A stretch of DNA of 64,000 nucleotides from Candidatus Kapaibacterium sp. (GTDB lineage: Bacteria; Bacteroidota; Ignavibacteria; Kapaibacteriales; UBA2268). The stretch spans positions 3,040,001-3,104,000 of the forward strand of contig OY762428.1 in NCBI GenBank assembly GCA_963665665.1, read 5' to 3'. The position numbers and the translations under genes were made by a program. Below, piece by piece: positions 1 through 64,000 of this stretch. Positions within the stretch are counted from its first letter, which is position 1. Each line of letters begins with the position of its first letter. Under the pieces are notes generated by a model. It saw only the letters and a program-made list of their open reading frames with translations, searched no databases and was not told the origin of the DNA.

Positions 1-1793
1 CAGGCAATAAGTTTTATTTCGCCGTTTTTATCGAGGATTTCATTTTCACCATATTCAATATTTTTCTCTTTGCCGGTCAGAATATCTGAATATAAACTTT
101 TTCTTATTGGCTTTATATCCGAGGGAATAAAATTATCGAACCAGTTTTTTCCAATTATTTCAATTTTTTCATATCCGAGTACCTCGCAGCCTTTTTTGTT
201 TATCATAGTAACAGTGCCGCTGGTATTCAATGTCAGAATAATTACACCGGCAATATCAAGATAATTTTGCGCTCTGTCTCTTTCTTCAAGAATAGCATTT
301 TGGGCGAGTTTTTCTTTTGTTATATCTCTGAGGAATGAGCTGAAAAATCCACCATTAATATCGTGATATTGAGTACTTACATAAATATTAATTGTTTTAC
401 CGTCTTTTCGGCGGTGTAAGGTTTCAAATTTAGTTATTCCTGAATTTTTTAATTCCTCTATATGTTTTTTTGTTTCTTCGGGATTTTCTTTGGCCTCTAT
501 TTCTGATAAATTCAATCCTGTCATTTCTTTAACAGAGTATCCGTATAAGCTTTCGCAGGATTTATTTGCTTCCTGGATTTTCATGTCATTACTAATAATA
601 ATAAAGCCGTCAGAAGACGTTTCAATAATGGAACGATATTTCTCCTCGCTTTTTCTTAGTTCAAATTCTGCTTTTTTACTTTCGGTAATATCTGTCAGTG
701 CCACAGCAAATTGCCCCTTTTTCGGACAATAAGCTTTTACCTCCCACCATTTATCTAAGTATTCGGAGTGATTTACAACAGATACGGATTCCCCGGTTAG
801 TGCAACTTTGCCATATATGTTAAGCCAATAGTCTTCGAGGTTTGGGATAATATCGAGGCCTCTTTTGCCAAGGATATCTTCTTTTCTCAGCAGGGTGAAT
901 TTTTCGTAAGCGGTATTAGCATCCAGCCATACAAAATCAACAACCTTGCCTTTATCGTCCAGAATTATCTTATGAAGAGCTACTCCAACGTTTATATTCT
1001 CGAAAAGGCTTCTGAATTTTTTTTCGCTTTCTTTCAGGCTGTGTTCATATTCTTTTTGTTTTGTAATATCTGTTGAAATTCCAACAAGAAGCGAAGGAGT
1101 TTCATCAGGACTTTTAACAAGTTTGGTTCTTGCGTAGAGTATAGATTCCGAGCCATCCGGCATAAGGTTAACTACTTCCCCTGCCCACTCACCGTTTTTC
1201 ATGGTACTGTCAACTATCTCTTTTTGGGTGGCTCCTTTTTCCGGATTTTCTCCAAAAGTTTGAACATTTTTACCAATTAAATCTGCACGTTTTTTACCCA
1301 TTGTTTTTTCAACGGACTTGTTAACATAAATTACGTTTCCATTCAGGTCAGTAGCTGTTATCCTGTCTTCAATCTGGTCAAGAAGATTGAAATAGAATTC
1401 TGATGAGTCATGGCCGGTATCCGGGCTTTTTATTGTAGTCAGTGACTCGAAAATCAGAACATAGTACTTAATTGCATTATTTCCATCAAAATTAGGCAGT
1501 ACATTTAATCTATAATAGATGTCTTTGTTTTTCAGAAAAGGAGCAAGTATTTTGTTTTCCCGTTCGGTTGAATTTTGTTCTGTAGCGGGTAAAAAAATAT
1601 TGTCAAAATTATTTTTGCCGATTAATTCACTGAGATAATTACTATCTTTTTTGCTTTCAGGCAGAAGAGACCTGAGTATTTCATTGAAATATTGAATCTT
1701 ATAGTCCATATCAACAATCAAAGCCGGAAAAGGATAATAATCCAGCATTTCTCTTAGAAATCTCATTTCAAATATCGGTATCTTGTTTGTCAT
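1..1793 (-). CDS. Multi-PAS/PAC domain sensor protein (probably a histidine kinase); 3' end runs off the window
   Basis: Not in the ORF track. ATG at 1793 reads MTNKIPIFEMRFLREMLDLLSFPALIVDMDYKIQYFNE. The same frame at the window start reads IEYGENEILDKNGEIKLIAW (PAC-like). Several PAS-type segments lie between. Confidence 0.85.
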   Translation of the reverse strand, partial: MTNKIPIFEMRFLREMLDYYPFPALIVDMDYKIQYFNEILRSLLPESKKDSNYLSELIGKNNFDNIFLPATEQNSTERENKILAPFLKNKDIYYRLNVLPNFDGNNAIKYYVLIFESLTTIKSPDTGHDSSEFYFNLLDQIEDRITATDLNGNVIYVNKSVEKTMGKKRADLIGKNVQTFGENPEKGATQKEIVDSTMKNGEWAGEVVNLMPDGSESILYARTKLVKSPDETPSLLVGISTDITKQKEYEHSLKESEKKFRSLFENINVGVALHKIILDDKGKVVDFVWLDANTAYEKFTLLRKEDILGKRGLDIIPNLEDYWLNIYGKVALTGESVSVVNHSEYLDKWWEVKAYCPKKGQFAVALTDITESKKAEFELRKSEEKYRSIIETSSDGFIIISNDMKIQEANKSCESLYGYSVKEMTGLNLSEIEAKENPEETKKHIEELKNSGITKFETLHRRKDGKTINIYVSTQYHDINGGFFSSFLRDITKEKLAQNAILEERDRAQNYLDIAGVIILTLNTSGTVTMINKKGCEVLGYEKIEIIGKNWFDNFIPSDIKPIRKSLYSDILTGKEKNIEYGENEILDKNGEIKLIA

Positions 1794-2162
1794 AACGGCA
1801 TCCTGTGATGGAAATACTTCTGACTAATGCAATCAAATTAATTGCTCTTTTATTCTCAGCAGGGTATATCAATAGCATTTAATGCTAAAATTTTATAACC
1901 TTTTTTGATGTAATACTCCGAGACTTGCAGCGGAGTAGTTTGTCTCCGAAAGAAGTTAATAAAATAACGGATATATTGCAAGTAATAATAATACTTAGTC
2001 TGAAATACTTAACAATTTTTTTCATGTCAAATTGATTTTTCGATTATTTTTGATTTCAGAAAAATAATGGCTGCTTGAATTAATGCAAAGCCAATGCAGA
2101 ATATCAGGTTATATTAGGAATTATGCTCCGGTGATAATTTTGGGATTTTCCCGGCAGAAATT

Positions 2163-2188
2163 AAAAAGGCTTCCGTACTGGAAGCCTT
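2163..2188 (-). terminator. Rho-independent terminator downstream of tRNA-His
   Basis: AAGGCTTCC-N5-GGAAGCCTT stem followed by a T-run on the minus strand. Confidence 0.8.
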
Positions 2189-2195
2189 AATGCTT

Positions 2196-2272
2196 TGGGG
2201 CGAGCGACGCGATTTGAACGCGCGACCACCAGAGCCACAATCTGGTGCTCTACCGACTGAGCTACGCCCGCC
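2196..2272 (-). tRNA. tRNA-His (GTG)
   Basis: The reverse complement folds as a cloverleaf: G-1, acceptor GCGGGCG/CGCTCGC, anticodon arm CCAGA-TTGTGGC-TCTGG, TTCAAAT T-loop, C73 and encoded CCA. Confidence 0.97.
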
Positions 2273-2285
2273 ATAATAGAGACTA

Positions 2286-2316
2286 CAAAATTATGTAATG
2301 TTTTTATAATTTGCAA
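2286..2316 (-). promoter_or_regulatory. Bacteroidota-type primary sigma promoter for tRNA-His
   Basis: TTG-N20-TAATTTTG on the minus strand just upstream of the tRNA matches the -33/-7 (TAnnTTTG) consensus. Confidence 0.65.
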
Positions 2317-2344
2317 GAAATATTTTGCACAAAACCTATTGAAA

Positions 2345-3208
2345 TTATCCTAACTCAAAACTTGTTACGCCAAAAACCTCGTTTATTCGAATATCAGGCT
2401 CGAAATGTGAATACATACGTGCGGTGCCAAATACTTTCTTCATATTATATTTTTTGGCCAAAGATACAGCCTGGTGATTTTTATCAGGTACATCTAAGAA
2501 AACCGGAGTATTAGCAGCATGAGTACACAAAGCCCTGAAAATTGTTTCCGCAGTTGTAGCATCATTGGCAAATAATGGCCCTATCTTGTTGCCGATACCG
2601 CAAGTTCTTATTGCCCCGTATCCCATGATATATCCATTGTCGATCATAGCATAGCCTCTAAGGTTGGGCATATTCAACCATTCCTGCAGAAAAGTCTCCC
2701 TTCTTGTGGGAAAATGTAAGGTATCATATTCAAGTATTTTGTAAAAATCAACTCTTTTCAGGTTTGTCAGATTTTCATTAACCTCAAAAGCATCAGAATT
2801 TGGAGTAAACTCATATCTGAGATTACTGTAAGCATATTTAAAACCCAGACGGGCATAGTTATCCTGTCTGTCGAAAACGCCATCCAGTCCGGTGTTTATC
2901 CCTTCAAGATATTTTAATGAAGCCATAGATACCATAACGCCGGCAGCGCTGCCCCTGTAGTCAGGCCTGACGATCAGAAATCCTGTAAATCCAAATTCCT
3001 CGTTATATTTAATCGCAGAAATACAAGCAACAAGTATTTCGTCGTGTTCAACTGCAAAATAACCATCCGGATCTGTTATCCAGAAAGGAGCTTCGTCGAA
3101 AAGTCCGGGATTCCAGCCTTCTTTTGCTGCCCATTCAATTGCTTGTGGAAACTCATCCCTTCTCATTTTTCTTACTTTGAAACCGTGTGTATTATCAATT
3201 TCCGGCAT
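2345..3208 (-). CDS. GNAT family N-acetyltransferase (two-domain, YitH-like)
   Basis: WAAKEGWNPG start, FLIVRPDYRG acetyl-CoA motif A, C-terminal KIGPLFA...GVTSFELG; GGAG RBS. Confidence 0.85.
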   Translation of the reverse strand: MPEIDNTHGFKVRKMRRDEFPQAIEWAAKEGWNPGLFDEAPFWITDPDGYFAVEHDEILVACISAIKYNEEFGFTGFLIVRPDYRGSAAGVMVSMASLKYLEGINTGLDGVFDRQDNYARLGFKYAYSNLRYEFTPNSDAFEVNENLTNLKRVDFYKILEYDTLHFPTRRETFLQEWLNMPNLRGYAMIDNGYIMGYGAIRTCGIGNKIGPLFANDATTAETIFRALCTHAANTPVFLDVPDKNHQAVSLAKKYNMKKVFGTARMYSHFEPDIRINEVFGVTSFELG

Positions 3209-3238
3209 AAAAACTCCAATAATTTGAATTCAGATATA

Positions 3239-3496
3239 TTAAGTTGCCCCGTTTCCTAAAGAACAAGGAGTGTTAACTGATACTCCTGCAGAACATGCGG
3301 CAATAGTTGTATATTTTGCGTTTCCGTCATTAAAGATTTGATCAACATTTGTAACTCAGGAACCGAAGTTGCAATAAGCAGATGCATTATTTCCACCTGC
3401 ACATTTGTTTCCGATTTATGCTGCTTCGGACCCATTAACACATAATTGCCCGGAATTTTCATTAAGTACTCTGATCATTAATTTTCTGTACTTCAT
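3239..3496 (-). pseudogene. Disrupted CxxG-repeat RiPP precursor paralogue
   Basis: GAAAGGAG RBS, then MKYRKLMIRVLNENSGQLCVNGSEAA*IGNKCAGGNNASAYCNFGS*VTNVDQIFNDGNAKYTTIAACSAGVSVNTPCSLGNGAT*. In-frame TAA at 3416-3418 and TGA at 3356-3358. Confidence 0.8.
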
Positions 3497-3600
3497 ATCT
3501 ATCTCCTTTCCGAGTAATAATATAATGAAAATTATTTTAATTTAATATGATATAATTGCTCTTTCAAATAATATTTTTCTGAAAAAAATGAATAATATTT

Positions 3601-3627
3601 GGTAACATAATCATGTGTATTTTGTTA
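3601..3627 (+). promoter_or_regulatory. Candidate ECF-sigma promoter
   Basis: GGTAAC-N16-TGTTA, same layout as 3989-4015. Confidence 0.4.
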
Positions 3628-3761
3628 GCTTACTTGTAATTATTACAACTACACCCTGTGTATTGATTCCGTGATAATATTTTCATGCTTTGTACTATTT
3701 TCTTTATGAATTAAAATCCGTTTTTTTGCAATGTAGTTTGTAGGGATTTAATTGGAAATAA

Positions 3762-3876
3762 GATGATGGCTTTTGTCGGAAGTCAGGTTTAATTGTACAG
3801 TTTTTACAACTTTCCATCTAAGCCTGAAATACTCCGATTAAGTTAAAAGCGAACACCAGCCGGCAAAGGTCGTCTG
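3762..3876 (+). ncRNA. Candidate structured RNA or leader element (unassigned)
   Basis: Nested pairings GCTTTT/AAAAGC, TCGGA/TCCGA and TCAGGTTTA/TAAGCCTGA, then hairpin CAG-CGGC-AAAG-GTCG-CTG, then a terminator. Confidence 0.5.
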
Positions 3877-3885
3877 AATATTTCG

Positions 3886-3921
3886 AAGCCCGAAAGATTG
3901 TAAAATTTTTTGGGCTTTTTT
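3886..3921 (+). terminator. Intrinsic terminator or attenuator
   Basis: 14-bp stem AAGCCCGAAAGATT/AATTTTTTGGGCTT with a GTAA tetraloop and a T-tail. Confidence 0.75.
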
Positions 3922-3988
3922 AATTTCTTTATTCGTATTGGATTATACCGATCCTTCCATTCTATTGTAAAAAAAATTTTCTGCTAAT

Positions 3989-4015
3989 TGTAACATTTGC
4001 AAATTCCTGTTGTTA
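3989..4015 (+). promoter_or_regulatory. Candidate ECF-sigma promoter of the large T9SS protein
   Basis: TGTAAC-N16-TGTTA about 150 nt upstream of the start codon. Confidence 0.45.
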
Positions 4016-4162
4016 TTATAGCAGTCGCTTGGACAAAAAGCGTCAATCCCTATCAAACTCAAGATTGACAATTTTGGCGTAAATAATTATTTATATTTAT
4101 GAACATTTATTAATGTTAATATTATATACATTATTTTTTTTTACTTTATTGGGGTAAAATTA

Positions 4163-7100
4163 ATGGTTTCTACAAAATTTCTCAGAAGTTTAATGGCGAT
4201 AGCAATTTTTGCAGTTATTGCCATTAGCGGCGCAAAAGCACAGCTTTTAACCGATTATACGGTTAGTGAGTATGACGGTGTTTACACACCGATTTCCGGT
4301 ATCGGTGCCGGAAATGGTGATGACCGTTCTTATCGTATTGATCTACCATTTATTTTTAATTTTGATGAACAGGAAATAACCTGGGTACAGGTTGGTACTA
4401 ACGGGTGGATGTCCCTGAACAAAAGTTACGGTACATGGTATCCTGCTTCCCCTACAACATCAACCAATACAATTGGTTTCTATTCAGCTGACCTTTACAC
4501 AGTTGGCATGATAGAATATGAGGTACAGGGCTCAGCTCCGAATCGCGTAATGGTTATCCAGTGGAGAAATCAAAACAACTACTCTCCAAGGGTTCATTTG
4601 TGTGATTGGCAGATAAAACTCTACGAAACAACAGGCAGATTTGATATTATTTGGGGTAGTCCTTCAGCTGCTATGGGCGACAGGACTGGTGGCTTCTTTG
4701 TTACCGGCGGTTCAACAACGCGCTATATTAACATTCAGCCGGGAAATCCTTCAACATTCTATTATAGTAATGTTAATCCTAATACCACACAATGGATGAG
4801 GAATCCTTACGCTGATAATATCCATGTAGGTAAGACATATTCATTTACAACATATCCTGCACTGATGGGTGCTTTTCCTGCACAGGATGCTATCCTTCGC
4901 AGGGGAACAATCGTAAATGATGAAAACAAACCCGGCGTTGTTATGGAAAACAACGAGATGGACGGGGTTTATATCAATTATTCAATTGAAGGCCCTTTGC
5001 CTGCAAGCAACCCGCAGTACAGAACAGTTTATACAGCAACAGTTGAAGGCGATGATACTGACTTTGACGTACCTGTTTATAATAATGGCAGAACTAATTT
5101 CACGCATGCCACAGGTTTTGTAGCAAGAACAACACCTGACAATAACGGTGATCTTGATCTTCTGACAAATGAACTGAATATTCCAGGTGGTACTTATAAA
5201 GTAAGAGCACAGATGAGCATTCCTGAAGTTGGCTTTACACAGGAACTTGCAGACCAGACATTTATTATTGCTCTTGAAAATGACCTTGCAATCAACAGGA
5301 TAATTTCTCCAAAACCTAAAGACGAAAAGAAATATCCACTTTCAACAGGACGCATCCGCGTGCAGTGCAGAGTTCAGAATTACGGTATCAATGATGTTAC
5401 TGCATTCGGCGCTGTAGCAAGAATTTATAAAGATGACGAACAGGTTTATGAACAGGAAGTAGAATGGACATCAACAGACCCTATGAGCACAGGTGAATAT
5501 GTTGATGTAAACTTTCCCGATTACCGTCCGTTCGAAACAGGCGATTTCGATATAGTTTTTGAAGTAACAATGGTAGGCGTATTAGACAGAGAGCTTTCTA
5601 ATAACCGCTGGCCTAAAACAGGCGACCATTACTGGTTCGAAGTTGCTCACGAAATAGAAGCAGAAGCATTGGATATTATTGAACCTGCTGGTGAAGTATT
5701 CGTTGGCCGACCGGTTAAACCTCTGGCAAAATTCCAGAACAACGGTGTATCTGATATTTCTGACATCGACGCTGAAATGGTTATTACTAATTCAGACGGC
5801 GATGTTGTTTACAGAAGCCCGATTATCATTCAGGATATCCCCCAGGGAAGGTCAAACAAAGTAATAGCTGACTTTGATGATTTCGTTCCCCCGGCAGCAG
5901 GCGAATATACAGCATGTATTACAATTACATCTGACGACGACCCTGTAACAGACAACAATTCGATATGCGAAGATTTCTCGGTTGTTGAAGCCCTCAGCGG
6001 AATTTATACAATTGGTACTCTCAATGAAGGTAATGTCAGGAACTTCCTTACATTTGAAAGAGCACTTGATCAGCTCTATCGTCGCGGTATGACTGGCCCT
6101 GTAACATTCGAGCTTACAGATGCCGTTTATAATATCGGTTCACTTGATTATACTAATCAGCCCGCAATCGACATGAGCTCTACAATTGTCGGCCTCAGTG
6201 AAGACCAGCCGATCATGTTTAAACCTTCAAGGCAGCGTGCCGTTTACCGTGCAGGTGTTAAAATCAACATGGTATCCGCAAACGGTATTGGTATTTACAT
6301 GGGACAGAACATGGAACCCAGTAATCCAAACGCACCTGTGCATATAGTTAGATCAAGTAATAAGAAAAACTATTCCAACTTCCCGGGATTTGTAACATTT
6401 GACGGCGGTGCTAACAAAGCATTCCAGTTCTCTATCGACAGTGATGAAGATTTCAGGACTGTATTCTACCTGGCACAGGGTGCTTCAAACGTTACTATCA
6501 AGAACTGTATCATCAGGGGTGATTATAACACTACACCTTCATTTAATGCAGACCTTCCGAAGATGGTATTCAACTCTGCACAGAGCCAGTTCCTTTATGA
6601 AGATGATATTCGCTCTGCCGAAACATACAGTGCAGGTATCCTGCTCAGGAGTACTCCTCCGACAACAAAAGAAACAGCCAACCTGAACGCACTTGATTCA
6701 CTGTTCAACCAGAACAACGTAATCGAGAACAACGAGATCACAGGCTTTGGTTATGGTATAGCATCAATGGGTATGGGCGTACTGTTCAAACAGGAAGCCA
6801 ACAACTTCGTAAAATACTACAACATGAATAACGAGTATAAAGACAATGTTATCCATAATGTAAGCCGCGCAGCTATTTTCCTTGGTTCCGAGCAGAACTC
6901 AACGATCAAAAACAACAGGATATATGAAATCAACGGCGTAAGCGGCATGGACGCAGCCGGCATTATCCTTGGCGGCGACGCAGAACGCGACTGGTTCGGT
7001 TACAACGTAATCGACATCACAGTTGACGGCAACGAAATAAGCGAAATCGACGGCGACTACGAGATCCGCGGAATCAAAGTATCCCAGGATCCTATCGTAA

Positions 7101-9700
7101 TGCAGGCACCGGGCGGCGGACTTTCCTTCTATCCTGACAGGGCAGAAACAGTTGTAATCAAGAACAACGTTATCCGCAACTTAAATCCTGAAAATGCAGA
7201 CGTGAAACGCTGCGGTATCCAGCTTTCAACACAGCGTGCAGGCATTGCAGACGAATACATGAATATACTTACACCTGCAAGGAAAGATTATCTTTCACGC
7301 AACGACATAATAGCAAACAATACTATCATCATCACAGATGACGCTGTTGACAACGTAGGCGCAACAGCAGGTATCATGCTTCAGCAGGTAGACGGCGCAG
7401 TTCTCAAGAACAATGCAATCGCCTTTGAAGACGAAGAATTTGCAGACAATGCATACACAACAACAGCAATCCTGCTCCAGAGCGAATGGCCTGAATGGGG
7501 TGCAGTAACATCCGACAGGAACGCCTTCGACATGGGCAATGCCAATGCAGACCTGATCCGCTTCATCCACATGGACGAAGACCAGAACGTAATAGAATAC
7601 GGCCAGACAGGTGAATTTGCAAACATAGCACAGTGGCAGGTATGGACAAAACAGGATGAGAACTCCGTAGTAGGCGAGTTCATAGGCGACCTTGACTATA
7701 CAGGCAACTATCCCTACCAGCTTCGCGTTGTATCGGATCCTTATCCTCTTGGATGTATCCTTAACAACCGCGGCGGCGAAGTAACAGAAGTAGAATATGA
7801 CATCGACGGCAACCTTCGCGGAGCAGCAGGCCAGCGTTACGACATCGGCGCCTTTGAATTCTCAGGCCGCATGTATGTAAGTGACGTTGAAATGCTTAAC
7901 GTACCGACACCGGGCGCATACAGGGCCGGCATGGGTACATTCAGCGATGCAGAATACATAATGACAGAAGCCCCGACAAACATCGTGGCAAGCCTGAGGA
8001 ATAACGGAACACTTCAGCAGTCAAACATCAATGTATATGCAAAGATCTATCGCGAACAGCCTGACGGATCATTCTCTGATACAGTAGAAATAGAAACAAC
8101 AGTAAAAACAAGCATTCCAACAACAGAATCAGTTAACGTTGACTTCCTTCTTGATGACCAGGACGGCGTAGACTTCTATCCTCAGTCATATTCAGAACTT
8201 GGCTTCTACAATGTACCTGATCATTTTGCAGGTATGGAATCCAATGTAACACCACGCTACAGGATAGTAATCTCTGTAGAATCAGACCAGTATAACTCTA
8301 ATAATGTTATCGACAAAGTTGTACGTTTCTATGTTAAACGTTCATCACTCGGCCTTCTGGCATCAGCCAGGGATATTGCCACAGAAATCTACTGGGGCGA
8401 ACCGACAACAGACGAGATAGCCGGTAAGCTGAACCTTGACAGCCTTCGTGAAGGCCTCCGCAAAGTCGGCTGGGTATCAGACCTTGGCGAAGGACAGTAT
8501 GATATAGACCTGTTCAACAGGCTCGGCTGGGAACCCAGGTCAGTAAACTACACAATGTACAAAACACTTCTCTGGTCAGACGGTGATGAAAACACAATGA
8601 GCAGATACGAGAAGATGGACATTGAAAGCTTCCTTGAAGGCGGCATGCAGAATGATAAGAAAAACCTTGTAATCGGTTCACAGGAACTTGTACGCCAGCT
8701 TGGAGGCAACGCATCCTCACTTGATTATGATCCTGACTTCCTTGATGAAGTATTCAGGGCCGAATACGTAACACCGGGCAACCCGATGGGCGCCGGCGTT
8801 AGCAACAGCGGCAATACTGCAATCGGTATCTCGGTAGGAACAAACCTTGAAAATGCTATCGTGGCTACAAGCTATGAATTTGCAGAAGATGAAGATCCTT
8901 ACTGCTCACTGATGAAAGTAACACAAAACGGTGAAGGCCTTGCAAGGCCGGCATATTACTATACAACACATACAGCCACACCTTCGGACAGCACACTCGG
9001 CGTGGCAGTAACATCCCTAAGCAAGAACATCGTGACACTTGGCGTTGACTGGCGTCACTGGGCAGACATGGAAGACGTTCTTCGCCAGGTACTTGACTTC
9101 CTGGATCAGAACGGCGGCTCGGTAGTACCGGTAGAACTTACAAGCTTCGATGCCATAGCAGCAGGCCAGAGGGTTGACCTAAGCTGGGAAACAGCAAGTG
9201 AATACAAATCCTCACACTTCGAGATAGAAAAAGCAGAAGTAAGCCAGGCAGGCATGGGTTCATTCATGCAGATCGGACGTATGAAAGCAGCCGGAACAAG
9301 CAGCTATGCCACACAGTACGGCCCTGTAGTTGACTATGATGTAAACTATGGCAATACTTACGCATACCGCCTGAAAATGGTTGACATTGACGGAAGCTAC
9401 GACTACAGCGATGAAGAAGTAGTAACAATCGGTGGAAATGAAATGATCTCTCTCGGCCAGGCATATCCGAACCCGAGTAAAGAATCAGCTAAGTTCGAAC
9501 TTACAACCGGCAACGATGTAAATGTAAGCATCGATCTTTATGACATGAGCGGCAAGCTTGTACGCAACGTACTCAGCGAAACAACAAGCGGCACAGTAAC
9601 AGTTGAAGTGGATACCCGCGACCTTACAAGCGGCAGCTACACACTTGTTCTTCGCAGCGGCTCAACAATCATCAACAGGACAGTACGCGTTGTTAAGTAA
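4163..9700 (+). CDS. Large T9SS-secreted surface protein (Ig/CARDB-like modules, right-handed beta-helix, T9SS C-terminal domain)
   Basis: Signal peptide ending AKA-Q; repeated ..V.N.G..D....NN Ig-like modules; I.NN.I beta-helix repeats; DIDGNLRG..DIGAFEF motif; PVELTSF and YPNP...GSYTLVL C-terminal domain. Confidence 0.85.
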   Translation: MVSTKFLRSLMAIAIFAVIAISGAKAQLLTDYTVSEYDGVYTPISGIGAGNGDDRSYRIDLPFIFNFDEQEITWVQVGTNGWMSLNKSYGTWYPASPTTSTNTIGFYSADLYTVGMIEYEVQGSAPNRVMVIQWRNQNNYSPRVHLCDWQIKLYETTGRFDIIWGSPSAAMGDRTGGFFVTGGSTTRYINIQPGNPSTFYYSNVNPNTTQWMRNPYADNIHVGKTYSFTTYPALMGAFPAQDAILRRGTIVNDENKPGVVMENNEMDGVYINYSIEGPLPASNPQYRTVYTATVEGDDTDFDVPVYNNGRTNFTHATGFVARTTPDNNGDLDLLTNELNIPGGTYKVRAQMSIPEVGFTQELADQTFIIALENDLAINRIISPKPKDEKKYPLSTGRIRVQCRVQNYGINDVTAFGAVARIYKDDEQVYEQEVEWTSTDPMSTGEYVDVNFPDYRPFETGDFDIVFEVTMVGVLDRELSNNRWPKTGDHYWFEVAHEIEAEALDIIEPAGEVFVGRPVKPLAKFQNNGVSDISDIDAEMVITNSDGDVVYRSPIIIQDIPQGRSNKVIADFDDFVPPAAGEYTACITITSDDDPVTDNNSICEDFSVVEALSGIYTIGTLNEGNVRNFLTFERALDQLYRRGMTGPVTFELTDAVYNIGSLDYTNQPAIDMSSTIVGLSEDQPIMFKPSRQRAVYRAGVKINMVSANGIGIYMGQNMEPSNPNAPVHIVRSSNKKNYSNFPGFVTFDGGANKAFQFSIDSDEDFRTVFYLAQGASNVTIKNCIIRGDYNTTPSFNADLPKMVFNSAQSQFLYEDDIRSAETYSAGILLRSTPPTTKETANLNALDSLFNQNNVIENNEITGFGYGIASMGMGVLFKQEANNFVKYYNMNNEYKDNVIHNVSRAAIFLGSEQNSTIKNNRIYEINGVSGMDAAGIILGGDAERDWFGYNVIDITVDGNEISEIDGDYEIRGIKVSQDPIVMQAPGGGLSFYPDRAETVVIKNNVIRNLNPENADVKRCGIQLSTQRAGIADEYMNILTPARKDYLSRNDIIANNTIIITDDAVDNVGATAGIMLQQVDGAVLKNNAIAFEDEEFADNAYTTTAILLQSEWPEWGAVTSDRNAFDMGNANADLIRFIHMDEDQNVIEYGQTGEFANIAQWQVWTKQDENSVVGEFIGDLDYTGNYPYQLRVVSDPYPLGCILNNRGGEVTEVEYDIDGNLRGAAGQRYDIGAFEFSGRMYVSDVEMLNVPTPGAYRAGMGTFSDAEYIMTEAPTNIVASLRNNGTLQQSNINVYAKIYREQPDGSFSDTVEIETTVKTSIPTTESVNVDFLLDDQDGVDFYPQSYSELGFYNVPDHFAGMESNVTPRYRIVISVESDQYNSNNVIDKVVRFYVKRSSLGLLASARDIATEIYWGEPTTDEIAGKLNLDSLREGLRKVGWVSDLGEGQYDIDLFNRLGWEPRSVNYTMYKTLLWSDGDENTMSRYEKMDIESFLEGGMQNDKKNLVIGSQELVRQLGGNASSLDYDPDFLDEVFRAEYVTPGNPMGAGVSNSGNTAIGISVGTNLENAIVATSYEFAEDEDPYCSLMKVTQNGEGLARPAYYYTTHTATPSDSTLGVAVTSLSKNIVTLGVDWRHWADMEDVLRQVLDFLDQNGGSVVPVELTSFDAIAAGQRVDLSWETASEYKSSHFEIEKAEVSQAGMGSFMQIGRMKAAGTSSYATQYGPVVDYDVNYGNTYAYRLKMVDIDGSYDYSDEEVVTIGGNEMISLGQAYPNPSKESAKFELTTGNDVNVSIDLYDMSGKLVRNVLSETTSGTVTVEVDTRDLTSGSYTLVLRSGSTIINRTVRVVK

Positions 9701-9737
9701 TCAACCTTAACAGCTGAATATAATTCTTATAATTAAG

Positions 9738-9771
9738 AAAAGAACCCCGGGGCAAAGCCCCGGGGTTTTTT
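9738..9771 (+). terminator. Rho-independent terminator
   Basis: AACCCCGGGGC-AAA-GCCCCGGGGTT followed by TTTT. Confidence 0.9.
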
Positions 9772-9870
9772 AATTTGAATAAGGATAAATATTTATGAAT
9801 ATGCATTCTGATCTGTACACATCAACTTATATTGTGCAATATGCTGTATTCATTATCATCTTTAATTTTT

Positions 9871-10111
9871 ATTACTGTTCAGCAAATATAATATTATTCT
9901 GTTTTTTTATAAATAAGGTTTCTACTCAGGTTGGTAAAATATATTGCTGTTATTGAAGAAAAATACAGAGAAATGTCATTCTGACCGAGCTAGCGAGGGA
10001 AGAATCCATCTTTTTCTTAAAGAATTATTGAAGAATGGATTCTTCGCTGGCGCTCAGAATGACCGCTTTATACAATTTTTCCAGATTTTCAAAGTTCAGC
10101 TGAATAGTAAC
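9871..10111. mobile_element. MITE-like element containing a REP-like palindrome (9974-10063)
   Basis: Terminal inverted repeats ATTACTGTTCAGC / GCTGAATAGTAAC; internal GTCATTCTGA...GAAGAATCCAT...ATGGATTCTTC...TCAGAATGAC; a related inverted copy lies at 45727-45930. Confidence 0.65.
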
Positions 10112-10190
10112 AAAAAAGAATATGATTGCTGTGAAAGACTTAACTGTCTCTGGCTGTAAAAATAATTATTTTTGCAGGAAGGCGAATTTT

Positions 10191-10727
10191 CTATACTATC
10201 TGAATTTTATCCGAAAAAGGAAAATAATCGGAGACGGGCGGAGTGAAAGCATATAAACTCAGGCTGGTTATATCGAAATTCTGTGTTATAAAATCCAATA
10301 TGAAGTCTACTGTTTTATCCGGAGAAAATGAAGTGAAAATTTCTGAAACCTGTATAAGTATACAATTGTTTTTTTGGATAACTTCAAGTTTAGCGCCAAT
10401 CCTTTGAATCATATCAATTACATCTGCCGGACACAATGATGCACATAATCCGCAGCCTTCGCATGAGTATTCATCAACACAATAGCATAGGCCACGATTG
10501 TCGATTGCTGAATAATGACATTTTTCATAACATATATTGCAATGAAGGCATTCATCTCCGTTGATCATGGCAATTTCTTTACCCGGAATTTCATTGCTGC
10601 ATTTTTTACCTGAAAATTGGACGGGATTATAAAAATCCAGGTTGACAATTATACCCCCACCTGATAAACATTCGGCTTTTATGAAATTATCGACATTTTC
10701 AGATGCGATATGTTGGAATCTCATCAT
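10191..10727 (-). CDS. 2x[4Fe-4S] dicluster protein, similar to the ferredoxin insert of MinD-like COG1149 proteins
   Basis: CLHCNICYEKC and CEGCGLCASLCP motifs; ATGA overlap with the upstream gene at 10724-10727. Confidence 0.75.
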   Translation of the reverse strand: MMRFQHIASENVDNFIKAECLSGGGIIVNLDFYNPVQFSGKKCSNEIPGKEIAMINGDECLHCNICYEKCHYSAIDNRGLCYCVDEYSCEGCGLCASLCPADVIDMIQRIGAKLEVIQKNNCILIQVSEIFTSFSPDKTVDFILDFITQNFDITSLSLYAFTPPVSDYFPFSDKIQIV

Positions 10728-11497
10728 TGACTTATGCATCCCGGGCCGGTAAAAATTTCAAAAATATTTTTTGCCAAAGTATCGGAAGGTTCATTTGCAC
10801 TTAGTAATTTTGAAAACGAATCGATATTGATGTCCCGGCTGTGTTCATTCGTGGAAGATATCAATATCGATAATTTCTCGAAGCTTCTGTTAATCCTGTT
10901 CAACTCTTTAAGTATTGGTGGTATAAGCTTGTTAATCAGAAAAATACTGCCAATTGTTTTTGATGAAAGAAGAGCATATAATTCAGGGTGGTAATTAAAA
11001 ACTATTATTGCATTTCCTTCAATGTTGTTTAAAATATTCCGGAGTTTATCTGACAATATTTTATAATTACTAATATTCTCGATTGTTTCGAATTCAAATA
11101 CATTCAATTTATTTGTATTACAATATTTCTTTATTATTGCTTTTTTTCTGAAATCAGAATGTAGTGCTCCTTCAGGACATTTCTCGATGCACAATCCACA
11201 TGATGTACATTTGTTGTAATCAATTGAATGAATGTTTTTATCTTTATCTGTCTTAATGGCTCCATATATGCAATCCTGCGAGCAGTTCCCGCACATAATA
11301 CAAAGGTCGTGGTACAATTCAGGAGTGGGATATCGAATTGGGATAAGCTCATCGTCAAATAAAACATCTTTGTCCGGATAAATTATATCCGTACCAATAT
11401 AAATAATTGAGGAAATATCAGCTATACCATGCAGGGATTTAATCAATTCTCTTGCAGGCCTGACGGCATCTCTGGTATAGTTCAACGAAAAAATCAT
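10724..11497 (-). CDS. 2x[4Fe-4S] dicluster protein, degenerate COG1149-like
   Basis: CIMCGNCSQDC and CTSCGLCIEKCP motifs; no Walker A; start moved to the first ATG. Confidence 0.75.
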   Translation of the reverse strand: MIFSLNYTRDAVRPARELIKSLHGIADISSIIYIGTDIIYPDKDVLFDDELIPIRYPTPELYHDLCIMCGNCSQDCIYGAIKTDKDKNIHSIDYNKCTSCGLCIEKCPEGALHSDFRKKAIIKKYCNTNKLNVFEFETIENISNYKILSDKLRNILNNIEGNAIIVFNYHPELYALLSSKTIGSIFLINKLIPPILKELNRINRSFEKLSILISSTNEHSRDINIDSFSKLLSANEPSDTLAKNIFEIFTGPGCISQ

Positions 11498-11529
11498 ATT
11501 ATGTAGCAACTATTTAATAAAATATAGGA

Positions 11530-11742
11530 TTATTGATACTTTAAAGAAGTATTATGAAGGTCAATATCCATTACTGATTTTTTAAGTATTGTGCAAATAT
11601 ACTTGCAATCACAATCTTTTGCCCGGTTATCCCGGCAAACACTTACTAAGGCATTCAGCACTTCCAATATTTTATCTTCAGTGATACCATCAAGCATCCT
11701 TTCGATATCAGAAAATTCCATTTCATTAATATTTGCTTTCAT
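11530..11742 (-). CDS. Small Cys-containing hypothetical protein
   Basis: 70 aa, GAGGTG RBS, C-x7-CDCKYIC cluster, co-oriented with the Fe-S pair. Confidence 0.6.
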   Translation of the reverse strand: MKANINEMEFSDIERMLDGITEDKILEVLNALVSVCRDNRAKDCDCKYICTILKKSVMDIDLHNTSLKYQ

Positions 11743-11850
11743 CGGACACCTCGAATATAGATTATAAAATCATCAATATATTGCAAAAGCAATGGTATTA
11801 ATATATAATAAAAAAAATGAAAATTATTACAAATTCTATTGCACTTTTAA

Positions 11851-11880
11851 AAAAAGCCTCCTTGTAACCGGAGGCTTTTA
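11851..11880. terminator. Terminator hairpin downstream of the LRR gene
   Basis: AAAAGCCTCC-N8-GGAGGCTTTT with A/T tails on both sides. Confidence 0.75.
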
Positions 11881-11898
11881 AAAATAATATGTTTAAGA

Positions 11899-13335
11899 TC
11901 AAAATGACAATTTAATGTTTGGCATTTTCTTGTGCAGCTTTTCCTTTTCTTCATCTGAAAAATCATTTTTCCTGAGTTTAAGAACTTTCAGTTGCGGCAA
12001 TGAAGTAATACCATCCGGAATTGTTTTCAACCTGTTGTTATCAAGATAAATAACAGATAAATTAGGAAGTTTACTTATTTCAGGGGCAACAGTTTCAATA
12101 ATATTTTGAGTCATTTTTAATGTTTTCAAATTTGGAAGGGTAGAAATAGCTGATGGCAGTTCTTTCAACTTGTTACCCGAAAGGTCCAGCATTTCCAAAT
12201 TTTTCAGGGAGGAAATTTTTGGGTTTATCTGTGAAATTTCATTAGTCCTGGCATTAAGCATATTAAGATTTTTTAGCAGAAATATTTCATCCGGGAGATT
12301 ACTTAAATTATTTTTTGATATGTTTATTCGTATCAGCGAACTTATTTTGGAAATTCCCTTTGGTATAATGCCGTCTTTCATATCAGCTACATCCATGTCT
12401 CTTAATGATTTGAGATTTCCAATGTTTTCAGGCAGGGTTTTAATCGATGTCTGGGAAATATTCAAGTTTTTCAGAGTTGAAATATTTCCGAATTCTTTCG
12501 GAAGTGTTTCAATAGGGTTCGAACTGATATCTATAATAGAAAGATTCTTGCATTTGGCAATATTACCGGAAATACTTTCGATTTCATTTTTGCTCAGATT
12601 CAGGTTTGCCAATCCCTGAATATCAGATATTTGATCAGGAACTTCATGGACATTATTTTTTTCCATGTCGAGTGTTCGCAGGCTGCTCATCTTGTAGCAT
12701 GCACCGGGAATACTGTCGAAATTGTTATTTTCAATTTTCAATGATGACAGATTCTGTAAAGATGCCATAGATTGGGGGATATCCGACAATTCATTTTTTG
12801 CAAGTTTAAGCTCTTTCAATGCAGTGATTTTTGAAATATCGGGATTAATATCTTTAATCGCATTTTTTTCAAAATCAATTTTTTCAAGCCACGGCATTTT
12901 GGTTAAAACTTCAGGAAATTCAGAAAAATTATTTGAAGAAAGATCCAATATTTTTAAATTTTTCATACTGGCAAAATTTGCAGGGATCTTTGAAATATTA
13001 TTTTTTCCAAGGTCAAGTCTTTCAAGCTTAACAAATTTATCAATGAAATCAGGTATAGCTTCAATTTTTTTTCCTTTTAATTTAAGCCTTGTCAGGGTGG
13101 CTGCATCCTTAAGAGCATCTTCAAAACTATTATAATTTTTGCGAGCCATAGGGCCGTCTTTGCGCTTACTCCTGATAAGCTTACGTTGTTTTTTTCTTTC
13201 TTCCCTGTTTTGTTTTACTTTTTCTTTATAGTTTTTCAAAGAAGTAGCTTTTTGTTCCTGTCCGGCAAAAACATTATTAGTAAAAGTTCCTGCAAGAAGG
13301 GATAAAGCTGTCAACAATAATATAAGGGATTTCAT
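11899..13335 (-). CDS. Secreted leucine-rich repeat protein
   Basis: About 17 LxxLxLxxNxLxxLP repeats; signal peptide from MKSLILLL (ATG 13335, TGAGGA RBS); basic coiled N-terminal region. Confidence 0.9.
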   Translation of the reverse strand: MKSLILLLTALSLLAGTFTNNVFAGQEQKATSLKNYKEKVKQNREERKKQRKLIRSKRKDGPMARKNYNSFEDALKDAATLTRLKLKGKKIEAIPDFIDKFVKLERLDLGKNNISKIPANFASMKNLKILDLSSNNFSEFPEVLTKMPWLEKIDFEKNAIKDINPDISKITALKELKLAKNELSDIPQSMASLQNLSSLKIENNNFDSIPGACYKMSSLRTLDMEKNNVHEVPDQISDIQGLANLNLSKNEIESISGNIAKCKNLSIIDISSNPIETLPKEFGNISTLKNLNISQTSIKTLPENIGNLKSLRDMDVADMKDGIIPKGISKISSLIRINISKNNLSNLPDEIFLLKNLNMLNARTNEISQINPKISSLKNLEMLDLSGNKLKELPSAISTLPNLKTLKMTQNIIETVAPEISKLPNLSVIYLDNNRLKTIPDGITSLPQLKVLKLRKNDFSDEEKEKLHKKMPNIKLSF

Positions 13336-13396
13336 TTTAGTCCTCATCAAAATTAAAAGTAAGTTAAATAGATAACACATATTATACAATAATAAT

Positions 13397-14896
13397 TTAA
13401 TTTTTTCTTTTATCAATGGCAAAAACTTTTTCCGTAATTCTTGATAATCTTACGAAAGGCAGGCCAATTAATAAATACACCGCAGCTATCATTATTCCGA
13501 TACCGAAGTAATCGTAGTATGTGGCAGCAAGCCTGCTGTATAGTTTTGTCAATTCAACTAAAGTTATGACGGACACAAGGGAAGAATCTTTCAACAAAGA
13601 AATAAAATCATTTGTAATTGGTGGTATAACCAGCCTGACAGCCTGCGGAAGGATAATGTGCCTGAGGGATTGATATTTTGTCATTCCAAGGGAAATAGCC
13701 GCTTCGGTTTGCCCTCTTGGTACAGAATTCAGCCCTGCACGATAATTCTCAGCCTCGTAGGCTGCATAGTTCAGCCCAAGCCCGATAACTGCCGCCATAA
13801 ATGGAGATAATTTGATTCCTATTGTAGGGAGTGCGTAAAATATAAATATCAATTGAATCAGAAGCGGGGTTCCCCTGATAATTTCGATATAGCTAACAGC
13901 AAGCCAGGAGAAAGGAGCCGGGGCATATACACGGGTTAATGCAAGGAACAGTCCGAATAGTATAGCAAGGATCATGGCAAAAATCGAAATCCCGAGTGTC
14001 ATCAATGCAGCTTCCCCGATCAAAGGAAGAAAGCCAATGTATTGATGCAATTTTACACTGAAATTTACTTCGTTTCCCTGTGATGCAACAAACCTGTCAA
14101 ATTCTGTAGGTGAAATATCAACTTCATCATGATCGTTGAAAAATAATTTCATCTTATAATTCCACAGGTTCCATTTGCCGTAGATTTCCCTTAGCTGTCC
14201 GCTGGCTGCAAGTTCATATATGGCTTTGTTTACTTTGTTAAGTAGAACTGTGTCTTCCTTTCGAAGTGCAATCCCATATTCTACATCACCAACGGGCGGC
14301 CCTACAAGTTCAAATTCAGGATTCCAGGAGCAATAATAAAGTGCTATGGGAGCATCAACAAGAGCTATGTTTATTCTGCCGTTAATCATATCGGTGAAGG
14401 CATTCACTTCGCCTTCATAGGTAAGAACATCAATATCACCTTCATCAAGAAGTATTCTTTCGGCAAGTGAATTTTTTAGGCATCCCACGGTTTGGCCATT
14501 AAGGTCATCGAGGGAATTTATTCCCTGTGTCCCCCTGACAACAACGATTTGCTCGTATGTTTTGTAGTAGGGTATCGAAAAACTTACTACTTTTTCTCTG
14601 TCGCCCGTTATTTCCAATCCGTTCATGGCAGCATCGTAATTCCCGCTTTGCAATCCCGGAATTAGTCCGTCCCACTGATTTTGGATAAATACAGCTTTCA
14701 TACCCATTTGCGCGGCAATAGCATTAGCAATGTCAACTTCAAAACCAATATTCTTAGATAATATCGAAGGGTCCTGAAAAATATAAGGTGCGTTCCCTTC
14801 TGCGTCGGCAGCCCAGCGGAACTCAGGCAACTCTTGTGATTTTAATGAAGAAATTGCAAAAAGTGTCAGGAATAATATTTTCAGGATTGAATTCAT
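13397..14896 (-). CDS. Polar amino acid ABC transporter, fused substrate-binding and permease subunit
   Basis: GFEVDIA/WDGLIPGL binding domain; RGTPLLIQL and EAAISLGMT (EAA) permease motifs. Confidence 0.92.
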   Translation of the reverse strand: MNSILKILFLTLFAISSLKSQELPEFRWAADAEGNAPYIFQDPSILSKNIGFEVDIANAIAAQMGMKAVFIQNQWDGLIPGLQSGNYDAAMNGLEITGDREKVVSFSIPYYKTYEQIVVVRGTQGINSLDDLNGQTVGCLKNSLAERILLDEGDIDVLTYEGEVNAFTDMINGRINIALVDAPIALYYCSWNPEFELVGPPVGDVEYGIALRKEDTVLLNKVNKAIYELAASGQLREIYGKWNLWNYKMKLFFNDHDEVDISPTEFDRFVASQGNEVNFSVKLHQYIGFLPLIGEAALMTLGISIFAMILAILFGLFLALTRVYAPAPFSWLAVSYIEIIRGTPLLIQLIFIFYALPTIGIKLSPFMAAVIGLGLNYAAYEAENYRAGLNSVPRGQTEAAISLGMTKYQSLRHIILPQAVRLVIPPITNDFISLLKDSSLVSVITLVELTKLYSRLAATYYDYFGIGIMIAAVYLLIGLPFVRLSRITEKVFAIDKRKN

Positions 14897-14897
14897 A

Positions 14898-15755
14898 TTA
14901 AATGTCCACTCGTATGTTCAGATAATCCCTTGTTCTTTTGTCACGAGGATTCGAGAAAATGGTTTCGGCGCTTCCTGTTTCAATAATCTGTCCGCTTTCC
15001 ATATATGCTACTCTGTCCGATATGTTTTTTGCAAAATCAATAGCATGAGTTACGATCACTTGTGTCATTCCTTCTTCATGAAGGTTTTTCATTACTTCTG
15101 TAAGCTCTCCTATCAGTTCGGGGTCAAGGGCTGATGTTGGCTCATCGTAAAGCATTACCATGGGGTTCATTGCAAGTGCCCTTGCAATAGCAACTCTTTG
15201 TGCCTGTCCGCCTGATATCTCTGTGGGGTAACGGTCGGCAAAGCGTTCCATACCAACTTTTCTTAAAAGGTCGAAAGCATTATCGCTGGCATCCTTTTTA
15301 TTTTCTCCCTTCACAATAAGCGGCGCTACCCGTACATTTTCAAGAACTGACAAATGAGGAAAAAGATTTAATCCCTGGAACAGCATTCCCACCCGCGACC
15401 TAACCAAACATGCTTTCTCGTCGAGTTCAGAATGCCTTCTGCTGCTCAGCTTTTTGTCAGGAATAACATAAGCTATTTTATTCATTATTTCCCTGATCAT
15501 GTTATCCTGTTTCTTTTTTTCATCACATTTATCCCTGTCCAGTGTGATGCCGTCAATCTCTATACTTCCTTTGTCAGGTATTTCCAGGCAGTTCATGCAC
15601 CTGAGCAAAGTGGTTTTGCCGCAGCCGCTTCTTCCTATAATTGATAATAATTCGCCTTTTTTTATTTCCAGTTCAAGGCCTTTTAAAATATGATTATCAT
15701 TAAAATATTTATGAAGGCTGGTGATTTTTATTAAATTTTCTGAAATAAAAGCCAT
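14898..15755 (-). CDS. Amino acid ABC transporter ATP-binding protein (GlnQ-like)
   Basis: GRSGCGKTT, ISGGQAQRVAIARAL, DEPTSALDPE. Confidence 0.92.
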   Translation of the reverse strand: MAFISENLIKITSLHKYFNDNHILKGLELEIKKGELLSIIGRSGCGKTTLLRCMNCLEIPDKGSIEIDGITLDRDKCDEKKKQDNMIREIMNKIAYVIPDKKLSSRRHSELDEKACLVRSRVGMLFQGLNLFPHLSVLENVRVAPLIVKGENKKDASDNAFDLLRKVGMERFADRYPTEISGGQAQRVAIARALAMNPMVMLYDEPTSALDPELIGELTEVMKNLHEEGMTQVIVTHAIDFAKNISDRVAYMESGQIIETGSAETIFSNPRDKRTRDYLNIRVDI

Positions 15756-16037
15756 TTTTTTTACAGATTAAGATTTTATTAATATCGTATAGTTAAGTAT
15801 CAAATAATTCCCGTGATTTTTCCATACGGAATATATTAAATTTCTCCGTATAATTATAAAAAAAATATTTTGAAGTATAATTTTTGTAACAATATTGCGC
15901 AAAACAGTAGTATTCCTTTGGAAATTAAAATGGATAATACTAAATTATTTTTAGGGATAATAAGTATTTTTTGAAATATTACCAAATCTTCATATTTTTA
16001 TCAACATAATTGAATTGTTTTTCAAAAAGGGATTACA

Positions 16038-16271
16038 ATGAGTTTTAAATACAAAAAACCAGAATTGAAAGTATTAAATGATGATTCGATGTTATTTTGT
16101 AATAACGGAACATCGGCTCAAGCTGTCGGGCCGTCATATCAATGTATATCAGGAACTTCAGTCAATCCGGTACTTTGCACCGACGGTAGCACAAATGACG
16201 GGGTTTTTGTTCAGTGCGACAGCGGTGGATCTGCATTTGGTTTTGCCTGCGCAGTCGGCGGAACAGATTAA
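16038..16271 (+). CDS. Candidate RiPP precursor peptide 1 (YKKPEL leader, 5x CxxG)
   Basis: 77 aa; every Cys is in CxxG (CNNG, CISG, CTDG, CDSG, CAVG); first gene of the rSAM cassette. Confidence 0.85.
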   Translation: MSFKYKKPELKVLNDDSMLFCNNGTSAQAVGPSYQCISGTSVNPVLCTDGSTNDGVFVQCDSGGSAFGFACAVGGTD

Positions 16272-16368
16272 TCAGCTTTGATCATTGTAATAAATATTGA
16301 CCAATGTTATAAAATATTTTGTGTATAGATAATAAAACAGCGTGAAAAAAGTTTGAAATTAAGAATAA

Positions 16369-16403
16369 AGCCGTATTTGAATGTTACGGCTATTTTTTTT
16401 TTT
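16369..16403 (+). terminator. Internal terminator or attenuator after precursor 1
   Basis: AGCCGTA-N9-TACGGCT followed by an 11-nt T-run. Confidence 0.65.
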
Positions 16404-16459
16404 ATTAAATTATATGTTTAAAAAGTAGTAATGTATTTACAACAATAAATGAGGCAGAA

Positions 16460-16744
16460 ATGGCAAACAACCCTATTGCAAACCCGATGATAGTTCACAG
16501 GGTGGAGGATGATGACTGGGCGGTTCTATTTGATCCCGACGCTAACGAAACTTACGCTCTCGATCCTGTTAGTTCTTTTGTGTGGCAATTATTGGACGGT
16601 AAGCACAGCAAGGAAGAAATTCTGGCAAAACTGGAAAAAGAATGTGAGGATGGAATTCCCGAAGAAGCTGCAACAGACCTGGATGAGTTTCTTACAGAAC
16701 TGGAAGCAAAAGCTCTTGTTGGATACGAGCAGGCAATTGGTTAA
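16460..16744 (+). CDS. scmD: PqqD-family RiPP recognition element (SynChlorMet ScmD-like)
   Basis: 94 aa; AVLFDPD..TYALDPVSSFVWQLLDGKHS..EIL...DLDEFLTELEAKALV is the PqqD winged-helix pattern; GAGG RBS. Confidence 0.88.
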   Translation: MANNPIANPMIVHRVEDDDWAVLFDPDANETYALDPVSSFVWQLLDGKHSKEEILAKLEKECEDGIPEEAATDLDEFLTELEAKALVGYEQAIG

Positions 16745-16746
16745 TT

Positions 16747-17880
16747 ATGAAAATTGAACGCACTCCTAAAAGCCTTGACCTTGAAATTACAAGCAAGTGC
16801 AACCTAAGGTGTTCTTATTGCTCTCACTTCAATAGCGAAGGTGATACCGATACCGATTTAAGCACTGATGAATGGCTGCAATTCTTCGAAGAGCTGAAAG
16901 AATGCAACGTTATGGATGTTACTCTTTCTGGTGGCGAACCATTCATGAGAAAAGATATCCGTATCCTGCTTGACGGGATAATAAAAAATAGAATGAGGTT
17001 CGGATTTCTTACGAATGGTATTCTTTTTAATGATGACCTGGCTGAATATATTAAAACAACAGGCCGATGCAACAGTATCCAGGTTTCAATCGACGGCCCC
17101 GGCCCTGAAATTCATGATGCTTCGCGTGGTAAGGGAAGCTTTGAAAAAGCAATCGCCGGGCTTAAAACGATAATGAGACACGGCCTTCCTGCCACGGTAC
17201 GTGTTACGATAAACAAGCACAACTATAAAAAACTTCCTGAAATAGCTGAAATGTTGCTTGAAGAAGTAGGGCTTCATTCATTTTCAACAAACGCAGCTTC
17301 TCATCTCGGGCTTTGCCGTACTAATAAAGACGATGTTCAGCTTGGTGTGGAAGAATATACTGAATCAATGCAGACGATATTTACACTTGTTGAAAAGTAT
17401 GGCAACAGGATAAATGCCCAGGCAGGCCCTCTTGCATCAGGCAAGCAATGGATGGAAATGGAAAAAGCCCGGCAGAATAATTTAGATAATCTTCCCGGAT
17501 GCGGATATCTTACAAGTTGTGGCGGGATTTTCGCAAAAATGGCAATTCAGGCTGACGGATCAATGGTACCGTGTTCGCAGTTGCCGCACATGAAACTTGG
17601 TAAGGTCAACGTGGACAGCCTTGCAGATGTATGGCTGAATCATCCTGAGCTTAAACGCCTGCGTGAAAGAAGAGATATTCCGCTTGGTACATTTGACTCA
17701 TGCAAGGGCTGTTCGTATATACCTTATTGCAGGGGCGGATGCCCGGCACTGGCATATACCCTGAACGGAGATGAGAATGTTCCTTCTCCGGAATCATGCT
17801 ACAGGAATTTTCTTGCTGCGGGTGGAAGATTGCCGGTTTTAGATGATAACGAGCCATTTTTTAGTCCGGGATGTTGCTGA
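16747..17880 (+). CDS. scmE: Radical SAM/SPASM peptide maturase (ScmE-like)
   Basis: CNLRCSYC; SGGEPF; SPASM cysteines SCGG...VPC...CKGCSYIPYCRGGCP...SC. Confidence 0.88.
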   Translation: MKIERTPKSLDLEITSKCNLRCSYCSHFNSEGDTDTDLSTDEWLQFFEELKECNVMDVTLSGGEPFMRKDIRILLDGIIKNRMRFGFLTNGILFNDDLAEYIKTTGRCNSIQVSIDGPGPEIHDASRGKGSFEKAIAGLKTIMRHGLPATVRVTINKHNYKKLPEIAEMLLEEVGLHSFSTNAASHLGLCRTNKDDVQLGVEEYTESMQTIFTLVEKYGNRINAQAGPLASGKQWMEMEKARQNNLDNLPGCGYLTSCGGIFAKMAIQADGSMVPCSQLPHMKLGKVNVDSLADVWLNHPELKRLRERRDIPLGTFDSCKGCSYIPYCRGGCPALAYTLNGDENVPSPESCYRNFLAAGGRLPVLDDNEPFFSPGCC

Positions 17881-18026
17881 TGAAAATAAAATTTAGCATC
17901 ACTATCTTAAATATATACCAAACATAAAATACGTTTCCTGGATAGTTTGGTTTAACAGTGGATTAAATATAAATATTGTTTTTTGAATTTGTTCATTACA
18001 GTAAAAATTTTGAAAATTGGATTATT

Positions 18027-18302
18027 ATGAAAAAGAAATTTAGCTATACCAGACCATCGCTATCATCATTGTCAGATGAAATATCTCAATTCTGTAATGT
18101 AGGAACAGGAGCAACTTTAGCTGATACTCCTGCTATTCAGTGTACTGTTGGTGGGGATGCACAGCTGATTTGTGTTGCCGGTACCGGTTTTTCCAGTACG
18201 TATCCACATTGCGCTAATGGCCCTGCTGATTCAAAACTTGCATGTTCAACAGGATCAGGGGACACTAATCCCAGCTGTAATGTTGGCAATTCACCAGTTT
18301 AA
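18027..18302 (+). CDS. Candidate RiPP precursor peptide 2 (YTRPSL leader, 6x CxxG)
   Basis: From ATG 18027: MKKKFSYTRPSLSSL..., then CNVG, CTVG, CVAG, CANG, CSTG, CNVG; lies between the two rSAM genes. Confidence 0.85.
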   Translation: MKKKFSYTRPSLSSLSDEISQFCNVGTGATLADTPAIQCTVGGDAQLICVAGTGFSSTYPHCANGPADSKLACSTGSGDTNPSCNVGNSPV

Positions 18303-18329
18303 TATATTAACAATAAATACTTAATAATT

Positions 18330-19460
18330 ATGAGCGAAGAAAAAAATACAGAATTTAAAGTACCGGAATGCGGTTATCCGCTGAGCCAGATATATTTTTA
18401 CATGACTGAAGGATGCAACCTGAAATGCCGTCACTGCTGGATAGAACCGAAATTCCAGGCTTCCGGCAATAGTAAATGGCCCTCTATTGAGTTTGACCTT
18501 TTCAAGGATATATGCTATCAGGGCAGGGAACTTGGAATGAACTCAGTTAAACTAACCGGCGGGGAGCCACTGATAAATCCTGATATTGACAAAATACTTG
18601 ATTTCATTTATGAGGAGAAGTTCAGGCTGACAATTGAAACTAACGGCATCGAACTGACACCTGAAATTTGTGAAAAGATTGCCCGGTGTGAAGGCACTTT
18701 TGTTTCAATCAGCCTTGATGGCTCAACAGCAGAAGAACACGAATGGGTTCGCGGTGTTCCGGGTTGTTTCGAAGCAGCATTGCAAGGCGCACGGAATCTT
18801 GTAGCCGTGGGAATAAGGCCGCAGTTTATAATGTCGATAATGAAAAGGAATGCACACCAGATAGAAGATATTATTGAACTTGCCCGGAAAGAAAACGCCG
18901 AGTCGGTTAAATACAACCTGGTAACACCTACTGCACGTGGGGAGCAAATGCACGAGGCTGGCGAAACTCTGTCGATTGAAGAATTGATCCGTATTGGTAA
19001 ATGGGTGGAAGATGAATTGCAGCCAAAGTACAAAGATGTCAGGCTTCACTATTCTCATCCGGTTGCTTTCAAGCCTTTTGGCAAAATGTTTGAAAGACCA
19101 TTGGGACGTTGCGGTATATTCGGTATTATCGGAGTGCTCGGAAATGGTAAATATGCTCTTTGCGGTATCGGTGAAACTGTCCCTGAACTTGTTTTCGGCG
19201 ACGCGAGAAAAGATAAACTCGCAGATGTTTGGAATAATAACCAGGTACTTAATGATATTCGTAAAGGCTTACCAAAAGATTTGAATGGTATTTGCGGGGA
19301 TTGTCTCGTTAAAAACAAATGCCTTGGTTCCTGTGTAGCCATGAATTATTATCGTCATCACGATCTGTTTGCTCCTTTCTGGTATTGCGAGGAAGCACTT
19401 AAAGCCGGACTTTTCCCCAAAACCAGGATCAAGCCGGGATCGCCATTTGAAAAGGTATAA
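18330..19460 (+). CDS. scmF: Radical SAM/SPASM peptide maturase (ScmF-like)
   Basis: CNLKCRHC; TGGEPL; RCGI...ALCGIG...CGDCLVKNKCLGSCVA...WYC. Confidence 0.88.
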   Translation: MSEEKNTEFKVPECGYPLSQIYFYMTEGCNLKCRHCWIEPKFQASGNSKWPSIEFDLFKDICYQGRELGMNSVKLTGGEPLINPDIDKILDFIYEEKFRLTIETNGIELTPEICEKIARCEGTFVSISLDGSTAEEHEWVRGVPGCFEAALQGARNLVAVGIRPQFIMSIMKRNAHQIEDIIELARKENAESVKYNLVTPTARGEQMHEAGETLSIEELIRIGKWVEDELQPKYKDVRLHYSHPVAFKPFGKMFERPLGRCGIFGIIGVLGNGKYALCGIGETVPELVFGDARKDKLADVWNNNQVLNDIRKGLPKDLNGICGDCLVKNKCLGSCVAMNYYRHHDLFAPFWYCEEALKAGLFPKTRIKPGSPFEKV

Positions 19461-19472
19461 AACAAATACTAA

Positions 19473-21281
19473 ATGCGTTTATGGTATAAATATCTGAAGC
19501 AGGGGCTTTCCCGTAAGCTGCCTGTCGATAAGTTCAATGAAGAATCGAACTACGGCAGGCTCAGGGATAATATTAAACTATTATTTCCTCCGATAAAAAA
19601 ACACTGGAAGGCCGGGCTGATATCAATGTTTGTTCTGGTTCTGTCATCAGTCCTGACTTATCCCCTGCCAATGATAAACAAATATTTTATCGATGACGTT
19701 TTGCTGAAAAAGAGGATTGACCTTGTTGTTCCGGTAGTATTACTATTAACGGGAATTGGCCTTGCTTCGTATCTGACGGGCGTGTTGAAAGGCTTTTATA
19801 ATCAGCGATTCACACAGGAAGTGATACTCGATCTGCAAAAGACAATGATCGATAAGGTTTTGTCACTCCCAAAATTCTTCTTTGATAAAAATCGATCCGG
19901 CTATCTTATGTCAAGGATATCCGGAGATGTTCACGGTGTAAACTGGTTTCTTTCCGGCCCTATGGTTCAAATGTTTCTCCAGGCTATGAAATTCATTGGT
20001 GGTGTTTATTTCCTGATATTCCTGGAATGGCGTCTGGCAATTCCGGTTATTCTTACCTTGCCGATACCATTTTTCGCAATGCGTTATTTTGCTAAGCGGT
20101 CTTATATTATGAGCCATTATACCAGCGAAATGAATGCAAAAACAAACGCCAGCCTGCATGAAACTGTTAATACTGTTTCTCTTATTAAATCTTTTGCCAA
20201 CGAGAAAAAAGCATCAAAGTCCCTATTCAGGATGTTGAGAAAAAAAGTTAACATCGGGTATGAACAAAACAGTATGAATTCTCTTAGCAGTTTGATCAAC
20301 CAGCTAATGCCACAGGTTGCCAAATTTGCTGTTATGCTTTTTGGCGCTTACTGGGTAATCAGCGGCGAGTGGCAATTGGGATCTCTTATCGCTTTCCAAT
20401 CATACTTATCCTACGTGTACGGGCCGGTAAATCAGCTTTCTTCCAGTATGAACCAATTGCAGACAGCCCGGGCAACAATGGACAGGGTTGCTACTATTCT
20501 CGGAATGGATTCCGAAGAGAATACTGACAGCGGAGATGAAATTACGAAACTGACCGGAAGCATAGAATTTGATAATGTAAGCTTCGGGTATGATAAGAAA
20601 AAACCTGTTTTATCTAATCTTTCCTTTAATATAAAAGCAGGGGAACAATGGGCTGTGATCGGCCCAAGCGGTATTGGTAAAACGACGCTTATCAGCCTGC
20701 TTTTAAAATTTTATTCCACTGATTCCGGAGATATTCTATTTGATGATAAGTCCTGTAAAGATATCAATGTGCGTTCTTTAAGAAGAAGGCTTGGCTATGT
20801 GGCACAATCAACGAGCCTGCAAACAGGAACAATTCTGAAAAATCTGAAATACGGAAATCCCGGAGCAAGTGTAGAAGATATAGTTAAAGCAGCAAAGATT
20901 GCCGGAATTCATGAATTTATTGAAGAACTGCCCGAAAAATATAATACCCATATAGAAGAAGGCGGCGCTAACCTTTCCGAAGGCCAGAAACAAAGGCTTT
21001 CTATTGCAAGAGCTCTTGTTCTGAATCCTGATATTTATATACTGGATGAACCAACTGCTTCAGTAGATAACCTGACTGAACAGTCAATTTACAAAGCTCT
21101 TCCTGAAACAATAAAAAATAAGACAACAATCACTATAGCACACAGGTTAAATACTATTAAATCAGCAGAAAAAATATTATTTTTGAGAAAGAATAAAATT
21201 CCTCTTATCGGTTCACATAATGAATTGAAAGGCGATGATGATTACATGGAATTTTTCGAAACTATAAATAATTGTAACTGA
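19473..21281 (+). CDS. ABC exporter, fused transmembrane and ATP-binding domains (no C39 peptidase domain)
   Basis: Six-TM domain; GPSGIGKTT, LSEGQKQR, ILDEPT. Confidence 0.92.
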   Translation: MRLWYKYLKQGLSRKLPVDKFNEESNYGRLRDNIKLLFPPIKKHWKAGLISMFVLVLSSVLTYPLPMINKYFIDDVLLKKRIDLVVPVVLLLTGIGLASYLTGVLKGFYNQRFTQEVILDLQKTMIDKVLSLPKFFFDKNRSGYLMSRISGDVHGVNWFLSGPMVQMFLQAMKFIGGVYFLIFLEWRLAIPVILTLPIPFFAMRYFAKRSYIMSHYTSEMNAKTNASLHETVNTVSLIKSFANEKKASKSLFRMLRKKVNIGYEQNSMNSLSSLINQLMPQVAKFAVMLFGAYWVISGEWQLGSLIAFQSYLSYVYGPVNQLSSSMNQLQTARATMDRVATILGMDSEENTDSGDEITKLTGSIEFDNVSFGYDKKKPVLSNLSFNIKAGEQWAVIGPSGIGKTTLISLLLKFYSTDSGDILFDDKSCKDINVRSLRRRLGYVAQSTSLQTGTILKNLKYGNPGASVEDIVKAAKIAGIHEFIEELPEKYNTHIEEGGANLSEGQKQRLSIARALVLNPDIYILDEPTASVDNLTEQSIYKALPETIKNKTTITIAHRLNTIKSAEKILFLRKNKIPLIGSHNELKGDDDYMEFFETINNCN

Positions 21282-21284
21282 CAG

Positions 21285-22160
21285 ATGCAGCAGGCAAAAC
21301 AAATAGAACAATTTTATCTGAAACTTTCGGATGGCAGCAAATGGGGATTCAATTCAGCTCCTGAATTGAAAGAATGGTTTAGCATATTTGCCAGAATAAT
21401 GTCTTTGAAAAAAGATAACTCTGATGTGGATTATTTGTTTAATATCCGGCCCAAAAACGGAAGGGAAATTCCTGCCGGAGTTGATGAAAGCTGGGATTCT
21501 TTCAGGCAAAGCGGGGCATATACTATATGGAGCAAAAAAGGGGAAAAACAGTTTTTAATTGAAATAAACAAAGAGTTTATCGACCACCCCGAGATTAGAG
21601 TGATAAATATGTGGTCAACATTGAAGGCTCTATATAAATTTTATGCTGAGAACGGTGGAGGCCCGGTTCATAGCGGAATGGCAGCCCTGAATGGCAAAGC
21701 TATACTGATAGCTGCCCCGGGGGGTACCGGGAAATCAACATCCATACGCAGGCTGCCGGATTATTGGAAAAAAATGTGCGATGACACAACCCTGATAGTA
21801 AAAAAAGATGATAATTTCTTTGTTCATCCCATGCCTACATGGAGTGACCATCTATGGGAGCATAATTTTACTACTTTCGATACTTCAAGGGGATTCCCAT
21901 TAGCAGCTGTTTTCTTTCTGAAGCAGTCCGGCACTGACAAAGTTACCCCGATTTCCAGGCCTGAAGGCATTCAGTTGCTTTTAAGTTCAGTTAAACAGGT
22001 TTTTCAAACTTATGTTGATAAGTTGAAGGATAATGAAAAGTCTGAAATGGCTATGAAACTGTTTGATAACACCTGTAATATTGTTGGAAAAACACCATGC
22101 TACAGGCTTGAAGCTACATTGAACGGGGATTTCTGGGAAGAAATTGAAAAGGTATTATAG
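21285..22160 (+). CDS. scmC: ScmC-like HPr-kinase-related P-loop protein
   Basis: VHSG...ILIAAPGGTGKST...MCDDTTLI matches the HprK His / Walker A / DD layout; PMPTWSD. Confidence 0.8.
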   Translation: MQQAKQIEQFYLKLSDGSKWGFNSAPELKEWFSIFARIMSLKKDNSDVDYLFNIRPKNGREIPAGVDESWDSFRQSGAYTIWSKKGEKQFLIEINKEFIDHPEIRVINMWSTLKALYKFYAENGGGPVHSGMAALNGKAILIAAPGGTGKSTSIRRLPDYWKKMCDDTTLIVKKDDNFFVHPMPTWSDHLWEHNFTTFDTSRGFPLAAVFFLKQSGTDKVTPISRPEGIQLLLSSVKQVFQTYVDKLKDNEKSEMAMKLFDNTCNIVGKTPCYRLEATLNGDFWEEIEKVL

Positions 22161-22759
22161 TGGAAAAGCACAAGCCGCAATATAATACAAGTGTCGGGCC
22201 AAGCATGTACCCGACAATGAAAAGCGGCGATGCATATATCCTTAAAGAAATATCTTCTATTGATGAAATATGCCGGGGAGATGTAATTGTTTTTCCCCAC
22301 CCTGACGAACCAATTAATGTTGTTCACAGAATTATTAGGATTTATCCCGAAGGTTTTCAAACCAGGGGAGATAATAATAACCGTAAAGATCCCTATATTG
22401 TGAAAAAGGATGATATTATCGGTGTGGTGGGCAAGGTTATCAGGAAAAATAAAAGATATACTATTCATGGCGGAAATGCGGGATTATTCATCCACAGGAT
22501 GGCTTGGGCCAGGAAATATTCCCGGCCCTATATTGTAAAGCCACTGAAGTTTTTATTGAATTTGCTGATCAGATCAAAAATATTCTTCATTTTCGGAAAT
22601 TTCTTTTCAACTTCAATCACAAAAATTAACCGAATGGGTTCCGAGCAATTTATCTTAAGTGTAAATAAAAAACCGGTTGGAAAAAAAGAATCAAAGGAAT
22701 CTGCGTGGATAATTAGTTTCCCTTATAGTTTGTTTATTAATCCGAAGAAATTACCATGA
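22160..22759 (+). CDS. S24/S26 family signal-peptidase-like protease
   Basis: GPSMYPTM, RGDVIVF, VVHRI, TRGDNN...DP; GTG start overlaps the upstream TAG. Confidence 0.85.
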   Translation: MEKHKPQYNTSVGPSMYPTMKSGDAYILKEISSIDEICRGDVIVFPHPDEPINVVHRIIRIYPEGFQTRGDNNNRKDPYIVKKDDIIGVVGKVIRKNKRYTIHGGNAGLFIHRMAWARKYSRPYIVKPLKFLLNLLIRSKIFFIFGNFFSTSITKINRMGSEQFILSVNKKPVGKKESKESAWIISFPYSLFINPKKLP

Positions 22760-22980
22760 AATACCGAAAACCAAAAATATACAGACTTTTCCCATCGAAA
22801 ATAGACATAAGCGCCTGTATGGACGGTGAGCAGGCTTCGAGCATGGCCTGCGTATCCGGCCCGGAGGCATCCAGCGGGTGTAAAACCGGGGCTGCTGCCG
22901 GTACGGCATGTAAGGATGGTTCCGCTGCCGGATTCAGTTGCAACAGCGGTGCAGGATTCGAGGAATGGGAAAGGAAGTAA
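22756..22980 (+). CDS. Candidate RiPP precursor peptide 3 (YRKPKI leader, 5x CxxG)
   Basis: CMDG, CVSG, CKTG, CKDG, CNSG; ATGA overlap with the peptidase stop. Confidence 0.85.
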   Translation: MKYRKPKIYRLFPSKIDISACMDGEQASSMACVSGPEASSGCKTGAAAGTACKDGSAAGFSCNSGAGFEEWERK

Positions 22981-23034
22981 ATTGTTTTATAATAATAACA
23001 TAGTGTATTATTAATCATATAAGGCATTAATAAA

Positions 23035-23814
23035 ATGAAAATATCAATATTAACCGAAAATACAGCAGCGCCTTATTTCCTTGCGGAATTTGGTTTTTCA
23101 TGCTTTATAGAAACAAACGGGAATAATTTTCTTTTTGATTTAGGCGCCACGGACATTTATCTGAAAAATGCCGAAAAACTTGGCATTGATATAGATAATT
23201 GCAATAATGTTATTCTCAGCCATGGCCACTGGGATCATGGAAACGGCCTTAAATACATTAAGGGAAAAAATCTATTATGTCATCCGGGGGCTTTTCGTAA
23301 AAGATACCACAAAGGTGATGATAATAATATCGGCCTTGAAATGACTAAAGAAGAAATTGAGACAAATTTCTGCCTGACAAGCTCGGCGAAACCATATTAT
23401 ATTGATGAAAATATAATTTTCCTTGGAGAAATTCCCAGGCTGAATGATTTTGAATCAAAGGAATCAGATTTTATACTCTCCGACGGAAGCGAGGATTTTG
23501 TAAGTGATGATACCGCCATGGCCATTGTTGAAGACGGCAGGCTAATCATCATTTCCGGGTGCGCCCATTCCGGAATTTGTAATATTATAGAATATGCGCG
23601 TAATATTTCCGGCATTTCGGACGTGAAAGCTGTGCTGGGCGGCTTCCATTTAAAAAATGAAAACCGTCAGTTGGATGAAACAATTAAATATTTTAAAAAA
23701 TTAAATGCAAAGCAGCTTTATCCCTGCCACTGTACTCAATTGCCTGCTATGGCAGCTTTTTATAACAATTTTAAAATTAACAGGATAATGGCAGGAAACA
23801 CATTGGAAATTTAG
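23035..23814 (+). CDS. MBL-fold metallo-hydrolase (COG1237-like)
   Basis: SHGHWDHG, GCAHSG, GGFHL, PCHCT. Confidence 0.9.
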   Translation: MKISILTENTAAPYFLAEFGFSCFIETNGNNFLFDLGATDIYLKNAEKLGIDIDNCNNVILSHGHWDHGNGLKYIKGKNLLCHPGAFRKRYHKGDDNNIGLEMTKEEIETNFCLTSSAKPYYIDENIIFLGEIPRLNDFESKESDFILSDGSEDFVSDDTAMAIVEDGRLIIISGCAHSGICNIIEYARNISGISDVKAVLGGFHLKNENRQLDETIKYFKKLNAKQLYPCHCTQLPAMAAFYNNFKINRIMAGNTLEI

Positions 23815-23823
23815 GAAAATAAA

Positions 23824-24681
23824 ATGAAAACATATATTGATTGTATTCCATGCTTTATGAACCAGGCGCTAAGGGCCGGAAGAATATCCACAAGCGATGA
23901 TATAATACTTAAAAAAATAATGGATAACGTAGGCGGGAAGCTGAAAGATGTATCCCTTACCGAAGTACCGCCCCGTTCGGCAATGATCATATACGATGAA
24001 ATATTTCGCCAGACGGGAATAGAAGACCCTTACAAAAAAATCAAAAAGGAAAGTATAGACCTTGCTAAAAGTATTCTGGGGCAAATCAGAAATATGGTGG
24101 AATCTGCCCCCGACCCGTTACTTGCTGCCGTAAAAGCAGCAATTGCAGGTAATATTATTGATTTTGGTGCCTGCGAGGATTTTGATATTAAAAAGGATGT
24201 AAAGGCATCTATGGATATGGACTTATCTATAAACGATTATGAGGTTTTCAAAGAAAAAATAAATTATGCACGTACAGTCCTTTACCTTGGGGATAATGCC
24301 GGGGAAACTGTTTTTGACAGGTTGCTAATCGAGAATATTGACGCAAGGGTGGTTTATGCTGTCAGGGAGAAACCTATTATCAATGATGCAGTGATAGAAG
24401 ATGCAGTTGATTCCGGCCTGGCCGATATATGCGAGATAATTTCTTCAGGCAGTACTGCTCCTGCAACTATTCTTGAAGAATGTAATGAACGGTTTTTAGG
24501 TCTTTATCACGGCGGAGCTGATATTATCATCAGCAAAGGGCAGGGAAATTACGAGAGTTTATCTGATAGTAACGAAAATATTTTCTTCCTTCTTAAAACT
24601 AAATGCAGCGTTATTGCCCGCGACCTTGATACCGAAACAGGTGCACTTGTATTGAAAGCCGGTAAAAATTATGATTTGTAA
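23824..24681 (+). CDS. DUF89/ARMT1-like damage-control phosphatase
   Basis: DCIPC, AGNIIDFG, DNAGE, PIINDA, KGQGNYE. Confidence 0.9.
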   Translation: MKTYIDCIPCFMNQALRAGRISTSDDIILKKIMDNVGGKLKDVSLTEVPPRSAMIIYDEIFRQTGIEDPYKKIKKESIDLAKSILGQIRNMVESAPDPLLAAVKAAIAGNIIDFGACEDFDIKKDVKASMDMDLSINDYEVFKEKINYARTVLYLGDNAGETVFDRLLIENIDARVVYAVREKPIINDAVIEDAVDSGLADICEIISSGSTAPATILEECNERFLGLYHGGADIIISKGQGNYESLSDSNENIFFLLKTKCSVIARDLDTETGALVLKAGKNYDL

Positions 24682-24887
24682 ATATATTTTTCGGGTTCTG
24701 TTAAACAACCAATATTCAATGATATAGAGTTAATTGTTGTTATTATCGGCGAATATAGTAGTTCCCCGGAATATTATTTATGTCGGAAAGTTGAGCCTGT
24801 GATATGTAATATTTGAATTTACCCGGGCGATTTTGAACCTTGTGATTAATAATTGCTTTCAGTAAATTTGCCAGGAAATTTTATTTA

Positions 24888-26339
24888 ATGGGATACTCAA
24901 TGACAGGGAATAAGCCAGATAGAAATACTGCTGACAGTATAAAGGCAATGCTAAAAGGCGGGGCAATTTATTCATTTGGAAATATGCTGCAGCAATTCCT
25001 TAATTTTATTCTCATTCCGGTTTACACGGCATTTCTAACAACCGGGGACTATGGAATTATTGGTTTAATGACTATAACTGCCGGTTTGATACTGCCATTT
25101 ACTAAAACACCTGCGGCCAACGGATTTGTCCGCTTTTATTATTCTCCCGGATACGAAAATAAAAGAAAGACACTTTTTTTCAATTCAGTAATATTTTGCC
25201 TTGCACAGTCCTTTATAATCGGATTGATATTTTACCTGTTTTCTTCATTTTGGGCCGGACTGATACTATCGGATATTTCACTCGATAATATCGTAAAAAT
25301 ATATGCAATAATTATTTTCTTGCAGCCAATTGAAGACCTGTCCCAGGATTTGGTAAAAATTCAGAAAAAAGCCGGGCTTTTTGTTGTCATGCAATTATTA
25401 CGCCTGCTACTTGGTGCCGCACTTATACTTTATTTATTATTAATCGCTAATTCTGGCGTGATGGCTTTGGTTTGGGGGGCATTGTTCTCCTCCGCATGGC
25501 CTGTTCTATTCTTTATGCCATTGATAGCCAAAAATATTGAAATTAAATTTGACCTTAATTCGCTACGGCCCTTACTCAAATTTGGTTATCCCCTGATTCT
25601 GACAACGCTTTCTTTGTATCTTGCCGAATATGCAGATCAATATATTATTAAGTTTATGGCAGGAATATCCGATGCAGGGCTGTATTCTTTTGCCTACAAA
25701 TTCGGGGCATTAACCGGATTTATACTGGTGCTGCCTCTGCATAGCATAATCGACCCCCTTGTATACGAACTTGAAAGCAGAAAAGCGGAGTTAATTACTT
25801 TTATGAAAAGGGCTACAACATTATTTTATGCTGCGGTACTATATTTTTCCGTTATATTATCCCTTTTGTCCAAAGAAGTAATTCATATATTTGCAAGCAA
25901 ACCTGAATTTTACCCTGCCTGGGAGATAGTACCATTAATATCCTTTGCTTATTGCCATTATGGTTTGATGTACTTGTTTGGACGTGGATTAATTATGGCA
26001 AAAAAGAGCAAACTGACCGGGCTAATATATTTAATATCGGCAGTAATAAATATTTTTATGAATATAATTCTAATTCCTGTATGGGGCCTTACCGGTGCTG
26101 CCGTTTCCACAATCATTTCCTTTATTCTTATGGGATTGCTTTCAGCATTTTACTCGGCGAAATATTATAATTTCAAATATGATAGCAAAAAACTGATAAT
26201 ATTGACATTAGTATATTTTGCAGCAGTAACTCCTGCATACTTCAGTATTGCTGATATGATAACTGGCCTGTTGATTAAATCAGTAATAATAATTGTATTT
26301 ACGGTAGCAGCATATTATGTTATCAAAAAGGACTTGTAG
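24888..26339 (+). CDS. Oligosaccharide flippase (Wzx/MOP family)
   Basis: About 14 hydrophobic segments; PVYTAFLTTGDYG, AGLYSFAYK, LIPVWGLTGAA. Confidence 0.85.
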   Translation: MGYSMTGNKPDRNTADSIKAMLKGGAIYSFGNMLQQFLNFILIPVYTAFLTTGDYGIIGLMTITAGLILPFTKTPAANGFVRFYYSPGYENKRKTLFFNSVIFCLAQSFIIGLIFYLFSSFWAGLILSDISLDNIVKIYAIIIFLQPIEDLSQDLVKIQKKAGLFVVMQLLRLLLGAALILYLLLIANSGVMALVWGALFSSAWPVLFFMPLIAKNIEIKFDLNSLRPLLKFGYPLILTTLSLYLAEYADQYIIKFMAGISDAGLYSFAYKFGALTGFILVLPLHSIIDPLVYELESRKAELITFMKRATTLFYAAVLYFSVILSLLSKEVIHIFASKPEFYPAWEIVPLISFAYCHYGLMYLFGRGLIMAKKSKLTGLIYLISAVINIFMNIILIPVWGLTGAAVSTIISFILMGLLSAFYSAKYYNFKYDSKKLIILTLVYFAAVTPAYFSIADMITGLLIKSVIIIVFTVAAYYVIKKDL

Positions 26340-26340
26340 T

Positions 26341-29300
26341 TTAAATTTTTGGCAGAGTGAATGAGAACTCCGATCCTTTTCCGGGCTTGCTTTTTACAGA
26401 TATTGTTCCGCCGTTTTTCTCCACAAACTCTTTGCAAAGTATTAAACCTAAACCCGTTCCTTTTTCATTATTTGTTCCCGGAGTAGAGGAGTTTTTATCA
26501 ATCCTGAACAGATCATCGATTCTCTCTTCTTCAATACCAATTCCACTGTCGCAGATGATTATTTCAATGAATTTATCATTTTCTTTGTTAGCAATTTCAA
26601 TTGTACCGCCTTCGGGGGTAAATTTTATTGCATTTGACAGCAGGTTGCGGAAAACAGTATTGATCATTGCTTTATCGAAATAAGCAAAAAGATTCTTGTC
26701 TGATTTATCAATTATTTCAATTTTTTTATTATCAATATTGACTTGTAATAATTTACGAACATTTTCAATTGAAAATCTCATATCTGCTATCAGTGGATGG
26801 AATTCAAGCCTGCCGGTCTGGGAGCGGGACCATTGAAGTAAATTTTCCAAAAGGTTCAGCGTCTGCTTTGAAGAATCATACAGGATATTGATGAAATTTT
26901 TCCTTGCGTCACTTGTAATATCTTCATAATTCTGTAATAGTATCTCGGAAATATTCATAAGCCCGCCAAGGGGATTTTTCAGGTCATGAGCGATAATTGA
27001 AAAGAATTTGTCCTTCATTGCATTTGATTCCTGAAGGCCTGCTTCGGAATCGCTTATTATCCTGTTCAGTTCAGCAAGCCTTATTGCTTCTTCTTCAATT
27101 GTCTGGCGTGATATAAACAGTTCTTCGTTTAGTTTTTCCAACTCGTCCTGGGTACGTTTTCTTTCTTCATTTTCAAACCGCAGCTCTTCCATTGCATCCT
27201 GTAGCTGTGCAGTACGGTCCCTGACTTTTATTTCCAGGTCTTTATTCAATTCGTGCAGCTTATTCTCAATTTTTTTCTTATCGGAAATGTCAACAAATGA
27301 AGCAAGAAGTTTTATCGGTTTCCCTTTGCTGTCCCGCACAAAGTTAACTGAAACCATTACGTCAAAAGTGCTTCCGTCTTTCCGTATTGCCACGGATTCT
27401 ACTGTTCCGCCTCCCTGGTTCAAATGCCCAAGAACCCTGTCGGTTTCTCCTAATTGGCCAAAATATTTAATATTTTTGCCGATGATCTCCGCAATATCAT
27501 CATAACCCCAAAGATTGAGATATGCCTGGTTTACATATTCTATAGTGCCGTCCAGGCTGGCAATACCGAGGCCGAAAACGGCAGATTCGATAGCAGAGTT
27601 CTTTATATGCAATGATTCTTCTGCTTTTTTTAGTGGTGTAATATCCATTGTTACGCCTATAATGGATAATACTTTGCCATCTTTATTTTTTAATGGATAA
27701 GCCGATGTAACAGTATGAATTTTCTGGCCGTTTGAGTTCATCATGGTTACTTCAAAGGATTGGCCTGCTTTTGTCTGCAAAATTCTTGCAATGAAGTTTT
27801 CTACTTTGTTGTAATTCCCCCTGTGAAATTCTGATAATTTTTTATTAATAACGGCATTCTTCTTAAGCCCGAATATGTTTTCTGCCCCGGGCGAGAATTC
27901 ACTAATAACGGGGCCTCCATCTTTAAAATCAGCAATCAGGAATCCTACAGTATTAGCAGCTTCAAAAATTGAACGCAGTTTGGCTTCGTTGGCTTCCAGT
28001 GCATCGCGGGCAATTTTGGTTTCTGTAATGTCGTCTAGAATGGTTGCAAGCAGGTTATTGTGGAATTTGAAAATAGAAATTTTGAAGTATTTTACCGGGT
28101 TTTTCAAAGGAAATCCCATTACCAGTTTTATTCCGCCATCAGAACTATTTAATTTATTAACAATATCTGCAAATGGAAAAGTGCTTTTAGGATTTAATTC
28201 TGAAACTTTTCGCCCAACAAAATCTGTTCTTTTTATTCCATAAATAGATCTGAAACTTTCAATAAATAGTTTATTTGCATTACGGATAATTGTATCCACA
28301 ACTTCATCGTCTTCATTTTTAACAATTTCATGAATAGCACAGGCAGAATTCATATTATCAAAAAGCTGGATAAATCGCTCGTTACTTTTTTGCAGTTCCT
28401 TTTCAGATTCTATACGGGCTGTAATGTCTCTTGATGTTATTATGATACCATTTATCGGATCAACATCCAGCAGGTTGTTTGCAACAGCTTCATGCCAGGT
28501 ATAGGTGCCGTCCTTATGCATTAGCCTGAAAACAGTAGGAACCAGTTTATTTGTTCCGCTAAGAACTTCGTTAAATTCCCGGATAGAATGCTCTTTATCG
28601 TCAGGATGAACCAAATCCCACATATTGACTTCATTAAGTTCATTTTCTGAATAACCAAGAATCTGGCATGACGAAGGAGTTTCGAATTTTATATTTACAT
28701 TTTCATCAACAATCCATACAATATCGGACATATTCGCAAGGATAGACCTGAACTTTAACTCATTTTGCTCAAGAGCTTTCTCAACTTTTTTTACATCAGA
28801 AATATCGAATATAACTCCTCTGAATCCTACGGGTTTTGAATCCTTGATAATAACATCTGAATGAATTGCAACAGGAAAAGTCGATCCGTCCTTTCTTAGG
28901 GCAATGTATTCAGATGCCTTAGACCTTTGGCCCATAGCAATTTTCCGCATATTTTGAACCGCGCGTTCCCTGTGCTCGGGTATTATCATATCAATAGCGT
29001 TGATCGAATCTATATCAACTTCATCAGGCTTGTAGCCGAATTTATCACGGGCAGCTTTATTGCCGTAAGATAAATTTCCTTTCAAATCCGATTCATATAT
29101 TATCTGTGGCAGCAGGTCGGAAAGCTGGCGGAATCGTTCTTCGCTTTCTTTCAGTTTGTTTTTGGATTTTATTCTGGATATTGCAATTGCCAGCATATAA
29201 GCTATTGATTCCAGAAATTTCATTTTTTTATCAGTCAATGTGTCAGCATCGTTAGCGGCAACATTTAACGAACCATATATTTTGCCCGGACTTAGTTTTA

Positions 29301-30396
29301 TCGGGATTGTTCCAACAAAGTTTAACCCGTTTTCTGAAAATAATTCAGGTAACTCAACTTTGCTTTCAGAAATACTTCCGAATACTGATTTCCCCGACTT
29401 TACTAATTTAAAATTCAAAGATTCGGAATCGTAACTTTTTAATTTCTCAACAATTTCATCATCCAGGCCGGAGTAATGAACCAGCTCAAGATACTTTGAA
29501 TCGTTATCAAAAAGATATATGCCAGCGTTATTTATTCCTAATATCTTTTTGGTGTAGTTTACCGATAAGCTTGATATTTCTTTAATAGAGTCAGCTTTAC
29601 TGAGCTTTTGGGACAGCTCGTTTTGAAGAACTAAAAGTTTTTCATTCTCTTTTTTCACGGAGATATCTTTGATAGTACCAACAACAGCAATTTTTTCGTG
29701 GTTTTTGATAATACCGATATTTAAAATAATGTGAATATAGCCGGGTTTGTGTTTATGCTTTATATTGAATTCATACTCATTTGGTACAGGTTCGCCAGCC
29801 AGCCTTTTTGCATAATTTTCCGATACCATATCAACATCTTCCGGAGCAATTATCTCCCTGAAATCAATACCAATAATTTCATTTGCCGAAAAACCGGTGA
29901 TTTTTTCAAAGGAGCTGTTTACATAAAGGAATTTGGAATCCTGAAGAAAGAATGCTCCGTCGCCAATATTTTCCAGCAGCCTGATATAATCTTCGTTATC
30001 AAGAAATCCTCCCTGAACTTCAGTTTTATCAATATCTTTTATTAAAATACCGATATAATCCCTGTTTTCCTCCGAACTTGCCTGAATGATAAGCGAACAT
30101 TTAATTTTTTTGCCGTCTTTACGTCGGCATTCAGCATATAAAATATTTTTACCGGTCAGCCTGTCATCAGGAATAACTTCGGGAATTTCAAATCCGGGGA
30201 AGTAGTTCTCAAAAGGTTTGTTTTTAACATTTTTTACTTCCTCACCAATAAGATACAGGGCTGAACTATTCAAATTCAGAATTTTGTCGGTGTGACGCTC
30301 TACAATGAACAGGGGGTCAGATATATGGTGAAATAAGGGGAAATATTTAATATAATCCCGGGATAATTTATCAGTTGTTTGTTCAATGTTGTCCAT
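26341..30396 (-). CDS. Multi-PAS/GAF sensor histidine kinase
   Basis: About 7 PAS domains and a GAF; IIAHDLKNP H-box, NLLSNAIKF, DSGIG, GTGLGL. Confidence 0.95.
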   Translation of the reverse strand: MDNIEQTTDKLSRDYIKYFPLFHHISDPLFIVERHTDKILNLNSSALYLIGEEVKNVKNKPFENYFPGFEIPEVIPDDRLTGKNILYAECRRKDGKKIKCSLIIQASSEENRDYIGILIKDIDKTEVQGGFLDNEDYIRLLENIGDGAFFLQDSKFLYVNSSFEKITGFSANEIIGIDFREIIAPEDVDMVSENYAKRLAGEPVPNEYEFNIKHKHKPGYIHIILNIGIIKNHEKIAVVGTIKDISVKKENEKLLVLQNELSQKLSKADSIKEISSLSVNYTKKILGINNAGIYLFDNDSKYLELVHYSGLDDEIVEKLKSYDSESLNFKLVKSGKSVFGSISESKVELPELFSENGLNFVGTIPIKLSPGKIYGSLNVAANDADTLTDKKMKFLESIAYMLAIAISRIKSKNKLKESEERFRQLSDLLPQIIYESDLKGNLSYGNKAARDKFGYKPDEVDIDSINAIDMIIPEHRERAVQNMRKIAMGQRSKASEYIALRKDGSTFPVAIHSDVIIKDSKPVGFRGVIFDISDVKKVEKALEQNELKFRSILANMSDIVWIVDENVNIKFETPSSCQILGYSENELNEVNMWDLVHPDDKEHSIREFNEVLSGTNKLVPTVFRLMHKDGTYTWHEAVANNLLDVDPINGIIITSRDITARIESEKELQKSNERFIQLFDNMNSACAIHEIVKNEDDEVVDTIIRNANKLFIESFRSIYGIKRTDFVGRKVSELNPKSTFPFADIVNKLNSSDGGIKLVMGFPLKNPVKYFKISIFKFHNNLLATILDDITETKIARDALEANEAKLRSIFEAANTVGFLIADFKDGGPVISEFSPGAENIFGLKKNAVINKKLSEFHRGNYNKVENFIARILQTKAGQSFEVTMMNSNGQKIHTVTSAYPLKNKDGKVLSIIGVTMDITPLKKAEESLHIKNSAIESAVFGLGIASLDGTIEYVNQAYLNLWGYDDIAEIIGKNIKYFGQLGETDRVLGHLNQGGGTVESVAIRKDGSTFDVMVSVNFVRDSKGKPIKLLASFVDISDKKKIENKLHELNKDLEIKVRDRTAQLQDAMEELRFENEERKRTQDELEKLNEELFISRQTIEEEAIRLAELNRIISDSEAGLQESNAMKDKFFSIIAHDLKNPLGGLMNISEILLQNYEDITSDARKNFINILYDSSKQTLNLLENLLQWSRSQTGRLEFHPLIADMRFSIENVRKLLQVNIDNKKIEIIDKSDKNLFAYFDKAMINTVFRNLLSNAIKFTPEGGTIEIANKENDKFIEIIICDSGIGIEEERIDDLFRIDKNSSTPGTNNEKGTGLGLILCKEFVEKNGGTISVKSKPGKGSEFSFTLPKI

Positions 30397-30519
30397 AAAT
30401 TCTTAGCCTAAAAAATCACTTGCCAAAATTTCCAGTACTCTGTATCCCTTATTCTTAAATAATCATTTTTTCTTATATATCAAAGGAAAAAAAATAAATG
30501 TTAAGAAAATAACGGATTA

Positions 30520-31371
30520 TCATATCATTAGCTCGACAGATTTAACATATTGTTCAACAGCTTCGGGTATCAGGTCCATATACAGGTCGGGTTCTATCAT
30601 TTCAACTTCCATCAGCTTAAATTTTCCTGAAGATAAAACGCCGTCAATCCTGGCATAAAGGCAGTTATTTATAAATTTTCCGGCAATTTCCCCGGACTTT
30701 GTTAAAACTTCCGGGGGAGGGTCTGCTAATTCGTATTTCCCGCCGTAATCCCGTTGTATCCGATAATCGCCGGAAGCCGGAATTTTATTGACTGTATAGT
30801 GAAACCCGTTATGGAAATATATTGTTGAAAATTCCCCGGATTTCATTATTTCCGGTTCGAAAGCCTGAACTAAAAGATCATGCCTGCCTGACAGATCATC
30901 AAGTAATAACTGAGTATCAGCGCTGACTGCGGAAATTTTGTAAGTATTATGCGATGCAGCAGATACAGCAGGTTTCAATATTAATTCTTTAGTTCCCAGT
31001 TTTTCTGATATTTTATTCAAATCCTGTTTGGAATTTTTTTCAAGGAAATAAGTCGGGATAATATCAATTCCCCGGGTCATCAAATCGCGCAGGTAAAATT
31101 TATGAATATTATTTTCGATAATGTTAGCAGGATTTAACACTCTTTTCTGACTCAATTTCAAATTTCGAATAAATTTACGAAATTCCTTTTCCTTGAAATG
31201 GTATCCCCATGTTGTCCGGAACAAATAAAAGTCAAAGTCATCAATATTCTGAACATGATCCCATATAACAGGAAGTGCATTAAAGCCTCGGCTGTTGAGT
31301 CTGTTCATTACCTGTTGGTCATATTCAAGCAGATTAGGTATGTTTTCGCATGTAAGAATCGCTGTTTTCAT
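30520..31371 (-). CDS. ATP-grasp protein (RimK/glutathione-synthetase-like)
   Basis: FRTTWGY, HKFYLRDL, LKPAVSA, YARIDG, MEVEMIEP; start moved to MKTAIL. Confidence 0.85.
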   Translation of the reverse strand: MKTAILTCENIPNLLEYDQQVMNRLNSRGFNALPVIWDHVQNIDDFDFYLFRTTWGYHFKEKEFRKFIRNLKLSQKRVLNPANIIENNIHKFYLRDLMTRGIDIIPTYFLEKNSKQDLNKISEKLGTKELILKPAVSAASHNTYKISAVSADTQLLLDDLSGRHDLLVQAFEPEIMKSGEFSTIYFHNGFHYTVNKIPASGDYRIQRDYGGKYELADPPPEVLTKSGEIAGKFINNCLYARIDGVLSSGKFKLMEVEMIEPDLYMDLIPEAVEQYVKSVELMI

Positions 31372-31656
31372 ATTGATAAAAATGAAATTTACAAAGATAA
31401 GGATTATTATGATAATTTTATCATTATGCTTATAGTTAATAAATAAAAATGAGGTATTCATGAATAAACAATTTGCATTTTGCACATAAGTTCACTATAT
31501 TGCTATCCGGAAATTTGAAATATGAACTAATTCGAATAGTAATTAATTGATATTATTATTGTTCGGGTATTGAAGCGGATATATTACTTAAAATAAAATG
31601 ATCAGGTATTATAATATTTTGATCATAGGATATTTCAAAAACTAACGAATGGCTTT

Positions 31657-33015
31657 ATGAAAACAGATGTTTTAGTGATTGGCAGCAGTGCCGCAGGACT
31701 GGTTGCAGCAACAACAGGAAAAAGGGTTAACCCGGACAAGAAATTCACAGTAATAACAAAAAACGAAAAAACCTTGATACCATGCGGTATCCCCTACATT
31801 TTTGGTTCGGTTGGTACAAGCGATAAGGATATTCTGCCGGCCGAAATGATGTTCGACAAAATGGGTGTTGAAGCCATCCACGATGAAGTTACCGAAATTA
31901 TTATCGCTGATAAAAAAGTAAAAACCCAAAACAACGGCGATATAGAATATGACAAACTTGTTATAGCCACCGGTTCCAAACCGCTAATCCCAAGCTGGCT
32001 GAAGGGTGCCGGCCTGGATAATGTTTTTACAGTACCTAAAGACAAAAACTATCTTGACCTGATGCAGGAAAAACTCCGGGATTCGAAAAAAGTAATTACT
32101 ATTGGTGCAGGATTCATAGGTGTTGAAATTTCCGATGAACTGAAAAAAGCAGGGAAAGAAGTTACCCTGATAGAAAAATTGCCGAATATTCTCGGCCTTG
32201 CTTTCGATGAAGATATTTCATGCCGTGTTAAAGATATTCTTACAGACAGGAGAGTAAATATTATTACAGGAACCGGAGTAAAAGAAATTGCCGGCGACGG
32301 AAAAGTTGAAGCTGTTATTCTTGAAAACGGCGATAAAATTGAAGCTGATGCTGTTATACTTTCTCTTGGCTACAAGCCAAATGTTGAACTGGCTGAAAAA
32401 GCCGGCGTAAGAATCAGCAGGCACGGAGCAATTAAGGTTGATGAATACATGAGAACTTACCAGCCTTATATCTTTGCTGTTGGTGATTGTGCTGAAAAGA
32501 GAGATTTTGTTACCAGGAAATTCTCGAACGTTATGCTTGCAAGTACAGCCTGCGCAGAAGCAAGGATTGCAGGTATGAATTTCTTCAAACTTTCTGCAAT
32601 TAAAACATTCAGCGGGACTATATCAATATTCTCGACAGCTATCGGAGATAACGGATTTGGTGTGGCAGGAATTACTGAAAAGAAAGCTGAAGAAGAAGGC
32701 TTCGATTTTGTAACTGGTGTTTTTGAAGGAATTGACAGGCATCCGGGGTCTCTGGCTGATACTCACAAGCAGTTTATTAAGCTGATAGTAGCCAGAGAAT
32801 CAGGTGTTATTCTGGGCGGTGAAGTGGCCGGCGGACTTTCGGCAGGCGAACTGACAAATATAATTGGTATTGCAATTCAGAACAGAATGGCAATCAATTC
32901 GTTGCTAACTGCACAGATAGGAACTCATCCACTGCTTACAGCTTCTCCGGCTGGATATCCGCTGATTAAAGCTGCTGAAAATGCTGCTGATAAAATTATG
33001 GCTTCTTTCAAATAG
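31657..33015 (+). CDS. FAD-dependent pyridine nucleotide-disulfide oxidoreductase (NADH oxidase/CoA-disulfide reductase-like)
   Basis: IGSSAAG, PCGIPY redox Cys, ATGS, GAGFIG, AVGDCA. Confidence 0.9.
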   Translation: MKTDVLVIGSSAAGLVAATTGKRVNPDKKFTVITKNEKTLIPCGIPYIFGSVGTSDKDILPAEMMFDKMGVEAIHDEVTEIIIADKKVKTQNNGDIEYDKLVIATGSKPLIPSWLKGAGLDNVFTVPKDKNYLDLMQEKLRDSKKVITIGAGFIGVEISDELKKAGKEVTLIEKLPNILGLAFDEDISCRVKDILTDRRVNIITGTGVKEIAGDGKVEAVILENGDKIEADAVILSLGYKPNVELAEKAGVRISRHGAIKVDEYMRTYQPYIFAVGDCAEKRDFVTRKFSNVMLASTACAEARIAGMNFFKLSAIKTFSGTISIFSTAIGDNGFGVAGITEKKAEEEGFDFVTGVFEGIDRHPGSLADTHKQFIKLIVARESGVILGGEVAGGLSAGELTNIIGIAIQNRMAINSLLTAQIGTHPLLTASPAGYPLIKAAENAADKIMASFK

Positions 33016-33028
33016 AAAGGATATTATA

Positions 33029-33967
33029 ATGACTAAACATTTGTTCGGACCTGTTCCTTCCAGAAGACTGGGGGTATCCCTGGGAATTGACCTTGTTCCC
33101 TTGAAATTATGTACTCTTGACTGTATTTACTGCGAGTGCGGGCCTACTGATAAGCTGGCAGTTGCAAGAAGAGAATATGTTTCATACTCGGAAGTGACCG
33201 CCGAACTTGACGAATATATGAATAACAATCCCGAACCTGATTATATTACATTTTCAGGTTCGGGAGAACCTACCCTGAACAGCAGGATAGGCGATATACT
33301 GAATTATATAAAAACAAACTATCCTTCGATACCTGTTGCTGTACTTACAAACGGAACTCTTTTCAACGATCCACAGGTAAGAAGGGAAATTCTGAAAGCC
33401 GATCTTGTATTGCCCTCGCTTGATGCAGCATCTGAAGAATGTTTCAGATTGATAAACCGGCCACATAAATCTCTTTCGGCAGCAAGGCATATTGAAGGGC
33501 TGAAAAATTTCAGGCAGGAATATGAAGGAAAGATATGGCTGGAAGTTTTTATTGCACCGGGGATTAATGACAATAGCGAAGAGATTAATCTGCTGAAAAA
33601 TGCAATTTCAGATATAAAACCCGATTCAGTACAACTAAACACCCTGGACAGGCCCGGAGCTATTGAAGGATTGATGCCATGTTCGGCCAAATGTCTTCAG
33701 AATATTGCTGATACAATTGACTTTCCGGGAACTGAAATAATTGCAGCCCCGGATAGCAGGAAGAAAACCACATCATACAGCGGCAACAAGGAAGAAATAA
33801 TTCTTGAAACCATTGAAAGACGTCCGTGCAGCTTAGAAGATATTTCTTTCCTTACAGGCTTGCATATAAATGATATTAATAAATATCTTGCCGTACTTGA
33901 AAATGCGGAAAAAGTTGAAACTGTAAGGGAAGGAAGAGGAATTTTTTACCGGATTAAAAGAAAATAA
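33029..33967 (+). CDS. Radical SAM protein (COG0731, TYW1-related)
   Basis: FGPVPSRRLGVSLGID, CTLDCIYCECG, SGSGEPTL; start moved to MTKHLF (AAAGGA RBS). Confidence 0.88.
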   Translation: MTKHLFGPVPSRRLGVSLGIDLVPLKLCTLDCIYCECGPTDKLAVARREYVSYSEVTAELDEYMNNNPEPDYITFSGSGEPTLNSRIGDILNYIKTNYPSIPVAVLTNGTLFNDPQVRREILKADLVLPSLDAASEECFRLINRPHKSLSAARHIEGLKNFRQEYEGKIWLEVFIAPGINDNSEEINLLKNAISDIKPDSVQLNTLDRPGAIEGLMPCSAKCLQNIADTIDFPGTEIIAAPDSRKKTTSYSGNKEEIILETIERRPCSLEDISFLTGLHINDINKYLAVLENAEKVETVREGRGIFYRIKRK

Positions 33968-34116
33968 TTATATAATGATTTATATAAGCAATTTTTCATG
34001 ATGCGATTTAATTCTTTATTTGCAATAATATTAGGCAGGAAAACTGTGGGACTGCCTTTCAATTAGAATAATTGCTTCATGAATTGAATTTCCAAAAATG
34101 TTCATTTCCGGGAGGG

Positions 34117-35103
34117 TTATTTTTCATTCCTGAAATCATAATGGAATGTTGACCTTAGTATACCCCTGGAATCAAACCTTTCCTTAAAATATATCAAATT
34201 CATCGAGGGTGTCATAGGGTCTTCAGCAGCTGTATCCTGAGAAACTCCAATATCAACCCAGCCATAGCCGTTCTCGGCTGCCCAGCGGATGGTTTCGTAC
34301 ATTATCAGGTAAACAGGTTTTAGGTGTTCGTATTCATAAAGCAGCATGTTGTAGAAACAAAGAACAACCTTGCTGTTGGTAAGGAAAAGCCAGGAACCGG
34401 CAATAGGCTTGCCCTCGTAATATACAAGCAGGAGCCTTACATTATCAGGCATCAGGTCGCGGAGCTTAAGCATATCTTCGAGCGAATGAGTAGGCTTAAC
34501 ATTATGTTTCTGCTTGTTTTTTATTAATATTTCATTGAAAGTCTCGTAATCTTCACTTACTTCAATAGTTATCTTACCCTCCCTGAGTATCTTGCGAACA
34601 GTTTTCCGGGCTGTCTTGTCGAAATGATCAATAAAATTTTCGCCGTGTTTCAGTTCAATTGAATGTGAAATGTAATGTAACTCAAAACCAAAACGACGGT
34701 ATAGCATCGCGTATTCAATATTCTGTGAATAATTGTGGCTGTAAATAATCGGTTGGGGAATCAGGAACATTTCATCCCATCCCTCGGTTCTACCAAACTC
34801 AATCAATGTATCAACAATATCCTGTGCTGTTCTGTAAGGAATATCTCCGGTAACGATCGATCCGTAACTCGCACCAATAGGCGACCAGAATGATTTACCG
34901 TCATTTTTCATTCCGCCGGGAAGAACTGCGATAAGCTTGCCATTTTTTCGGAACATCAGGTGATTGAAGTCCCAACGTCCGGGTGTGTGATAATCAAGAA
35001 ATGCCTGCTTATGGAACATTGTGCCATTATTAGAAGCGTCAACAAAATCTTCCCATTCCTGCCTGTTTTCGGGTTTATATTTTTCAATAATAATATTATT
35101 CAT
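34117..35103 (-). CDS. GNAT/FemAB-like acyltransferase
   Basis: WEDFV..SNNGTMFH...FLDYH and NLIYFKERF pattern. Confidence 0.75.
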   Translation of the reverse strand: MNNIIIEKYKPENRQEWEDFVDASNNGTMFHKQAFLDYHTPGRWDFNHLMFRKNGKLIAVLPGGMKNDGKSFWSPIGASYGSIVTGDIPYRTAQDIVDTLIEFGRTEGWDEMFLIPQPIIYSHNYSQNIEYAMLYRRFGFELHYISHSIELKHGENFIDHFDKTARKTVRKILREGKITIEVSEDYETFNEILIKNKQKHNVKPTHSLEDMLKLRDLMPDNVRLLLVYYEGKPIAGSWLFLTNSKVVLCFYNMLLYEYEHLKPVYLIMYETIRWAAENGYGWVDIGVSQDTAAEDPMTPSMNLIYFKERFDSRGILRSTFHYDFRNEK

Positions 35104-35322
35104 AACTATACCGGTATTACTACTTCTTTTCTATTAGCAAAATTAACCAATTTAATTGATAATAACGAACAGGGACGCAAAAAAGCTTTGGATCAGATTT
35201 GTTATACCTTCGAATCATTTCAAAATTTCATTATATCCTGAGATAAGATAAAGCAAAACGAAAACTATAACATTGTTTCAATTTTCTTTCCAAACACAGA
35301 TATTATCAAATTTATTAACAAT

Positions 35323-36138
35323 CTATATTGATAAACTCTGAATTATCTTCTCACAACCACCTGATTTAATATATTCACTATGTTCCTGAACCGACTTGAA
35401 TTTCTTATTACAAATATTGCTGCACATCATTTCGAAATCCGAAGCCTTATAAAAAGCTTCAATAGTTTTTGATGCAGCAGGGTTGGGATATGTTTTCTCG
35501 TCAGGATTATCTTCAAGGAATTTTTTTGTATTATACCAAATTGCAGCGCTAAGTGCGCCACAGGCATTACCGCTCAGGCCAAGGCCACCTGCAAAACCGG
35601 CAACAGTCATTTGTTCCTCTTTACTTGCTCCCATTTTTTTTAATACCTCGGAAGCACAACTCAGCGATTCAGAATTGCTATAAGTTTTGTTATTGCAAAG
35701 GCTTTCTTTGGCTGTATTGATAGCTTCCCCGGCCCATTTACCGGCATGGCTGAAACAAGACCTGGCTTTGAAAATTATAAATTTAACAAATTGGAATTTA
35801 CTGCTGAAATCAGTCTGGGTAATATCCGAGCAGTCAACTGTTCCGTGTTTTTTGTGGAAAGAAGACAATAATTCTTTAGCAGCTCCAACAGATAATTCAA
35901 TTGCTTTTGATCTATCATTCTCTATTTTAAATGCCTGCCGTCCGGCTGCCATGGATGCCCCCCATATCATACCACATTGGTAGCCCTGCTGCATAATACC
36001 GCCGGCAAGAGGGTCTGCTGCTTTTTCCCAATCTTCTTTGGTATTACCGAACTCTTTATCGAGGATATGAAAATAAGTAGCGGAACAGGCTCCGAATTTT
36101 CTGAATGTTTTTTTTGTTTCTTTTTCAATCGATTTCAA
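35323..36138 (-). CDS. C_GCAxxG_C_C family redox protein with two tandem domains
   Basis: ACS..LAGG..QCGMIWG..DC..C, then SCA..FAGG..ACGALSA..MC..C. Confidence 0.85.
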   Translation of the reverse strand: MKSIEKETKKTFRKFGACSATYFHILDKEFGNTKEDWEKAADPLAGGIMQQGYQCGMIWGASMAAGRQAFKIENDRSKAIELSVGAAKELLSSFHKKHGTVDCSDITQTDFSSKFQFVKFIIFKARSCFSHAGKWAGEAINTAKESLCNNKTYSNSESLSCASEVLKKMGASKEEQMTVAGFAGGLGLSGNACGALSAAIWYNTKKFLEDNPDEKTYPNPAASKTIEAFYKASDFEMMCSNICNKKFKSVQEHSEYIKSGGCEKIIQSLSI

Positions 36139-36531
36139 ACGATTACTCCTGTTTGATCAAATAAATTAAAGTGTCAGATGATATACGATATTAATAATTT
36201 CCGGTTTCAAATGAAAAAATTTTGAAAAGATATTTGTGTTTATAGTATTGAATTCCGGAAATTAAGATAACTATTGATGGATTATAAAACCTGTATTATT
36301 AAACCTTTAAGATTTATAATTTGAATAAACTGAAAATCACCTCCTCGTCAATATTTATCCATGATTTACGTTAGGTTATCCTGTAGCAAAATATTATTAT
36401 ATAAAGGCCATATTATTGTCTAATAATGCAAACAAGATTCTGAAATCTGGAAAAATTTGCTTAATTTTGTAATATATGAATAATATTACTGTTTTTAATT
36501 TTATTCGAAACCTGTTTTTGTTCATAGATTA

Positions 36532-38013
36532 ATGGCTGGAATTATGAATGATAAAAAGATAATCGGCAAAGGTATTACCTATGATGACGTTCTCCTGGTA
36601 CCGAATTTCTCGGAAATTCTGCCCAGGGAAACCGATGTTTCGACAAGGCTTACGAAAAAAATAAGGCTGAACATTCCTTTGCTCAGCGCTGCAATGGATA
36701 CCGTAACTGAAGCGAGAATGGCTATTGCTATTGCCCGGGAAGGCGGAATTGGTGTAGTGCATAAGAACTTGAACATAAAAGCGCAGGCTGCTGTTGTTGA
36801 CAGGGTAAAAAGGTCGGAAAGCGGAATGATAACAAAACCCATTACTCTTACTTGCGACAAACTTGTTAAGGATGCAATGGCCCTTATGGAACAATTCCAT
36901 ATATCAGGAATTCCGATTGTTGACGACAACAGGAAACTTATTGGTATTATTACGAACAGGGACCTCAGATTTAGTCCTGATCCTAACCAGTTAATCAAAG
37001 AAGCAATGACTTCCGGGAATCTTCATACAGCTCCCGTGGGTACAACTCTTGAAGAAGCCGAGAAAATACTTCAGCAGCACAGGATAGAAAAACTTCCTGT
37101 TGTTGATGAAAATTTTATACTGAAAGGCTTAATAACTGTAAAGGACGTTCAGAAGAAAAAGAAACACCCGAATGCCTGCAAAGACGAGCAGGGACGATTA
37201 CGTGTTGCGGCGGCTGTCGGGGTTTCTCCTGATACATACGAGAGAATTGATGCTCTTGTGGATGCAGGTGTGGATGCAATATTTGTTGATACTGCACACG
37301 GGCATTCCGTGAAAGTTATTGAAACTGTAGCTATTGTGAAGAAGAAATTTCCTGATCTACAGGTAGTTGCCGGTAATATTGCAACTTCTGAAGCTGCAGA
37401 TGCCCTGATTAATGCCGGCGCCGACGGCCTTAAAGTCGGTATCGGCCCCGGATCTATCTGCACAACCAGGATAATTGCCGGTGTTGGTGTACCACAACTA
37501 ACAGCCATTATGAATGTTACTTCTGTTGCAAGTAAAGCCGGTATTCCGGTTATTGCCGACGGAGGTATAAAGCAAACAGGGGATATTGCCAAAGCTATTG
37601 CAGCAGGCGCTGACTCTGTTATGATTGGCAGTATGTTTGCCGGGCACGATGAAAGCCCCGGAGAAAAAGTGCTTTACGAAGGAAGGGCATACAAAATGTA
37701 TCGCGGTATGGGGTCGCTTGATGCTATGAGCAAAGGATCTGCCGACAGATATTTCCAGGATGTTGAAGAAGAAATTTCAAAATTCGTTCCCGAAGGTATT
37801 GAAGGCAGAGTTCCGTTCAAGGGAAAAGTTGCCGATACATTATACCAGATTATCGGCGGATTACGCTCCTCTATGGGGTATTTGGGATGCAAGACTGTAG
37901 ATGACATGAAAGAAAAGGCTACTTTCGTTCAGATTAGTGCCGCATCTCTCAGGGAATCCCACCCCCATGACGTTACTATTACAAAAGAGTCACCAAATTA
38001 CTATGTTAAATAA
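36532..38013 (+). CDS. guaB: IMP dehydrogenase
   Basis: [12 protein letters not shown] pair, [23 protein letters not shown]. Confidence 0.98.
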
Positions 38014-38027
38014 AAAACGAATATATC

Positions 38028-39197
38028 ATGGCTAAAAAAACAACCACGAAGAAAACTACAACAAAGAAAACAGCCAAAAGCGAAACTTCCGAGATTAAAA
38101 GGCAGCCTTGTCCACAAATTGCAGACCGCCGCCTGGAGCAGATAAAGTTTACTATGGAAGACCTAAAGGTTGATGCTATGGTTGTAACATTTTTGCCAAA
38201 TATCAGGTATTTGTCAAATTTCTCAGGCTCGGCAGGAACATTATTTGTTAAGCCTGATTCAATTCACTTCCTGACTGATGACAGATACGAAGAGCAGATT
38301 AAAACAGAACTATACGATTTGCCTAACCTTCATACCTATATTACAAGAGATGTATGGAAAACAGCTAAGGAAAAGAAGATACTTAAAGGTATCGGTTCAT
38401 TAGGTTTTGAAGCTGACAGTATGCCGTACAGCGAAGCAGTTGATATCAGGAACAAGATCAGGCCGGTTAAATTCAAACCGGCTCCCGACGAGATAGAACG
38501 TTTTAACAGGCCAAAATCTCCGGAAGAGCTGGAAAGCATTAAAGCAGCTACTGATATGGCTGTTGCCGTATATGAAAAAATGCTGACAATTATCAAACCG
38601 GGTATGACTGAAAAAGAGATTGCCGCTGAAATTTCGTACCAGGGACGCCTGATGGGTTCCGAAGGTGATGCTTTTGATATTATTGCTGTTAGCGGCCCGC
38701 GTTCTGCTCTTGTTCATGGCCAGCCAAGCGACAAGAAACTAAAGAAAAATGAAATACTCCTGCTTGATTTTGGCTGTATTGTAAATGGATTCCACTCGGA
38801 TATTACACGTACAATTGCTATCGGAAAAGCAACAAAAGAACAGCAGAAGATCTATTCTATACTGAGAAAAGCACAGAAGAACGCAATTGCACAGATCAGG
38901 CCCGGAATGAACGGTAAGCTGCTTGATAAAGCTGCCAGGGATGTGATCAAAGATGCCGGTTACGGCGACAACTTCCAGCATTCCCTTGGCCACGGTATCG
39001 GGCTGCAAACTCATGAGCATCCGATAATCACTTTCAGGATGGATGAAGAAATTATTCCCGAGGATGCAGTTCTTGCGATCGAACCTGGCATTTATCTTCC
39101 TGATAAATTCGGTATGAGAGTAGAAGATGATGTCCTTGTTACAAGAAACGGCGGTATTCAGCTTTCTGATGCTCCGGATGAAATTGTAGTAATATAA
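38028..39197 (+). CDS. Xaa-Pro aminopeptidase (M24B)
   Basis: DFG..SDITRT, HSLGHGIGLQTHE, EPGIY, RVEDD. Confidence 0.93.
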   Translation: MAKKTTTKKTTTKKTAKSETSEIKRQPCPQIADRRLEQIKFTMEDLKVDAMVVTFLPNIRYLSNFSGSAGTLFVKPDSIHFLTDDRYEEQIKTELYDLPNLHTYITRDVWKTAKEKKILKGIGSLGFEADSMPYSEAVDIRNKIRPVKFKPAPDEIERFNRPKSPEELESIKAATDMAVAVYEKMLTIIKPGMTEKEIAAEISYQGRLMGSEGDAFDIIAVSGPRSALVHGQPSDKKLKKNEILLLDFGCIVNGFHSDITRTIAIGKATKEQQKIYSILRKAQKNAIAQIRPGMNGKLLDKAARDVIKDAGYGDNFQHSLGHGIGLQTHEHPIITFRMDEEIIPEDAVLAIEPGIYLPDKFGMRVEDDVLVTRNGGIQLSDAPDEIVVI

Positions 39198-39224
39198 ATT
39201 GATTATAATTAATGATCGAAATAT

Positions 39225-39254
39225 AAAAGCCCCTGTAATTCGGGGCTTTTTTTT
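39225..39254 (+). terminator. Rho-independent terminator
   Basis: AAAAGCCCC-N8-GGGGCTTTT followed by a T-run. Confidence 0.85.
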
Positions 39255-39317
39255 ATTAATTTTGCCTTACCGGACAAATGGTAAGAAAAATTTGTTAATT
39301 AAATTATAGCTGATACA

Positions 39318-40052
39318 ATGATCTATTTTTTTTCAGATGTTCATCTGGGGCACGAAAACGAGGAAAAAAACAAACAGGTGGAAGACTTGCTGATAAACTT
39401 CCTGAGGAAGGCTGCCACTGATTGTAAGAAATTGATCATACTCGGCGACCTGTTTGACTACTGGTTCGAATATAAAACTGTTATTCCCAGGATATATACC
39501 CGCACACTTGCCCAATTGCTGCGAATGAGGGAGTCAGGAATTGAAATATATTATATCATCGGGAACCATGATTTCGGGCATATTGATTTTTTTGAAAAGG
39601 ATATGGGGATGGTGCTTTTCAAAGATGATACTGAGATGACTTTTTCCGGAAAGAAATTTTTCCTGAGCCATGGGGATGGTAAGCTTTACAACGATAAAGG
39701 GTATGAGATTTTAAAGAAGATATTGCGCAATCCGCTTGCTCAATGGCTTTACAGGCAGATACACCCGGACTGGGGTATAGGGCTGGCCTCGGGGTCTTCA
39801 CGGAAAAGCCGTAATTATACCAGCAGGAAAAATCAGGGCAGAAGAGACGGCCTTAGGGATTTTGCAATTAAAAAAATTGACGAAGGTTATGATTACGTGC
39901 TGATGGGGCATACCCACAATGCCGAGAAAATCGACCATAGCAGAGGGATATATATCAATACAGGATGCTTCTTCAGAGATCCGACATTTGCCAGGTTTGA
40001 CGGAAAAGATTTATATCTTGAAAAAGTTGATGATTTCCTCGCTGAAAGCTGA
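39318..40052 (+). CDS. lpxH: UDP-2,3-diacylglucosamine diphosphatase
   Basis: SDVHLG, LGDLFDYW, GNHD, SHGD, MGHTH. Confidence 0.85.
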   Translation: MIYFFSDVHLGHENEEKNKQVEDLLINFLRKAATDCKKLIILGDLFDYWFEYKTVIPRIYTRTLAQLLRMRESGIEIYYIIGNHDFGHIDFFEKDMGMVLFKDDTEMTFSGKKFFLSHGDGKLYNDKGYEILKKILRNPLAQWLYRQIHPDWGIGLASGSSRKSRNYTSRKNQGRRDGLRDFAIKKIDEGYDYVLMGHTHNAEKIDHSRGIYINTGCFFRDPTFARFDGKDLYLEKVDDFLAES

Positions 40053-40077
40053 GTGCTCCCGAAAATGATCTATTCAG

Positions 40078-40120
40078 AAAAAAAAACCCGAAAACCGGCA
40101 GCCGGCTTTCGGGTTTATTT
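40078..40120. terminator. Bidirectional terminator between convergent genes
   Basis: AAACCCGAAA-ACCGG-CAG-CCGGC-TTTCGGGTTT. Confidence 0.8.
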
Positions 40121-40136
40121 TCAGGAGAAATAAAGA

Positions 40137-41420
40137 TTAATCAAAGTTTGGATTTACTTTTCTCTCGTCATTACTTATGGGGAAGCGTTGCCATGTGGCA
40201 TTAATATCTAAGTGCCATTTGTCGAAACGGCGCTGGTCGATAAGGCGCATACCTGTAAAGCACAATGTTTTATCTCTTTCCACATATAGCAGTTCGAGAT
40301 AATCTCCGGCGTAATCATTTGTTACATCATCAGCGCTAAGAGCATCAATACCATAAGAAGTTCTTATTGTGTTGATGATATCTAATCCGGTTTCGTTATT
40401 ACCGTCGCGAATCTCGATCTCGGCTTTCATCAGTTCGTTTTCCTGCCAGGAAAGGAAGTTAAGAGGAGAGCTCATATCAAGATATTTTGCCTGCTGATAA
40501 TATACTCCGGAATCAGATACAATTGATGATGCTGGTATTTCATAGATCATCACCCTGTTTGCTTCGTTGGGGTCTGCTTCGATATAATCAAAGAAACGGC
40601 TTGAAGCATAGAACTGTGTTCTTCCGGGGCCTGCCCAGTAGTACCAGTAGTTATTCAGAATGGTGTTATACAGAGCGTCAAATCCCGCATCTCCCTGTGC
40701 AAGGCCCATATCAGCTGCTGTTTTAGCATCTGCATAGTTACCCTGGATAAGAAGAATCCTTGCTTTCATTGTGTAGGCCAGTTTGGCCTGTGATTCGTCA
40801 GCATAAGTAATTGCCATATCCAGCCTGCTGACAGCGTCTGCGTACATATCTGTAGCAGGTATATAAGGACTCAGGTTAATAACACCGCCACCGCCGTCCC
40901 GAGGTTCAAGACACCAGTATGCACCCCAGATATAGCGTGCAACAGCGCCGAAGAAATATGCATTGAAAAGGCCGTTGTTCTTAATAGCCATTTCGTCTTC
41001 TGTAAATGTTATCCTGTTCTCGATCCTTTCAACAAGTGTATCAGCATAAAGCCTGAGCTGTGCAAGTTCATCCATAATATCTTCGGTTGAATTGTTCTGG
41101 GATACAAGAGGATTTGTTCCGCCTGTTTCAGCCAGGTCCAGAGCTTCGAAAGTCGGGTAAGTAGCCTGCTGAATATCCCTGGTAAATGCTAATTCATCAG
41201 ACATGCCGCCGGCATAAATTGAAGTTTCATCCCAAACAACTGAAAATGAATTTTTCACACCGGTAACAAGGAATTCAACGTCCCCCGGAGTGTTCAGGTT
41301 GTCATCGCCGACATCGTTTATCGGTTGTTCTATATCATTAACCCAATCGTTACATGCGGAAAGTGAAAGCATAACCGCCAGAACGATAATCAAGGGATAT
41401 TTAAAAGATATTTTTATCAT
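40137..41420 (-). CDS. SusD/RagB family outer-membrane lipoprotein
   Basis: LSAC lipobox; ENELMKAE, ERDKTL..GMRLIDQRR, PIS..E...NPN. Confidence 0.9.
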   Translation of the reverse strand: MIKISFKYPLIIVLAVMLSLSACNDWVNDIEQPINDVGDDNLNTPGDVEFLVTGVKNSFSVVWDETSIYAGGMSDELAFTRDIQQATYPTFEALDLAETGGTNPLVSQNNSTEDIMDELAQLRLYADTLVERIENRITFTEDEMAIKNNGLFNAYFFGAVARYIWGAYWCLEPRDGGGGVINLSPYIPATDMYADAVSRLDMAITYADESQAKLAYTMKARILLIQGNYADAKTAADMGLAQGDAGFDALYNTILNNYWYYWAGPGRTQFYASSRFFDYIEADPNEANRVMIYEIPASSIVSDSGVYYQQAKYLDMSSPLNFLSWQENELMKAEIEIRDGNNETGLDIINTIRTSYGIDALSADDVTNDYAGDYLELLYVERDKTLCFTGMRLIDQRRFDKWHLDINATWQRFPISNDERKVNPNFD

Positions 41421-41449
41421 AATTATCTCCGAATTTTTTTACTTTTTTA

Positions 41450-44365
41450 TTATAAACCAAGATTAAATGTGAAGTTCCAAACCCTCGGATTCTGGAGAGT
41501 AAGGAAGTCAACGCTTCTGGCAACTGCTGTTCTGGAACCAAACATGTTAACCTCGGGGTCAACGCCGCTGTATGTTGACCAAAGAGCAAGGTTCCTGACA
41601 GATGCAACGAATGTAAAGGATTTAACATAATTATCACCAAATAGCATTTCCAGCCAGTCAGTGGCGTTAACCCTTAAACTTATCTCGCGAAGCCTCAGCC
41701 AATTACCTTCTTCAATGAAGTTTGCATCATAGTTCGGATTTAGTTTTGCATAGGCGTTTGCTGTTTCAATATACTCGGGAGTATTGGGTTTAAGAGCTTC
41801 AATTCCTTCGTCAGGATTACCAAAGAGTTGATTCTGAAGATCAGTATATTCAATATCATTACCGAATGAAACCTGGAATGCTCTTGTATTATTATATATT
41901 GAATGGCCTGTGGCAAATTCAAACATTACGTAAAGTGTGAAATGCTCAAGGAAACGGAAGTTTGTAGAGAATGATCCGTTGAATGTTGGTACGGGAGTAC
42001 CAAGGAATTCAAGTTCGTCGGAAGCATCAGGCCCGGCATACGCACCGGTCTCTTCGTCGAATAATGCGCCGTAAACTTTTCTTTCGAAGAAAGCTGAACG
42101 GCTGTAGCCCTCGTACCAGCCCTGGTTACCAAAGCCGCCAACAACAGGCTGCGATCCGCCAAGGTCAACAACTTCGTTATCCTGCTGGTTAAGGATAATA
42201 TTGAATCCCAGCTCATATTCTTTGGTCATTATCGGGGTTGCATAAAGAATTGTTTCGAAGCCCCATGATTTAATTTCACCAACATTTTTTGGTACTGTTG
42301 ATGCTGTTAGGCCAGAGGATGGAGCATTAGGGAAGGGGATGATAGATTCCTTTGCAAACTGCATGTAATAAGTGAAGTCAATACCGTAGGCATCCATGTA
42401 TTCTGCCTCGATACCGAACTCAATTTCGTTTATTCTTTCAGGAACAATCTCGGGATTACCGATTGAGTTAAGAACGCCGCCAACTCCGAATCCGGATTGC
42501 GAGCCTGCCCAGCGAAGCGGATAAGCAGCAAGAGCGCCCGGAAGCTGGCCTGACTGTCCCCAGCCGCCACGAAGTTTCAGGAAGTTAAGATCTTCCGGTA
42601 GAACTCCAAGTTTGTCAATTCTTACAGCACCACTTATTTTCGGATAGAAAATACTCGGGGCTTCATCACCGATAACTGAAGAATAATCATTACGTACAGC
42701 TAAGTTCAGGAAATATGTTTCGCTGAAGTTGATATCTTCCTGGAAGTAGATACCAGCTTCACGATAATCGGATCTGCCGTCGTCTGCATAATTAAAGTCT
42801 GCTGCAGCTTCCATGTTCCTGATCCTTGGTGTGGTATATCCCTGCATGATAAAATCAGCAAATGATGTTGTGTTTGTAAACATTTGTGCACCAAGAATAC
42901 TTGTTGCAAAAATTTCATCAGTCAGCTGATAATTATAGGAAACATTCAAATCGTAATTAAGCTGTTCCCTTGTGCGGGAGAATAATTCTTTTTCACCGTT
43001 ATCACTCGGCCCGGTATAGAAATATTCCGGCGAGAGGAAAGATGTATTTACGTAATCAAGTCCGTCAAAACCAATCAGTCCTCTGAATTGAAGGCCTTCC
43101 ATCCAATCCGGCATATAGTTGATCTCTGCCGAACCGATAAAGCGGTTTGTGGCAATTGTATTGTCGATATTGGCAATAGCCAGACTGTCAGTAAACAGAT
43201 AAGATGTCGGGAAAAGCAAAACATTGCCCAGCCAGCCCGTAACGTTATTATCGTTAATAGGCCTGCTGTTGCTTGTAGTGATATAGTTTCCTGAAAGTTT
43301 TATCTTAACCTGTTTATTCGGGAAAACCTGGAAATTACCGCGAACAGACTGGCGGTCGAATGAGTTCTGCCCAACGATACCGTCTTCAGTTCTGTCAGTA
43401 TATGATCCGTAGTAGCTGAACATACCGGATTTACCCTGGAAGCTGAGAGTCTGTTCTGAAAGAGGGCCATCCCTGAAGATATTATTCGCATCCGCAGCGG
43501 AATAGAAATCTGCTTCATCATATTCAACGGACTGCTCGTTCCAGCCCATTACGTTTTTATAATTAACACTAAAGAAATCCTGTGTGGCTTTACCACTTTT
43601 AGTAGTGATCAGGATAACACCGTTAGAACCGGATGTTCCGTAAAGAGCAGCGCCGGCAGGGCCTTTTAGTACTTCAATGGAAGCAATGTCTTCCGGGTTG
43701 ATATCTGCAAGTGTAGTACCGGCCTGGCCGCCAATATCAATACCGATTTCATCGTTATTGATCCTTGCCCCGTCAACAAATATTACAGGCTGGCCGTCGC
43801 CGTTAAGCCCGCCGCCACCACGAACCTGGAAGCGTATACCACCACCAACATTACCGGAGGAAGTCTGCACCTGAACACCGGAAACTTTACCGGCAAGCAC
43901 CTGGCTGACATCCTGGTAAACAGCTCTTTCCTGAAGTTCGGAAGCATCAATTCGTGCAACCGAAACATCTGAAACAGCTTTTTCGTTACGCGATGCCACA
44001 CCGGTAACAACTACCTCGTTGAGGCCGATAACGTCAGGAATAAGCTCGATATTGGAAACAATGTCCTCGCCTTCTTTTACCACGATGTCTTTTGTATAAT
44101 TCTTATACCCGACAAAGTGCGAAATAAGGACATACTTGCCCGGAGTTATATTGCGAATTTTAAAAGCACCTTCTTTGTTCGCAATAGCACCCAGTTTAGC
44201 TTTTTTTGCGCCGACTTCTCTGAGCTCAATTCTGGCTCCGGGAAGTTTTTCTTCTGTCTTCTGATCAAGGACAGTACCTGATATGCTCCCTTTTTGTGCA
44301 GGCAATGCTTTTGCACTTAAAAGGAAAACACATAAAATTAGAAACAGATAGGGAAATCGTTTCAT
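41450..44365 (-). CDS. SusC/RagA family TonB-dependent transporter
   Basis: LNEVVVTG, DINPEDIASIEVLKGPAGAALYG, GVILITTK. Confidence 0.95.
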   Translation of the reverse strand: MKRFPYLFLILCVFLLSAKALPAQKGSISGTVLDQKTEEKLPGARIELREVGAKKAKLGAIANKEGAFKIRNITPGKYVLISHFVGYKNYTKDIVVKEGEDIVSNIELIPDVIGLNEVVVTGVASRNEKAVSDVSVARIDASELQERAVYQDVSQVLAGKVSGVQVQTSSGNVGGGIRFQVRGGGGLNGDGQPVIFVDGARINNDEIGIDIGGQAGTTLADINPEDIASIEVLKGPAGAALYGTSGSNGVILITTKSGKATQDFFSVNYKNVMGWNEQSVEYDEADFYSAADANNIFRDGPLSEQTLSFQGKSGMFSYYGSYTDRTEDGIVGQNSFDRQSVRGNFQVFPNKQVKIKLSGNYITTSNSRPINDNNVTGWLGNVLLFPTSYLFTDSLAIANIDNTIATNRFIGSAEINYMPDWMEGLQFRGLIGFDGLDYVNTSFLSPEYFYTGPSDNGEKELFSRTREQLNYDLNVSYNYQLTDEIFATSILGAQMFTNTTSFADFIMQGYTTPRIRNMEAAADFNYADDGRSDYREAGIYFQEDINFSETYFLNLAVRNDYSSVIGDEAPSIFYPKISGAVRIDKLGVLPEDLNFLKLRGGWGQSGQLPGALAAYPLRWAGSQSGFGVGGVLNSIGNPEIVPERINEIEFGIEAEYMDAYGIDFTYYMQFAKESIIPFPNAPSSGLTASTVPKNVGEIKSWGFETILYATPIMTKEYELGFNIILNQQDNEVVDLGGSQPVVGGFGNQGWYEGYSRSAFFERKVYGALFDEETGAYAGPDASDELEFLGTPVPTFNGSFSTNFRFLEHFTLYVMFEFATGHSIYNNTRAFQVSFGNDIEYTDLQNQLFGNPDEGIEALKPNTPEYIETANAYAKLNPNYDANFIEEGNWLRLREISLRVNATDWLEMLFGDNYVKSFTFVASVRNLALWSTYSGVDPEVNMFGSRTAVARSVDFLTLQNPRVWNFTFNLGL

Positions 44366-44964
44366 AAGAACTCCTTCTCGTTTGGTTTAACGATTAATAA
44401 TATCGTAACAGAAAATAACTTTTATTATCTGTTCATATCAAAACCAATGGGATCATGAAAAACAGTAAAAATTGGCACCTTTTACAATGCTTCACCAGAT
44501 CCCGCTAAAATTCAATTTTTTGTCTAATTCCCAGCTATTGATTTCTAACTGCTATAAGGATTATATTCCCCGCTTATTCAATTCATCCTAATTCTCAGGA
44601 AAAATATAAGCAAAAAAATAGTATTTATCAAATAAAAATTAGCTGATAATTAACAAAATCTGCATAAATATTTTTGTTTGCTCTCAACTAACAGGATAAC
44701 AGCTGTTATAAAAAAGACTAATTGCAAAATTGTCGATTCCCCGCCCCGTTCACTATAAATCAAGGCAAGCCGCAGGAAGTTATCCGGAGCCTGCTCCGGA
44801 GTCCGCATCCAAAGTTTAATTTGGGTTTATGCCGCTGATTTGTTTATGGCAATATTAATTGAAGTTTAACAATCTTTATTTCCTTTATCAGTATATCATT
44901 CCGTTATGAAATTCTTTTAAATAGTTGTATTTTGCATTTGGTTGTAATTATGCGGAAGGATGAA

Positions 44965-45717
44965 ATGAATTTTAACCCTATATTATTTGAAATGCTGGCT
45001 AATGCCGACCGGGTTGCAATGCTCACCGGCGCTGGTGTATCAGCGGAAAGCGGTATTGCTACTTTTCGGGATCCGGATGGCCTGTGGAGCAGGTTCAGCC
45101 CCCGGGAACTGGCAAGTGTCGACGGGTTTATGACTAATTCAAAAAGAGTCTGGGAATGGTATCAATACAGAAGGAAAATGATTGATGAGGCAAAATATAA
45201 CGAAGGGCATAAAGCAATCGCAATGATGGAGGAAATATTTCCTTCGTTTACACTTATTACACAGAATGTGGACAGGCTGCATCAGCAGGCCGGATCTAAG
45301 GATGTGATCGAACTTCACGGAAATATTATTGAAAACAAATGCCTTGACTGCTCGCTTCCATTCGAAGGAGAAACAGAACTTCCGGACGGCCGGGTTCCGG
45401 TATGCCCTGCATGCGGGGGGAAGATTCGCCCTAATGTTGTATGGTTTGGCGAAATGCTTCCGGAAGACGCATTGAAAAGGGCAGATATAATATCCCGTGA
45501 ATGTGATGTCTTCTTTAGTGTGGGAACATCAGCAGAAGTGTATCCTGCTGCAAATATACCCCTGCAGGCAAAAATGACAGGCGCTTACCTTATAGAAGTT
45601 AACCCTAACCCTACAGCTATAAGTTCTTATGCCAATACATGTATCAGGGCAACTTCAGCTGAAGCGCTGCCTGAACTTATCAGGCAGTATAAGGAATTCT
45701 TAAAAGAAAGAAATTAA
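44965..45717 (+). CDS. cobB: NAD-dependent protein deacylase (sirtuin, class III)
   Basis: TGAGVSAESG, WEWYQYRR, TQNVD, HG, two CxxC, VWFGE; start uncertain. Confidence 0.93.
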   Translation: MNFNPILFEMLANADRVAMLTGAGVSAESGIATFRDPDGLWSRFSPRELASVDGFMTNSKRVWEWYQYRRKMIDEAKYNEGHKAIAMMEEIFPSFTLITQNVDRLHQQAGSKDVIELHGNIIENKCLDCSLPFEGETELPDGRVPVCPACGGKIRPNVVWFGEMLPEDALKRADIISRECDVFFSVGTSAEVYPAANIPLQAKMTGAYLIEVNPNPTAISSYANTCIRATSAEALPELIRQYKEFLKERN

Positions 45718-45726
45718 AAGAAATTG

Positions 45727-45930
45727 GAAACTACTCAGCATAAAGGAAGAATATGTTAGATATGTTTAATAATACCAGAAAATGTCACTCTGAACGAAGT
45801 GAAGAGTCTATTCTTCATAATTTTATCCTAAAAACAAGTGGATTCTTCAGTCGCTTCGCGCCTTCAGAATGACATTTTTGCAATTATTCTTTTCAAAAAC
45901 AGAATAGTATTATATTTGCTGAATAGTAAC
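45727..45930. mobile_element. MITE-like element with REP palindrome (45783-45874), inverted relative to 9871-10111
   Basis: Ends GAAACTACTCAGC / GCTGAATAGTAAC; the last ~35 nt are the near-exact reverse complement of 9872-9906. Confidence 0.65.
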
Positions 45931-45995
45931 AAAAATACCGGTAAAAGAAAAAATCACAAATAATATTATCTAAGAACATTGATTTGGAGACAGGA

Positions 45996-46373
45996 ATGAT
46001 AACAGGGATTGGAACAGATATAGTTGATATCAACAGGATTGCGAAACTGATTGATAAATATGACAAGAAAATTCTTGACAGGCTTTTTACTGAAACGGAA
46101 CAGGAATACAGCGAATCATTTAATTACGGTAAGTATCAGCATTATGCAGCTCGCTTTGCTGCTAAAGAATCTTTCAGCAAAGCTATAGGCACGGGAATGA
46201 CCGAGAATTTCAAGTTTCGTGAAATCGGTATTGTCAACGAGGAAAACGGCAGGCCGCGAGTGGTGCTTGATGGTGCACTTAAGGAAAAATACGGCGGGTT
46301 CAGGGTGCATGTATCGCTATCGCATACCGATTCAACTGCTTCAGCGTATATTATTATGGAAAAGGAAGACTGA
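45996..46373 (+). CDS. acpS: Holo-[acyl-carrier-protein] synthase
   Basis: GIGTDIV, AARFAAKESFSKAIGTG, VSLSH. Confidence 0.95.
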   Translation: MITGIGTDIVDINRIAKLIDKYDKKILDRLFTETEQEYSESFNYGKYQHYAARFAAKESFSKAIGTGMTENFKFREIGIVNEENGRPRVVLDGALKEKYGGFRVHVSLSHTDSTASAYIIMEKED

Positions 46374-46375
46374 TA

Positions 46376-47503
46376 ATGGGCAGGATTAACCGTATAGTTA
46401 TTGTTACGCAGGACTATTTCCCCACAACGGGAGGAATTACAACATGGTGTGATGAACTGGCGGTTAATCTGAGAAAGCTTGGACCTGAATTAACCATTAT
46501 CACAAAATCTTTCGACGGTTACGACGGCAGGGAACGAACTGACATCCCGGTTATCAGGCTTAACCATAAACGGTGGAAGAACAATAAATACAAGCTGATC
46601 CTTGGGGCAGCACGCCCCTATTCAGCACCGGACACTGCTTTCCTTTGTGCGAACTGGAAAATGGCCGTACCGTTCAAAACAATGTCATTATTCGGCAGAC
46701 AAAATGTTTTTACGGCAGTACACGGTATGGATGCCCTTGAAGGCAGGTTCATAAACAGGATTATACAAAAGCAGGCTTTGAAAAATTCAAGGGCTGTTAT
46801 TGCAGTGTCCTCGTATACAAAAAAACTGCTTACCGAGATGAATACCGTTCCGGAATTTATGATAAAAGTGATAAATAACGGTGTTGATACAAAGAAATTC
46901 TTCCATACCGGCACGAATGATAAGATTGTAAAAAAATACGGCCTGCATGACGGGCCGCGCCTGCTTTCGCTTGGCAGGCTGGTAAAAAGAAAAGGCTTCG
47001 ATATGACTATCCGGGCAATGAAACATACAAAAAGCCATGGGTTGAAATACTATATTGCCGGAACCGGTAAATTTGAAAAAGACCTGAAAAAGCTGGTAAA
47101 AAAGGAAGGCCTTGAAAGCAAGGTTATCTTCCTTGGTTTTATACCGGATCAGGATATTAACGGGCTATATAATTCTGTTGATCTTCTTTCCATGCCTTCG
47201 CGCAGATTACCGCTGGACGTGGAAGGATTCGGGATAACTTATCTTGAGGCTGCTGCTTGCGGCATTCCTTCTGTTGCAGGCAAAGATTCAGGTGCTGTTG
47301 ATGCTGTTCTTGACGGCGAGACAGGCCTGCTTGTGAACCCTGAATCCCCTGAGGAAATTGCTGCCGCCATAGACAGGTTATTTTCAGACGCTGAAAGCAG
47401 AAGGGCAATGGGAGAAAAAGCAATGGTCAGGGTACAGTCAGAATTTACATGGGAAATGATATCTTCACAGGTTTACAATCTGATGGAAGAATTCTCAGGA
47501 TAA
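46376..47503 (+). CDS. Glycosyltransferase family 4 (PimB-like)
   Basis: FPTTGGI, GRLVKRKG, EGFGITYLEAAACG. Confidence 0.92.
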   Translation: MGRINRIVIVTQDYFPTTGGITTWCDELAVNLRKLGPELTIITKSFDGYDGRERTDIPVIRLNHKRWKNNKYKLILGAARPYSAPDTAFLCANWKMAVPFKTMSLFGRQNVFTAVHGMDALEGRFINRIIQKQALKNSRAVIAVSSYTKKLLTEMNTVPEFMIKVINNGVDTKKFFHTGTNDKIVKKYGLHDGPRLLSLGRLVKRKGFDMTIRAMKHTKSHGLKYYIAGTGKFEKDLKKLVKKEGLESKVIFLGFIPDQDINGLYNSVDLLSMPSRRLPLDVEGFGITYLEAAACGIPSVAGKDSGAVDAVLDGETGLLVNPESPEEIAAAIDRLFSDAESRRAMGEKAMVRVQSEFTWEMISSQVYNLMEEFSG

Positions 47504-47630
47504 TGATCTTCGATTTCATAATTTATCCGATGGACAGAATCCATCGGATAAAAAAATGCGATAACAGATGAGTAATCCCAATTCTTTTTTAATAATACTT
47601 TATTTCAGAGCTTCTAATTCCTGAACGAAA

Positions 47631-47974
47631 AATCAAAGCAAGAAAACCACCCCTGTATTCCCCTCCTACTTTAGGAGGGGATAAGAAGTTAAATAACATA
47701 GAATTAACTCCCCCTCCTTCCGAAGGAGGGAGCCGGGGTGATGTAGGAAGTGTCGAAAGCAATGTACAAATGGTTGACGCTATTGCAGCAATGTTTTGCT
47801 TTATTGCTGTCTTGTTTGAAGATAATGACGCCTTGTTCCAAATCAAAGCAATAAAACCACCCCTGTATTCCCCTCCTACTTTAGGAGGGGATAAGAAGTT
47901 AAATAACATAGAATTAACTCCCCCTCCTTTCGAAGGGAGGGAGCCGGGGGGATGTAGGAAGTGTCGAAAGCAAT
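47631..47974. repeat. Direct duplication (~134 bp units at 47631 and 47841) carrying GC-rich REP-like hairpins
   Basis: CCCCTCCTACTTTAGGAGGGG and CTCCCCCTCCTT(C/T)CGAAGG.GGGAG each occur twice. Confidence 0.9.
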
Positions 47975-48715
47975 GCACAGATGTTTTATTCAATTGCTGC
48001 CTTGTTCGAAGCTATTGAACCGATGTTCTAAGCCATTGCTGCCTTGGTCTAAGTTATTGCTGCCTTGGTCTAAGTTATTGCACTTATGTTCTAAGCCATT
48101 GTTGCCTTGGTCGAAGTTATTGACCCCTTGGTCGAAGTCATTGATGCCTTGGTCGGAGTCATTGATGCCTTGTTCCAAATCGATGCACCGATGTTCTAAG
48201 TCATTGCTGCCTTGTTTTACTTCAAAGCCCTCTCCTTCGGGGAGGGTTTGGGAGGGGTCGAAGTTATTACACCGATGTTTTATTCAATTGCTGCCTTGTT
48301 CGAAGCTATTGCACCGATGTTTTATTCAATTGCTGTCTTGGTTGGAAGCAAAGTACCAATGTTTGATTCTATTGTTCCCTTGGTCGGAGGCAAAATACCG
48401 AAGGTTTATTCTATTGTTGCCTTGTTAGGAGTTATTGCACCGATGTTCTATTCTATTGCTGCCTTGGTCTAAGTTATTGCTGCCTTGGTCTAAGTTATTG
48501 CACTTATGTTCTAAGCCATTGTTGCCTTGGTCGAAGTTATTTTACCGATTTTCTAAGCCATTGCTGCCTTGTTTTACTTCAAAGCCCTCTCCTTCGGGGA
48601 GGGTTTGGGAGGGGTCGAAGTTATTACACCGATGTTTTATTCAATTGCTGCCTTGTTCGAAGCTATTGCACCGATGTTTTATTCAATTGCTGTCTTGTTT
48701 CGAGGTAATGATTGC
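47975..48715 (-). repeat. Degenerate 21-bp tandem repeat array with two embedded REP hairpins
   Basis: Units like TCTAAGTTATTGCTGCCTTGG; CCCTCTCCTTCGGGGAGGG near 48228 and 48585; internal block duplications. Confidence 0.9.
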
Positions 48716-48729
48716 TTGTGTAGCGTTGA

Positions 48730-49230
48730 AATCCGAAATATTTAACGGATTGTATTATTTACAATACCTGAATAATAAAATATATCATAAGAATTAGTAA
48801 ATATTTAAGTATTTGTAGTAAATATATTTATAGAATAATTAAATAATCATATAGATTTATAATATTAATAATATAACTAATCAAATAAATAATTTATACA
48901 AGACATTAATCACTACATTTTATTATTTATTATTCTCTTATTATAAAATTAATTATGTATCCAAGTATATATTTAATTGTCCTAACAAATTAGATATACT
49001 GATTAATTAATAGGTTGAAATTAATATTTAATAATTCATAAAAAAAAATTAATAAATTATACTGATAATTTAATTATATGTATAAAATATTTAGTTATTA
49101 ATATTAAAAGTTTTGTTAGATGAACTATATCAAGGCTTGGATATTATATATAAATTATTATAAATACTATATATTTGTTAGAATTAGTATAATATTTAAT
49201 ATTTATGATTGAATATTTAATTATAAGTTC
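48730..49230. other. Extremely AT-rich non-coding spacer
   Basis: About 500 bp visibly depleted of G/C, no credible ORF. Confidence 0.85.
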
Positions 49231-49274
49231 TATCTATAGACTATTCTCATCTCTACCTTCAGGATTTCAATGCC

Positions 49275-49780
49275 AAACAAGTGAGCAATGAAGCTGAACA
49301 AGTGAGCAATGAAGCTGAACAAGTGAGCAATGAAGCTGAACAAGTGAGCAATGAAGCTGAACAAGTGAGCAATGAAGCAGGACAAGTGAGCAATGAAGCT
49401 GAACAAGTGAGCAATGAAGCAGGACAATCGTACAATTAGGCTGAACAAGCATGCAATGAGGCGGAACAAGCAAGCAATAAGGCAGAACAAGCAAGCAATG
49501 AAGCAGAACAAGCAAGCAATGAAGCGGAACAAGCAAGCAATGAGGCGAAACAAGCGTACAATGAAGCGGAACAAGCAAGCAATGAAGCGAAACAAGCATA
49601 CATTGAGGTGGAACAAGGCATCAGTGAGGCAAAACAAGCATACATTGAGGCAGAACAAGACATCAATGAAGCCGAACAAGCGTACAATGAAGCGGAACAA
49701 GCGTACAATGAAGCGGAACAAGCGAGCAATGAAGCGGAACAAGCAAGCAATAAGGCAGGACAAGGCAGTATTAAGCCCTG
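49275..49780 (+). repeat. 21-bp tandem repeat array (~24 units)
   Basis: GAACAAGTGAGCAATGAAGCT units grading into GAACAAGCAAGCAATGAAGCG and GAACAAGCGTACAATGAAGCG. Confidence 0.93.
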
Positions 49781-49944
49781 CAAACAAAGCGATTAGCCCC
49801 AACATCAGGGTTTTGATTAAAAACAGCATTGAAACAAGGAAATTATCCGGTTCATTGAAACCACAGGATAGGGAATTAAGGCCGGCGGCCTGTTCATTGG
49901 GGTGGAAGAACGGGGGGTAAGAGCCGGAGAAGGAGGTGTTATGT

Positions 49945-50297
49945 TGTCATTCTGACGGAGCGAAGCGACTGAAGAATCCATCTTCCTTTGCAGATAATGT
50001 ATGAAGAATGGATACTTCGCTTCGCTCAGTATGACCTTCTAGCCTTATAATTGTCAAATTCAATAGCCACGTGCTTTAGCTCGTGGATAATAGCACCTTG
50101 AGACTAAGAAAAAGAATCCACCCCGTCTCGCTGCGCTCGCCACCCCTCAACGAGGGGAATTTTAAGAATCCACCCCGTCCTTCCCCGACACGTCGACGCC
50201 AGCGGGGGAAAGGTGGCTTCTTCCAATTTTTAATTTTTAATTTTTAATTGTCCATTGTCAATTAAGAATGGATTCTTCGCTGGCGCTCTGAATGACA
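49945..50297. repeat. Cluster of REP-like palindromes and heptamer repeats
   Basis: GTCATTCTGA-type REP at 49945-50035 and a half copy at 50264-50297; CCACGTGCTTTAGCTCGTGG; AAGAATCCACCCCGTC twice; AATTTTT three times. Confidence 0.8.
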
Positions 50298-50509
50298 TCC
50301 GGCTTTGTCATCGTCAAATTCAATTTCAAATGAACCGGTTTCCCCGGAAGAAATACACCCGTTTGCATAATAATGGATCAGTTCTTTGAAAATTTGAGAT
50401 AAAGCATATTTTTTGAATGGAATCTGCAGATACAAATATGTCTCTTTATTCGCTTTGTTTTCGAATAAAGAGACATTTTCCGAGGAATTTATTTTGCATT
50501 CAGAAGTTA

Positions 50510-51736
50510 TTATTTCCGGACAACAATTTTCCGGACAATATTAGAATTATTAAAATTGACGATCATCATGTAAATCCCGGAACTATGGTTTTCAAATCCG
50601 GGATTAAATTCATTCCGGCCTGCTGATAATTCAGTTGAATACCTTTTCACCATCCTGCCTGATATATCGATCAATGCAATATTTGCCCTGCCGGCAATAT
50701 TACTTTCAAGAATTACGAACGGATTTGCCGAGAAATTTGAAAACACCCTGGCATTAACAAGGCCGCTGATATCATTATCCATAACGCCCAGAATCGAACC
50801 TTCGATGAAATGACGTTTTGAGTTCTGCCAGTCGTTATCTTCCCAGTTCTTATTTTCCAACCAATAAAGTCCGTTATCATTGTAATAGTGGAATGTCCCT
50901 TCCTTCTTTTGCCAGGCTGATCCGTCCCATAACATCTCAATGATTTCATCATATTTGTCATCATCATTATAGGTATATAATATTTTTTTTGAATAGGACC
51001 AGGAACTGTTGTCATAGTTTTCGGTCAGTCTTTCGCTAATCAGCTTCTCTTTCAGGTAAGTATTGGTTCTCCGACTGCTTTCAACCCATTCCTGGTTAAC
51101 ATCATCCCAGTCATGATATGTTCTGGTTTGTTCTCTGCTGTTATCATCGTAGGTAACAGTTTCTTTTCCGGAGTTGAGCCATTCATCGTCAAAGAGGTAC
51201 ATTTCATCAACAATTTCAATTTCCCTGTTTTTACTGTCATATGAATAAGTCAGACGATAAAATTCCTCCCAAATATCCACATTACCAAAATATGAGGTTT
51301 CTTTTTCCAAAAGTTTTTTTGAATTATAAGTGTATTCTGCTTTGTAGGAATATTCCCACTCTGTTCCGTTCCACTGGTAGGTAACTTCAGAAATAACCTG
51401 GCTATTATTATTGTATTCAATTTCAGTTTCGTTATAATCTTTCCATTCAGAATCCTCATAGTTTTGAATTGCAATCAAAGTATTGTTTCCATTGTCATCA
51501 TATTCAAACACAATCCTGTAGTCAGGAATCCAATCAGAACCGTCCCATTTTTCATTAACAGTTTGTGCCACTTTATTGTCCATGTTCTTTGTTTCGTTTA
51601 CCCTTGATACGTTCAGCCAGTCTGAATCAGTCCATTCCTGTGTAACCCATGGCTTGGGAGATGATTGAGCCTGAAGTTCAATTGAAATGCCGAATAAATA
51701 TGTAACAAAAAGCAGCAAAATTGTAAAATATTTCAT
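50510..51736 (-). CDS. T9SS-secreted protein with ~30-aa W/Y-rich beta repeats
   Basis: Signal peptide; about 9 repeats of E..W....W....K..YTY; C-terminal DISGRMV...SSGIYMM..VRKIVVRK domain. Confidence 0.82.
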   Translation of the reverse strand: MKYFTILLLFVTYLFGISIELQAQSSPKPWVTQEWTDSDWLNVSRVNETKNMDNKVAQTVNEKWDGSDWIPDYRIVFEYDDNGNNTLIAIQNYEDSEWKDYNETEIEYNNNSQVISEVTYQWNGTEWEYSYKAEYTYNSKKLLEKETSYFGNVDIWEEFYRLTYSYDSKNREIEIVDEMYLFDDEWLNSGKETVTYDDNSREQTRTYHDWDDVNQEWVESSRRTNTYLKEKLISERLTENYDNSSWSYSKKILYTYNDDDKYDEIIEMLWDGSAWQKKEGTFHYYNDNGLYWLENKNWEDNDWQNSKRHFIEGSILGVMDNDISGLVNARVFSNFSANPFVILESNIAGRANIALIDISGRMVKRYSTELSAGRNEFNPGFENHSSGIYMMIVNFNNSNIVRKIVVRK

Positions 51737-51956
51737 AACAGTTCTCCGGATAATATTTTAATATTTTATTATTTTTAATATAATAATATTTTCCGACTAT
51801 AGTATAAAACTTTTGATACTAAATACACGGCATTATCAATTTTGTATAATTATGAAAACATTTTGGATACAAAATTAGGTTAATCTAAAAAAGTTCTTGC
51901 CGAGCCGAATATAGTTTTTTATTATGAAAAAAGAATTGTTATTACAGGAGAATAAC

Positions 51957-54119
51957 ATGTTTCTACAGAAAATATTTCCTTTTCTGAATTGGTTCAGAAA
52001 CTACAGTATTCAAAATTTTAAATTAGATATCGTATCGGGCCTTACGGTTGCTCTTGTCATTATCCCCCAGTCAATGGCTTATGCACAGCTTGCCGGGCTG
52101 CCGGTTCATTACGGGCTATACGCATCGCTCATACCCCCGCTTATAGCGGCTTTGTTCGGATCAAGCCGCCAGCTTGCCACGGGGCCTGTGGCCATAGTGT
52201 CGCTGATGACGGCGGCAACCCTCGAACCATTGGCCACCGCCGGATCATCAGAATATATTATGTATGCTATTGTGCTGGCTCTTGTTGTCGGGGTGTTTCA
52301 GCTATTGCTGGGAATAATAAAGCTGGGATTGATAATAAACCTTCTCAGCCACCCGGTTGTGAACGGTTTTTCCAATGCAGCGGCAATCATCATTGCATCA
52401 TCGCAGCTGTCAAAGTTATTTGGTGTTTACGTTGATAATGCTCCCCACCACTACGAAACCATATACAACGTTGTTGTGGCAGCTTTTGATTTCACGCACC
52501 TGCCAACTCTCGGAATAGGCCTTCTGTCAATTGCTATTATGATATTCTTTAAGAAATTTTTTCCCAAACTGCCCTATGTTCTTATAGCAGTTGTTATAAC
52601 AACATTGATATCCTACTTCGCCGGATTCGAAAATAATTTAGAAACATCAATCGATAAACTATCCGACAATAATACTAAAGAAAAAATTCTTGACTTCAAT
52701 CGGAATGTTGACCTATTGGCAGAACAAAACAATGCCATCAAGCAAATAAATATTCAAATTGATTCACTGCATGAAGTCAATAATAAAGAAATGCTCTTCC
52801 AAAAAGAGCAGGAATACGAAAGGCTTGCATTTAAAAAAGAAGAGACAAAATTGGAAATTCGCCGTTTGAGGGCTGAACTCAGAGATATTAAAATGTATTT
52901 AACCGGCGATGTTGAAAACAACAAAAATCTTAATTTTATTACTAAAAATGCTACAAATGAACAATTATCAGCCGATGGCAACATCTGGAGAATAAAAGTA
53001 GGCTACGGAAAGATTGATCCCGCTGCAATAAAAATGACCGGAGGAGGAGCAGTTGTGGGGCATATACCCGAAGGTCTCCCGGCCATGGTTGTTCCGGAGG
53101 TAAATTCTTCGATATTCTTCAAGCTGCTTCCTTCAGCCATTATAATATCACTTCTTGGATTCATGGAAGCAATAGCTATTGCCAAAGCAATGGCATCCAA
53201 AACAGGACAGAAAATTGATACCGATCAGGAACTTATCGGGCAGGGCCTTGGTAATATCCTTGGTGCATTCGGAGGCAGTTATCCCGTATCAGGCTCTTTC
53301 TCACGCAGCGCCGTAAACCTTGCGTCCGGTGCTGTTTCCGGGCTTTCAAGTGCTTTTACCAGCATCATTGTTGCCATTACTTTGCTATTTCTGACATCGC
53401 TGCTTTATTACCTGCCCCAATCGGTACTTGCGTCTATAATTATGATGGCAGTTATAGGGCTTGTAAATGTGAAAGGCTTTGTTCATGCCTGGAGAGCTAA
53501 AAAGTACGATGGTGTTATTTCCGTTATGGCGTTTATTGTTACACTTCTGTCAGCGCCTCATCTTGAAAAGGGTATTTATCTCGGCGTAGCCCTGTCAGTA
53601 GGAATATTCCTTTACAAGAGCATGAGGCCGAAGATCAGTACACTGTCCAGGCATCCGGATCTCAGCTTGCAGGACAGTGAATCCTACCAGCTTGAGGAAT
53701 GCCAATATACAACACTAATCCGCTTTGGCGGCCCGCTGATATTTGCTAATGCAAATTATCTTGAAGAAGAAGTGAATAAGAGAATGAGAAAGAAGAAAGA
53801 ACTCAGGCATATTATAATTGTGTGTAACGGTATAAACGATATGGATGCTTCGGGCGAGGAAGCACTTGGGCTTCTGGTTGAAAGGGTTCGCAGCGGCGGA
53901 TATGATATTGTGTTCAGCGGTTTGAACGAAACAATTCTGGACATGATGAAACGTACTTATTTATACGAGAAGATTGGTAAAGAAAACATTTTCCCGACTA
54001 TGGAAAGAGCAATATCCTACATATTGTATCATAACCACGGGGATCATCTGGAAGAACAGTGCCCGCTTCTTGCCATGCATCACTTTATGGATGAAAAAAT
54101 TAATTCGGGAGTAAGATAG
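51957..54119 (+). CDS. SulP family inorganic anion transporter with STAS domain
   Basis: PQSMAYAQLAGLP, GSSRQLATGP, QELIGQGLGN, GSFSRSA, STAS domain; AGGAG RBS before ATG 51957. Confidence 0.93.
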   Translation: MFLQKIFPFLNWFRNYSIQNFKLDIVSGLTVALVIIPQSMAYAQLAGLPVHYGLYASLIPPLIAALFGSSRQLATGPVAIVSLMTAATLEPLATAGSSEYIMYAIVLALVVGVFQLLLGIIKLGLIINLLSHPVVNGFSNAAAIIIASSQLSKLFGVYVDNAPHHYETIYNVVVAAFDFTHLPTLGIGLLSIAIMIFFKKFFPKLPYVLIAVVITTLISYFAGFENNLETSIDKLSDNNTKEKILDFNRNVDLLAEQNNAIKQINIQIDSLHEVNNKEMLFQKEQEYERLAFKKEETKLEIRRLRAELRDIKMYLTGDVENNKNLNFITKNATNEQLSADGNIWRIKVGYGKIDPAAIKMTGGGAVVGHIPEGLPAMVVPEVNSSIFFKLLPSAIIISLLGFMEAIAIAKAMASKTGQKIDTDQELIGQGLGNILGAFGGSYPVSGSFSRSAVNLASGAVSGLSSAFTSIIVAITLLFLTSLLYYLPQSVLASIIMMAVIGLVNVKGFVHAWRAKKYDGVISVMAFIVTLLSAPHLEKGIYLGVALSVGIFLYKSMRPKISTLSRHPDLSLQDSESYQLEECQYTTLIRFGGPLIFANANYLEEEVNKRMRKKKELRHIIIVCNGINDMDASGEEALGLLVERVRSGGYDIVFSGLNETILDMMKRTYLYEKIGKENIFPTMERAISYILYHNHGDHLEEQCPLLAMHHFMDEKINSGVR

Positions 54120-55325
54120 ATGTCAATAATCACAATACTTAGCGCAAAATATTGTCCGGACGGGACAATAATTAAAAAAATTGCTTCAGAATTCGAATAT
54201 GAAATATTCAACGATGAGGATATTATCAGTAAGGCTTCGGCTTTTACCGGAATCAGCGTTAACAGGATAAATGCAGTTCTTAACCGTGAGATTTCCATAT
54301 TTAACCGTTTTTCTCATGAAAAAGAAAAAACCCTGGCAGGCCTTAAGGCAGTTCTGTCTGATATTATCCAAAAGGACAAGTTAATTATTTCAGGCCTGAC
54401 CGGCCAGATGATACCGAAGGGAATTTCTCACTGCCTGTCTGTTTGTATTACTTCAGATTTGAAGGTCAGGATAGAAAATGCCCTTAGCTCGGGACAGAGT
54501 GAGAAGGAATCAAGAAAAACAATTGAAAAAGAAGACTCCAAACATGCACACTGGATTAATGAATTCTTCGGCAAAAAAGATCCATACGATCCAACACTAT
54601 ATGATATATTATTTCCGTTGAATCCAAATAACGGCGATGAGCTTTTTCAACTGATTAAAAAATCCCTTCCTGTATTGAAAAAGACTAAAGTCTCAGGGCG
54701 GATAATTAATGATTTTGTCCTTGAATCAGAAATTGAAAACCTTCTGATCGAGGAAGGGCATTTTGTTGATGTTTGTTCAAATGAAGGAAATATTACACTT
54801 ACAATAAACAAAAATGTACTTAATCCCGGCAAACTGGAAGAAGAACTAAAATCATTAATCAGCGGGCTGGATAAAGTAAAGTCAGTTAATACAGAGATTG
54901 GAAAGAACTTCTACCAGGCCGATATCTACAGGCCATATAATTTTGAAATGCCGGAAAAAGTTCTTCTGGTTGATGATGAGAAAGATTTCGTTCAGACACT
55001 GTCAGAACGCCTGCTGATGAGGGATATGGGATCGGTTGTTGCTTACGACGGCGAATCTGCCCTTGACATTGTAGATAAAGAAGAACCGGAAGTTATAGTT
55101 CTTGACCTTAGAATGCCAGGAATGAGCGGAATAGAAGTATTAAAAGAGGTGAAAGAAAAGTATAATAATGTTGAGATTATTATACTTACGGGCCATGGGT
55201 CTGAAAAGGACAAAGAAATTTGTATGAAACTTGGCGCATTTGCATACCTGCAAAAACCTGTAAATATCGATGTCCTCAGTAAAACAATGAAGGATGCTTA
55301 TAAGAAAGTAAATTCAAAAAAATAA
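54120..55325 (+). CDS. Response regulator with an N-terminal cytidylate-kinase-like domain
   Basis: N-terminal CK-like pattern (..DP.DPTLYD); C-terminal VLLVDDE, LDLRMPG, LTGHG, KP. Confidence 0.85.
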   Translation: MSIITILSAKYCPDGTIIKKIASEFEYEIFNDEDIISKASAFTGISVNRINAVLNREISIFNRFSHEKEKTLAGLKAVLSDIIQKDKLIISGLTGQMIPKGISHCLSVCITSDLKVRIENALSSGQSEKESRKTIEKEDSKHAHWINEFFGKKDPYDPTLYDILFPLNPNNGDELFQLIKKSLPVLKKTKVSGRIINDFVLESEIENLLIEEGHFVDVCSNEGNITLTINKNVLNPGKLEEELKSLISGLDKVKSVNTEIGKNFYQADIYRPYNFEMPEKVLLVDDEKDFVQTLSERLLMRDMGSVVAYDGESALDIVDKEEPEVIVLDLRMPGMSGIEVLKEVKEKYNNVEIIILTGHGSEKDKEICMKLGAFAYLQKPVNIDVLSKTMKDAYKKVNSKK

Positions 55326-55326
55326 A

Positions 55327-57045
55327 ATGACCACATTCAGAAAAATATTGGACAGGATTTTCTACGATACCGGAATCAACGATTTCAAGGATAAACATTT
55401 ATTCAATATCAAAAGAGCCTGGAAAGTTCTGTTCTTCTTTACATCCGGGGTAGCGATTCTGCCTCTGGTTTTCTTTGCATATCTTGACTATCAGATAACC
55501 GAGCAGTCACTTAATTCAGAGATACACGGAACTACAACCCGATTGTCTTTGAACCTGCAAAGGTTTGTTTCGTATTACATTACCGAAAGGAAGCAGGCTC
55601 TGGATCTTCTTGTTCATGATCATTCTCTTGAAGAATTCGCCGAAAACAAAAAATTATCCGATCTTCTGAATAATCTGAAAAAGACTTTTGGTGGATTTAC
55701 AGATTTAGGAATAATAAATACAAAAGGTATTCAGATAGCTTATACAGGCCCCTACGAGCTAAAAGGCAAGGATTATTCACAGAGCGAATATTTTAATCTT
55801 GCCAAATACCAGGGGTATAGCATAAGCAATGTATTTCTCGGAAACAGGAACGTCCCCCACCTGGCAATCTCGGTGAAAAGAGAATTGAACGATTCAAGTT
55901 TCTTTATACTCCGCGCAACAATGGAAGAATCTTTTATTAATTTGATCAGGGAAATTGAAGTTAGCAAAAACAGCGACGCTTTTTTGATCAATAAAGATAA
56001 TATTTTGCAAACTAATTCAAATCTTTATGGCAAGGCAATGGTCATAGCCAAACCAGACCTTGCAACCCAATCAAAACAGGGTATAGAGGAAATCAGAATC
56101 AATTCCGAGGCTTATTATATCAGCCGCCAGGTTATCAAAGACACCCCGTTTATCCTTATTGTCCTCCAGCATATTGAACAACTGAATGAACCCTGGAAAC
56201 AGGCTAAACATAATCTTATTCAATATTTGATTATTAGTGTCATAATTATTTTATTATGGATTTACTGGGTAACCAATTACATATTGAAAAACCTGAAGAT
56301 AATTGATGAAAGAAGAATAAGAAATATGCACATGGCCGAACACGCAAGCAGGATGGCTTCCATAGGAAAGCTTGCTGCAGGTGTTGCTCATGAAATAAAC
56401 AATCCGCTTGCAATTATCAACGAAAAAGCCGGCTATGTTCTGGATAAATTCAAAATAGTAAAGGATTATCAAGACGATCCCAAAGTAATAAAAACCCTGG
56501 AATCCATAGTTGAAAATGTGGAAAGGTGTGGTAAAATTACGAAAAGGTTGCTTAGATTTTCACGGCAGGACCAGATAAACATTGTTTCTATCAATTTTAC
56601 GGAACTGGTGAACGGCCTTCTGGAATTTGTGAAAAAAGAAGCTGAATACAGAAAAATTGAGTTTGATGTTTCCATTGAGGATGATTTCCCGATAATAAAA
56701 ACAGACAAAGGGAAACTGGAACAGATAATGCTAAACCTGATAAATAATTCAATAGATGCCATGCCTCTGGGCGGCAAGCTATCGATCGAAGCCAGAAAAG
56801 GCGATAAAGAATTTGTAAGAATATCTGTAATCGACAGTGGAATCGGAATTCCTGAGAAAAACCTGCAAAAAATATTCGACCCCTACTTCACTACTAAATC
56901 AGAAAAGGATGGTACTGGCCTCGGGTTGTCAATTACAATATCCCTTGTCAATGAACTAGGAGGTAAGATCAAAGTGAGAAGCGAAAGATTAAAATTCACG
57001 CGTTTTGACATGAAATTTCCCATTAATATCGACCAGGGGAATTAA
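55327..57045 (+). CDS. Membrane sensor histidine kinase (Cache-like, NtrB-type)
   Basis: Two TMs; GVAHEINNPL, NLINNS, DSGIG, PYFTTK, GTGLGL. Confidence 0.93.
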   Translation: MTTFRKILDRIFYDTGINDFKDKHLFNIKRAWKVLFFFTSGVAILPLVFFAYLDYQITEQSLNSEIHGTTTRLSLNLQRFVSYYITERKQALDLLVHDHSLEEFAENKKLSDLLNNLKKTFGGFTDLGIINTKGIQIAYTGPYELKGKDYSQSEYFNLAKYQGYSISNVFLGNRNVPHLAISVKRELNDSSFFILRATMEESFINLIREIEVSKNSDAFLINKDNILQTNSNLYGKAMVIAKPDLATQSKQGIEEIRINSEAYYISRQVIKDTPFILIVLQHIEQLNEPWKQAKHNLIQYLIISVIIILLWIYWVTNYILKNLKIIDERRIRNMHMAEHASRMASIGKLAAGVAHEINNPLAIINEKAGYVLDKFKIVKDYQDDPKVIKTLESIVENVERCGKITKRLLRFSRQDQINIVSINFTELVNGLLEFVKKEAEYRKIEFDVSIEDDFPIIKTDKGKLEQIMLNLINNSIDAMPLGGKLSIEARKGDKEFVRISVIDSGIGIPEKNLQKIFDPYFTTKSEKDGTGLGLSITISLVNELGGKIKVRSERLKFTRFDMKFPINIDQGN

Positions 57046-57047
57046 TT

Positions 57048-57407
57048 ATGAAATTATTATTTATTGACGACGAAGAAGAACTTATTTCAACCATAGCAGA
57101 AAGGCTTGAATTCCGGGAAATTGATGCCGATTGGGTAACAAATCCTGAAAAAGCAGTTGATATGATTAAAAAGAAAAAGTACGATATTGCTATTGTTGAC
57201 GTAAAAATGCCGGGTACCAGCGGTTTCGAACTAAAGAAGAGACTTGAAGAAATTGATCCCGACCTTAAATATGTATTCATGACCGGCCACGGTTCAGAAC
57301 ATAATTTTAAAAAAGGCTGTTGCGAGGCTGGTGAAAGATATTACCTGCTGAAACCTGTGAATATTGAATATCTGCTGGAAGTAACAAATCAGTTAATGAA
57401 AGAGTAG
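57048..57407 (+). CDS. Single-domain response regulator
   Basis: IDDE, DVKMPG, TGHG, KPV. Confidence 0.92.
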   Translation: MKLLFIDDEEELISTIAERLEFREIDADWVTNPEKAVDMIKKKKYDIAIVDVKMPGTSGFELKKRLEEIDPDLKYVFMTGHGSEHNFKKGCCEAGERYYLLKPVNIEYLLEVTNQLMKE

Positions 57408-57409
57408 GT

Positions 57410-58072
57410 GTGCTTATGGATAAATTTGAAAAATATATACATTATAATACCGGGCTTTCCTTTTTCGGAAAGATTTCCGCGTCAATTTCCCACGAACTGA
57501 AAAATTCGCTGGCCATACTTAATGAGAACTCCGGGCTTCTGTCTGATATGATATTAATGCAGGAAAAAGGTATGCCCCTGAATATGGAAAGGCTTGCTAA
57601 ATTGAACCGGGACCTGGAAAAACAAATTGACCGTTCAAACAATATAATTAATAACTTCAATTTCTTTTCACACTCGGCTGATGAAAAAATCAATGAGATT
57701 TCCTTTTCTGAATTTTCTTCCAAATATATTGCCCTGACAGAACGCCTGTACATTCAGAAAAGCATTCAGGCTAAATCTGAAACAAGCGCTGAAAATGTTG
57801 TTTTAAAAACAAGTGAATTTGCACTGCTTATGCTCCTGTGGCATATAATTGATGTAATGAATACCTCGATTGATCAGGATGTTTCTGTTATTATTGGAGC
57901 TTTTGCAGGCAAACTATCAGGCTGTGTGATAAAATGTGAGCAATTAAACAAATATGCCTTTGAAAATATCAAAAAATCAGTTATTATTAATTCGATATTA
58001 TCCGGGATGAATGCCGGTATCGAAATTGAAAACAGCAATATAATTATCCAGATTAATGATATACAGGAGTAA
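57410..58072 (+). CDS. Histidine-kinase-like protein with an H-box and a degenerate ATPase domain
   Basis: SISHELKNSLAILNE; no recognisable N/G1/G2 boxes. Confidence 0.75.
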   Translation: MLMDKFEKYIHYNTGLSFFGKISASISHELKNSLAILNENSGLLSDMILMQEKGMPLNMERLAKLNRDLEKQIDRSNNIINNFNFFSHSADEKINEISFSEFSSKYIALTERLYIQKSIQAKSETSAENVVLKTSEFALLMLLWHIIDVMNTSIDQDVSVIIGAFAGKLSGCVIKCEQLNKYAFENIKKSVIINSILSGMNAGIEIENSNIIIQINDIQE

Positions 58073-58077
58073 ACAAA

Positions 58078-58506
58078 ATGAACGAAAAAGTGCTTCTAAT
58101 TGATGACGAGCAGGATTTCGTTGATGTATTAAGCGAAAGGCTCAACAACAGGGAATTCCAGGTATCTGTTTCCACATCCCCGAAAAAAGGCCTTGAAATG
58201 GCATTAGACCAGAATTACGATGCTATTGTTCTCGACCTGAAAATGCCGGAAATGGACGGAATGGAAGTTTTAAAAAAAATAATTGATGAAAAACCGGAAA
58301 TGCAGGTTATCATTCTTTCAGGAAACGCTACCCTGGAAAAAGGTGTGAAAGCAGTTAAGCTTGGAGCCGTTGAAATAATGGAGAAACCTGTAAAGATCGA
58401 GAAACTTGTCGAGAAATTGAAAGATGCTCAGATGAATAAAATGATGATAGTCCAGGAGCAGATGTCGGACAAAATTAAATCTTTAATGGATTCCAAAGGC
58501 TGGTAA
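58078..58506 (+). CDS. Single-domain response regulator
   Basis: LIDDE, LDLKMPEMDG, SGNAT, KPV. Confidence 0.92.
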   Translation: MNEKVLLIDDEQDFVDVLSERLNNREFQVSVSTSPKKGLEMALDQNYDAIVLDLKMPEMDGMEVLKKIIDEKPEMQVIILSGNATLEKGVKAVKLGAVEIMEKPVKIEKLVEKLKDAQMNKMMIVQEQMSDKIKSLMDSKGW

Positions 58507-58982
58507 TCATTTCCATAAAAATAATAATCACCCCCTGAGAAATTTCCGGGGTATTAATTACATTTTATCTGTATACAAGATGTGCTATAATTCGAACAAA
58601 CCATTATAATCCTGTAGATTATAAGAAATGTACTGTAAGGCCGCGTTAACGCAATTCCTTGTGATTCATAAAAAGGAAGATAAAATTTATAAATTTTTTT
58701 TCCTTTTATTATGTTGGCTGAAAAAAAGAGTTGACAGATAAAAAACTTAACACATAATATATAATTATTACAAACATTAAGACCATTGTTTTTAATTAAT
58801 TACCCGAAAATCGAATATTCATCGTCAATCAACTCAATAAAATGGGAAAAAGTGTAAAATTTCCTGAAAATATTTGAATTTTACCCGGTTATGGAAATTT
58901 TTTGTTTTTTTGTTGTTTTACACTTTCTTAAATTTGTGTTCTTATAGAAAGGAAAGTTTTTTCAATAAATTTTAGGTTTGTT

Positions 58983-59285
58983 ATGACAAAAGCAGATATA
59001 GTTGACGAAATTGCTAAAGCAACCGGTTTGACAAAAATTGAAACAAAAGCAGTTGTGGACGGAGTATTTGCAAGTATCATCTCCGCTATAGCAGGCGGCA
59101 AGAGAATTGAATTAAGAGGATTCGGAGTATTCAAACATAAAAGCAGAAAACCAAGAATGGCCCGTAACCCTAAAACAGGCGACCTGGTTCCCCTGGAAAA
59201 AAGGTATGTACCGGTATTTAAGCCATCTCCGGACTTCCTGAAAAAAGTTAACGAAGCAATGAAAGAACAGTACGGGGAAAATTAA
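58983..59285 (+). CDS. HU/IHF family DNA-binding protein
   Basis: MTKADIV, IELRGFGVF, ARNPKTG, PVFKPS. Confidence 0.95.
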   Translation: MTKADIVDEIAKATGLTKIETKAVVDGVFASIISAIAGGKRIELRGFGVFKHKSRKPRMARNPKTGDLVPLEKRYVPVFKPSPDFLKKVNEAMKEQYGEN

Positions 59286-59364
59286 TACCCGGCCATCTGT
59301 CCCGGGTAATTTGGAGCCCGGAAAAAATTTGAAAATTTTTCTCATTCAATAGAAAGGGTATTCA

Positions 59365-59457
59365 ATGCCTTGTGGTAAGAAAAGAAAACGCCATAAAATG
59401 TCTACGCACAAAAGGAAAAAAAGGCTGCGTAAAAACAGACATAAAAAAAGGAAATAA
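59365..59457 (+). CDS. Small basic ribosomal protein bS22 (AURKAIP1/COX24 domain)
   Basis: Below the ORF-track cutoff: MPCGKKRKRHKMSTHKRKKRLRKNRHKKRK, with a purine-rich RBS and a downstream terminator. Confidence 0.88.
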   Translation: MPCGKKRKRHKMSTHKRKKRLRKNRHKKRK

Positions 59458-59466
59458 GATTACGGC

Positions 59467-59498
59467 GTCCTGCTTTAAATATAAAGCAGGACGTTTTT
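59467..59498 (+). terminator. Rho-independent terminator
   Basis: CGTCCTGCTTTA-AA-TA-TAAAGCAGGACG followed by TTTTT. Confidence 0.88.
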
Positions 59499-59598
59499 CA
59501 TTTCTCCGGAAATGATTTTTTTAATTTATATTTCTAAAGAATTCAGTGAATTATGCCGAAATATAACTTAAGAATAGATTTTTTTTTCGGAGTTAGAA

Positions 59599-59946
59599 AT
59601 GAAAGTACAAGCGATAAATAGTGTCCTCACTTCAGAAATCAAGCCGGTTTCGGAATTAAAAAAAACTGAAAATGAGGAAAAGAAAATTGAATGGCCTAAC
59701 GAAATTGGCCCCTTCAACCCAAAAGTTTTTAATAAAGTAGAACAATTTATGGATCTCGGAACAAGTTCCAAAGTAGATATGGAAGACCTTTCCAAATCAG
59801 AAAAAGACCTTTTCCTGAAAATATTGTCCAAACTTATGGAAGATGGTGTTGTTGGATATAAATATTTTGAAATTAAAGGAAAAATTGAAAAACATTTTGT
59901 TCTCAGCAACATGCAAAGTGATAGCAATAAAAAAGAATATGCATAA
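59599..59946 (+). CDS. Hypothetical protein
   Basis: 115 aa, GGAG RBS, normal composition; family not recognised. Confidence 0.65.
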   Translation: MKVQAINSVLTSEIKPVSELKKTENEEKKIEWPNEIGPFNPKVFNKVEQFMDLGTSSKVDMEDLSKSEKDLFLKILSKLMEDGVVGYKYFEIKGKIEKHFVLSNMQSDSNKKEYA

Positions 59947-59993
59947 AAAAAGCGGACACCGGCCCGCTTAAACATTCATTAAAAAAAAATTCG

Positions 59994-60302
59994 TTAACGG
60001 CTTATATCCCTGTCGAGAATTGATTGTATTTTATCCATTTTTGATTTCATCCTTGAACCATCTGAATTCCTGTAGTCAACTTTTATAGAACTGTATACCC
60101 TGTTGCTCATTCCTTCCAGTTTTTTGAAGCACTGTGTAATTACCCCGAAAACTTCATCCCAGGAGCCTTCCAGAACCGTTCCCATAGGAGTTAGCTGATA
60201 TGTAACACCGCTTTTGTCAATTAAATCAATTATTTGCGACACGTATTTGCTGACGCTTTCACCTTTATCTGTTGGAAACATCGAAAATTCACATAATACC
60301 AT
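59994..60302 (-). CDS. MTH1187/YkoF family thiamine-binding protein
   Basis: EFSMFP..GESVSKYV, YQLTPMGTVLEG, RV...KVDYR. Confidence 0.9.
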   Translation of the reverse strand: MVLCEFSMFPTDKGESVSKYVSQIIDLIDKSGVTYQLTPMGTVLEGSWDEVFGVITQCFKKLEGMSNRVYSSIKVDYRNSDGSRMKSKMDKIQSILDRDISR

Positions 60303-60492
60303 AATATTGTCCAATAAAATTTAAACAAGCAAATATCCAATTATAATCCAATTTAATGAAAATGCATATATTCTCTATGAAATTTGTTCAAGGGCAGAAT
60401 ATTTATACTTGAAATGTTCGATCTCAATTTCGATTAAACTATATTTATTTAGTAATGTCTAAGCTATGAATGTAAAACTATATGGTTTAAAA

Positions 60493-61350
60493 ATGAAATT
60501 ATCAGAAATAAAAATCCTTCTGGCTTTTGTTGCAGCAGGATGTATGCTCTCAGGTTGTTCTGCCGTACAGTACCCGAGTACTATGGCAGAAGAAATTGTT
60601 GTGGACGGCAAACAGAACGACTGGTCAGGCAGTATGACTTATTTTGAAGACCCCGGGCTGATGCTGGGTATAAAGAACGATTCGGAATATTTATATATTT
60701 GTATGAGCAGTGGCAGCAGTGAAATATCAAAGCAAATCATTATGGGAGGTTTGATATTCTGGATTGATCCCGACGGCGGAAGTGATAAATTCAAGGGTAT
60801 CCGGTTTCCGCTTGGTATGGCCGGAAACAAAGCGGGCATGAGGGAAATGAAAGATATGAGACAATCAGGGATTAATGGAAATCCGGGATCAATGGAAAGG
60901 CCCGGCGAAATGAATGGTGCAGATAGAAAAAAAATGTTGGATATGATGGGCGGACGCCTGAAAATTATCAGAAGTGAGCCTGAAGAAGAATTTGTTCTGG
61001 ATATAAGTGAAGTATCAGGCGTGGAAGCAATGATTGGCGACGATAGCGGAGTATTTACAATTGAATTGAAAATTCCATTGCAAAGAAGCGAAATTAATAT
61101 GTTTGCAGCCGGAGTTGAACCTGGCGGCAAGCTGGGTTTGGGGCTTTGTACTCCAGAATTTGAAAGGCCTTCAATGTCCGGCAGCCGTGGCGGTGGCGGC
61201 GGAATGCGCCCCGGCGGTGGTATGGGCGGAATGTCCGGTGGCCGGGGAGGCGGTGGCGGAATGCGCCCCGGCGGAGGAATGCGGGCGGGAAGTTTCAGCC
61301 AGCCTGAGGAAATTGATATCTGGCTGGAAGTAAGTTTGGCTAAGAACTAA
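60493..61350 (+). CDS. Lipoprotein with a carbohydrate-binding-like fold and Gly-rich insertions
   Basis: LSGC lipobox; IVVDG..DW, ND..YLY, ELKIPL; GGGGGMRPGGGM twice. Confidence 0.75.
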   Translation: MKLSEIKILLAFVAAGCMLSGCSAVQYPSTMAEEIVVDGKQNDWSGSMTYFEDPGLMLGIKNDSEYLYICMSSGSSEISKQIIMGGLIFWIDPDGGSDKFKGIRFPLGMAGNKAGMREMKDMRQSGINGNPGSMERPGEMNGADRKKMLDMMGGRLKIIRSEPEEEFVLDISEVSGVEAMIGDDSGVFTIELKIPLQRSEINMFAAGVEPGGKLGLGLCTPEFERPSMSGSRGGGGGMRPGGGMGGMSGGRGGGGGMRPGGGMRAGSFSQPEEIDIWLEVSLAKN

Positions 61351-61356
61351 ATCAAT

Positions 61357-61390
61357 AAACAAGGCTGCCTGAAAAGACAGCCTTGTTTTT
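61357..61390. terminator. Bidirectional terminator
   Basis: AAACAAGGCTG-N11-CAGCCTTGTTT between convergent genes. Confidence 0.82.
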
Positions 61391-61414
61391 GCTTTACCTC
61401 TCTGAAATTCAATT

Positions 61415-62023
61415 TTAAAAGTAGAAGTTATAGAAAACAACTATACCGGTAGTTTCATGCCCGTATTCTTCAGGAATGCTAATTGATATAAAGCCGGATA
61501 TTTTTTTCAGGTCATAATCAGTTTGCAGGAAAATGTTCGACATAAGCTGTGTTCCCTTGTACTCATAGGTGAAATTGCTGCTGTCTTCAATCATGCTTAA
61601 CGAACTCCAGCGCCCGCTGTTCCTTGGCTGGCTGAGCGATTCAACGCCATCAATCTTCGATGAATCAAGTTCAACTCTGAACGAGCTGACTCTGTCCATT
61701 CTATTGCCGAATATATTTGCAGGCAGAGGGCTTTCAATTTCCAGGTCAATCCATAATCCTGGCTGTGCAAGGCTTGTATCCATAAATACATCGGATTTGT
61801 TGATATTATTTGGCCTCATCCATTCGTACTGTAATTCGCCGTCGGCATAAAGTTCCATTACCTGCCAGTAAACACTGTCAATACGGAATTTGGTATCAGC
61901 AGGAGTAGTTGTGTCGCCAGGGTTCAGTACTGTTTTCTTCACATAAGGGTCAATTGTGGAAGCCTCCTCGCAGCTGACAACAAGGAGTATAAAAGATATT
62001 GATATTATAATTTTTCTAATCAT
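61415..62023 (-). CDS. Hypothetical lipoprotein
   Basis: VVSC lipobox; third gene of the ECF operon. Confidence 0.7.
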   Translation of the reverse strand: MIRKIIISISFILLVVSCEEASTIDPYVKKTVLNPGDTTTPADTKFRIDSVYWQVMELYADGELQYEWMRPNNINKSDVFMDTSLAQPGLWIDLEIESPLPANIFGNRMDRVSSFRVELDSSKIDGVESLSQPRNSGRWSSLSMIEDSSNFTYEYKGTQLMSNIFLQTDYDLKKISGFISISIPEEYGHETTGIVVFYNFYF

Positions 62024-62030
62024 CGTATCC

Positions 62031-63296
62031 TCAGAATTTGAATATTACTCCGTAATGCAGGCCAAGTTTTTTTGAACTGTAGGAGTTTCCGTCATTCCTG
62101 TATTGCAGGTAGGAACCTTCAAGGCCTGCTTTAAAACCATAAGCCCGGGAAGGCCAGTAATTGAAACCAATCATAAACCTGCCAACAGGCCCTGCCTTAT
62201 TCACAGAGAGGCCGGTTTGAGCAAATGCAGAAATAATATTCTGGTACAATGGCAGGCTGTATTTCAATAGAAGGCCGCCGCTTAAATAATTCGTATTCTG
62301 CTCGTATGCATAAAATAAAGTATCTTCGTATCCTCTGAAGTTCTGGTAGAAGTATTCCTGCCTGACATCCAGGCCGATTTCGAAATTATTACCGAGATCG
62401 TAGAACAAAGTAAGGCCGGAATTATTAAAAATAGGATTGGTTGACTGATTTACTGTTTCTCCCGGAAAATTCCAATACTCGCTGCCCCTGAATTCCAATG
62501 CTAACCCGATTGGTACGCCGGATCCCGCATCTATGGATAGTGGGTGATAAGAAATAGTTCTGCCTGCAGGTAAAATCCCCTGGCTCGGGTAGCCCGTGTT
62601 TCGTTCAGGTTCTGATAGTCCGGGCCTTTGGTTTGAGGCAAGTATTATTGGATTATTGTCAGATTTATAAGAATTTTCATTTTTGTCGCTCACTTCAGAT
62701 AATATCGGAGCCCCGTATTTCCTGTAATATTCATCAACATCTATTGGCCGGTCAACATATTTAATAATTATTTTCGGATCAGCTGCCTGTTTTTCGGATT
62801 GGTCGTTTTCAATATTATCCGATGATACAATAACAGGAATGTTATTTCCTTTGCTGTTGCCGTCCTCGAAATCGGAAGGAGGATAGTTATAATAATCTGA
62901 AGCATATTCTTCATGCCCGGAGCTGCCGGTTCCGGAATTCATTAGAAGGAATACAACAATACCTGAAATCAGTGCGCTTGCAGCACTGCTAATAATGGTG
63001 TTAGAATATTTACCAAGCATTAATCCGAGACGATTCCAGAAGCTTCCTGCAGCAACGACATTTCCGGAGGTATTCTCAATACCAAGGGCTGCAAATATAT
63101 TACCGGTACTTTCCGGCCGGGGAGTAAATGCTTCGGCATCAAATTTCGGCATGGATTCGAACTCTATATATCGCTTCAGTTCGGATCTCAGTTCGGGATT
63201 GGCAGACATAGCATGGAAGAGTTTGTCTTCCATCTCTGTTGGCAGCTGGCCATCCACGAAGTCATGTAATAATGATATATTGTCCATTTTATTCAC
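62031..63296 (-). CDS. Putative anti-sigma factor with a C-terminal outer-membrane beta-barrel-like domain
   Basis: N-terminal LHDFVDGQL anti-sigma-like helix, one TM, low-complexity linker, amphipathic strands ending in F. Confidence 0.7.
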   Translation of the reverse strand: MNKMDNISLLHDFVDGQLPTEMEDKLFHAMSANPELRSELKRYIEFESMPKFDAEAFTPRPESTGNIFAALGIENTSGNVVAAGSFWNRLGLMLGKYSNTIISSAASALISGIVVFLLMNSGTGSSGHEEYASDYYNYPPSDFEDGNSKGNNIPVIVSSDNIENDQSEKQAADPKIIIKYVDRPIDVDEYYRKYGAPILSEVSDKNENSYKSDNNPIILASNQRPGLSEPERNTGYPSQGILPAGRTISYHPLSIDAGSGVPIGLALEFRGSEYWNFPGETVNQSTNPIFNNSGLTLFYDLGNNFEIGLDVRQEYFYQNFRGYEDTLFYAYEQNTNYLSGGLLLKYSLPLYQNIISAFAQTGLSVNKAGPVGRFMIGFNYWPSRAYGFKAGLEGSYLQYRNDGNSYSSKKLGLHYGVIFKF

Positions 63297-63312
63297 TTTT
63301 AATTAATCCTTC

Positions 63313-63879
63313 TCAATCAGATAAATCGTTGACATAGGGTTCCAAAATCTTTTTAATTTTTTCTTTTGCCCTGAAAACTCTTTTTCGTGCATTCTCGGGT
63401 GTGATTTCAAGTATTTCAGCAATTTCTTTATAATTCAAGCCATTATATATTCTTAATATTAATGGTTCTTTGTATTCAAAATCAAGCAGGGACATGGCAA
63501 ATTGCAAGAGTTTCTGGTTTTCTTCCCTGTCTCCCTGCTTATCAAAATCAAATATCTGATGATAATCTTCAAAAGGTACTGTCGGCTTTCTGTCTCTTTT
63601 AGAATTTAAGCAAAGATTTCTGGCTATTGTTATCAGGAAGCCTGCTGTTGTGCCGTTTGTATAGTCCGTTTTCACTTTCTGATAAAACCTGATAAAAGTA
63701 TCCTGGAAAATATCTTCGGCAAGGTCCGGGTCGGATAGCGTTTTCAGGCAATAAGCATGTATTCGGGCTGAATATCTGGAATAAATGTGCCTGAAAGCTT
63801 CATTGGATTCATCCTTGCTTCCGTTTTTCAGAATTTTTATCAATTCCTTATCATTATATGTGTTGAATTTTTTATTCAT
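63313..63879 (-). CDS. ECF RNA polymerase sigma-70 factor
   Basis: AEDIFQDTF, IARNLCLN, YKEIAEILEI...RVFRAK. Confidence 0.95.
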   Translation of the reverse strand: MNKKFNTYNDKELIKILKNGSKDESNEAFRHIYSRYSARIHAYCLKTLSDPDLAEDIFQDTFIRFYQKVKTDYTNGTTAGFLITIARNLCLNSKRDRKPTVPFEDYHQIFDFDKQGDREENQKLLQFAMSLLDFEYKEPLILRIYNGLNYKEIAEILEITPENARKRVFRAKEKIKKILEPYVNDLSD

Positions 63880-63913
63880 CTATCAGAAAACTTCCTACAA
63901 CTATTTATATAAA

Positions 63914-63940
63914 GTACACTGCAACAATAGGAATGTGACA
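63914..63940 (-). promoter_or_regulatory. Candidate autoregulatory ECF promoter
   Basis: TGTCAC-N16-TGTAC about 35 nt upstream of the sigma start. Confidence 0.5.
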
Positions 63941-64000
63941 AGATCCTGTAAATAATTTGTTCTGGCAATTCCAGGGATAATAATTATTGCAAAGCCCTGC

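What the first reader, a model, noticed from the sequence alone, without database searches (positions are those of the whole stretch)
16038..22980. Complete SynChlorMet-type RiPP cassette with its probable precursor peptides
Seen: one co-oriented block of peptide 1, PqqD/RRE, rSAM/SPASM, peptide 2, rSAM/SPASM, ABC exporter, HprK-like protein, S26 peptidase and peptide 3. The last three genes overlap at start/stop codons. Known: the PqqD + two SPASM enzymes + ScmC combination is the SynChlorMet cassette; as I recall the TIGRFAM descriptions, its precursor was unidentified and its product unknown. Inference: this is a full pathway (recognition, two radical modifications, phosphorylation, leader removal, export) for a multicyclic peptide that may be undescribed.
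Basis: partly seen in the sequence, partly recalled or inferred. Interest (0 to 1): 0.93.

Follow-up and report, generated by a model that had tools for sequence, protein, structure and literature searches.

The report
Radical-SAM peptide gene cluster with precursors
This is a gene cluster of a catalogued but chemically unstudied type that modifies and exports small cysteine-rich peptides, and it carries three of about twenty such peptide genes found in this genome.

Summary
All nine co-oriented ORFs lie at the stated coordinates. ScmE, ScmF and ScmC pass their curated NCBIfam cut-offs. ScmD is the best hit but scores below its cut-off.

The three small ORFs are real precursor genes:
- They share a K-Y-x-K-P-x-L leader and 5-6 CxxG units.
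- A profile built only from peptides beside Scm genes in other organisms finds them at E 1e-8 to 1e-12 among 66,534 small frames.
- Such peptides lie in 28 of 51 ScmE loci from many phyla and in 0 of 22 other rSAM/SPASM loci.
- A natural pep2 allele differs at 20 codons, 11 of them synonymous, with no indels and all Cys kept.

NCBIfam holds TIGR04252 "ScmA". That model is narrow and misses all three window peptides.

I found no paper on the system, so the product is still unknown. Thioether cross-links, phosphorylation, leader cleavage and export are inferences.

The genome has a second cassette and 21 such peptides, 14 of them away from any maturase.

Verdict: a new member of a known kind, of moderate interest.

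The parts
16038..16271 (+). pep1, a ScmA-like precursor of 77 aa. Leader is FKYKKPELKVL; the core has 5 Cys in C-x-x-G units.
   Evidence: ORF. Strict genome-wide descriptor hit. E 9.5e-9 against a profile trained only on peptides from other organisms' Scm loci. No TIGR04252 hit at E<=10.
16369..16402 (+). Terminator-like hairpin after pep1: a 7-bp stem AGCCGTA/TACGGCT with a 9-nt loop, followed by a run of 11 T.
   Evidence: Sequence. The hairpin is present in both the MFE and the centroid fold. The consensus scan missed it, probably because its loop limit is 8 nt. Function is inferred.
16460..16744 (+). ScmD, a free-standing PqqD-type leader-recognition protein (RRE) of 94 aa.
   Evidence: TIGR04248 85.8 bits (cut-off 100), the best NCBIfam hit. 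Pfam PqqD 58.2 bits against 23.4. 30-row alignment A4.
16747..17880 (+). ScmE, a radical SAM/SPASM maturase of 377 aa with no fused RRE.
   Evidence: TIGR04250 546.8 bits against 400. Pfam Radical_SAM and SPASM. The CxxxCxxC motif at residues 18-25 and seven C-terminal Cys are invariant in 8 orthologues. Closest solved protein is SkfB, E 3.3e-22.
18027..18302 (+). pep2, a ScmA-like precursor of 91 aa from the ATG. Leader is FSYTRPSLSSL; the core has 6 Cys.
   Evidence: E 4.5e-9. A natural allele in run X4 differs at 20 codons, 11 synonymous and 9 not, with no indel and all Cys kept. It translates exactly to database protein P0016.
18330..19460 (+). ScmF, the second radical SAM/SPASM maturase, 376 aa.
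   Evidence: TIGR04251 519.5 bits against 400. Pfam Radical_SAM and SPASM. Solved relatives are BlsE, SkfB, CteB and PqqE.
19473..21281 (+). ABC exporter, a half-transporter with fused permease and ATPase (602 aa). It has no peptidase domain.
   Evidence: Pfam ABC_membrane and ABC_tran only. It matches only positions 154-700 of the 710-position NHLP peptidase/permease/ATPase exporter model, so the peptidase part is missing.
21285..22160 (+). ScmC, a P-loop protein of HprK/PEPCK-like fold (291 aa). A putative ATP-dependent tailoring enzyme.
   Evidence: TIGR04249 227 bits against 125. No Pfam family. AF2 model pLDDT 93.1. Top PDB folds are PEP carboxykinases, E about 1e-7. The family profile matches HprK/P 1jb1 at E 6.7e-6 over the His...GxGKS...DD stretch. 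H129, G149, K150, D166 and D167 are invariant in 21 sequences.
22160..22759 (+). S26-type (archaeal/SipW-like) serine peptidase without an N-terminal membrane anchor (199 aa). The putative leader peptidase.
   Evidence: TIGR02228 70.7 bits against 51.85. S15, H56, D71 and D77 are conserved in at least 90% of 26 Scm-linked homologues. Only 14 residues precede the Ser, and the maximum 19-residue hydropathy is 1.52, at residue 131.
22756..22980 (+). pep3, a ScmA-like precursor of 74 aa. Leader is MKYRKPKIYRL; the core has 5 Cys spaced 10-11 residues apart. It is translationally coupled to S26.
   Evidence: E 9.5e-13. It is 62% identical over 69 aa to the peptide at the same position, with the same 4-nt overlap with S26, in a Lentisphaerota MAG cassette (L028).

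Best explanation
Window 16038-22980 is a complete SynChlorMet-type (Scm) RiPP gene cluster that carries three of its own precursor genes. The precursors are divergent members of the ScmA family. Each has an N-terminal leader with the motif (K)-Y/W-x-K-P-x-[LIV]-x-x-[LFI], and about 17 residues later a core of 5-6 units of C-x-x-G-x-x-(A) spaced about 10-11 residues apart.

Proposed mechanism (inferred, not shown):
1. The free-standing PqqD-type protein ScmD binds the leader motif and presents the core to the two radical SAM/SPASM enzymes ScmE and ScmF.
2. These enzymes act once per Cys unit, most likely forming Cys-to-carbon thioether bridges of the sactionine or ranthionine type. The two enzymes would have different site or carbon specificities.
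3. ScmC, a P-loop enzyme with the HprK/P His...GxGKS...DD active-site signature, uses a nucleotide to tailor the peptide, most likely by phosphorylation.
4. The anchor-less Ser/His S26 peptidase removes the leader inside the cell.
5. The ABC half-transporter exports the product.

The same genome has a second, more elaborate Scm cassette and 21 ScmA-like genes in two leader classes. The two cassettes therefore probably also mature peptides encoded elsewhere in the genome.
For: Enzyme identity: ScmE, ScmF and ScmC are above their curated cut-offs, and ScmD is the best hit. The Pfam domains agree.

Precursor identity:
- In the genome-wide strict descriptor, 25 hits in 13 ORFs are all of this family.
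- An HMM of 15 seeds finds 21 ORFs at E<=1.3e-4 among 66,534 small frames. The next hits are at E 0.11 and 0.27.
- A profile of 34 peptides taken only from other organisms' Scm loci finds pep3, pep2 and pep1 at E 9.5e-13, 4.5e-9 and 9.5e-9.
- Family peptides at >=20 bits occur in 28 of 51 ScmE loci from Lentisphaerota, Chlorobiaceae, Desulfobacterota, Nitrospirota, Chloroflexota, methanogens and others. They occur in 0 of 22 non-Scm rSAM/SPASM loci. A looser scan adds 6 more loci.
- 14 of the 15 loci with ScmD, ScmE, ScmF, ScmC and S26 have a family peptide. 27 of 35 peptide ORFs lie within 500 nt of an Scm gene, typically between ScmF and ScmC.
- One member of the same alignment passes the curated ScmA model at 88.6 bits.

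Coding evidence: the pep2 allele in run X4 has 24 substitutions in 20 codons, 11 synonymous, with 0 indels. The 142 nt upstream carry 7 indels. pep3 is 62% identical to its positional orthologue in another phylum.

Family regularity:
- Pro is invariant by the selection regex and carries no independent weight.
- Y 89% or W 11%.
- The first Cys lies 16-20 residues after Y in 134 of 143 sequences.
- Cys spacing is 10 or 11 in 524 of 688 intervals.
- Gly at C+3 in 88%.

ScmD-leader binding: the ScmD alignment folded with pep1 residues 1-40 scored ipSAE 0.41 in each of 3 runs against a best control of 0.00, verdict 'weak support'. The mark was reached by 58 of 80 solved complexes and 2 of 110 mismatched pairs. 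At a score of 0.60 or under, only 7 of those 80 solved complexes and both mismatches passed. The runs agree in at least 90% of contacts and the partner's pLDDT is at least 51.

Other parts: ScmC, S26, and an ABC exporter without a peptidase domain.

Thioether reading: the closest solved relative of ScmE is the sactisynthase SkfB, and CteB is also listed. A different orphan SPASM family was recently shown to put ranthionine bridges on a repeat-Cys substrate (PMC13692751; abstract and section 8 read).
Against: - No chemistry was tested. ScmE and ScmF also resemble PqqE, MftC, AhbD/NirJ and BlsE at similar scores, so sequence does not fix the reaction.
- None of the three peptides reaches the curated ScmA model TIGR04252 even at E<=10.
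- ScmD is below its curated cut-off.
- 17 of 51 ScmE loci showed no clear family peptide (15 none, 2 only partial). Six of the 15 (L033, L050, L051, L056, L057, L078) have ample flank.
- The complex prediction is only weak, and it could reflect memory of solved RRE-leader complexes.
- pep1 and pep2 have no counterpart in the closest cassette, L028, so they may be later additions.
- pep1 is followed by a terminator-like hairpin and may be a separate transcript.
- The training set for one search was chosen with a profile that included this genome's peptides, so that test is not fully independent.
Confidence: 0.8

Rival explanations
1. The cluster and its precursors are as described, but the radical chemistry is not thioether formation. 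ScmE and ScmF might make carbon-carbon or ether cross-links, epimerise residues, or otherwise transform Cys. The conserved Gly at C+3 and Ala at C+6 would then be the reacting or structural positions.
For: The next-best NCBIfam models for ScmE and ScmF include WgkB, PqqE and MftC, which as I recall do C-C or other chemistry, and AhbD and NirJ. BlsE, a decarboxylase, is ScmF's closest solved relative. No acceptor residue such as Asp, Asn or Thr is conserved at a fixed offset from Cys.
Against: Cys is the one invariant repeated residue. ScmE's closest solved relative is the sactisynthase SkfB, at E 3.3e-22. A repeat-Cys substrate of another orphan SPASM family receives ranthionines (PMC13692751, abstract).
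Confidence: 0.2
2. Only pep3 is the cassette's true substrate. pep1, pep2 and the 14 orphan genes would be dispersed paralogues that are unmodified, differently used or decaying.
For: - Only pep3 has a positional orthologue in the closest cassette, L028.
- pep1 is followed by a terminator-like hairpin.
- A paralogue at window 3239-3496 (-) is a pseudogene with two in-frame stops.
- The orphans sit beside unrelated housekeeping genes.
Against: - pep1 and pep2 keep the full leader motif and Cys register.
- pep2 shows an excess of synonymous change and no indels between two strains.
- Other cassettes also carry 2-3 peptides, for example L037, L038 and L015.
- The two leader classes in the genome match the two cassettes. 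All 4 peptides in cassette 2 have the F-x-W-M type and all 3 in the window have the K-P-x-L type.
Confidence: 0.15
3. The small ORFs are chance open frames in Gly/Ser/Cys-rich-looking DNA, and the cassette's substrate lies elsewhere.
For: No curated family hit for any of the three. No RNA evidence is available.
Against: - Genome-wide specificity of the descriptor.
- Cross-phylum co-location with Scm genes, against 0 of 22 controls.
- 62% identity of pep3 to a Lentisphaerota orthologue.
- The codon-level pattern of the pep2 allele.
- 1,172 cluster representatives at E<=1e-3 in a 1.84-billion-protein library, mostly 55-110 aa and matched from residue 1-3.
Confidence: 0.01

Closest known systems
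SynChlorMet (Scm) cassette of TIGRFAMs/NCBIfam: ScmA TIGR04252, ScmC TIGR04249, ScmD TIGR04248, ScmE TIGR04250, ScmF TIGR04251
   Same: It has the same enzyme set, and all genes are co-oriented. ScmE, ScmF and ScmC score above their cut-offs. The peptides share the leader and CxxG core of a bona fide ScmA, the L014 peptide at 88.6 bits.
   Different: - The three peptides are not detected by TIGR04252, and ScmD is below its cut-off.
- The cassette has three precursors instead of the usual one placed between ScmF and ScmC.
- It also carries the ABC exporter and S26 peptidase. All six protein types were detected in only 7 of 51 loci.
- The genome holds 21 ScmA-like genes and a second cassette.
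Sactipeptide and ranthipeptide systems (SkfB, CteB, PapB, as named; their chemistry is recalled) and the Crp system (PMC13692751)
   Same: SPASM-type radical SAM enzymes act on leader-tagged, Cys-rich, repetitive cores. SkfB is ScmE's closest solved relative.
   Different: - There are two paralogous maturases plus a separate RRE, rather than one enzyme with a fused RRE.
- The unit is C-x-x-G with a 10-11-residue period, not CxxxD or CxxQ/D.
- The P-loop ScmC is added.
- The cross-link type is unknown.
- Scores against the PapB, StsB and SkfB models are far below their cut-offs.
Lasso peptide pathways with a discrete PqqD-like RRE, some of which have an HPr-kinase homologue and a sulfotransferase
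   Same: The leader motif is of the Y-x-x-P-x-L type, which I recall as the lasso leader recognition motif, and it is read by a small PqqD protein. HprK-like enzymes and sulfotransferases accompany some lasso clusters (PMC4289311, one passage read). Cassette 2 of this genome has both kinds of gene.
   Different: No lasso cyclase or leader cysteine protease domain is found in any gene of the block. The core is Cys-repeat, not a lasso core. The maturases are radical SAM enzymes.
PQQ and mycofactocin pathways (PqqD/PqqE, MftB/MftC)
   Same: A free-standing PqqD-type chaperone is paired with a SPASM radical SAM enzyme acting on a small ribosomal peptide. PqqE and MftC are among the next-best models.
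   Different: Scores are far below those families' cut-offs. The precursors are unrelated. An exporter and peptidase point to a secreted peptide rather than a cofactor.

Membership tests
SynChlorMet (Scm) cassette | ScmE radical SAM/SPASM protein (TIGR04250, cut-off 400 bits) | tested here: met
   546.8 bits, matching model positions 1-358 of 358. 546.6 bits in the genome search.
SynChlorMet (Scm) cassette | ScmF radical SAM/SPASM protein (TIGR04251, cut-off 400 bits) | tested here: met
   519.5 bits, matching model positions 1-353 of 353.
SynChlorMet (Scm) cassette | ScmC conserved protein (TIGR04249, cut-off 125 bits) | tested here: met
   227 bits, full length. 225.5 bits in the genome search.
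SynChlorMet (Scm) cassette | ScmD PqqD-related protein (TIGR04248, cut-off 100 bits) | tested here: inconclusive
   85.8 bits, below the cut-off but by far the best model (the next scores 29 bits). It is full length and directly upstream of ScmE. Pfam PqqD scores 58.2 bits against 23.4.
SynChlorMet (Scm) cassette | ScmA precursor (TIGR04252, cut-off 35 bits) | tested here: not met
   pep1, pep2 and pep3 have no hit at E<=10. The best hit in the whole genome is 15.4 bits. They are linked to ScmA only through wider profiles. The curated model also passes only 1 of the 20 peptides in alignment A1.
Sactipeptide / ranthipeptide | Cys sulfur to alpha-, beta- or gamma-carbon thioether installed by a radical SAM/SPASM enzyme | not testable with these tools
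   Only the preconditions are met: a Cys-repeat core and SPASM enzymes with SkfB and CteB as solved relatives. Scores against the PapB, StsB and SkfB models are far below their cut-offs.
Lasso peptide | Lasso cyclase (Asn-synthetase-like) and leader cysteine protease beside the RRE | tested here: not met
   No such domains in any of the nine products. Only the PqqD RRE and the Y-x-x-P-x-L-type leader are shared.
HprK/P-like P-loop kinase (for ScmC) | His...GxGKS/T P-loop...DD active-site signature on a PEPCK-like fold | tested here: met
   The family profile matches 1jb1 (HPRK protein) at E 6.7e-6 across that stretch. H129, G149, K150, D166 and D167 are invariant in 21 sequences. The fold is nearest PEP carboxykinases. 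Kinase activity and substrate are not testable here. TIGR04352 HprK_rel_A scores only 17.2 bits against a cut-off of 200.
S26 signal peptidase I, archaeal/SipW type | Ser/His catalytic boxes. Canonical members also have an N-terminal membrane anchor. | tested here: inconclusive
   TIGR02228 scores 70.7 bits against 51.85. S15, H56, D71 and D77 are conserved in at least 90% of 26 sequences. The anchor is absent: only 14 residues precede the Ser and no 19-residue window exceeds 1.52 in hydropathy. The catalytic core is therefore met and the topology is atypical.

The most novel reading that the evidence does not exclude
The two Scm cassettes act as hubs for a genome-wide library. In this reading, 21 leader-tagged Cys-repeat peptides are matured in cis and in trans. 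Fifteen have the K-Y-x-K-[P/L]-x-L leader class and six have the Y-x-x-P-E-V-x-x-F-x-W-M class. Each leader class is read by its own ScmD. Fast local turnover of precursor alleles, as in the pep2 segment, diversifies the products. This would be a prochlorosin-like combinatorial system built on radical SAM chemistry, yielding a new periodically cross-linked scaffold with one bridge per 10-11 residues.
Probability: 0.3. Interest if true: 0.75.

Novelty: new member of a known kind. Interest (0 to 1): 0.5.

Why it matters
The Scm cassette is a widely distributed RiPP pathway for which I found no paper at all, so its product and chemistry are open. It occurs in Chlorobiaceae, Desulfobacterota, Lentisphaerota, Chloroflexota, methanogens and others.

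This locus is a compact, complete test case. It has three precursors, one RRE, two maturases, a kinase-like enzyme, a peptidase and an exporter in 7 kb.

The work here also shows three further things:
- The curated precursor model recognises only a small part of the family, which has 1,172 cluster representatives at E<=1e-3, so annotation pipelines will usually leave these cassettes looking precursor-less.
- The family has a sharply defined leader motif and a 10-11-residue Cys register, which predicts where to look for cross-links.
- One genome can hold about 20 such genes, most of them far from the enzymes.

Tried and rejected
- **Promoter and terminator scan of 15600-23400:** 32 sigma-70-like sites were found against 24.0 +/- 5.1 expected, and no + strand terminator. 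This was uninformative.
- **Bacteroidota-type -7 motif TANNTTTG:** 71 matches against 78.65 expected, none in the intergenic regions before pep1 or pep2. Dropped.
- **Folds of the spacers after pep2 and pep3:** no stable structure.
- **Expression:** no RNA holder was listed among the public runs, so expression could not be examined.
- **The search for homologous proteins with the peptide alignment:** only 8 proteins and no names. Its word index suits such low-complexity peptides poorly. The full HMMER scan and cluster look-up were more useful.
- **Literature:** 'SynChlorMet' gave 0 papers. TIGR04248-51 gave 0. 'ScmA' with 'radical SAM' gave 0. TIGR04252 and the model names gave 0. Four of six terms among radical SAM, precursor peptide, PqqD, Chlorobium, Syntrophobacter and Methanocella gave 0. 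One search returned 418 papers for 'ScmE'/'ScmF' as whole words; the 20 listed were all unrelated acronyms.
- **Limits of the literature search:** these searches do not cover subscription journals or authors' manuscripts. Supplementary files were not opened, so Scm could be named in a supplement, for example those of PMC13692751 or of SPASM network papers.
- **PMC13692751 (abstract and section 8 read):** it treats a different family (TIGR04463, Crp), not Scm.
- **Other papers:** for PMC4289311, PMC10114670 and PMC10352776 I read only 'find' passages. None mentions Scm.
- **Lasso-peptide reading:** rejected, because there is no cyclase or protease.
- **Selenocysteine or other recoding in the window 3239-3496 paralogue:** rejected. 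Its two in-frame stops are different codons (TAA and TGA) at non-Cys positions.
- **Orphan peptide neighbourhoods:** I looked for hidden maturases and found none. The neighbours are PFOR, rubrerythrin, ferritin, Nuo subunits, an M64 peptidase, DUF5777, YceI, AhpC and GcvT.
- **Correction:** my notebook entry 2 says 14 ORFs. A recount of that output gives 13.

Full report
**1. Observation**

| Gene | Coordinates | Length |
|---|---|---|
| pep1 | 16038-16271 | 77 aa |
| PqqD-like | 16460-16744 | 94 aa |
| rSAM/SPASM (first) | 16747-17880 | 377 aa |
| pep2 | ORF from TTG 17976; likely ATG 18027, to 18302 | 91 aa from the ATG |
| rSAM/SPASM (second) | 18330-19460 | 376 aa |
| ABC protein | 19473-21281 | 602 aa |
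| HprK-like | 21285-22160 | 291 aa |
| S26 peptidase | 22160-22759 | 199 aa |
| pep3 | 22756-22980 | 74 aa |

The last three genes overlap as stated. There is a 1-nt overlap at 22160 and a 4-nt ATGA overlap at 22756-22759. The upstream neighbour (14898-15755) lies on the minus strand, so the block starts a new transcription unit.

**2. Enzymes**

The NCBIfam and Pfam results are as follows.

| Protein | Model | Score vs cut-off (bits) |
|---|---|---|
| ScmE | TIGR04250 | 546.8 vs 400 |
| ScmF | TIGR04251 | 519.5 vs 400 |
| ScmC | TIGR04249 | 227 vs 125 |
| ScmD | TIGR04248 | 85.8 vs 100 (clear best hit, below cut-off) |
| S26 peptidase | TIGR02228 | 70.7 vs 51.85 |
| PqqD-like (ScmD) | Pfam PqqD | 58.2 vs 23.4 |

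- Pfam agrees on PqqD, Radical_SAM plus SPASM (twice), ABC_membrane plus ABC_tran, and Peptidase_S26. It has nothing for ScmC or for the peptides.
- Both maturases begin directly with the CxxxCxxC motif and have no fused RRE. ScmD is therefore the only recognition module.
- The ABC protein lacks a peptidase domain.

**3. ScmC**

- Alignment: H129, G149, K150, D166, D167, P184, T185 and W186 are invariant in 21 sequences.
- AF2 model: built on that alignment, it is confident, with pLDDT 93.1 and pTM 0.91.
- Fold matches: the best PDB matches are PEP carboxykinases, at E about 1e-7 and TM 0.44-0.51 normalised to the query.
- Sequence profile: it matches HPr kinase/phosphorylase (1jb1, E 6.7e-6; also 1ko7 and 1knx) exactly over His...GxGKS...DD.

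'HprK-like' is therefore justified for the active-site region. That ScmC phosphorylates the peptide is an inference. I recall that HprK homologues phosphorylate lasso peptides, but I did not read this here.

**4. S26 peptidase**

In 26 Scm-linked homologues, S15, M16, P18, H56, R57, G70, D71 and D77 (window numbering) are conserved in at least 90%. As I recall, this is the Ser/His arrangement of the archaeal/ER/SipW type.

Only 14 residues precede the Ser, and no 19-residue window exceeds a Kyte-Doolittle mean of 1.52. The usual N-terminal anchor is therefore missing. This fits a leader peptidase that works on the cytoplasmic side. That role is inferred.

**5. The peptides are real and form a family**

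All three have Y-x-x-P-x-[LI] near the N-terminus and 5-6 Cys, each in C-x-x-G. The evidence that they are genuine family members is as follows.

- **Strict descriptor.** Applied to 67,148 start sites of the whole genome, it returned 25 start sites in 13 ORFs, all visibly of this type.
- **Seed HMM.** An HMM of 15 seeds found 21 ORFs at E<=1.3e-4 among 66,534 stop-to-stop frames of 35-250 aa. The next hits were at E 0.11 and 0.27.
- **Outside profile.** A profile built only from 34 peptides next to Scm genes in other organisms found pep3, pep2 and pep1 at E 9.5e-13, 4.5e-9 and 9.5e-9. It found 14 ORFs in all at E<=1e-3. One caveat applies: those 34 were picked with a profile that included this genome's peptides.
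- **Whole-library scan.** In the 1.84-billion-protein library the family profile has 1,172 cluster representatives at E<=1e-3. Most are 55-110 aa and match from residue 1-3.

I also took the 144 stored hits of 130 aa or less. Of these, 143 contain the leader regex, and I analysed those 143:
- Pro is fixed by that regex, so it carries no independent weight.
- Y is 89% and W is 11%.
- K at -1 and at +2 is 63% each.
- The first Cys lies 16-20 residues after the aromatic residue in 134 of 143.
- Successive Cys are 10 or 11 apart in 524 of 688 intervals.
- Gly at C+3 is 88% and Ala at C+6 is 44%.

**6. Link to Scm enzymes across organisms**

- **Phylum sample.** ScmE above its cut-off was found in 8 of 401 genomes (this one included). 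Seven were in one other family, and none in the 6 genomes of this organism's own family. Six of those 7 loci carry a leader-plus-CxxG ORF beside the Scm genes.
- **Species-level collection.** A scan of 185,579 species genomes returned 80 loci. L028-L078 (51 loci) have an ScmE of 37-65% identity.
- **Peptide co-location.** Family peptides at >=20 bits occur in 28 of those 51 loci. They occur in 4 of 7 borderline loci (L079-L085) and in 0 of 22 loci with unrelated rSAM/SPASM genes (L086-L107).
- **Looser scan.** It adds L035, L053, L065, L067, L071 and L074, giving 34 of 51. In the controls it flags 3 ORFs in 2 loci, none with the leader motif.
- **Misses.** L039 and L076 show only partial, leaderless matches. 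Of the 15 with none, 9 are on contigs that end at or just after ScmE or ScmF. Six have ample flank (L033, L050, L051, L056, L057, L078).
- **Gene order.** The usual order is ScmD-ScmE-ScmF-peptide-ScmC-S26(-ABC). 27 of 35 peptide ORFs lie within 500 nt of an Scm gene. 14 of the 15 loci with ScmD, ScmE, ScmF, ScmC and S26 have a peptide. All six protein types were detected in 7 of 51 loci.

**7. The precursor is already catalogued, but narrowly**

- JGI names two of the retrieved homologue clusters 'SynChlorMet cassette protein ScmA'.
- NCBIfam holds TIGR04252 'SCM_precur_ScmA', with 49 positions and a cut-off of 35 bits.
- Of the 20 peptides in my alignment, 6 touch that model at E<=10. Only the L014 peptide passes, at 88.6 bits.
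- pep1, pep2, pep3 and the Lentisphaerota orthologue give nothing.
- The best hit in the whole genome is 15.4 bits.

Standard annotation would still leave this cassette without a precursor.

**8. Coding evidence from natural variation**

One contig of run X4 (a different organism label) spans the whole 7.2 kb with 77 substitutions and 8 gaps. All 40 differences that were listed fall in 17885-18294, which is the ScmE-pep2 spacer plus pep2. The 7 indels of that contig that were listed all lie in 17890-17977, in non-coding sequence.

Within pep2 there are 24 substitutions in 20 codons:
- 11 of the codon changes are synonymous and 9 are not.
- There is no indel.
- Every Cys and every CxxG Gly is kept.
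- The allele translates exactly to the independently stored protein P0016.

This is the pattern of a translated gene. It also shows that the precursor segment diverges much faster than the enzymes around it. 43 further difference rows were not shown, so the exact share of differences in this segment is a lower bound.

pep3 is 62% identical over 69 residues to the peptide that follows and overlaps S26 in the closest cassette. That cassette is L028, from a Lentisphaerota MAG, with ScmE 65%, ScmF 71% and ABC 53% identity. pep1 and pep2 have no counterpart there.

**9. ScmD-leader contact**

I folded the ScmD alignment with pep1 residues 1-40.
- Score and controls: it scored 0.41 in all three runs against a best control of 0.00, and the verdict was 'weak support'.
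- Tool calibration: 58 of 80 solved complexes and 2 of 110 mismatched pairs reach the mark. At a score of 0.60 or under, only 7 of those 80 solved complexes and both mismatches passed.
- Run agreement: the runs agree in at least 90% of contacts and the partner's pLDDT is at least 51.
- Caveat: as I recall, RRE-leader complexes have been solved, so the pass may partly reflect likeness to them.

**10. Chemistry (inferred)**

ScmE's closest solved relative is the sactisynthase SkfB (E 3.3e-22), followed by BlsE, PqqE, CteB, SuiB-like 5v1q and anSME. ScmF's closest are BlsE, SkfB, CteB and PqqE.

Cys is the only invariant repeated residue. Another orphan SPASM family has just been shown to put ranthionines on a repeat-Cys substrate (PMC13692751; abstract and section 8 read). 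On these grounds I rate thioether bridges, one per unit, as the most likely outcome. No conserved acceptor residue stands out, and the alternatives remain open.

**11. Wider genome context**

- **Second cassette.** It lies at contig positions about 1,439,720-1,448,413. It has ScmD, ScmE (491.7 bits), ScmF (461.4), ScmC (117.7, below cut-off) and S26. It also has an extra HprK-like gene, a sulfotransferase-like ORF (recognised from its sequence motif only, with no family hit), a third radical SAM gene on the other strand and four peptides.
- **Leader classes.** Its peptides, and two more at 5,279,402-5,279,959, share a distinct leader, Y-x-x-P-E-[VI]-[VI]-x-F-x-W-M. The window's three and twelve others have K-Y-x-K-[P/L]-x-L.
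- **Orphans.** SPASM, PqqD and ScmC searches find no further cassette. Fourteen peptide genes therefore stand apart from any maturase, beside unrelated genes.
- **Pseudogene.** One more copy in the window (3239-3496, minus strand) is a pseudogene with TAA and TGA in frame.

**12. Verdict**

This is a genuine, complete Scm cluster with three divergent ScmA-type precursors.

- It is a new member of a known, bioinformatically defined kind. I found nothing in print on its chemistry. Subscription papers and supplements were not searchable.
- The points that add interest are the breadth of the precursor family beyond the curated model, the sharp leader and Cys register, the roughly 20-gene precursor repertoire with two leader classes and two cassettes, and the fast-diverging pep2 segment.

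Noticed in passing
window 3239-3496 (-): An ScmA-like peptide gene with a KYRKLMI leader and five C-x-x-G units. It is interrupted by two in-frame stops, TAA and TGA, and an AAGGAG motif lies upstream. It looks like a pseudogene copy 12.5 kb from the cassette.
   Followed up: yes
L006 7720-16413 (= G000:C1:1439720-1448413): A second Scm cassette in the same genome. It has ScmD, ScmE and ScmF, an extra HprK-like gene, a sulfotransferase-like ORF, four peptides with a Y-C-x-P-E-V-x-D-F-x-W-M leader, a third radical SAM gene on the minus strand, ScmC and S26. It has no ABC exporter within the stretch read.
   Followed up: partly
G000:C1 near 1483128, 1487647, 1487983, 1489470, 1489799, 1491060, 1862381, 2398884, 3327265, 3824542, 4952715, 5279402, 5279735, 5344156: Fourteen ScmA-like peptide genes lie away from any Scm enzyme. 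Six of them are scattered over 8 kb among PFOR, rubrerythrin, ferritin and Nuo genes (L021). The others sit beside an M64 peptidase, AhpC, GcvT and similar genes. Several have Leu in place of the otherwise invariant leader Pro.
   Followed up: partly
window 17885-18294: In a close relative (run X4) the ScmE-pep2 spacer and pep2 hold at least 40 of the 77 substitutions seen over 7.2 kb, while the flanking enzyme genes are nearly identical. This is a local hot spot or an allele replacement of the precursor.
   Followed up: partly
window 16369-16402 (+): A terminator-like hairpin followed by T11 lies directly after pep1 and before ScmD. It could set a high precursor-to-enzyme transcript ratio or make pep1 a separate unit.
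   Followed up: partly
window 23035-24681 (+): Directly downstream and co-oriented are an MBL-fold hydrolase-like gene and a damage-control-phosphatase-like (DUF89-type) gene. The latter scores 198.7 bits, below its cut-off of 440. Only 54 nt separate pep3 from the first. Whether they belong to the cluster is unknown.
   Followed up: no
G000:C1:2305960-2308976 (-): Another PqqD gene (64 bits) with a weak ScmC/HprK-like match 2.6 kb away. It may be an HPr-rel-A-type system. L027 was fetched but not analysed.
   Followed up: no
P0009, P0010, P0011, P0018, P0028: Long proteins of 770-1594 aa match the peptide core profile in 5-11 separate stretches. Proteins built from many C-x-x-G units therefore exist elsewhere. 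P0013 (264 aa) shows such a repeat array without the leader.
   Followed up: no
L015 (G262:C118) 9130-17827: This Chlorobiaceae-family cassette has two nearly identical precursor genes and a duplicated ScmF, so cassette architecture varies between relatives.
   Followed up: no

What the first reader, a model, noticed from the sequence alone, without database searches (positions are those of the whole stretch)
16038..18302. Precursor family with a YxxPxL leader and strictly periodic CxxG core repeats
Seen: the three intact peptides begin YKKPELKVL, YTRPSLSSL and YRKPKIYRL. Their first Cys falls at residue 21-23. All 16 Cys are in CxxG units spaced 10-16 residues apart, with Ser/Thr/Gly/Ala-rich divergent linkers. 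Known: YxxPxL is the RRE-binding leader motif of lasso peptides, and SPASM enzymes form Cys-carbon thioethers in sacti/ranthipeptides. Inference: each CxxG is a modification unit processed iteratively, giving beads-on-a-string rings. No lasso cyclase is present, so a lasso-type leader is being used by rSAM chemistry.
Basis: partly seen in the sequence, partly recalled or inferred. Interest (0 to 1): 0.88.

Follow-up and report, generated by a model that had tools for sequence, protein, structure and literature searches.

The report
Divergent ScmA precursors of SynChlorMet cassette
Three small genes encode cysteine-repeat precursor peptides of an already catalogued but chemically uncharacterised radical-SAM peptide-modification cassette, and they belong to a large, mostly unannotated peptide family with a lasso-peptide-like leader.

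Summary
Three intact ORFs (16038-16271, 18027-18302, 22756-22980) carry a Y-x-x-P-x-[L/I] motif near the N-terminus. All 16 of their Cys lie in C-x-x-G, spaced 10-16 residues apart. A fourth copy (3242-3496, minus strand) is a pseudogene.

They sit inside a SynChlorMet (SCM) cassette: ScmD (PqqD-type RRE), ScmE and ScmF (radical SAM/SPASM), an ABC exporter, ScmC (HPr-kinase-like) and an S26 peptidase. NCBIfam already has a precursor model, ScmA (TIGR04252). It misses these peptides, but a profile-profile comparison links them to peptides beside ScmE in other phyla, including one that passes that model (96.8%).

The genome holds 18 copies and two cassettes. A profile search found 1150 cluster representatives. 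The family unit is C-x-x-G-(S/T)-x-(A/P), with a period of 10-12.

By sequence, ScmD's nearest solved relatives rank TbiB1 and TfuB1 above PqqD. ScmC keeps the catalytic motif of lasso precursor kinases.

The lasso-type recognition idea is supported. Thioether "beads on a string" remains an inference.

This is a new, divergent member of a known in-silico kind whose chemistry is untested.

The parts
16038..16271 (+). Precursor peptide 1 (ScmA-like, 77 aa, 5 CxxG units), upstream of scmD
16369..16402 (+). Terminator-like hairpin with a 7-bp stem followed by a U11 run, about 100 nt after peptide 1
   Evidence: -13 kcal/mol, z = -3.68, 0 of 200 shuffles fold as well.
16460..16744 (+). ScmD, a discrete PqqD-family RRE (94 aa)
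   Evidence: TIGR04248 85.8 bits, best hit but below the cut-off of 100. PF05402; profile closest to 9x8z_B, TbiB1 and TfuB1.
16747..17880 (+). ScmE, radical SAM/SPASM enzyme without a fused RRE
   Evidence: TIGR04250 546.8 bits (cut-off 400). ScmE residues 7-223 align to SkfB residues 108-319.
18027..18302 (+). Precursor peptide 2 (91 aa, 6 CxxG units), between scmE and scmF
   Evidence: Peptides occupy the same position downstream of scmE in L009 and L010.
18330..19460 (+). ScmF, second radical SAM/SPASM enzyme
   Evidence: TIGR04251 519.5 bits (cut-off 400)
19473..21281 (+). ABC exporter (transmembrane domain plus ATPase, no peptidase domain)
   Evidence: only PF00664 and PF00005 pass their cut-offs. 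ABC genes lie in or beside 6 of the 13 other SCM loci mapped (L121, L122, L123, L126, L127, L008).
21285..22160 (+). ScmC, HPr-kinase/PEPCK-like P-loop protein and probable precursor kinase
   Evidence: TIGR04249 227 bits (cut-off 125). HPrK structures E 1.9e-5; invariant H129, G149, K150, T152, D166, D167; model pLDDT 80 with PEPCK-fold hits.
22160..22759 (+). S26 (SipW/archaeal-type) signal-peptidase-like protein, candidate leader peptidase
   Evidence: TIGR02228 70.7 bits (cut-off 51.85); invariant S15, M16, H56, R57, G70, D71 in 9 of 9 orthologs. Present in 8 of the 13 other SCM loci mapped (L121-L128).
22756..22980 (+). Precursor peptide 3 (74 aa, 5 CxxG units); its start overlaps the S26 stop by 4 nt
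   Evidence: Close metagenomic relatives P0007 and P0009.
3242..3496 (-). Pseudogene copy of the family with two in-frame stops

Best explanation
The three ORFs are real genes for divergent ScmA-type precursor peptides of a SynChlorMet radical-SAM RiPP cassette.

Shown:
- The peptides belong to one family of 18 copies in this genome. A profile search found 1150 cluster representatives.
- The family occurs beside ScmE/ScmF in at least three lineages.
- It consists of a leader of about 20 residues with [Y/W]-x-x-P-x-[L/I/V], followed by 3-10 units of C-x-x-G-(S/T)-x-(A/P) with a period of 10-12.

Inferred:
- The discrete RRE ScmD binds the leader motif as lasso B1 proteins bind YxxPxL.
- ScmD hands the peptide to the two RRE-less radical SAM/SPASM enzymes, and probably to the HPr-kinase-like ScmC.
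- Each unit is modified in turn. The most likely product is a small thioether ring from the Cys sulfur to a carbon of a residue 3-6 positions downstream. This would give a string of unnested rings.
- The cytoplasmic SipW-type S26 peptidase removes the leader and the ABC transporter exports the product.
- The same enzyme sets probably process the dispersed copies.

My odds for the separate steps: precursors of the SCM cassette about 0.9; ScmD-leader recognition about 0.7; thioether rings one per unit about 0.4.
For: Cassette identity: one search gives ScmE 546.8, ScmF 519.5 and ScmC 227 bits, all over their cut-offs.

Link to ScmA:
- A peptide beside ScmE in L121 scores 87.6 bits on TIGR04252 (cut-off 35). 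L009 scores 28.7, L127 21.8 and L010 18.3, all below the cut-off.
- hhalign of the own-genome peptides (A2) against peptides from other SCM loci (A7) gives 96.8% and E 2.8e-10 over 72 columns, leader included.

Co-location: 10 of 13 other SCM loci hold a peptide with the leader motif and C-x(2,3)-G units.

Genome level: ScmE is over its cut-off in 8 of 401 genomes of the phylum sample. The peptide profile A3 matches in 7 of 401, all of them ScmE-positive, and in 0 of 393 ScmE-negative genomes.

Family statistics:
- 1150 representatives at E <= 1e-3.
- Of 144 small proteins examined, 139 carry [YWF]xxPx[LIVM].
- 820 of 864 Cys are in CxxG, and Gly is at +3 in 96% of 739 units.
- Ala or Pro is at +6 in 68% of units.
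- 588 of 706 spacings are 10-12.
- The motif's aromatic residue lies 17-18 residues before the first Cys in 92 of 143.
- The tail after the last Cys is 6-9 residues in 121 of 143. This points to an acceptor downstream of each Cys.

RRE:
- The ScmD profile hits 9x8z_B at 4.1e-6, TbiB1 at 5e-5 and TfuB1 at 5.4e-5, against PqqD at 5e-3.
- ScmE and ScmF have no N-terminal RRE.
- Complex prediction gave weak support. The score was 0.39 with a best control of 0.02. That mark was reached by 58 of 80 solved complexes and 2 of 110 mismatched pairs, but at 0.60 or under by only 7 of those 80 and by both mismatches that passed. The runs agree in at least 89% of contacts and the partner pLDDT is at least 53.

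Kinase:
- ScmC's invariant H129...G149-K150...D166-D167 has the same spacing, within one residue, as H148...G168-K169-S170...D186-D187 of the lasso precursor kinase BsfK.
- BsfK's activity is boosted by its RRE (passages of PMC10368454).

Thioether lead:
- ScmE's best solved relative is the sactisynthase SkfB at 82.1 bits; the next best is 53.3.
- Precedents are unnested small sactionine rings in streptosactin and QmpA (passages of PMC9389541) and six Cys-Asp thioethers in freyrasin (passages of PMC8326336).
Against: - No chemical evidence of any kind exists, and no RNA run was available.
- TIGR04252 does not match the window's peptides even at E <= 1.
- ScmD is below its curated cut-off (85.8 against 100).
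- ScmD shows no BLASTP similarity to this genome's own lasso B1.
- Its NCBIfam scores for lasso-type and PQQ-type PqqD models are nearly equal: 29, 26 and 25.6 bits.
- Pro of the motif is replaced by Leu in several paralogs of this genome.
- ScmF's best solved relative is a decarboxylase, BlsE, not a thioether enzyme.
- All sactipeptide and ranthipeptide NCBIfam models score far below their cut-offs: StsB 104.5 of 625 and PapB 101.5 of 340.
- Three of 13 SCM loci showed no intact peptide: L006 has only a fragment, and L007 and L123 have none.
- The A3 genome test is circular for six of the seven positive genomes, because their peptides are in the profile.
- The seven other ScmE-positive genomes come from two genera of one family.
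- The complex score is in the range where a pass is 'more often wrong than right unless the guess was likely beforehand'.
Confidence: 0.55

Rival explanations
1. These are genuine SCM precursors, but the radical SAM enzymes do something other than Cys thioether rings. Examples are epimerisation, C-C or C-O crosslinks in the linkers, conversion of Cys to another residue, or S- or C-methyl-type chemistry. The kinase would add phosphate. Gly at +3 would serve only as a turn or as access for the enzyme.
For: - ScmE and ScmF score similarly against many functionally different SPASM families: WgkB 132.6, AhbD 124.1, GeoRSP 120.6 and PqqE 111.7 bits.
- ScmF's best solved relative is the decarboxylase BlsE.
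- Two different radical SAM enzymes plus a kinase suggest more than one chemistry.
Against: - Cys is the one residue kept in every unit besides Gly. 95% of Cys are in CxxG.
- Cys-donor thioethers are the documented outcome for Cys-rich SPASM substrates (PMC8326336 passages; PMC13692751 abstract).
- ScmE is closest to SkfB.
Confidence: 0.27
2. The peptides are not crosslinked by the enzymes at Cys. The regular Cys would act as metal, Fe-S or disulfide ligands in a small repetitive fold such as a beta-solenoid.
For: - The decamer is regular and rich in Gly, Ser and Ala.
- 11 of 155 stored proteins are long repeat proteins that match only the core part of the profile.
- One of them has a sub-threshold RDM3 beta-solenoid hit at 29 bits against a cut-off of 35.
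Against: - The peptides have a leader, no signal peptide, and sit inside a cassette with an RRE, two radical SAM enzymes, a peptidase and an exporter.
- At genome level they are tied to ScmE.
Confidence: 0.07
3. The peptides are substrates of the genome's lasso peptide machinery, since they carry a lasso-type leader.
For: - A complete lasso set lies at about 2.304-2.306 Mb: B1 87 bits (cut-off 80), B2 82.2 bits (cut-off 33) and a cyclase at 207.9 bits on an ORF cut by the locus end.
- Its candidate precursor has the leader WKKPQVIDF, close in form to ScmA leaders.
Against: - At the family level there is no Thr at -2 of the first Cys. That position is G 36% and A 32%.
- There is no Asp or Glu 7-9 residues into the core. 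Position +6 is Ala in 70%, and +7 and +8 are S, T or G.
- The cores are 50-70 residues long.
- No copy lies near the lasso genes; the nearest is 93 kb away.
- ScmD and the lasso B1 share no BLASTP similarity.
Confidence: 0.02
4. The ORFs are chance reading frames.
For: They are short, are missed by Pfam and NCBIfam, and the genome is AT-rich.
Against: - Shuffle test: at most 10 of 16 Cys in CxxG in 200,000 shuffles.
- There are 18 paralogs, 1150 representatives and a conserved position in the cassettes.
Confidence: 0.01

Closest known systems
SynChlorMet (SCM) cassette of NCBIfam/TIGRFAMs: ScmA TIGR04252, ScmC TIGR04249, ScmD TIGR04248, ScmE TIGR04250, ScmF TIGR04251
   Same: ScmE, ScmF and ScmC pass their equivalog cut-offs, and ScmD is the best hit. 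The gene order ScmD-E-F-C-S26 is the same as in other SCM loci. The precursors share the leader motif and Cys-x-x-Gly units with a peptide that passes TIGR04252.
   Different: - The ScmA model (49 positions) does not detect the window's peptides.
- These peptides are longer, with 5-6 units against 3 in the L121 ScmA.
- They start directly with MKY-type leaders.
- They exist as 18 copies, 12 of them far from any cassette.

I found no paper on the cassette: searches for 'SynChlorMet', 'TIGR04250/TIGR04251/ScmE/ScmF' and 'ScmA' plus 'radical SAM' found nothing relevant. Haft & Basu 2011 is not held.
Freyrasin/PapB and other ranthipeptides (SCIFF family)
   Same: The core has a Cys-containing motif repeated many times. 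Freyrasin has six Cys-to-Asp C-beta thioethers made by one radical SAM/SPASM enzyme (passages of PMC8326336).
   Different: - Here the fixed partner is Gly at +3 and Ala/Pro at +6, not Asp.
- The RRE is a separate protein.
- There are two radical SAM enzymes, a kinase-like protein and an S26 peptidase.
- The PapB model scores 101.5 bits against a cut-off of 340.
Type 2 sactipeptides (streptosactin/GggB, QmpA/QmpB)
   Same: [quoted passage not shown] Streptosactin has a pair of 4-residue rings (passages of PMC9389541). A C-x-x-G ring would be a 4-residue ring.
   Different: Those have two rings in peptides of about 14 residues from streptococci. Here there would be 5-6 rings, and up to 10 in the family, in cores of 50-70 residues. 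No product is known.
Lasso peptide recognition module (YxxPxL leader, B1 RRE, HPr-kinase-like precursor kinase such as BsfK)
   Same: - The leader motif has the same form.
- The ScmD profile matches TbiB1 and TfuB1 best among named structures. That these two are lasso B1 proteins is recalled.
- ScmC keeps the kinase motif H...GxGKS...DD.
- The second-best NCBIfam hits of ScmD and ScmC are the two partners of one system, PqqD_rel_X and HprK_rel_A.
   Different: - There is no B2 protease or cyclase in the cassette.
- There is no Thr(-2) and no acidic ring-closing residue.
- The modifying enzymes are radical SAM proteins.
Prochlorosins (one lanthipeptide synthetase, many dispersed precursors; recalled, no call)
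   Same: Many paralogous precursors have a conserved leader and a hypervariable core and are scattered over the genome: 18 copies and two enzyme sets.
   Different: The enzyme class differs, and in this family the positions of Cys and Gly are fixed.
CrpA/CrpC of Methanococcus voltae
   Same: A SPASM radical SAM enzyme installs ranthionine crosslinks on a Cys-rich substrate encoded next to it (abstract of PMC13692751).
   Different: The substrate there is a large protein. According to a section heading in the paper's outline, the enzyme has a predicted RRE of its own. The family is unrelated.

Membership tests
SynChlorMet cassette | ScmE equivalog (TIGR04250, cut-off 400) | tested here: met
   546.8 bits
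SynChlorMet cassette | ScmF equivalog (TIGR04251, cut-off 400) | tested here: met
   519.5 bits
SynChlorMet cassette | ScmC equivalog (TIGR04249, cut-off 125) | tested here: met
   227 bits
SynChlorMet cassette | ScmD equivalog (TIGR04248, cut-off 100) | tested here: inconclusive
   85.8 bits: the best hit but under the cut-off. It is 37-51% identical to ScmD of nine other SCM loci.
ScmA precursor family (TIGR04252) | Match to the ScmA model (cut-off 35 bits) | tested here: not met
   No hit at E <= 1 for the window peptide tabulated individually (P1). Only 6 of the 30 A3 members hit at E <= 1, and at E <= 0.01 none of the three window peptides had any NCBIfam hit.
ScmA precursor family (TIGR04252) | Homology to bona fide ScmA, and a position next to ScmE/ScmF | tested here: met
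   hhalign of A2 against A7 gives 96.8% and E 2.8e-10; A7 contains the L121 peptide that scores 87.6 bits on TIGR04252. P2 lies between scmE and scmF.
Sactipeptides | Cys sulfur to alpha-carbon thioether | not testable with these tools
   Needs MS/NMR of the product.
Sactipeptides | Maturase of a known sactisynthase family | tested here: inconclusive
   SkfB is ScmE's best solved relative at 82.1 bits. The NCBIfam sactisynthase models are far below their cut-offs: StsB 104.5 of 625 and SkfB 96.9 of 300.
Ranthipeptides (SCIFF/freyrasin) | PapB/CteB-type maturase | tested here: not met
   PapB model 101.5 bits against a cut-off of 340.
Ranthipeptides (SCIFF/freyrasin) | Conserved Asp, Asn or Thr acceptor near each Cys | tested here: not met
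   Asp is at most 11% at any position from +1 to +9, Thr is 16% at +4, and the fixed positions are Gly +3 and Ala/Pro +6.
Lasso peptides | YxxPxL-type leader motif | tested here: met
   3 of 3 window peptides carry it, with Ile for Leu in P3. 139 of 144 family members carry [YWF]xxPx[LIVM].
Lasso peptides | Thr (or Ile/Val) at -2 and a ring-closing Asp/Glu at core position 7-9 | tested here: not met
   Position -2 of the first Cys is G or A in 68%. Positions +6 to +8 are A, S, T or G.
Lasso peptides | B2 protease and Asn-synthetase-like cyclase in the cluster | tested here: not met
   The only PF13471 match in the genome is at 2,305,517-2,305,795, outside the window. No window ORF that I scanned is a cyclase.

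The most novel reading that the evidence does not exclude
ScmA-type peptides would be a very large, hypervariable library of 'string-of-beads' peptides. Each C-x-x-G-(S/T)-x-(A/P) decamer would be closed into its own small thioether ring by ScmE/ScmF. Substrate recognition would be borrowed wholesale from lasso peptide pathways, using a YxxPxL-type leader, a B1-like RRE and an RRE-assisted HPr-type kinase. One or two enzyme sets would mature some 17 different precursors scattered round the chromosome. That would be a new RiPP class, with the first poly-ring type-2 thioether topology and a radical SAM analogue of the prochlorosin strategy.
Probability: 0.3. Interest if true: 0.8.

Novelty: new member of a known kind. 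Interest (0 to 1): 0.55.

Why it matters
In the literature I could search, the SCM cassette exists only as a set of annotation models. Nobody appears to have shown what ScmE and ScmF do.

This window, with the family built from it, supplies what an experiment needs:
- clear substrates, three of them inside the operon;
- a defined recognition motif;
- a defined repeat unit with three fixed positions;
- the full accessory set (RRE, kinase-like protein, peptidase, exporter).

It also shows that the curated ScmA model covers only a small corner of a family of more than a thousand sequence clusters. Most members therefore go unannotated.

If the units are ring-closed one by one, the products would be a new thioether topology. 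The system would also be a natural scaffold for libraries, because the linkers vary freely while Cys and Gly stay fixed.

Tried and rejected
- Pfam and NCBIfam scans of the three peptides found nothing at E <= 0.01.
- The ESM Atlas gave only unnamed 'hypothetical protein' clusters at 0.91-0.92.
- The word-indexed protein search found only 11 proteins, mostly this genome's own. The full profile search was needed.
- The pattern-based scan of genome contigs with ScmE returned 80 loci. Only five (L006-L010) were true ScmE relatives at 32-56% identity; the rest were generic SPASM enzymes that I did not use.
- The profile of own-genome peptides alone (A2) gave two hits in ScmE-negative genomes, G030 and G226. 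They cover only the core part of the profile and lie in Arg-rich frames without a leader, so I judged them spurious.
- Eleven of the 155 stored proteins are longer than 140 aa and match only the repeat part. Pfam gave nothing over its cut-off for the seven I scanned, so I left them out of the family statistics.
- The MBL-fold gene (23035-23814) and the ARMT1-like gene (23824-24681) downstream have no counterpart in the 13 other SCM loci, so I do not count them as part of the system.
- Foldseek for the S26 model gave only weak signal-peptidase rows, the best at E 1.1e-2. The assignment rests on sequence.
- Expression: no RNA holder was listed among 9 runs.
- L007 has its own lasso B1, so it does not show that ScmD serves a lasso leader.
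- Literature: 'YxxPxL' plus 'radical SAM' gave 0 papers. 'CxxG' never occurred in the 15 papers listed. PMC10114670 and PMC10288494 do not mention SCM. Supplementary files were not consulted; supplementary lists in radical SAM genome-mining papers may mention this cassette.


Full report
**What is in the sequence**

The window encodes three intact small ORFs on the plus strand.
- P1: 16038-16271, 77 aa.
- P2: 18027-18302, 91 aa.
- P3: 22756-22980, 74 aa.

Each has a short basic N-terminus followed by YKKPELKVL, YTRPSLSSL or YRKPKIYRL. The first Cys is at residue 21, 23 or 21. All 16 Cys sit in C-x-x-G, with spacings of 10-16.

The cores are dominated by Gly, Ala, Ser and Thr. In 200,000 shuffles of the cores no more than 10 of 16 Cys fell in CxxG.

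A fourth copy lies at 3242-3496 on the minus strand. It has two in-frame stops, TAA and TGA, and still shows five CxxG units.

**Surroundings**

The genes from 16460 to 22759 are as follows.
- A PqqD-family protein. Its best NCBIfam hit is ScmD at 85.8 bits, under the cut-off of 100.
- ScmE (546.8 bits) and ScmF (519.5 bits), both radical SAM/SPASM proteins.
- An ABC exporter without a peptidase domain.
- ScmC (227 bits).
- An S26 signal-peptidase-like protein (TIGR02228, 70.7 bits).

This is the SynChlorMet (SCM) cassette of NCBIfam. P1 lies upstream of scmD and is followed by a terminator-like hairpin with a U11 run. P2 lies between scmE and scmF. P3 overlaps the stop codon of the S26 gene.

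**The family in this genome**

The window is 3,040,001-3,104,000 of a single 5.46-Mb contig with 38.6% G+C. A second SCM cassette lies at about 1.44 Mb.

An HMM built from the peptides, plus motif scans, finds 18 members.
- Three are in the window's cassette.
- One is the pseudogene, 13.5 kb away.
- Two lie about 6.5 kb from the second cassette's ScmE. Their leader subtype is YC[T/I]PEV[I/V]DF.
- Six are interleaved with hydrogenase, pyruvate:ferredoxin oxidoreductase, ferritin and NADH-dehydrogenase genes, 43-51 kb from the second cassette.
- Six are single copies, 0.27-2.3 Mb from any cassette.

In 14 intact copies 73 of 77 Cys are in CxxG. Two of the exceptions are in the leader. The Pro of the motif is Leu in several copies.

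**The family elsewhere**

I mapped 13 other SCM loci: L121-L128 from the phylum sample and the second own cassette, and L006-L010 from public contigs. Ten of them contain a peptide with [Y/W]-x-x-P-x-[L/I/V/M] followed by C-x(2,3)-G units. These peptides usually lie beside scmD, scmE or scmF.

L006 has only a leaderless fragment. L007 and L123 have none.

The order ScmD-E-F-C-S26 recurs in these loci, with some variation.

NCBIfam does have a precursor model, TIGR04252 'SCM_precur_ScmA', with 49 positions and a cut-off of 35 bits.
- The L121 peptide scores 87.6 bits.
- L009, L127 and L010 score 28.7, 21.8 and 18.3 bits.
- The window's peptides are not hit at all.

A profile-profile comparison of this genome's peptides with those of the other loci gives 96.8% probability and E 2.8e-10 over 72 columns, leader included. 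The window's peptides are therefore divergent ScmA.

**Tie to the enzymes at genome level**

In a sample of 401 genomes of the phylum, ScmE is over its cut-off in 8: this genome and 7 genomes from two genera of one family.

The mixed profile A3 matches in 7 of the 401. All 7 are ScmE-positive, and none of the 393 ScmE-negative genomes has a match. One ScmE-positive genome (G314) has no match.

This test is circular for the six genomes whose peptides are in A3. Its informative part is the absence of matches elsewhere. It also found two further distal copies, on other contigs of G262 and G050.

**Size and shape of the family**

A profile search over 1.84 billion cluster representatives found 1150 at E <= 1e-3.

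I examined the 144 stored proteins of at most 140 aa.
- 139 carry [YWF]xxPx[LIVM].
- 820 of 864 Cys are in CxxG.

The unit is C-x-x-G-(S/T)-x-(A/P).
- Gly is at +3 in 96% of 739 units.
- Ser or Thr is at +4 in 44%.
- Ala or Pro is at +6 in 68%.
- 588 of 706 spacings are 10-12.

The aromatic residue of the motif lies 17-18 residues before the first Cys in 92 of 143. The lasso motif spans positions -17 to -12 of the leader. The first Cys therefore sits about where a lasso core would begin.

The tail after the last Cys is 6-9 residues in 121 of 143. This suggests that each unit needs the residues downstream of its Cys.

**Recognition**

ScmE and ScmF lack the N-terminal RRE domain. ScmE residues 7-223 align to residues 108-319 of SkfB. 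A separate RRE is therefore needed.

The ScmD profile's best solved relatives are a 'PqqD family protein' (9x8z_B, 4.1e-6), TbiB1 (5e-5) and TfuB1 (5.4e-5). These rank ahead of PqqD (5e-3). That TbiB1 and TfuB1 are lasso B1 proteins solved with their leaders is recalled.

The complex prediction for ScmD with residues 1-36 of the precursor gave weak support. The score was 0.39 with a best control of 0.02, subject to the calibration caveats quoted in the For line.

Two results go against a close kinship. ScmD has no BLASTP similarity to this genome's own lasso B1. Its NCBIfam scores for lasso-type and PQQ-type models are nearly equal.

**ScmC**

The ScmC profile matches HPr kinase structures at E 1.9e-5. 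Its model (pLDDT 80.2) matches PEP-carboxykinase structures at E 1.5e-6 with TM 0.4-0.47. That HPr kinase shares this fold is recalled.

Eight ScmC sequences keep H129, G149, K150, T152, D166 and D167. These correspond to the motif H148-G163-G166-G168-K169-S170-D186-D187 of the lasso precursor kinase BsfK. BsfK's activity on its precursor is strongly raised by its RRE (passages of PMC10368454).

I infer that ScmC phosphorylates the Ser/Thr-rich precursor with the help of ScmD. The site and purpose are unknown.

**Leader removal**

Nine S26 orthologs keep the Ser-Met box, a His-Arg pair and the Gly-Asp box. They start directly at the catalytic box, without a membrane anchor. They also carry a conserved C-terminal extension of about 100 residues.

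The gene is present in 8 of the 13 other loci (L121-L128). The exporter has no peptidase domain. This makes the S26 protein the best candidate for the leader peptidase, but that is an inference.

**Chemistry**

Nothing here can show the modification. Three points favour Cys-donor thioethers.
- Cys is strictly kept.
- ScmE's nearest solved relative is the sactisynthase SkfB, at 82.1 bits against 53.3 for the next.
- There are precedents. Streptosactin and QmpA have unnested small sactionine rings. Freyrasin has six Cys-Asp thioethers. CrpA, a Cys-rich protein, receives ranthionines.

Other points weigh against or leave the question open.
- ScmF is nearest to a decarboxylase.
- All thioether-family NCBIfam models score far below their cut-offs.
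- The presence of two radical SAM enzymes and a kinase suggests additional chemistry.

**Lasso peptides as a rival**

The genome does have a lasso set at about 2.304-2.306 Mb: B1, B2 and a cyclase. Its candidate precursor has the leader WKKPQVIDF, Thr at -2, Gly1 and Glu8.

The CxxG peptides lack Thr(-2) and the acidic residue, and they are far longer. They are not lasso substrates.

**Verdict**

The ORFs are ScmA-type precursors of a known, computationally defined cassette. That makes this a new, divergent member of a known kind and not a new kind.

Three things are, as far as my searches reach, not in print.
- The extent of the family.
- Its decamer unit.
- The lasso-like recognition and kinase module.

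The source paper of the TIGRFAMs models and all supplementary files could not be read.

Noticed in passing
G000:C1:1,439,700-1,448,400 (locus L128): A second SCM cassette (ScmD, ScmE, ScmF, then about 4 kb, then two peptides, ScmC and S26). Its two peptides have a distinct leader subtype, YC[T/I]PEV[I/V]DF[K/R]WM, with a Cys inside the motif.
   Followed up: partly
G000:C1:1,483,260-1,491,326 (locus L131): Six family peptides on the plus strand sit in the gaps between minus-strand housekeeping genes: FeFe hydrogenase, NuoF-like, pyruvate:ferredoxin oxidoreductase, rubrerythrin, ferritin and NADH dehydrogenase subunits. No maturase is nearby.
   Followed up: partly
G000:C1:about 2,303,300-2,306,300 (locus L138 and beyond): A lasso peptide gene set (B1 at 87 bits, B2 at 82 bits, cyclase). 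The candidate precursor MKDNKKEWKKPQVIDF... has Thr(-2), Gly1, Glu8 and a C-terminal Ser. Its leader motif resembles the ScmA leaders.
   Followed up: partly
L007:4081-12277: On a public deltaproteobacterial MAG contig, a lasso set lies directly upstream of ScmD-ScmE-ScmF, on the same strand. It comprises B1, a cyclase in pieces, a precursor KKPYSTPELIVHGAVERIT..., an HprK-related kinase and a B12-type radical SAM gene in two pieces. No ScmA, ScmC or S26 is present, and ScmE and ScmF are each split into two frames.
   Followed up: partly
L006:827-1316 and 2782-3461, 4117-4544: In a Brocadiaceae MAG contig, small unrelated ORFs sit between scmD, scmE and scmF. Only a leaderless three-unit CxxG fragment remains at 3874-3981. 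I did not identify the inserted ORFs by any scan.
   Followed up: no
L122:11786-11983 and 13742-13939; L126:8036-8305: In some genomes of family f21 the units are C-x-x-x-G as often as C-x-x-G (for example CNPLG, CLANG, CLVTG). L122 also has two ScmF copies.
   Followed up: no
window 47980-48700: A degenerate tandem array of 21-bp units (also read as 42 and 63 bp). Its translation gave the Cys-rich 'CCLG' frames that my first CxxG scan picked up. It is unrelated to the peptide family.
   Followed up: partly
window 4163-9700: An ORF of 1845 aa whose only Pfam match is a C-terminal Por_Secre_tail sorting domain. It lies next to the pseudogene copy.
   Followed up: no
family-wide: The first unit is the most conserved: C-x-[N/D/S]-G-S-x-A, with Ser at +4 in 57% and Ala at +6 in 70%. 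The small residues at +4 and +6 would fit a signal-peptidase-type -3/-1 site. The leader/core boundary might therefore lie after the first unit and not before the first Cys.
   Followed up: no
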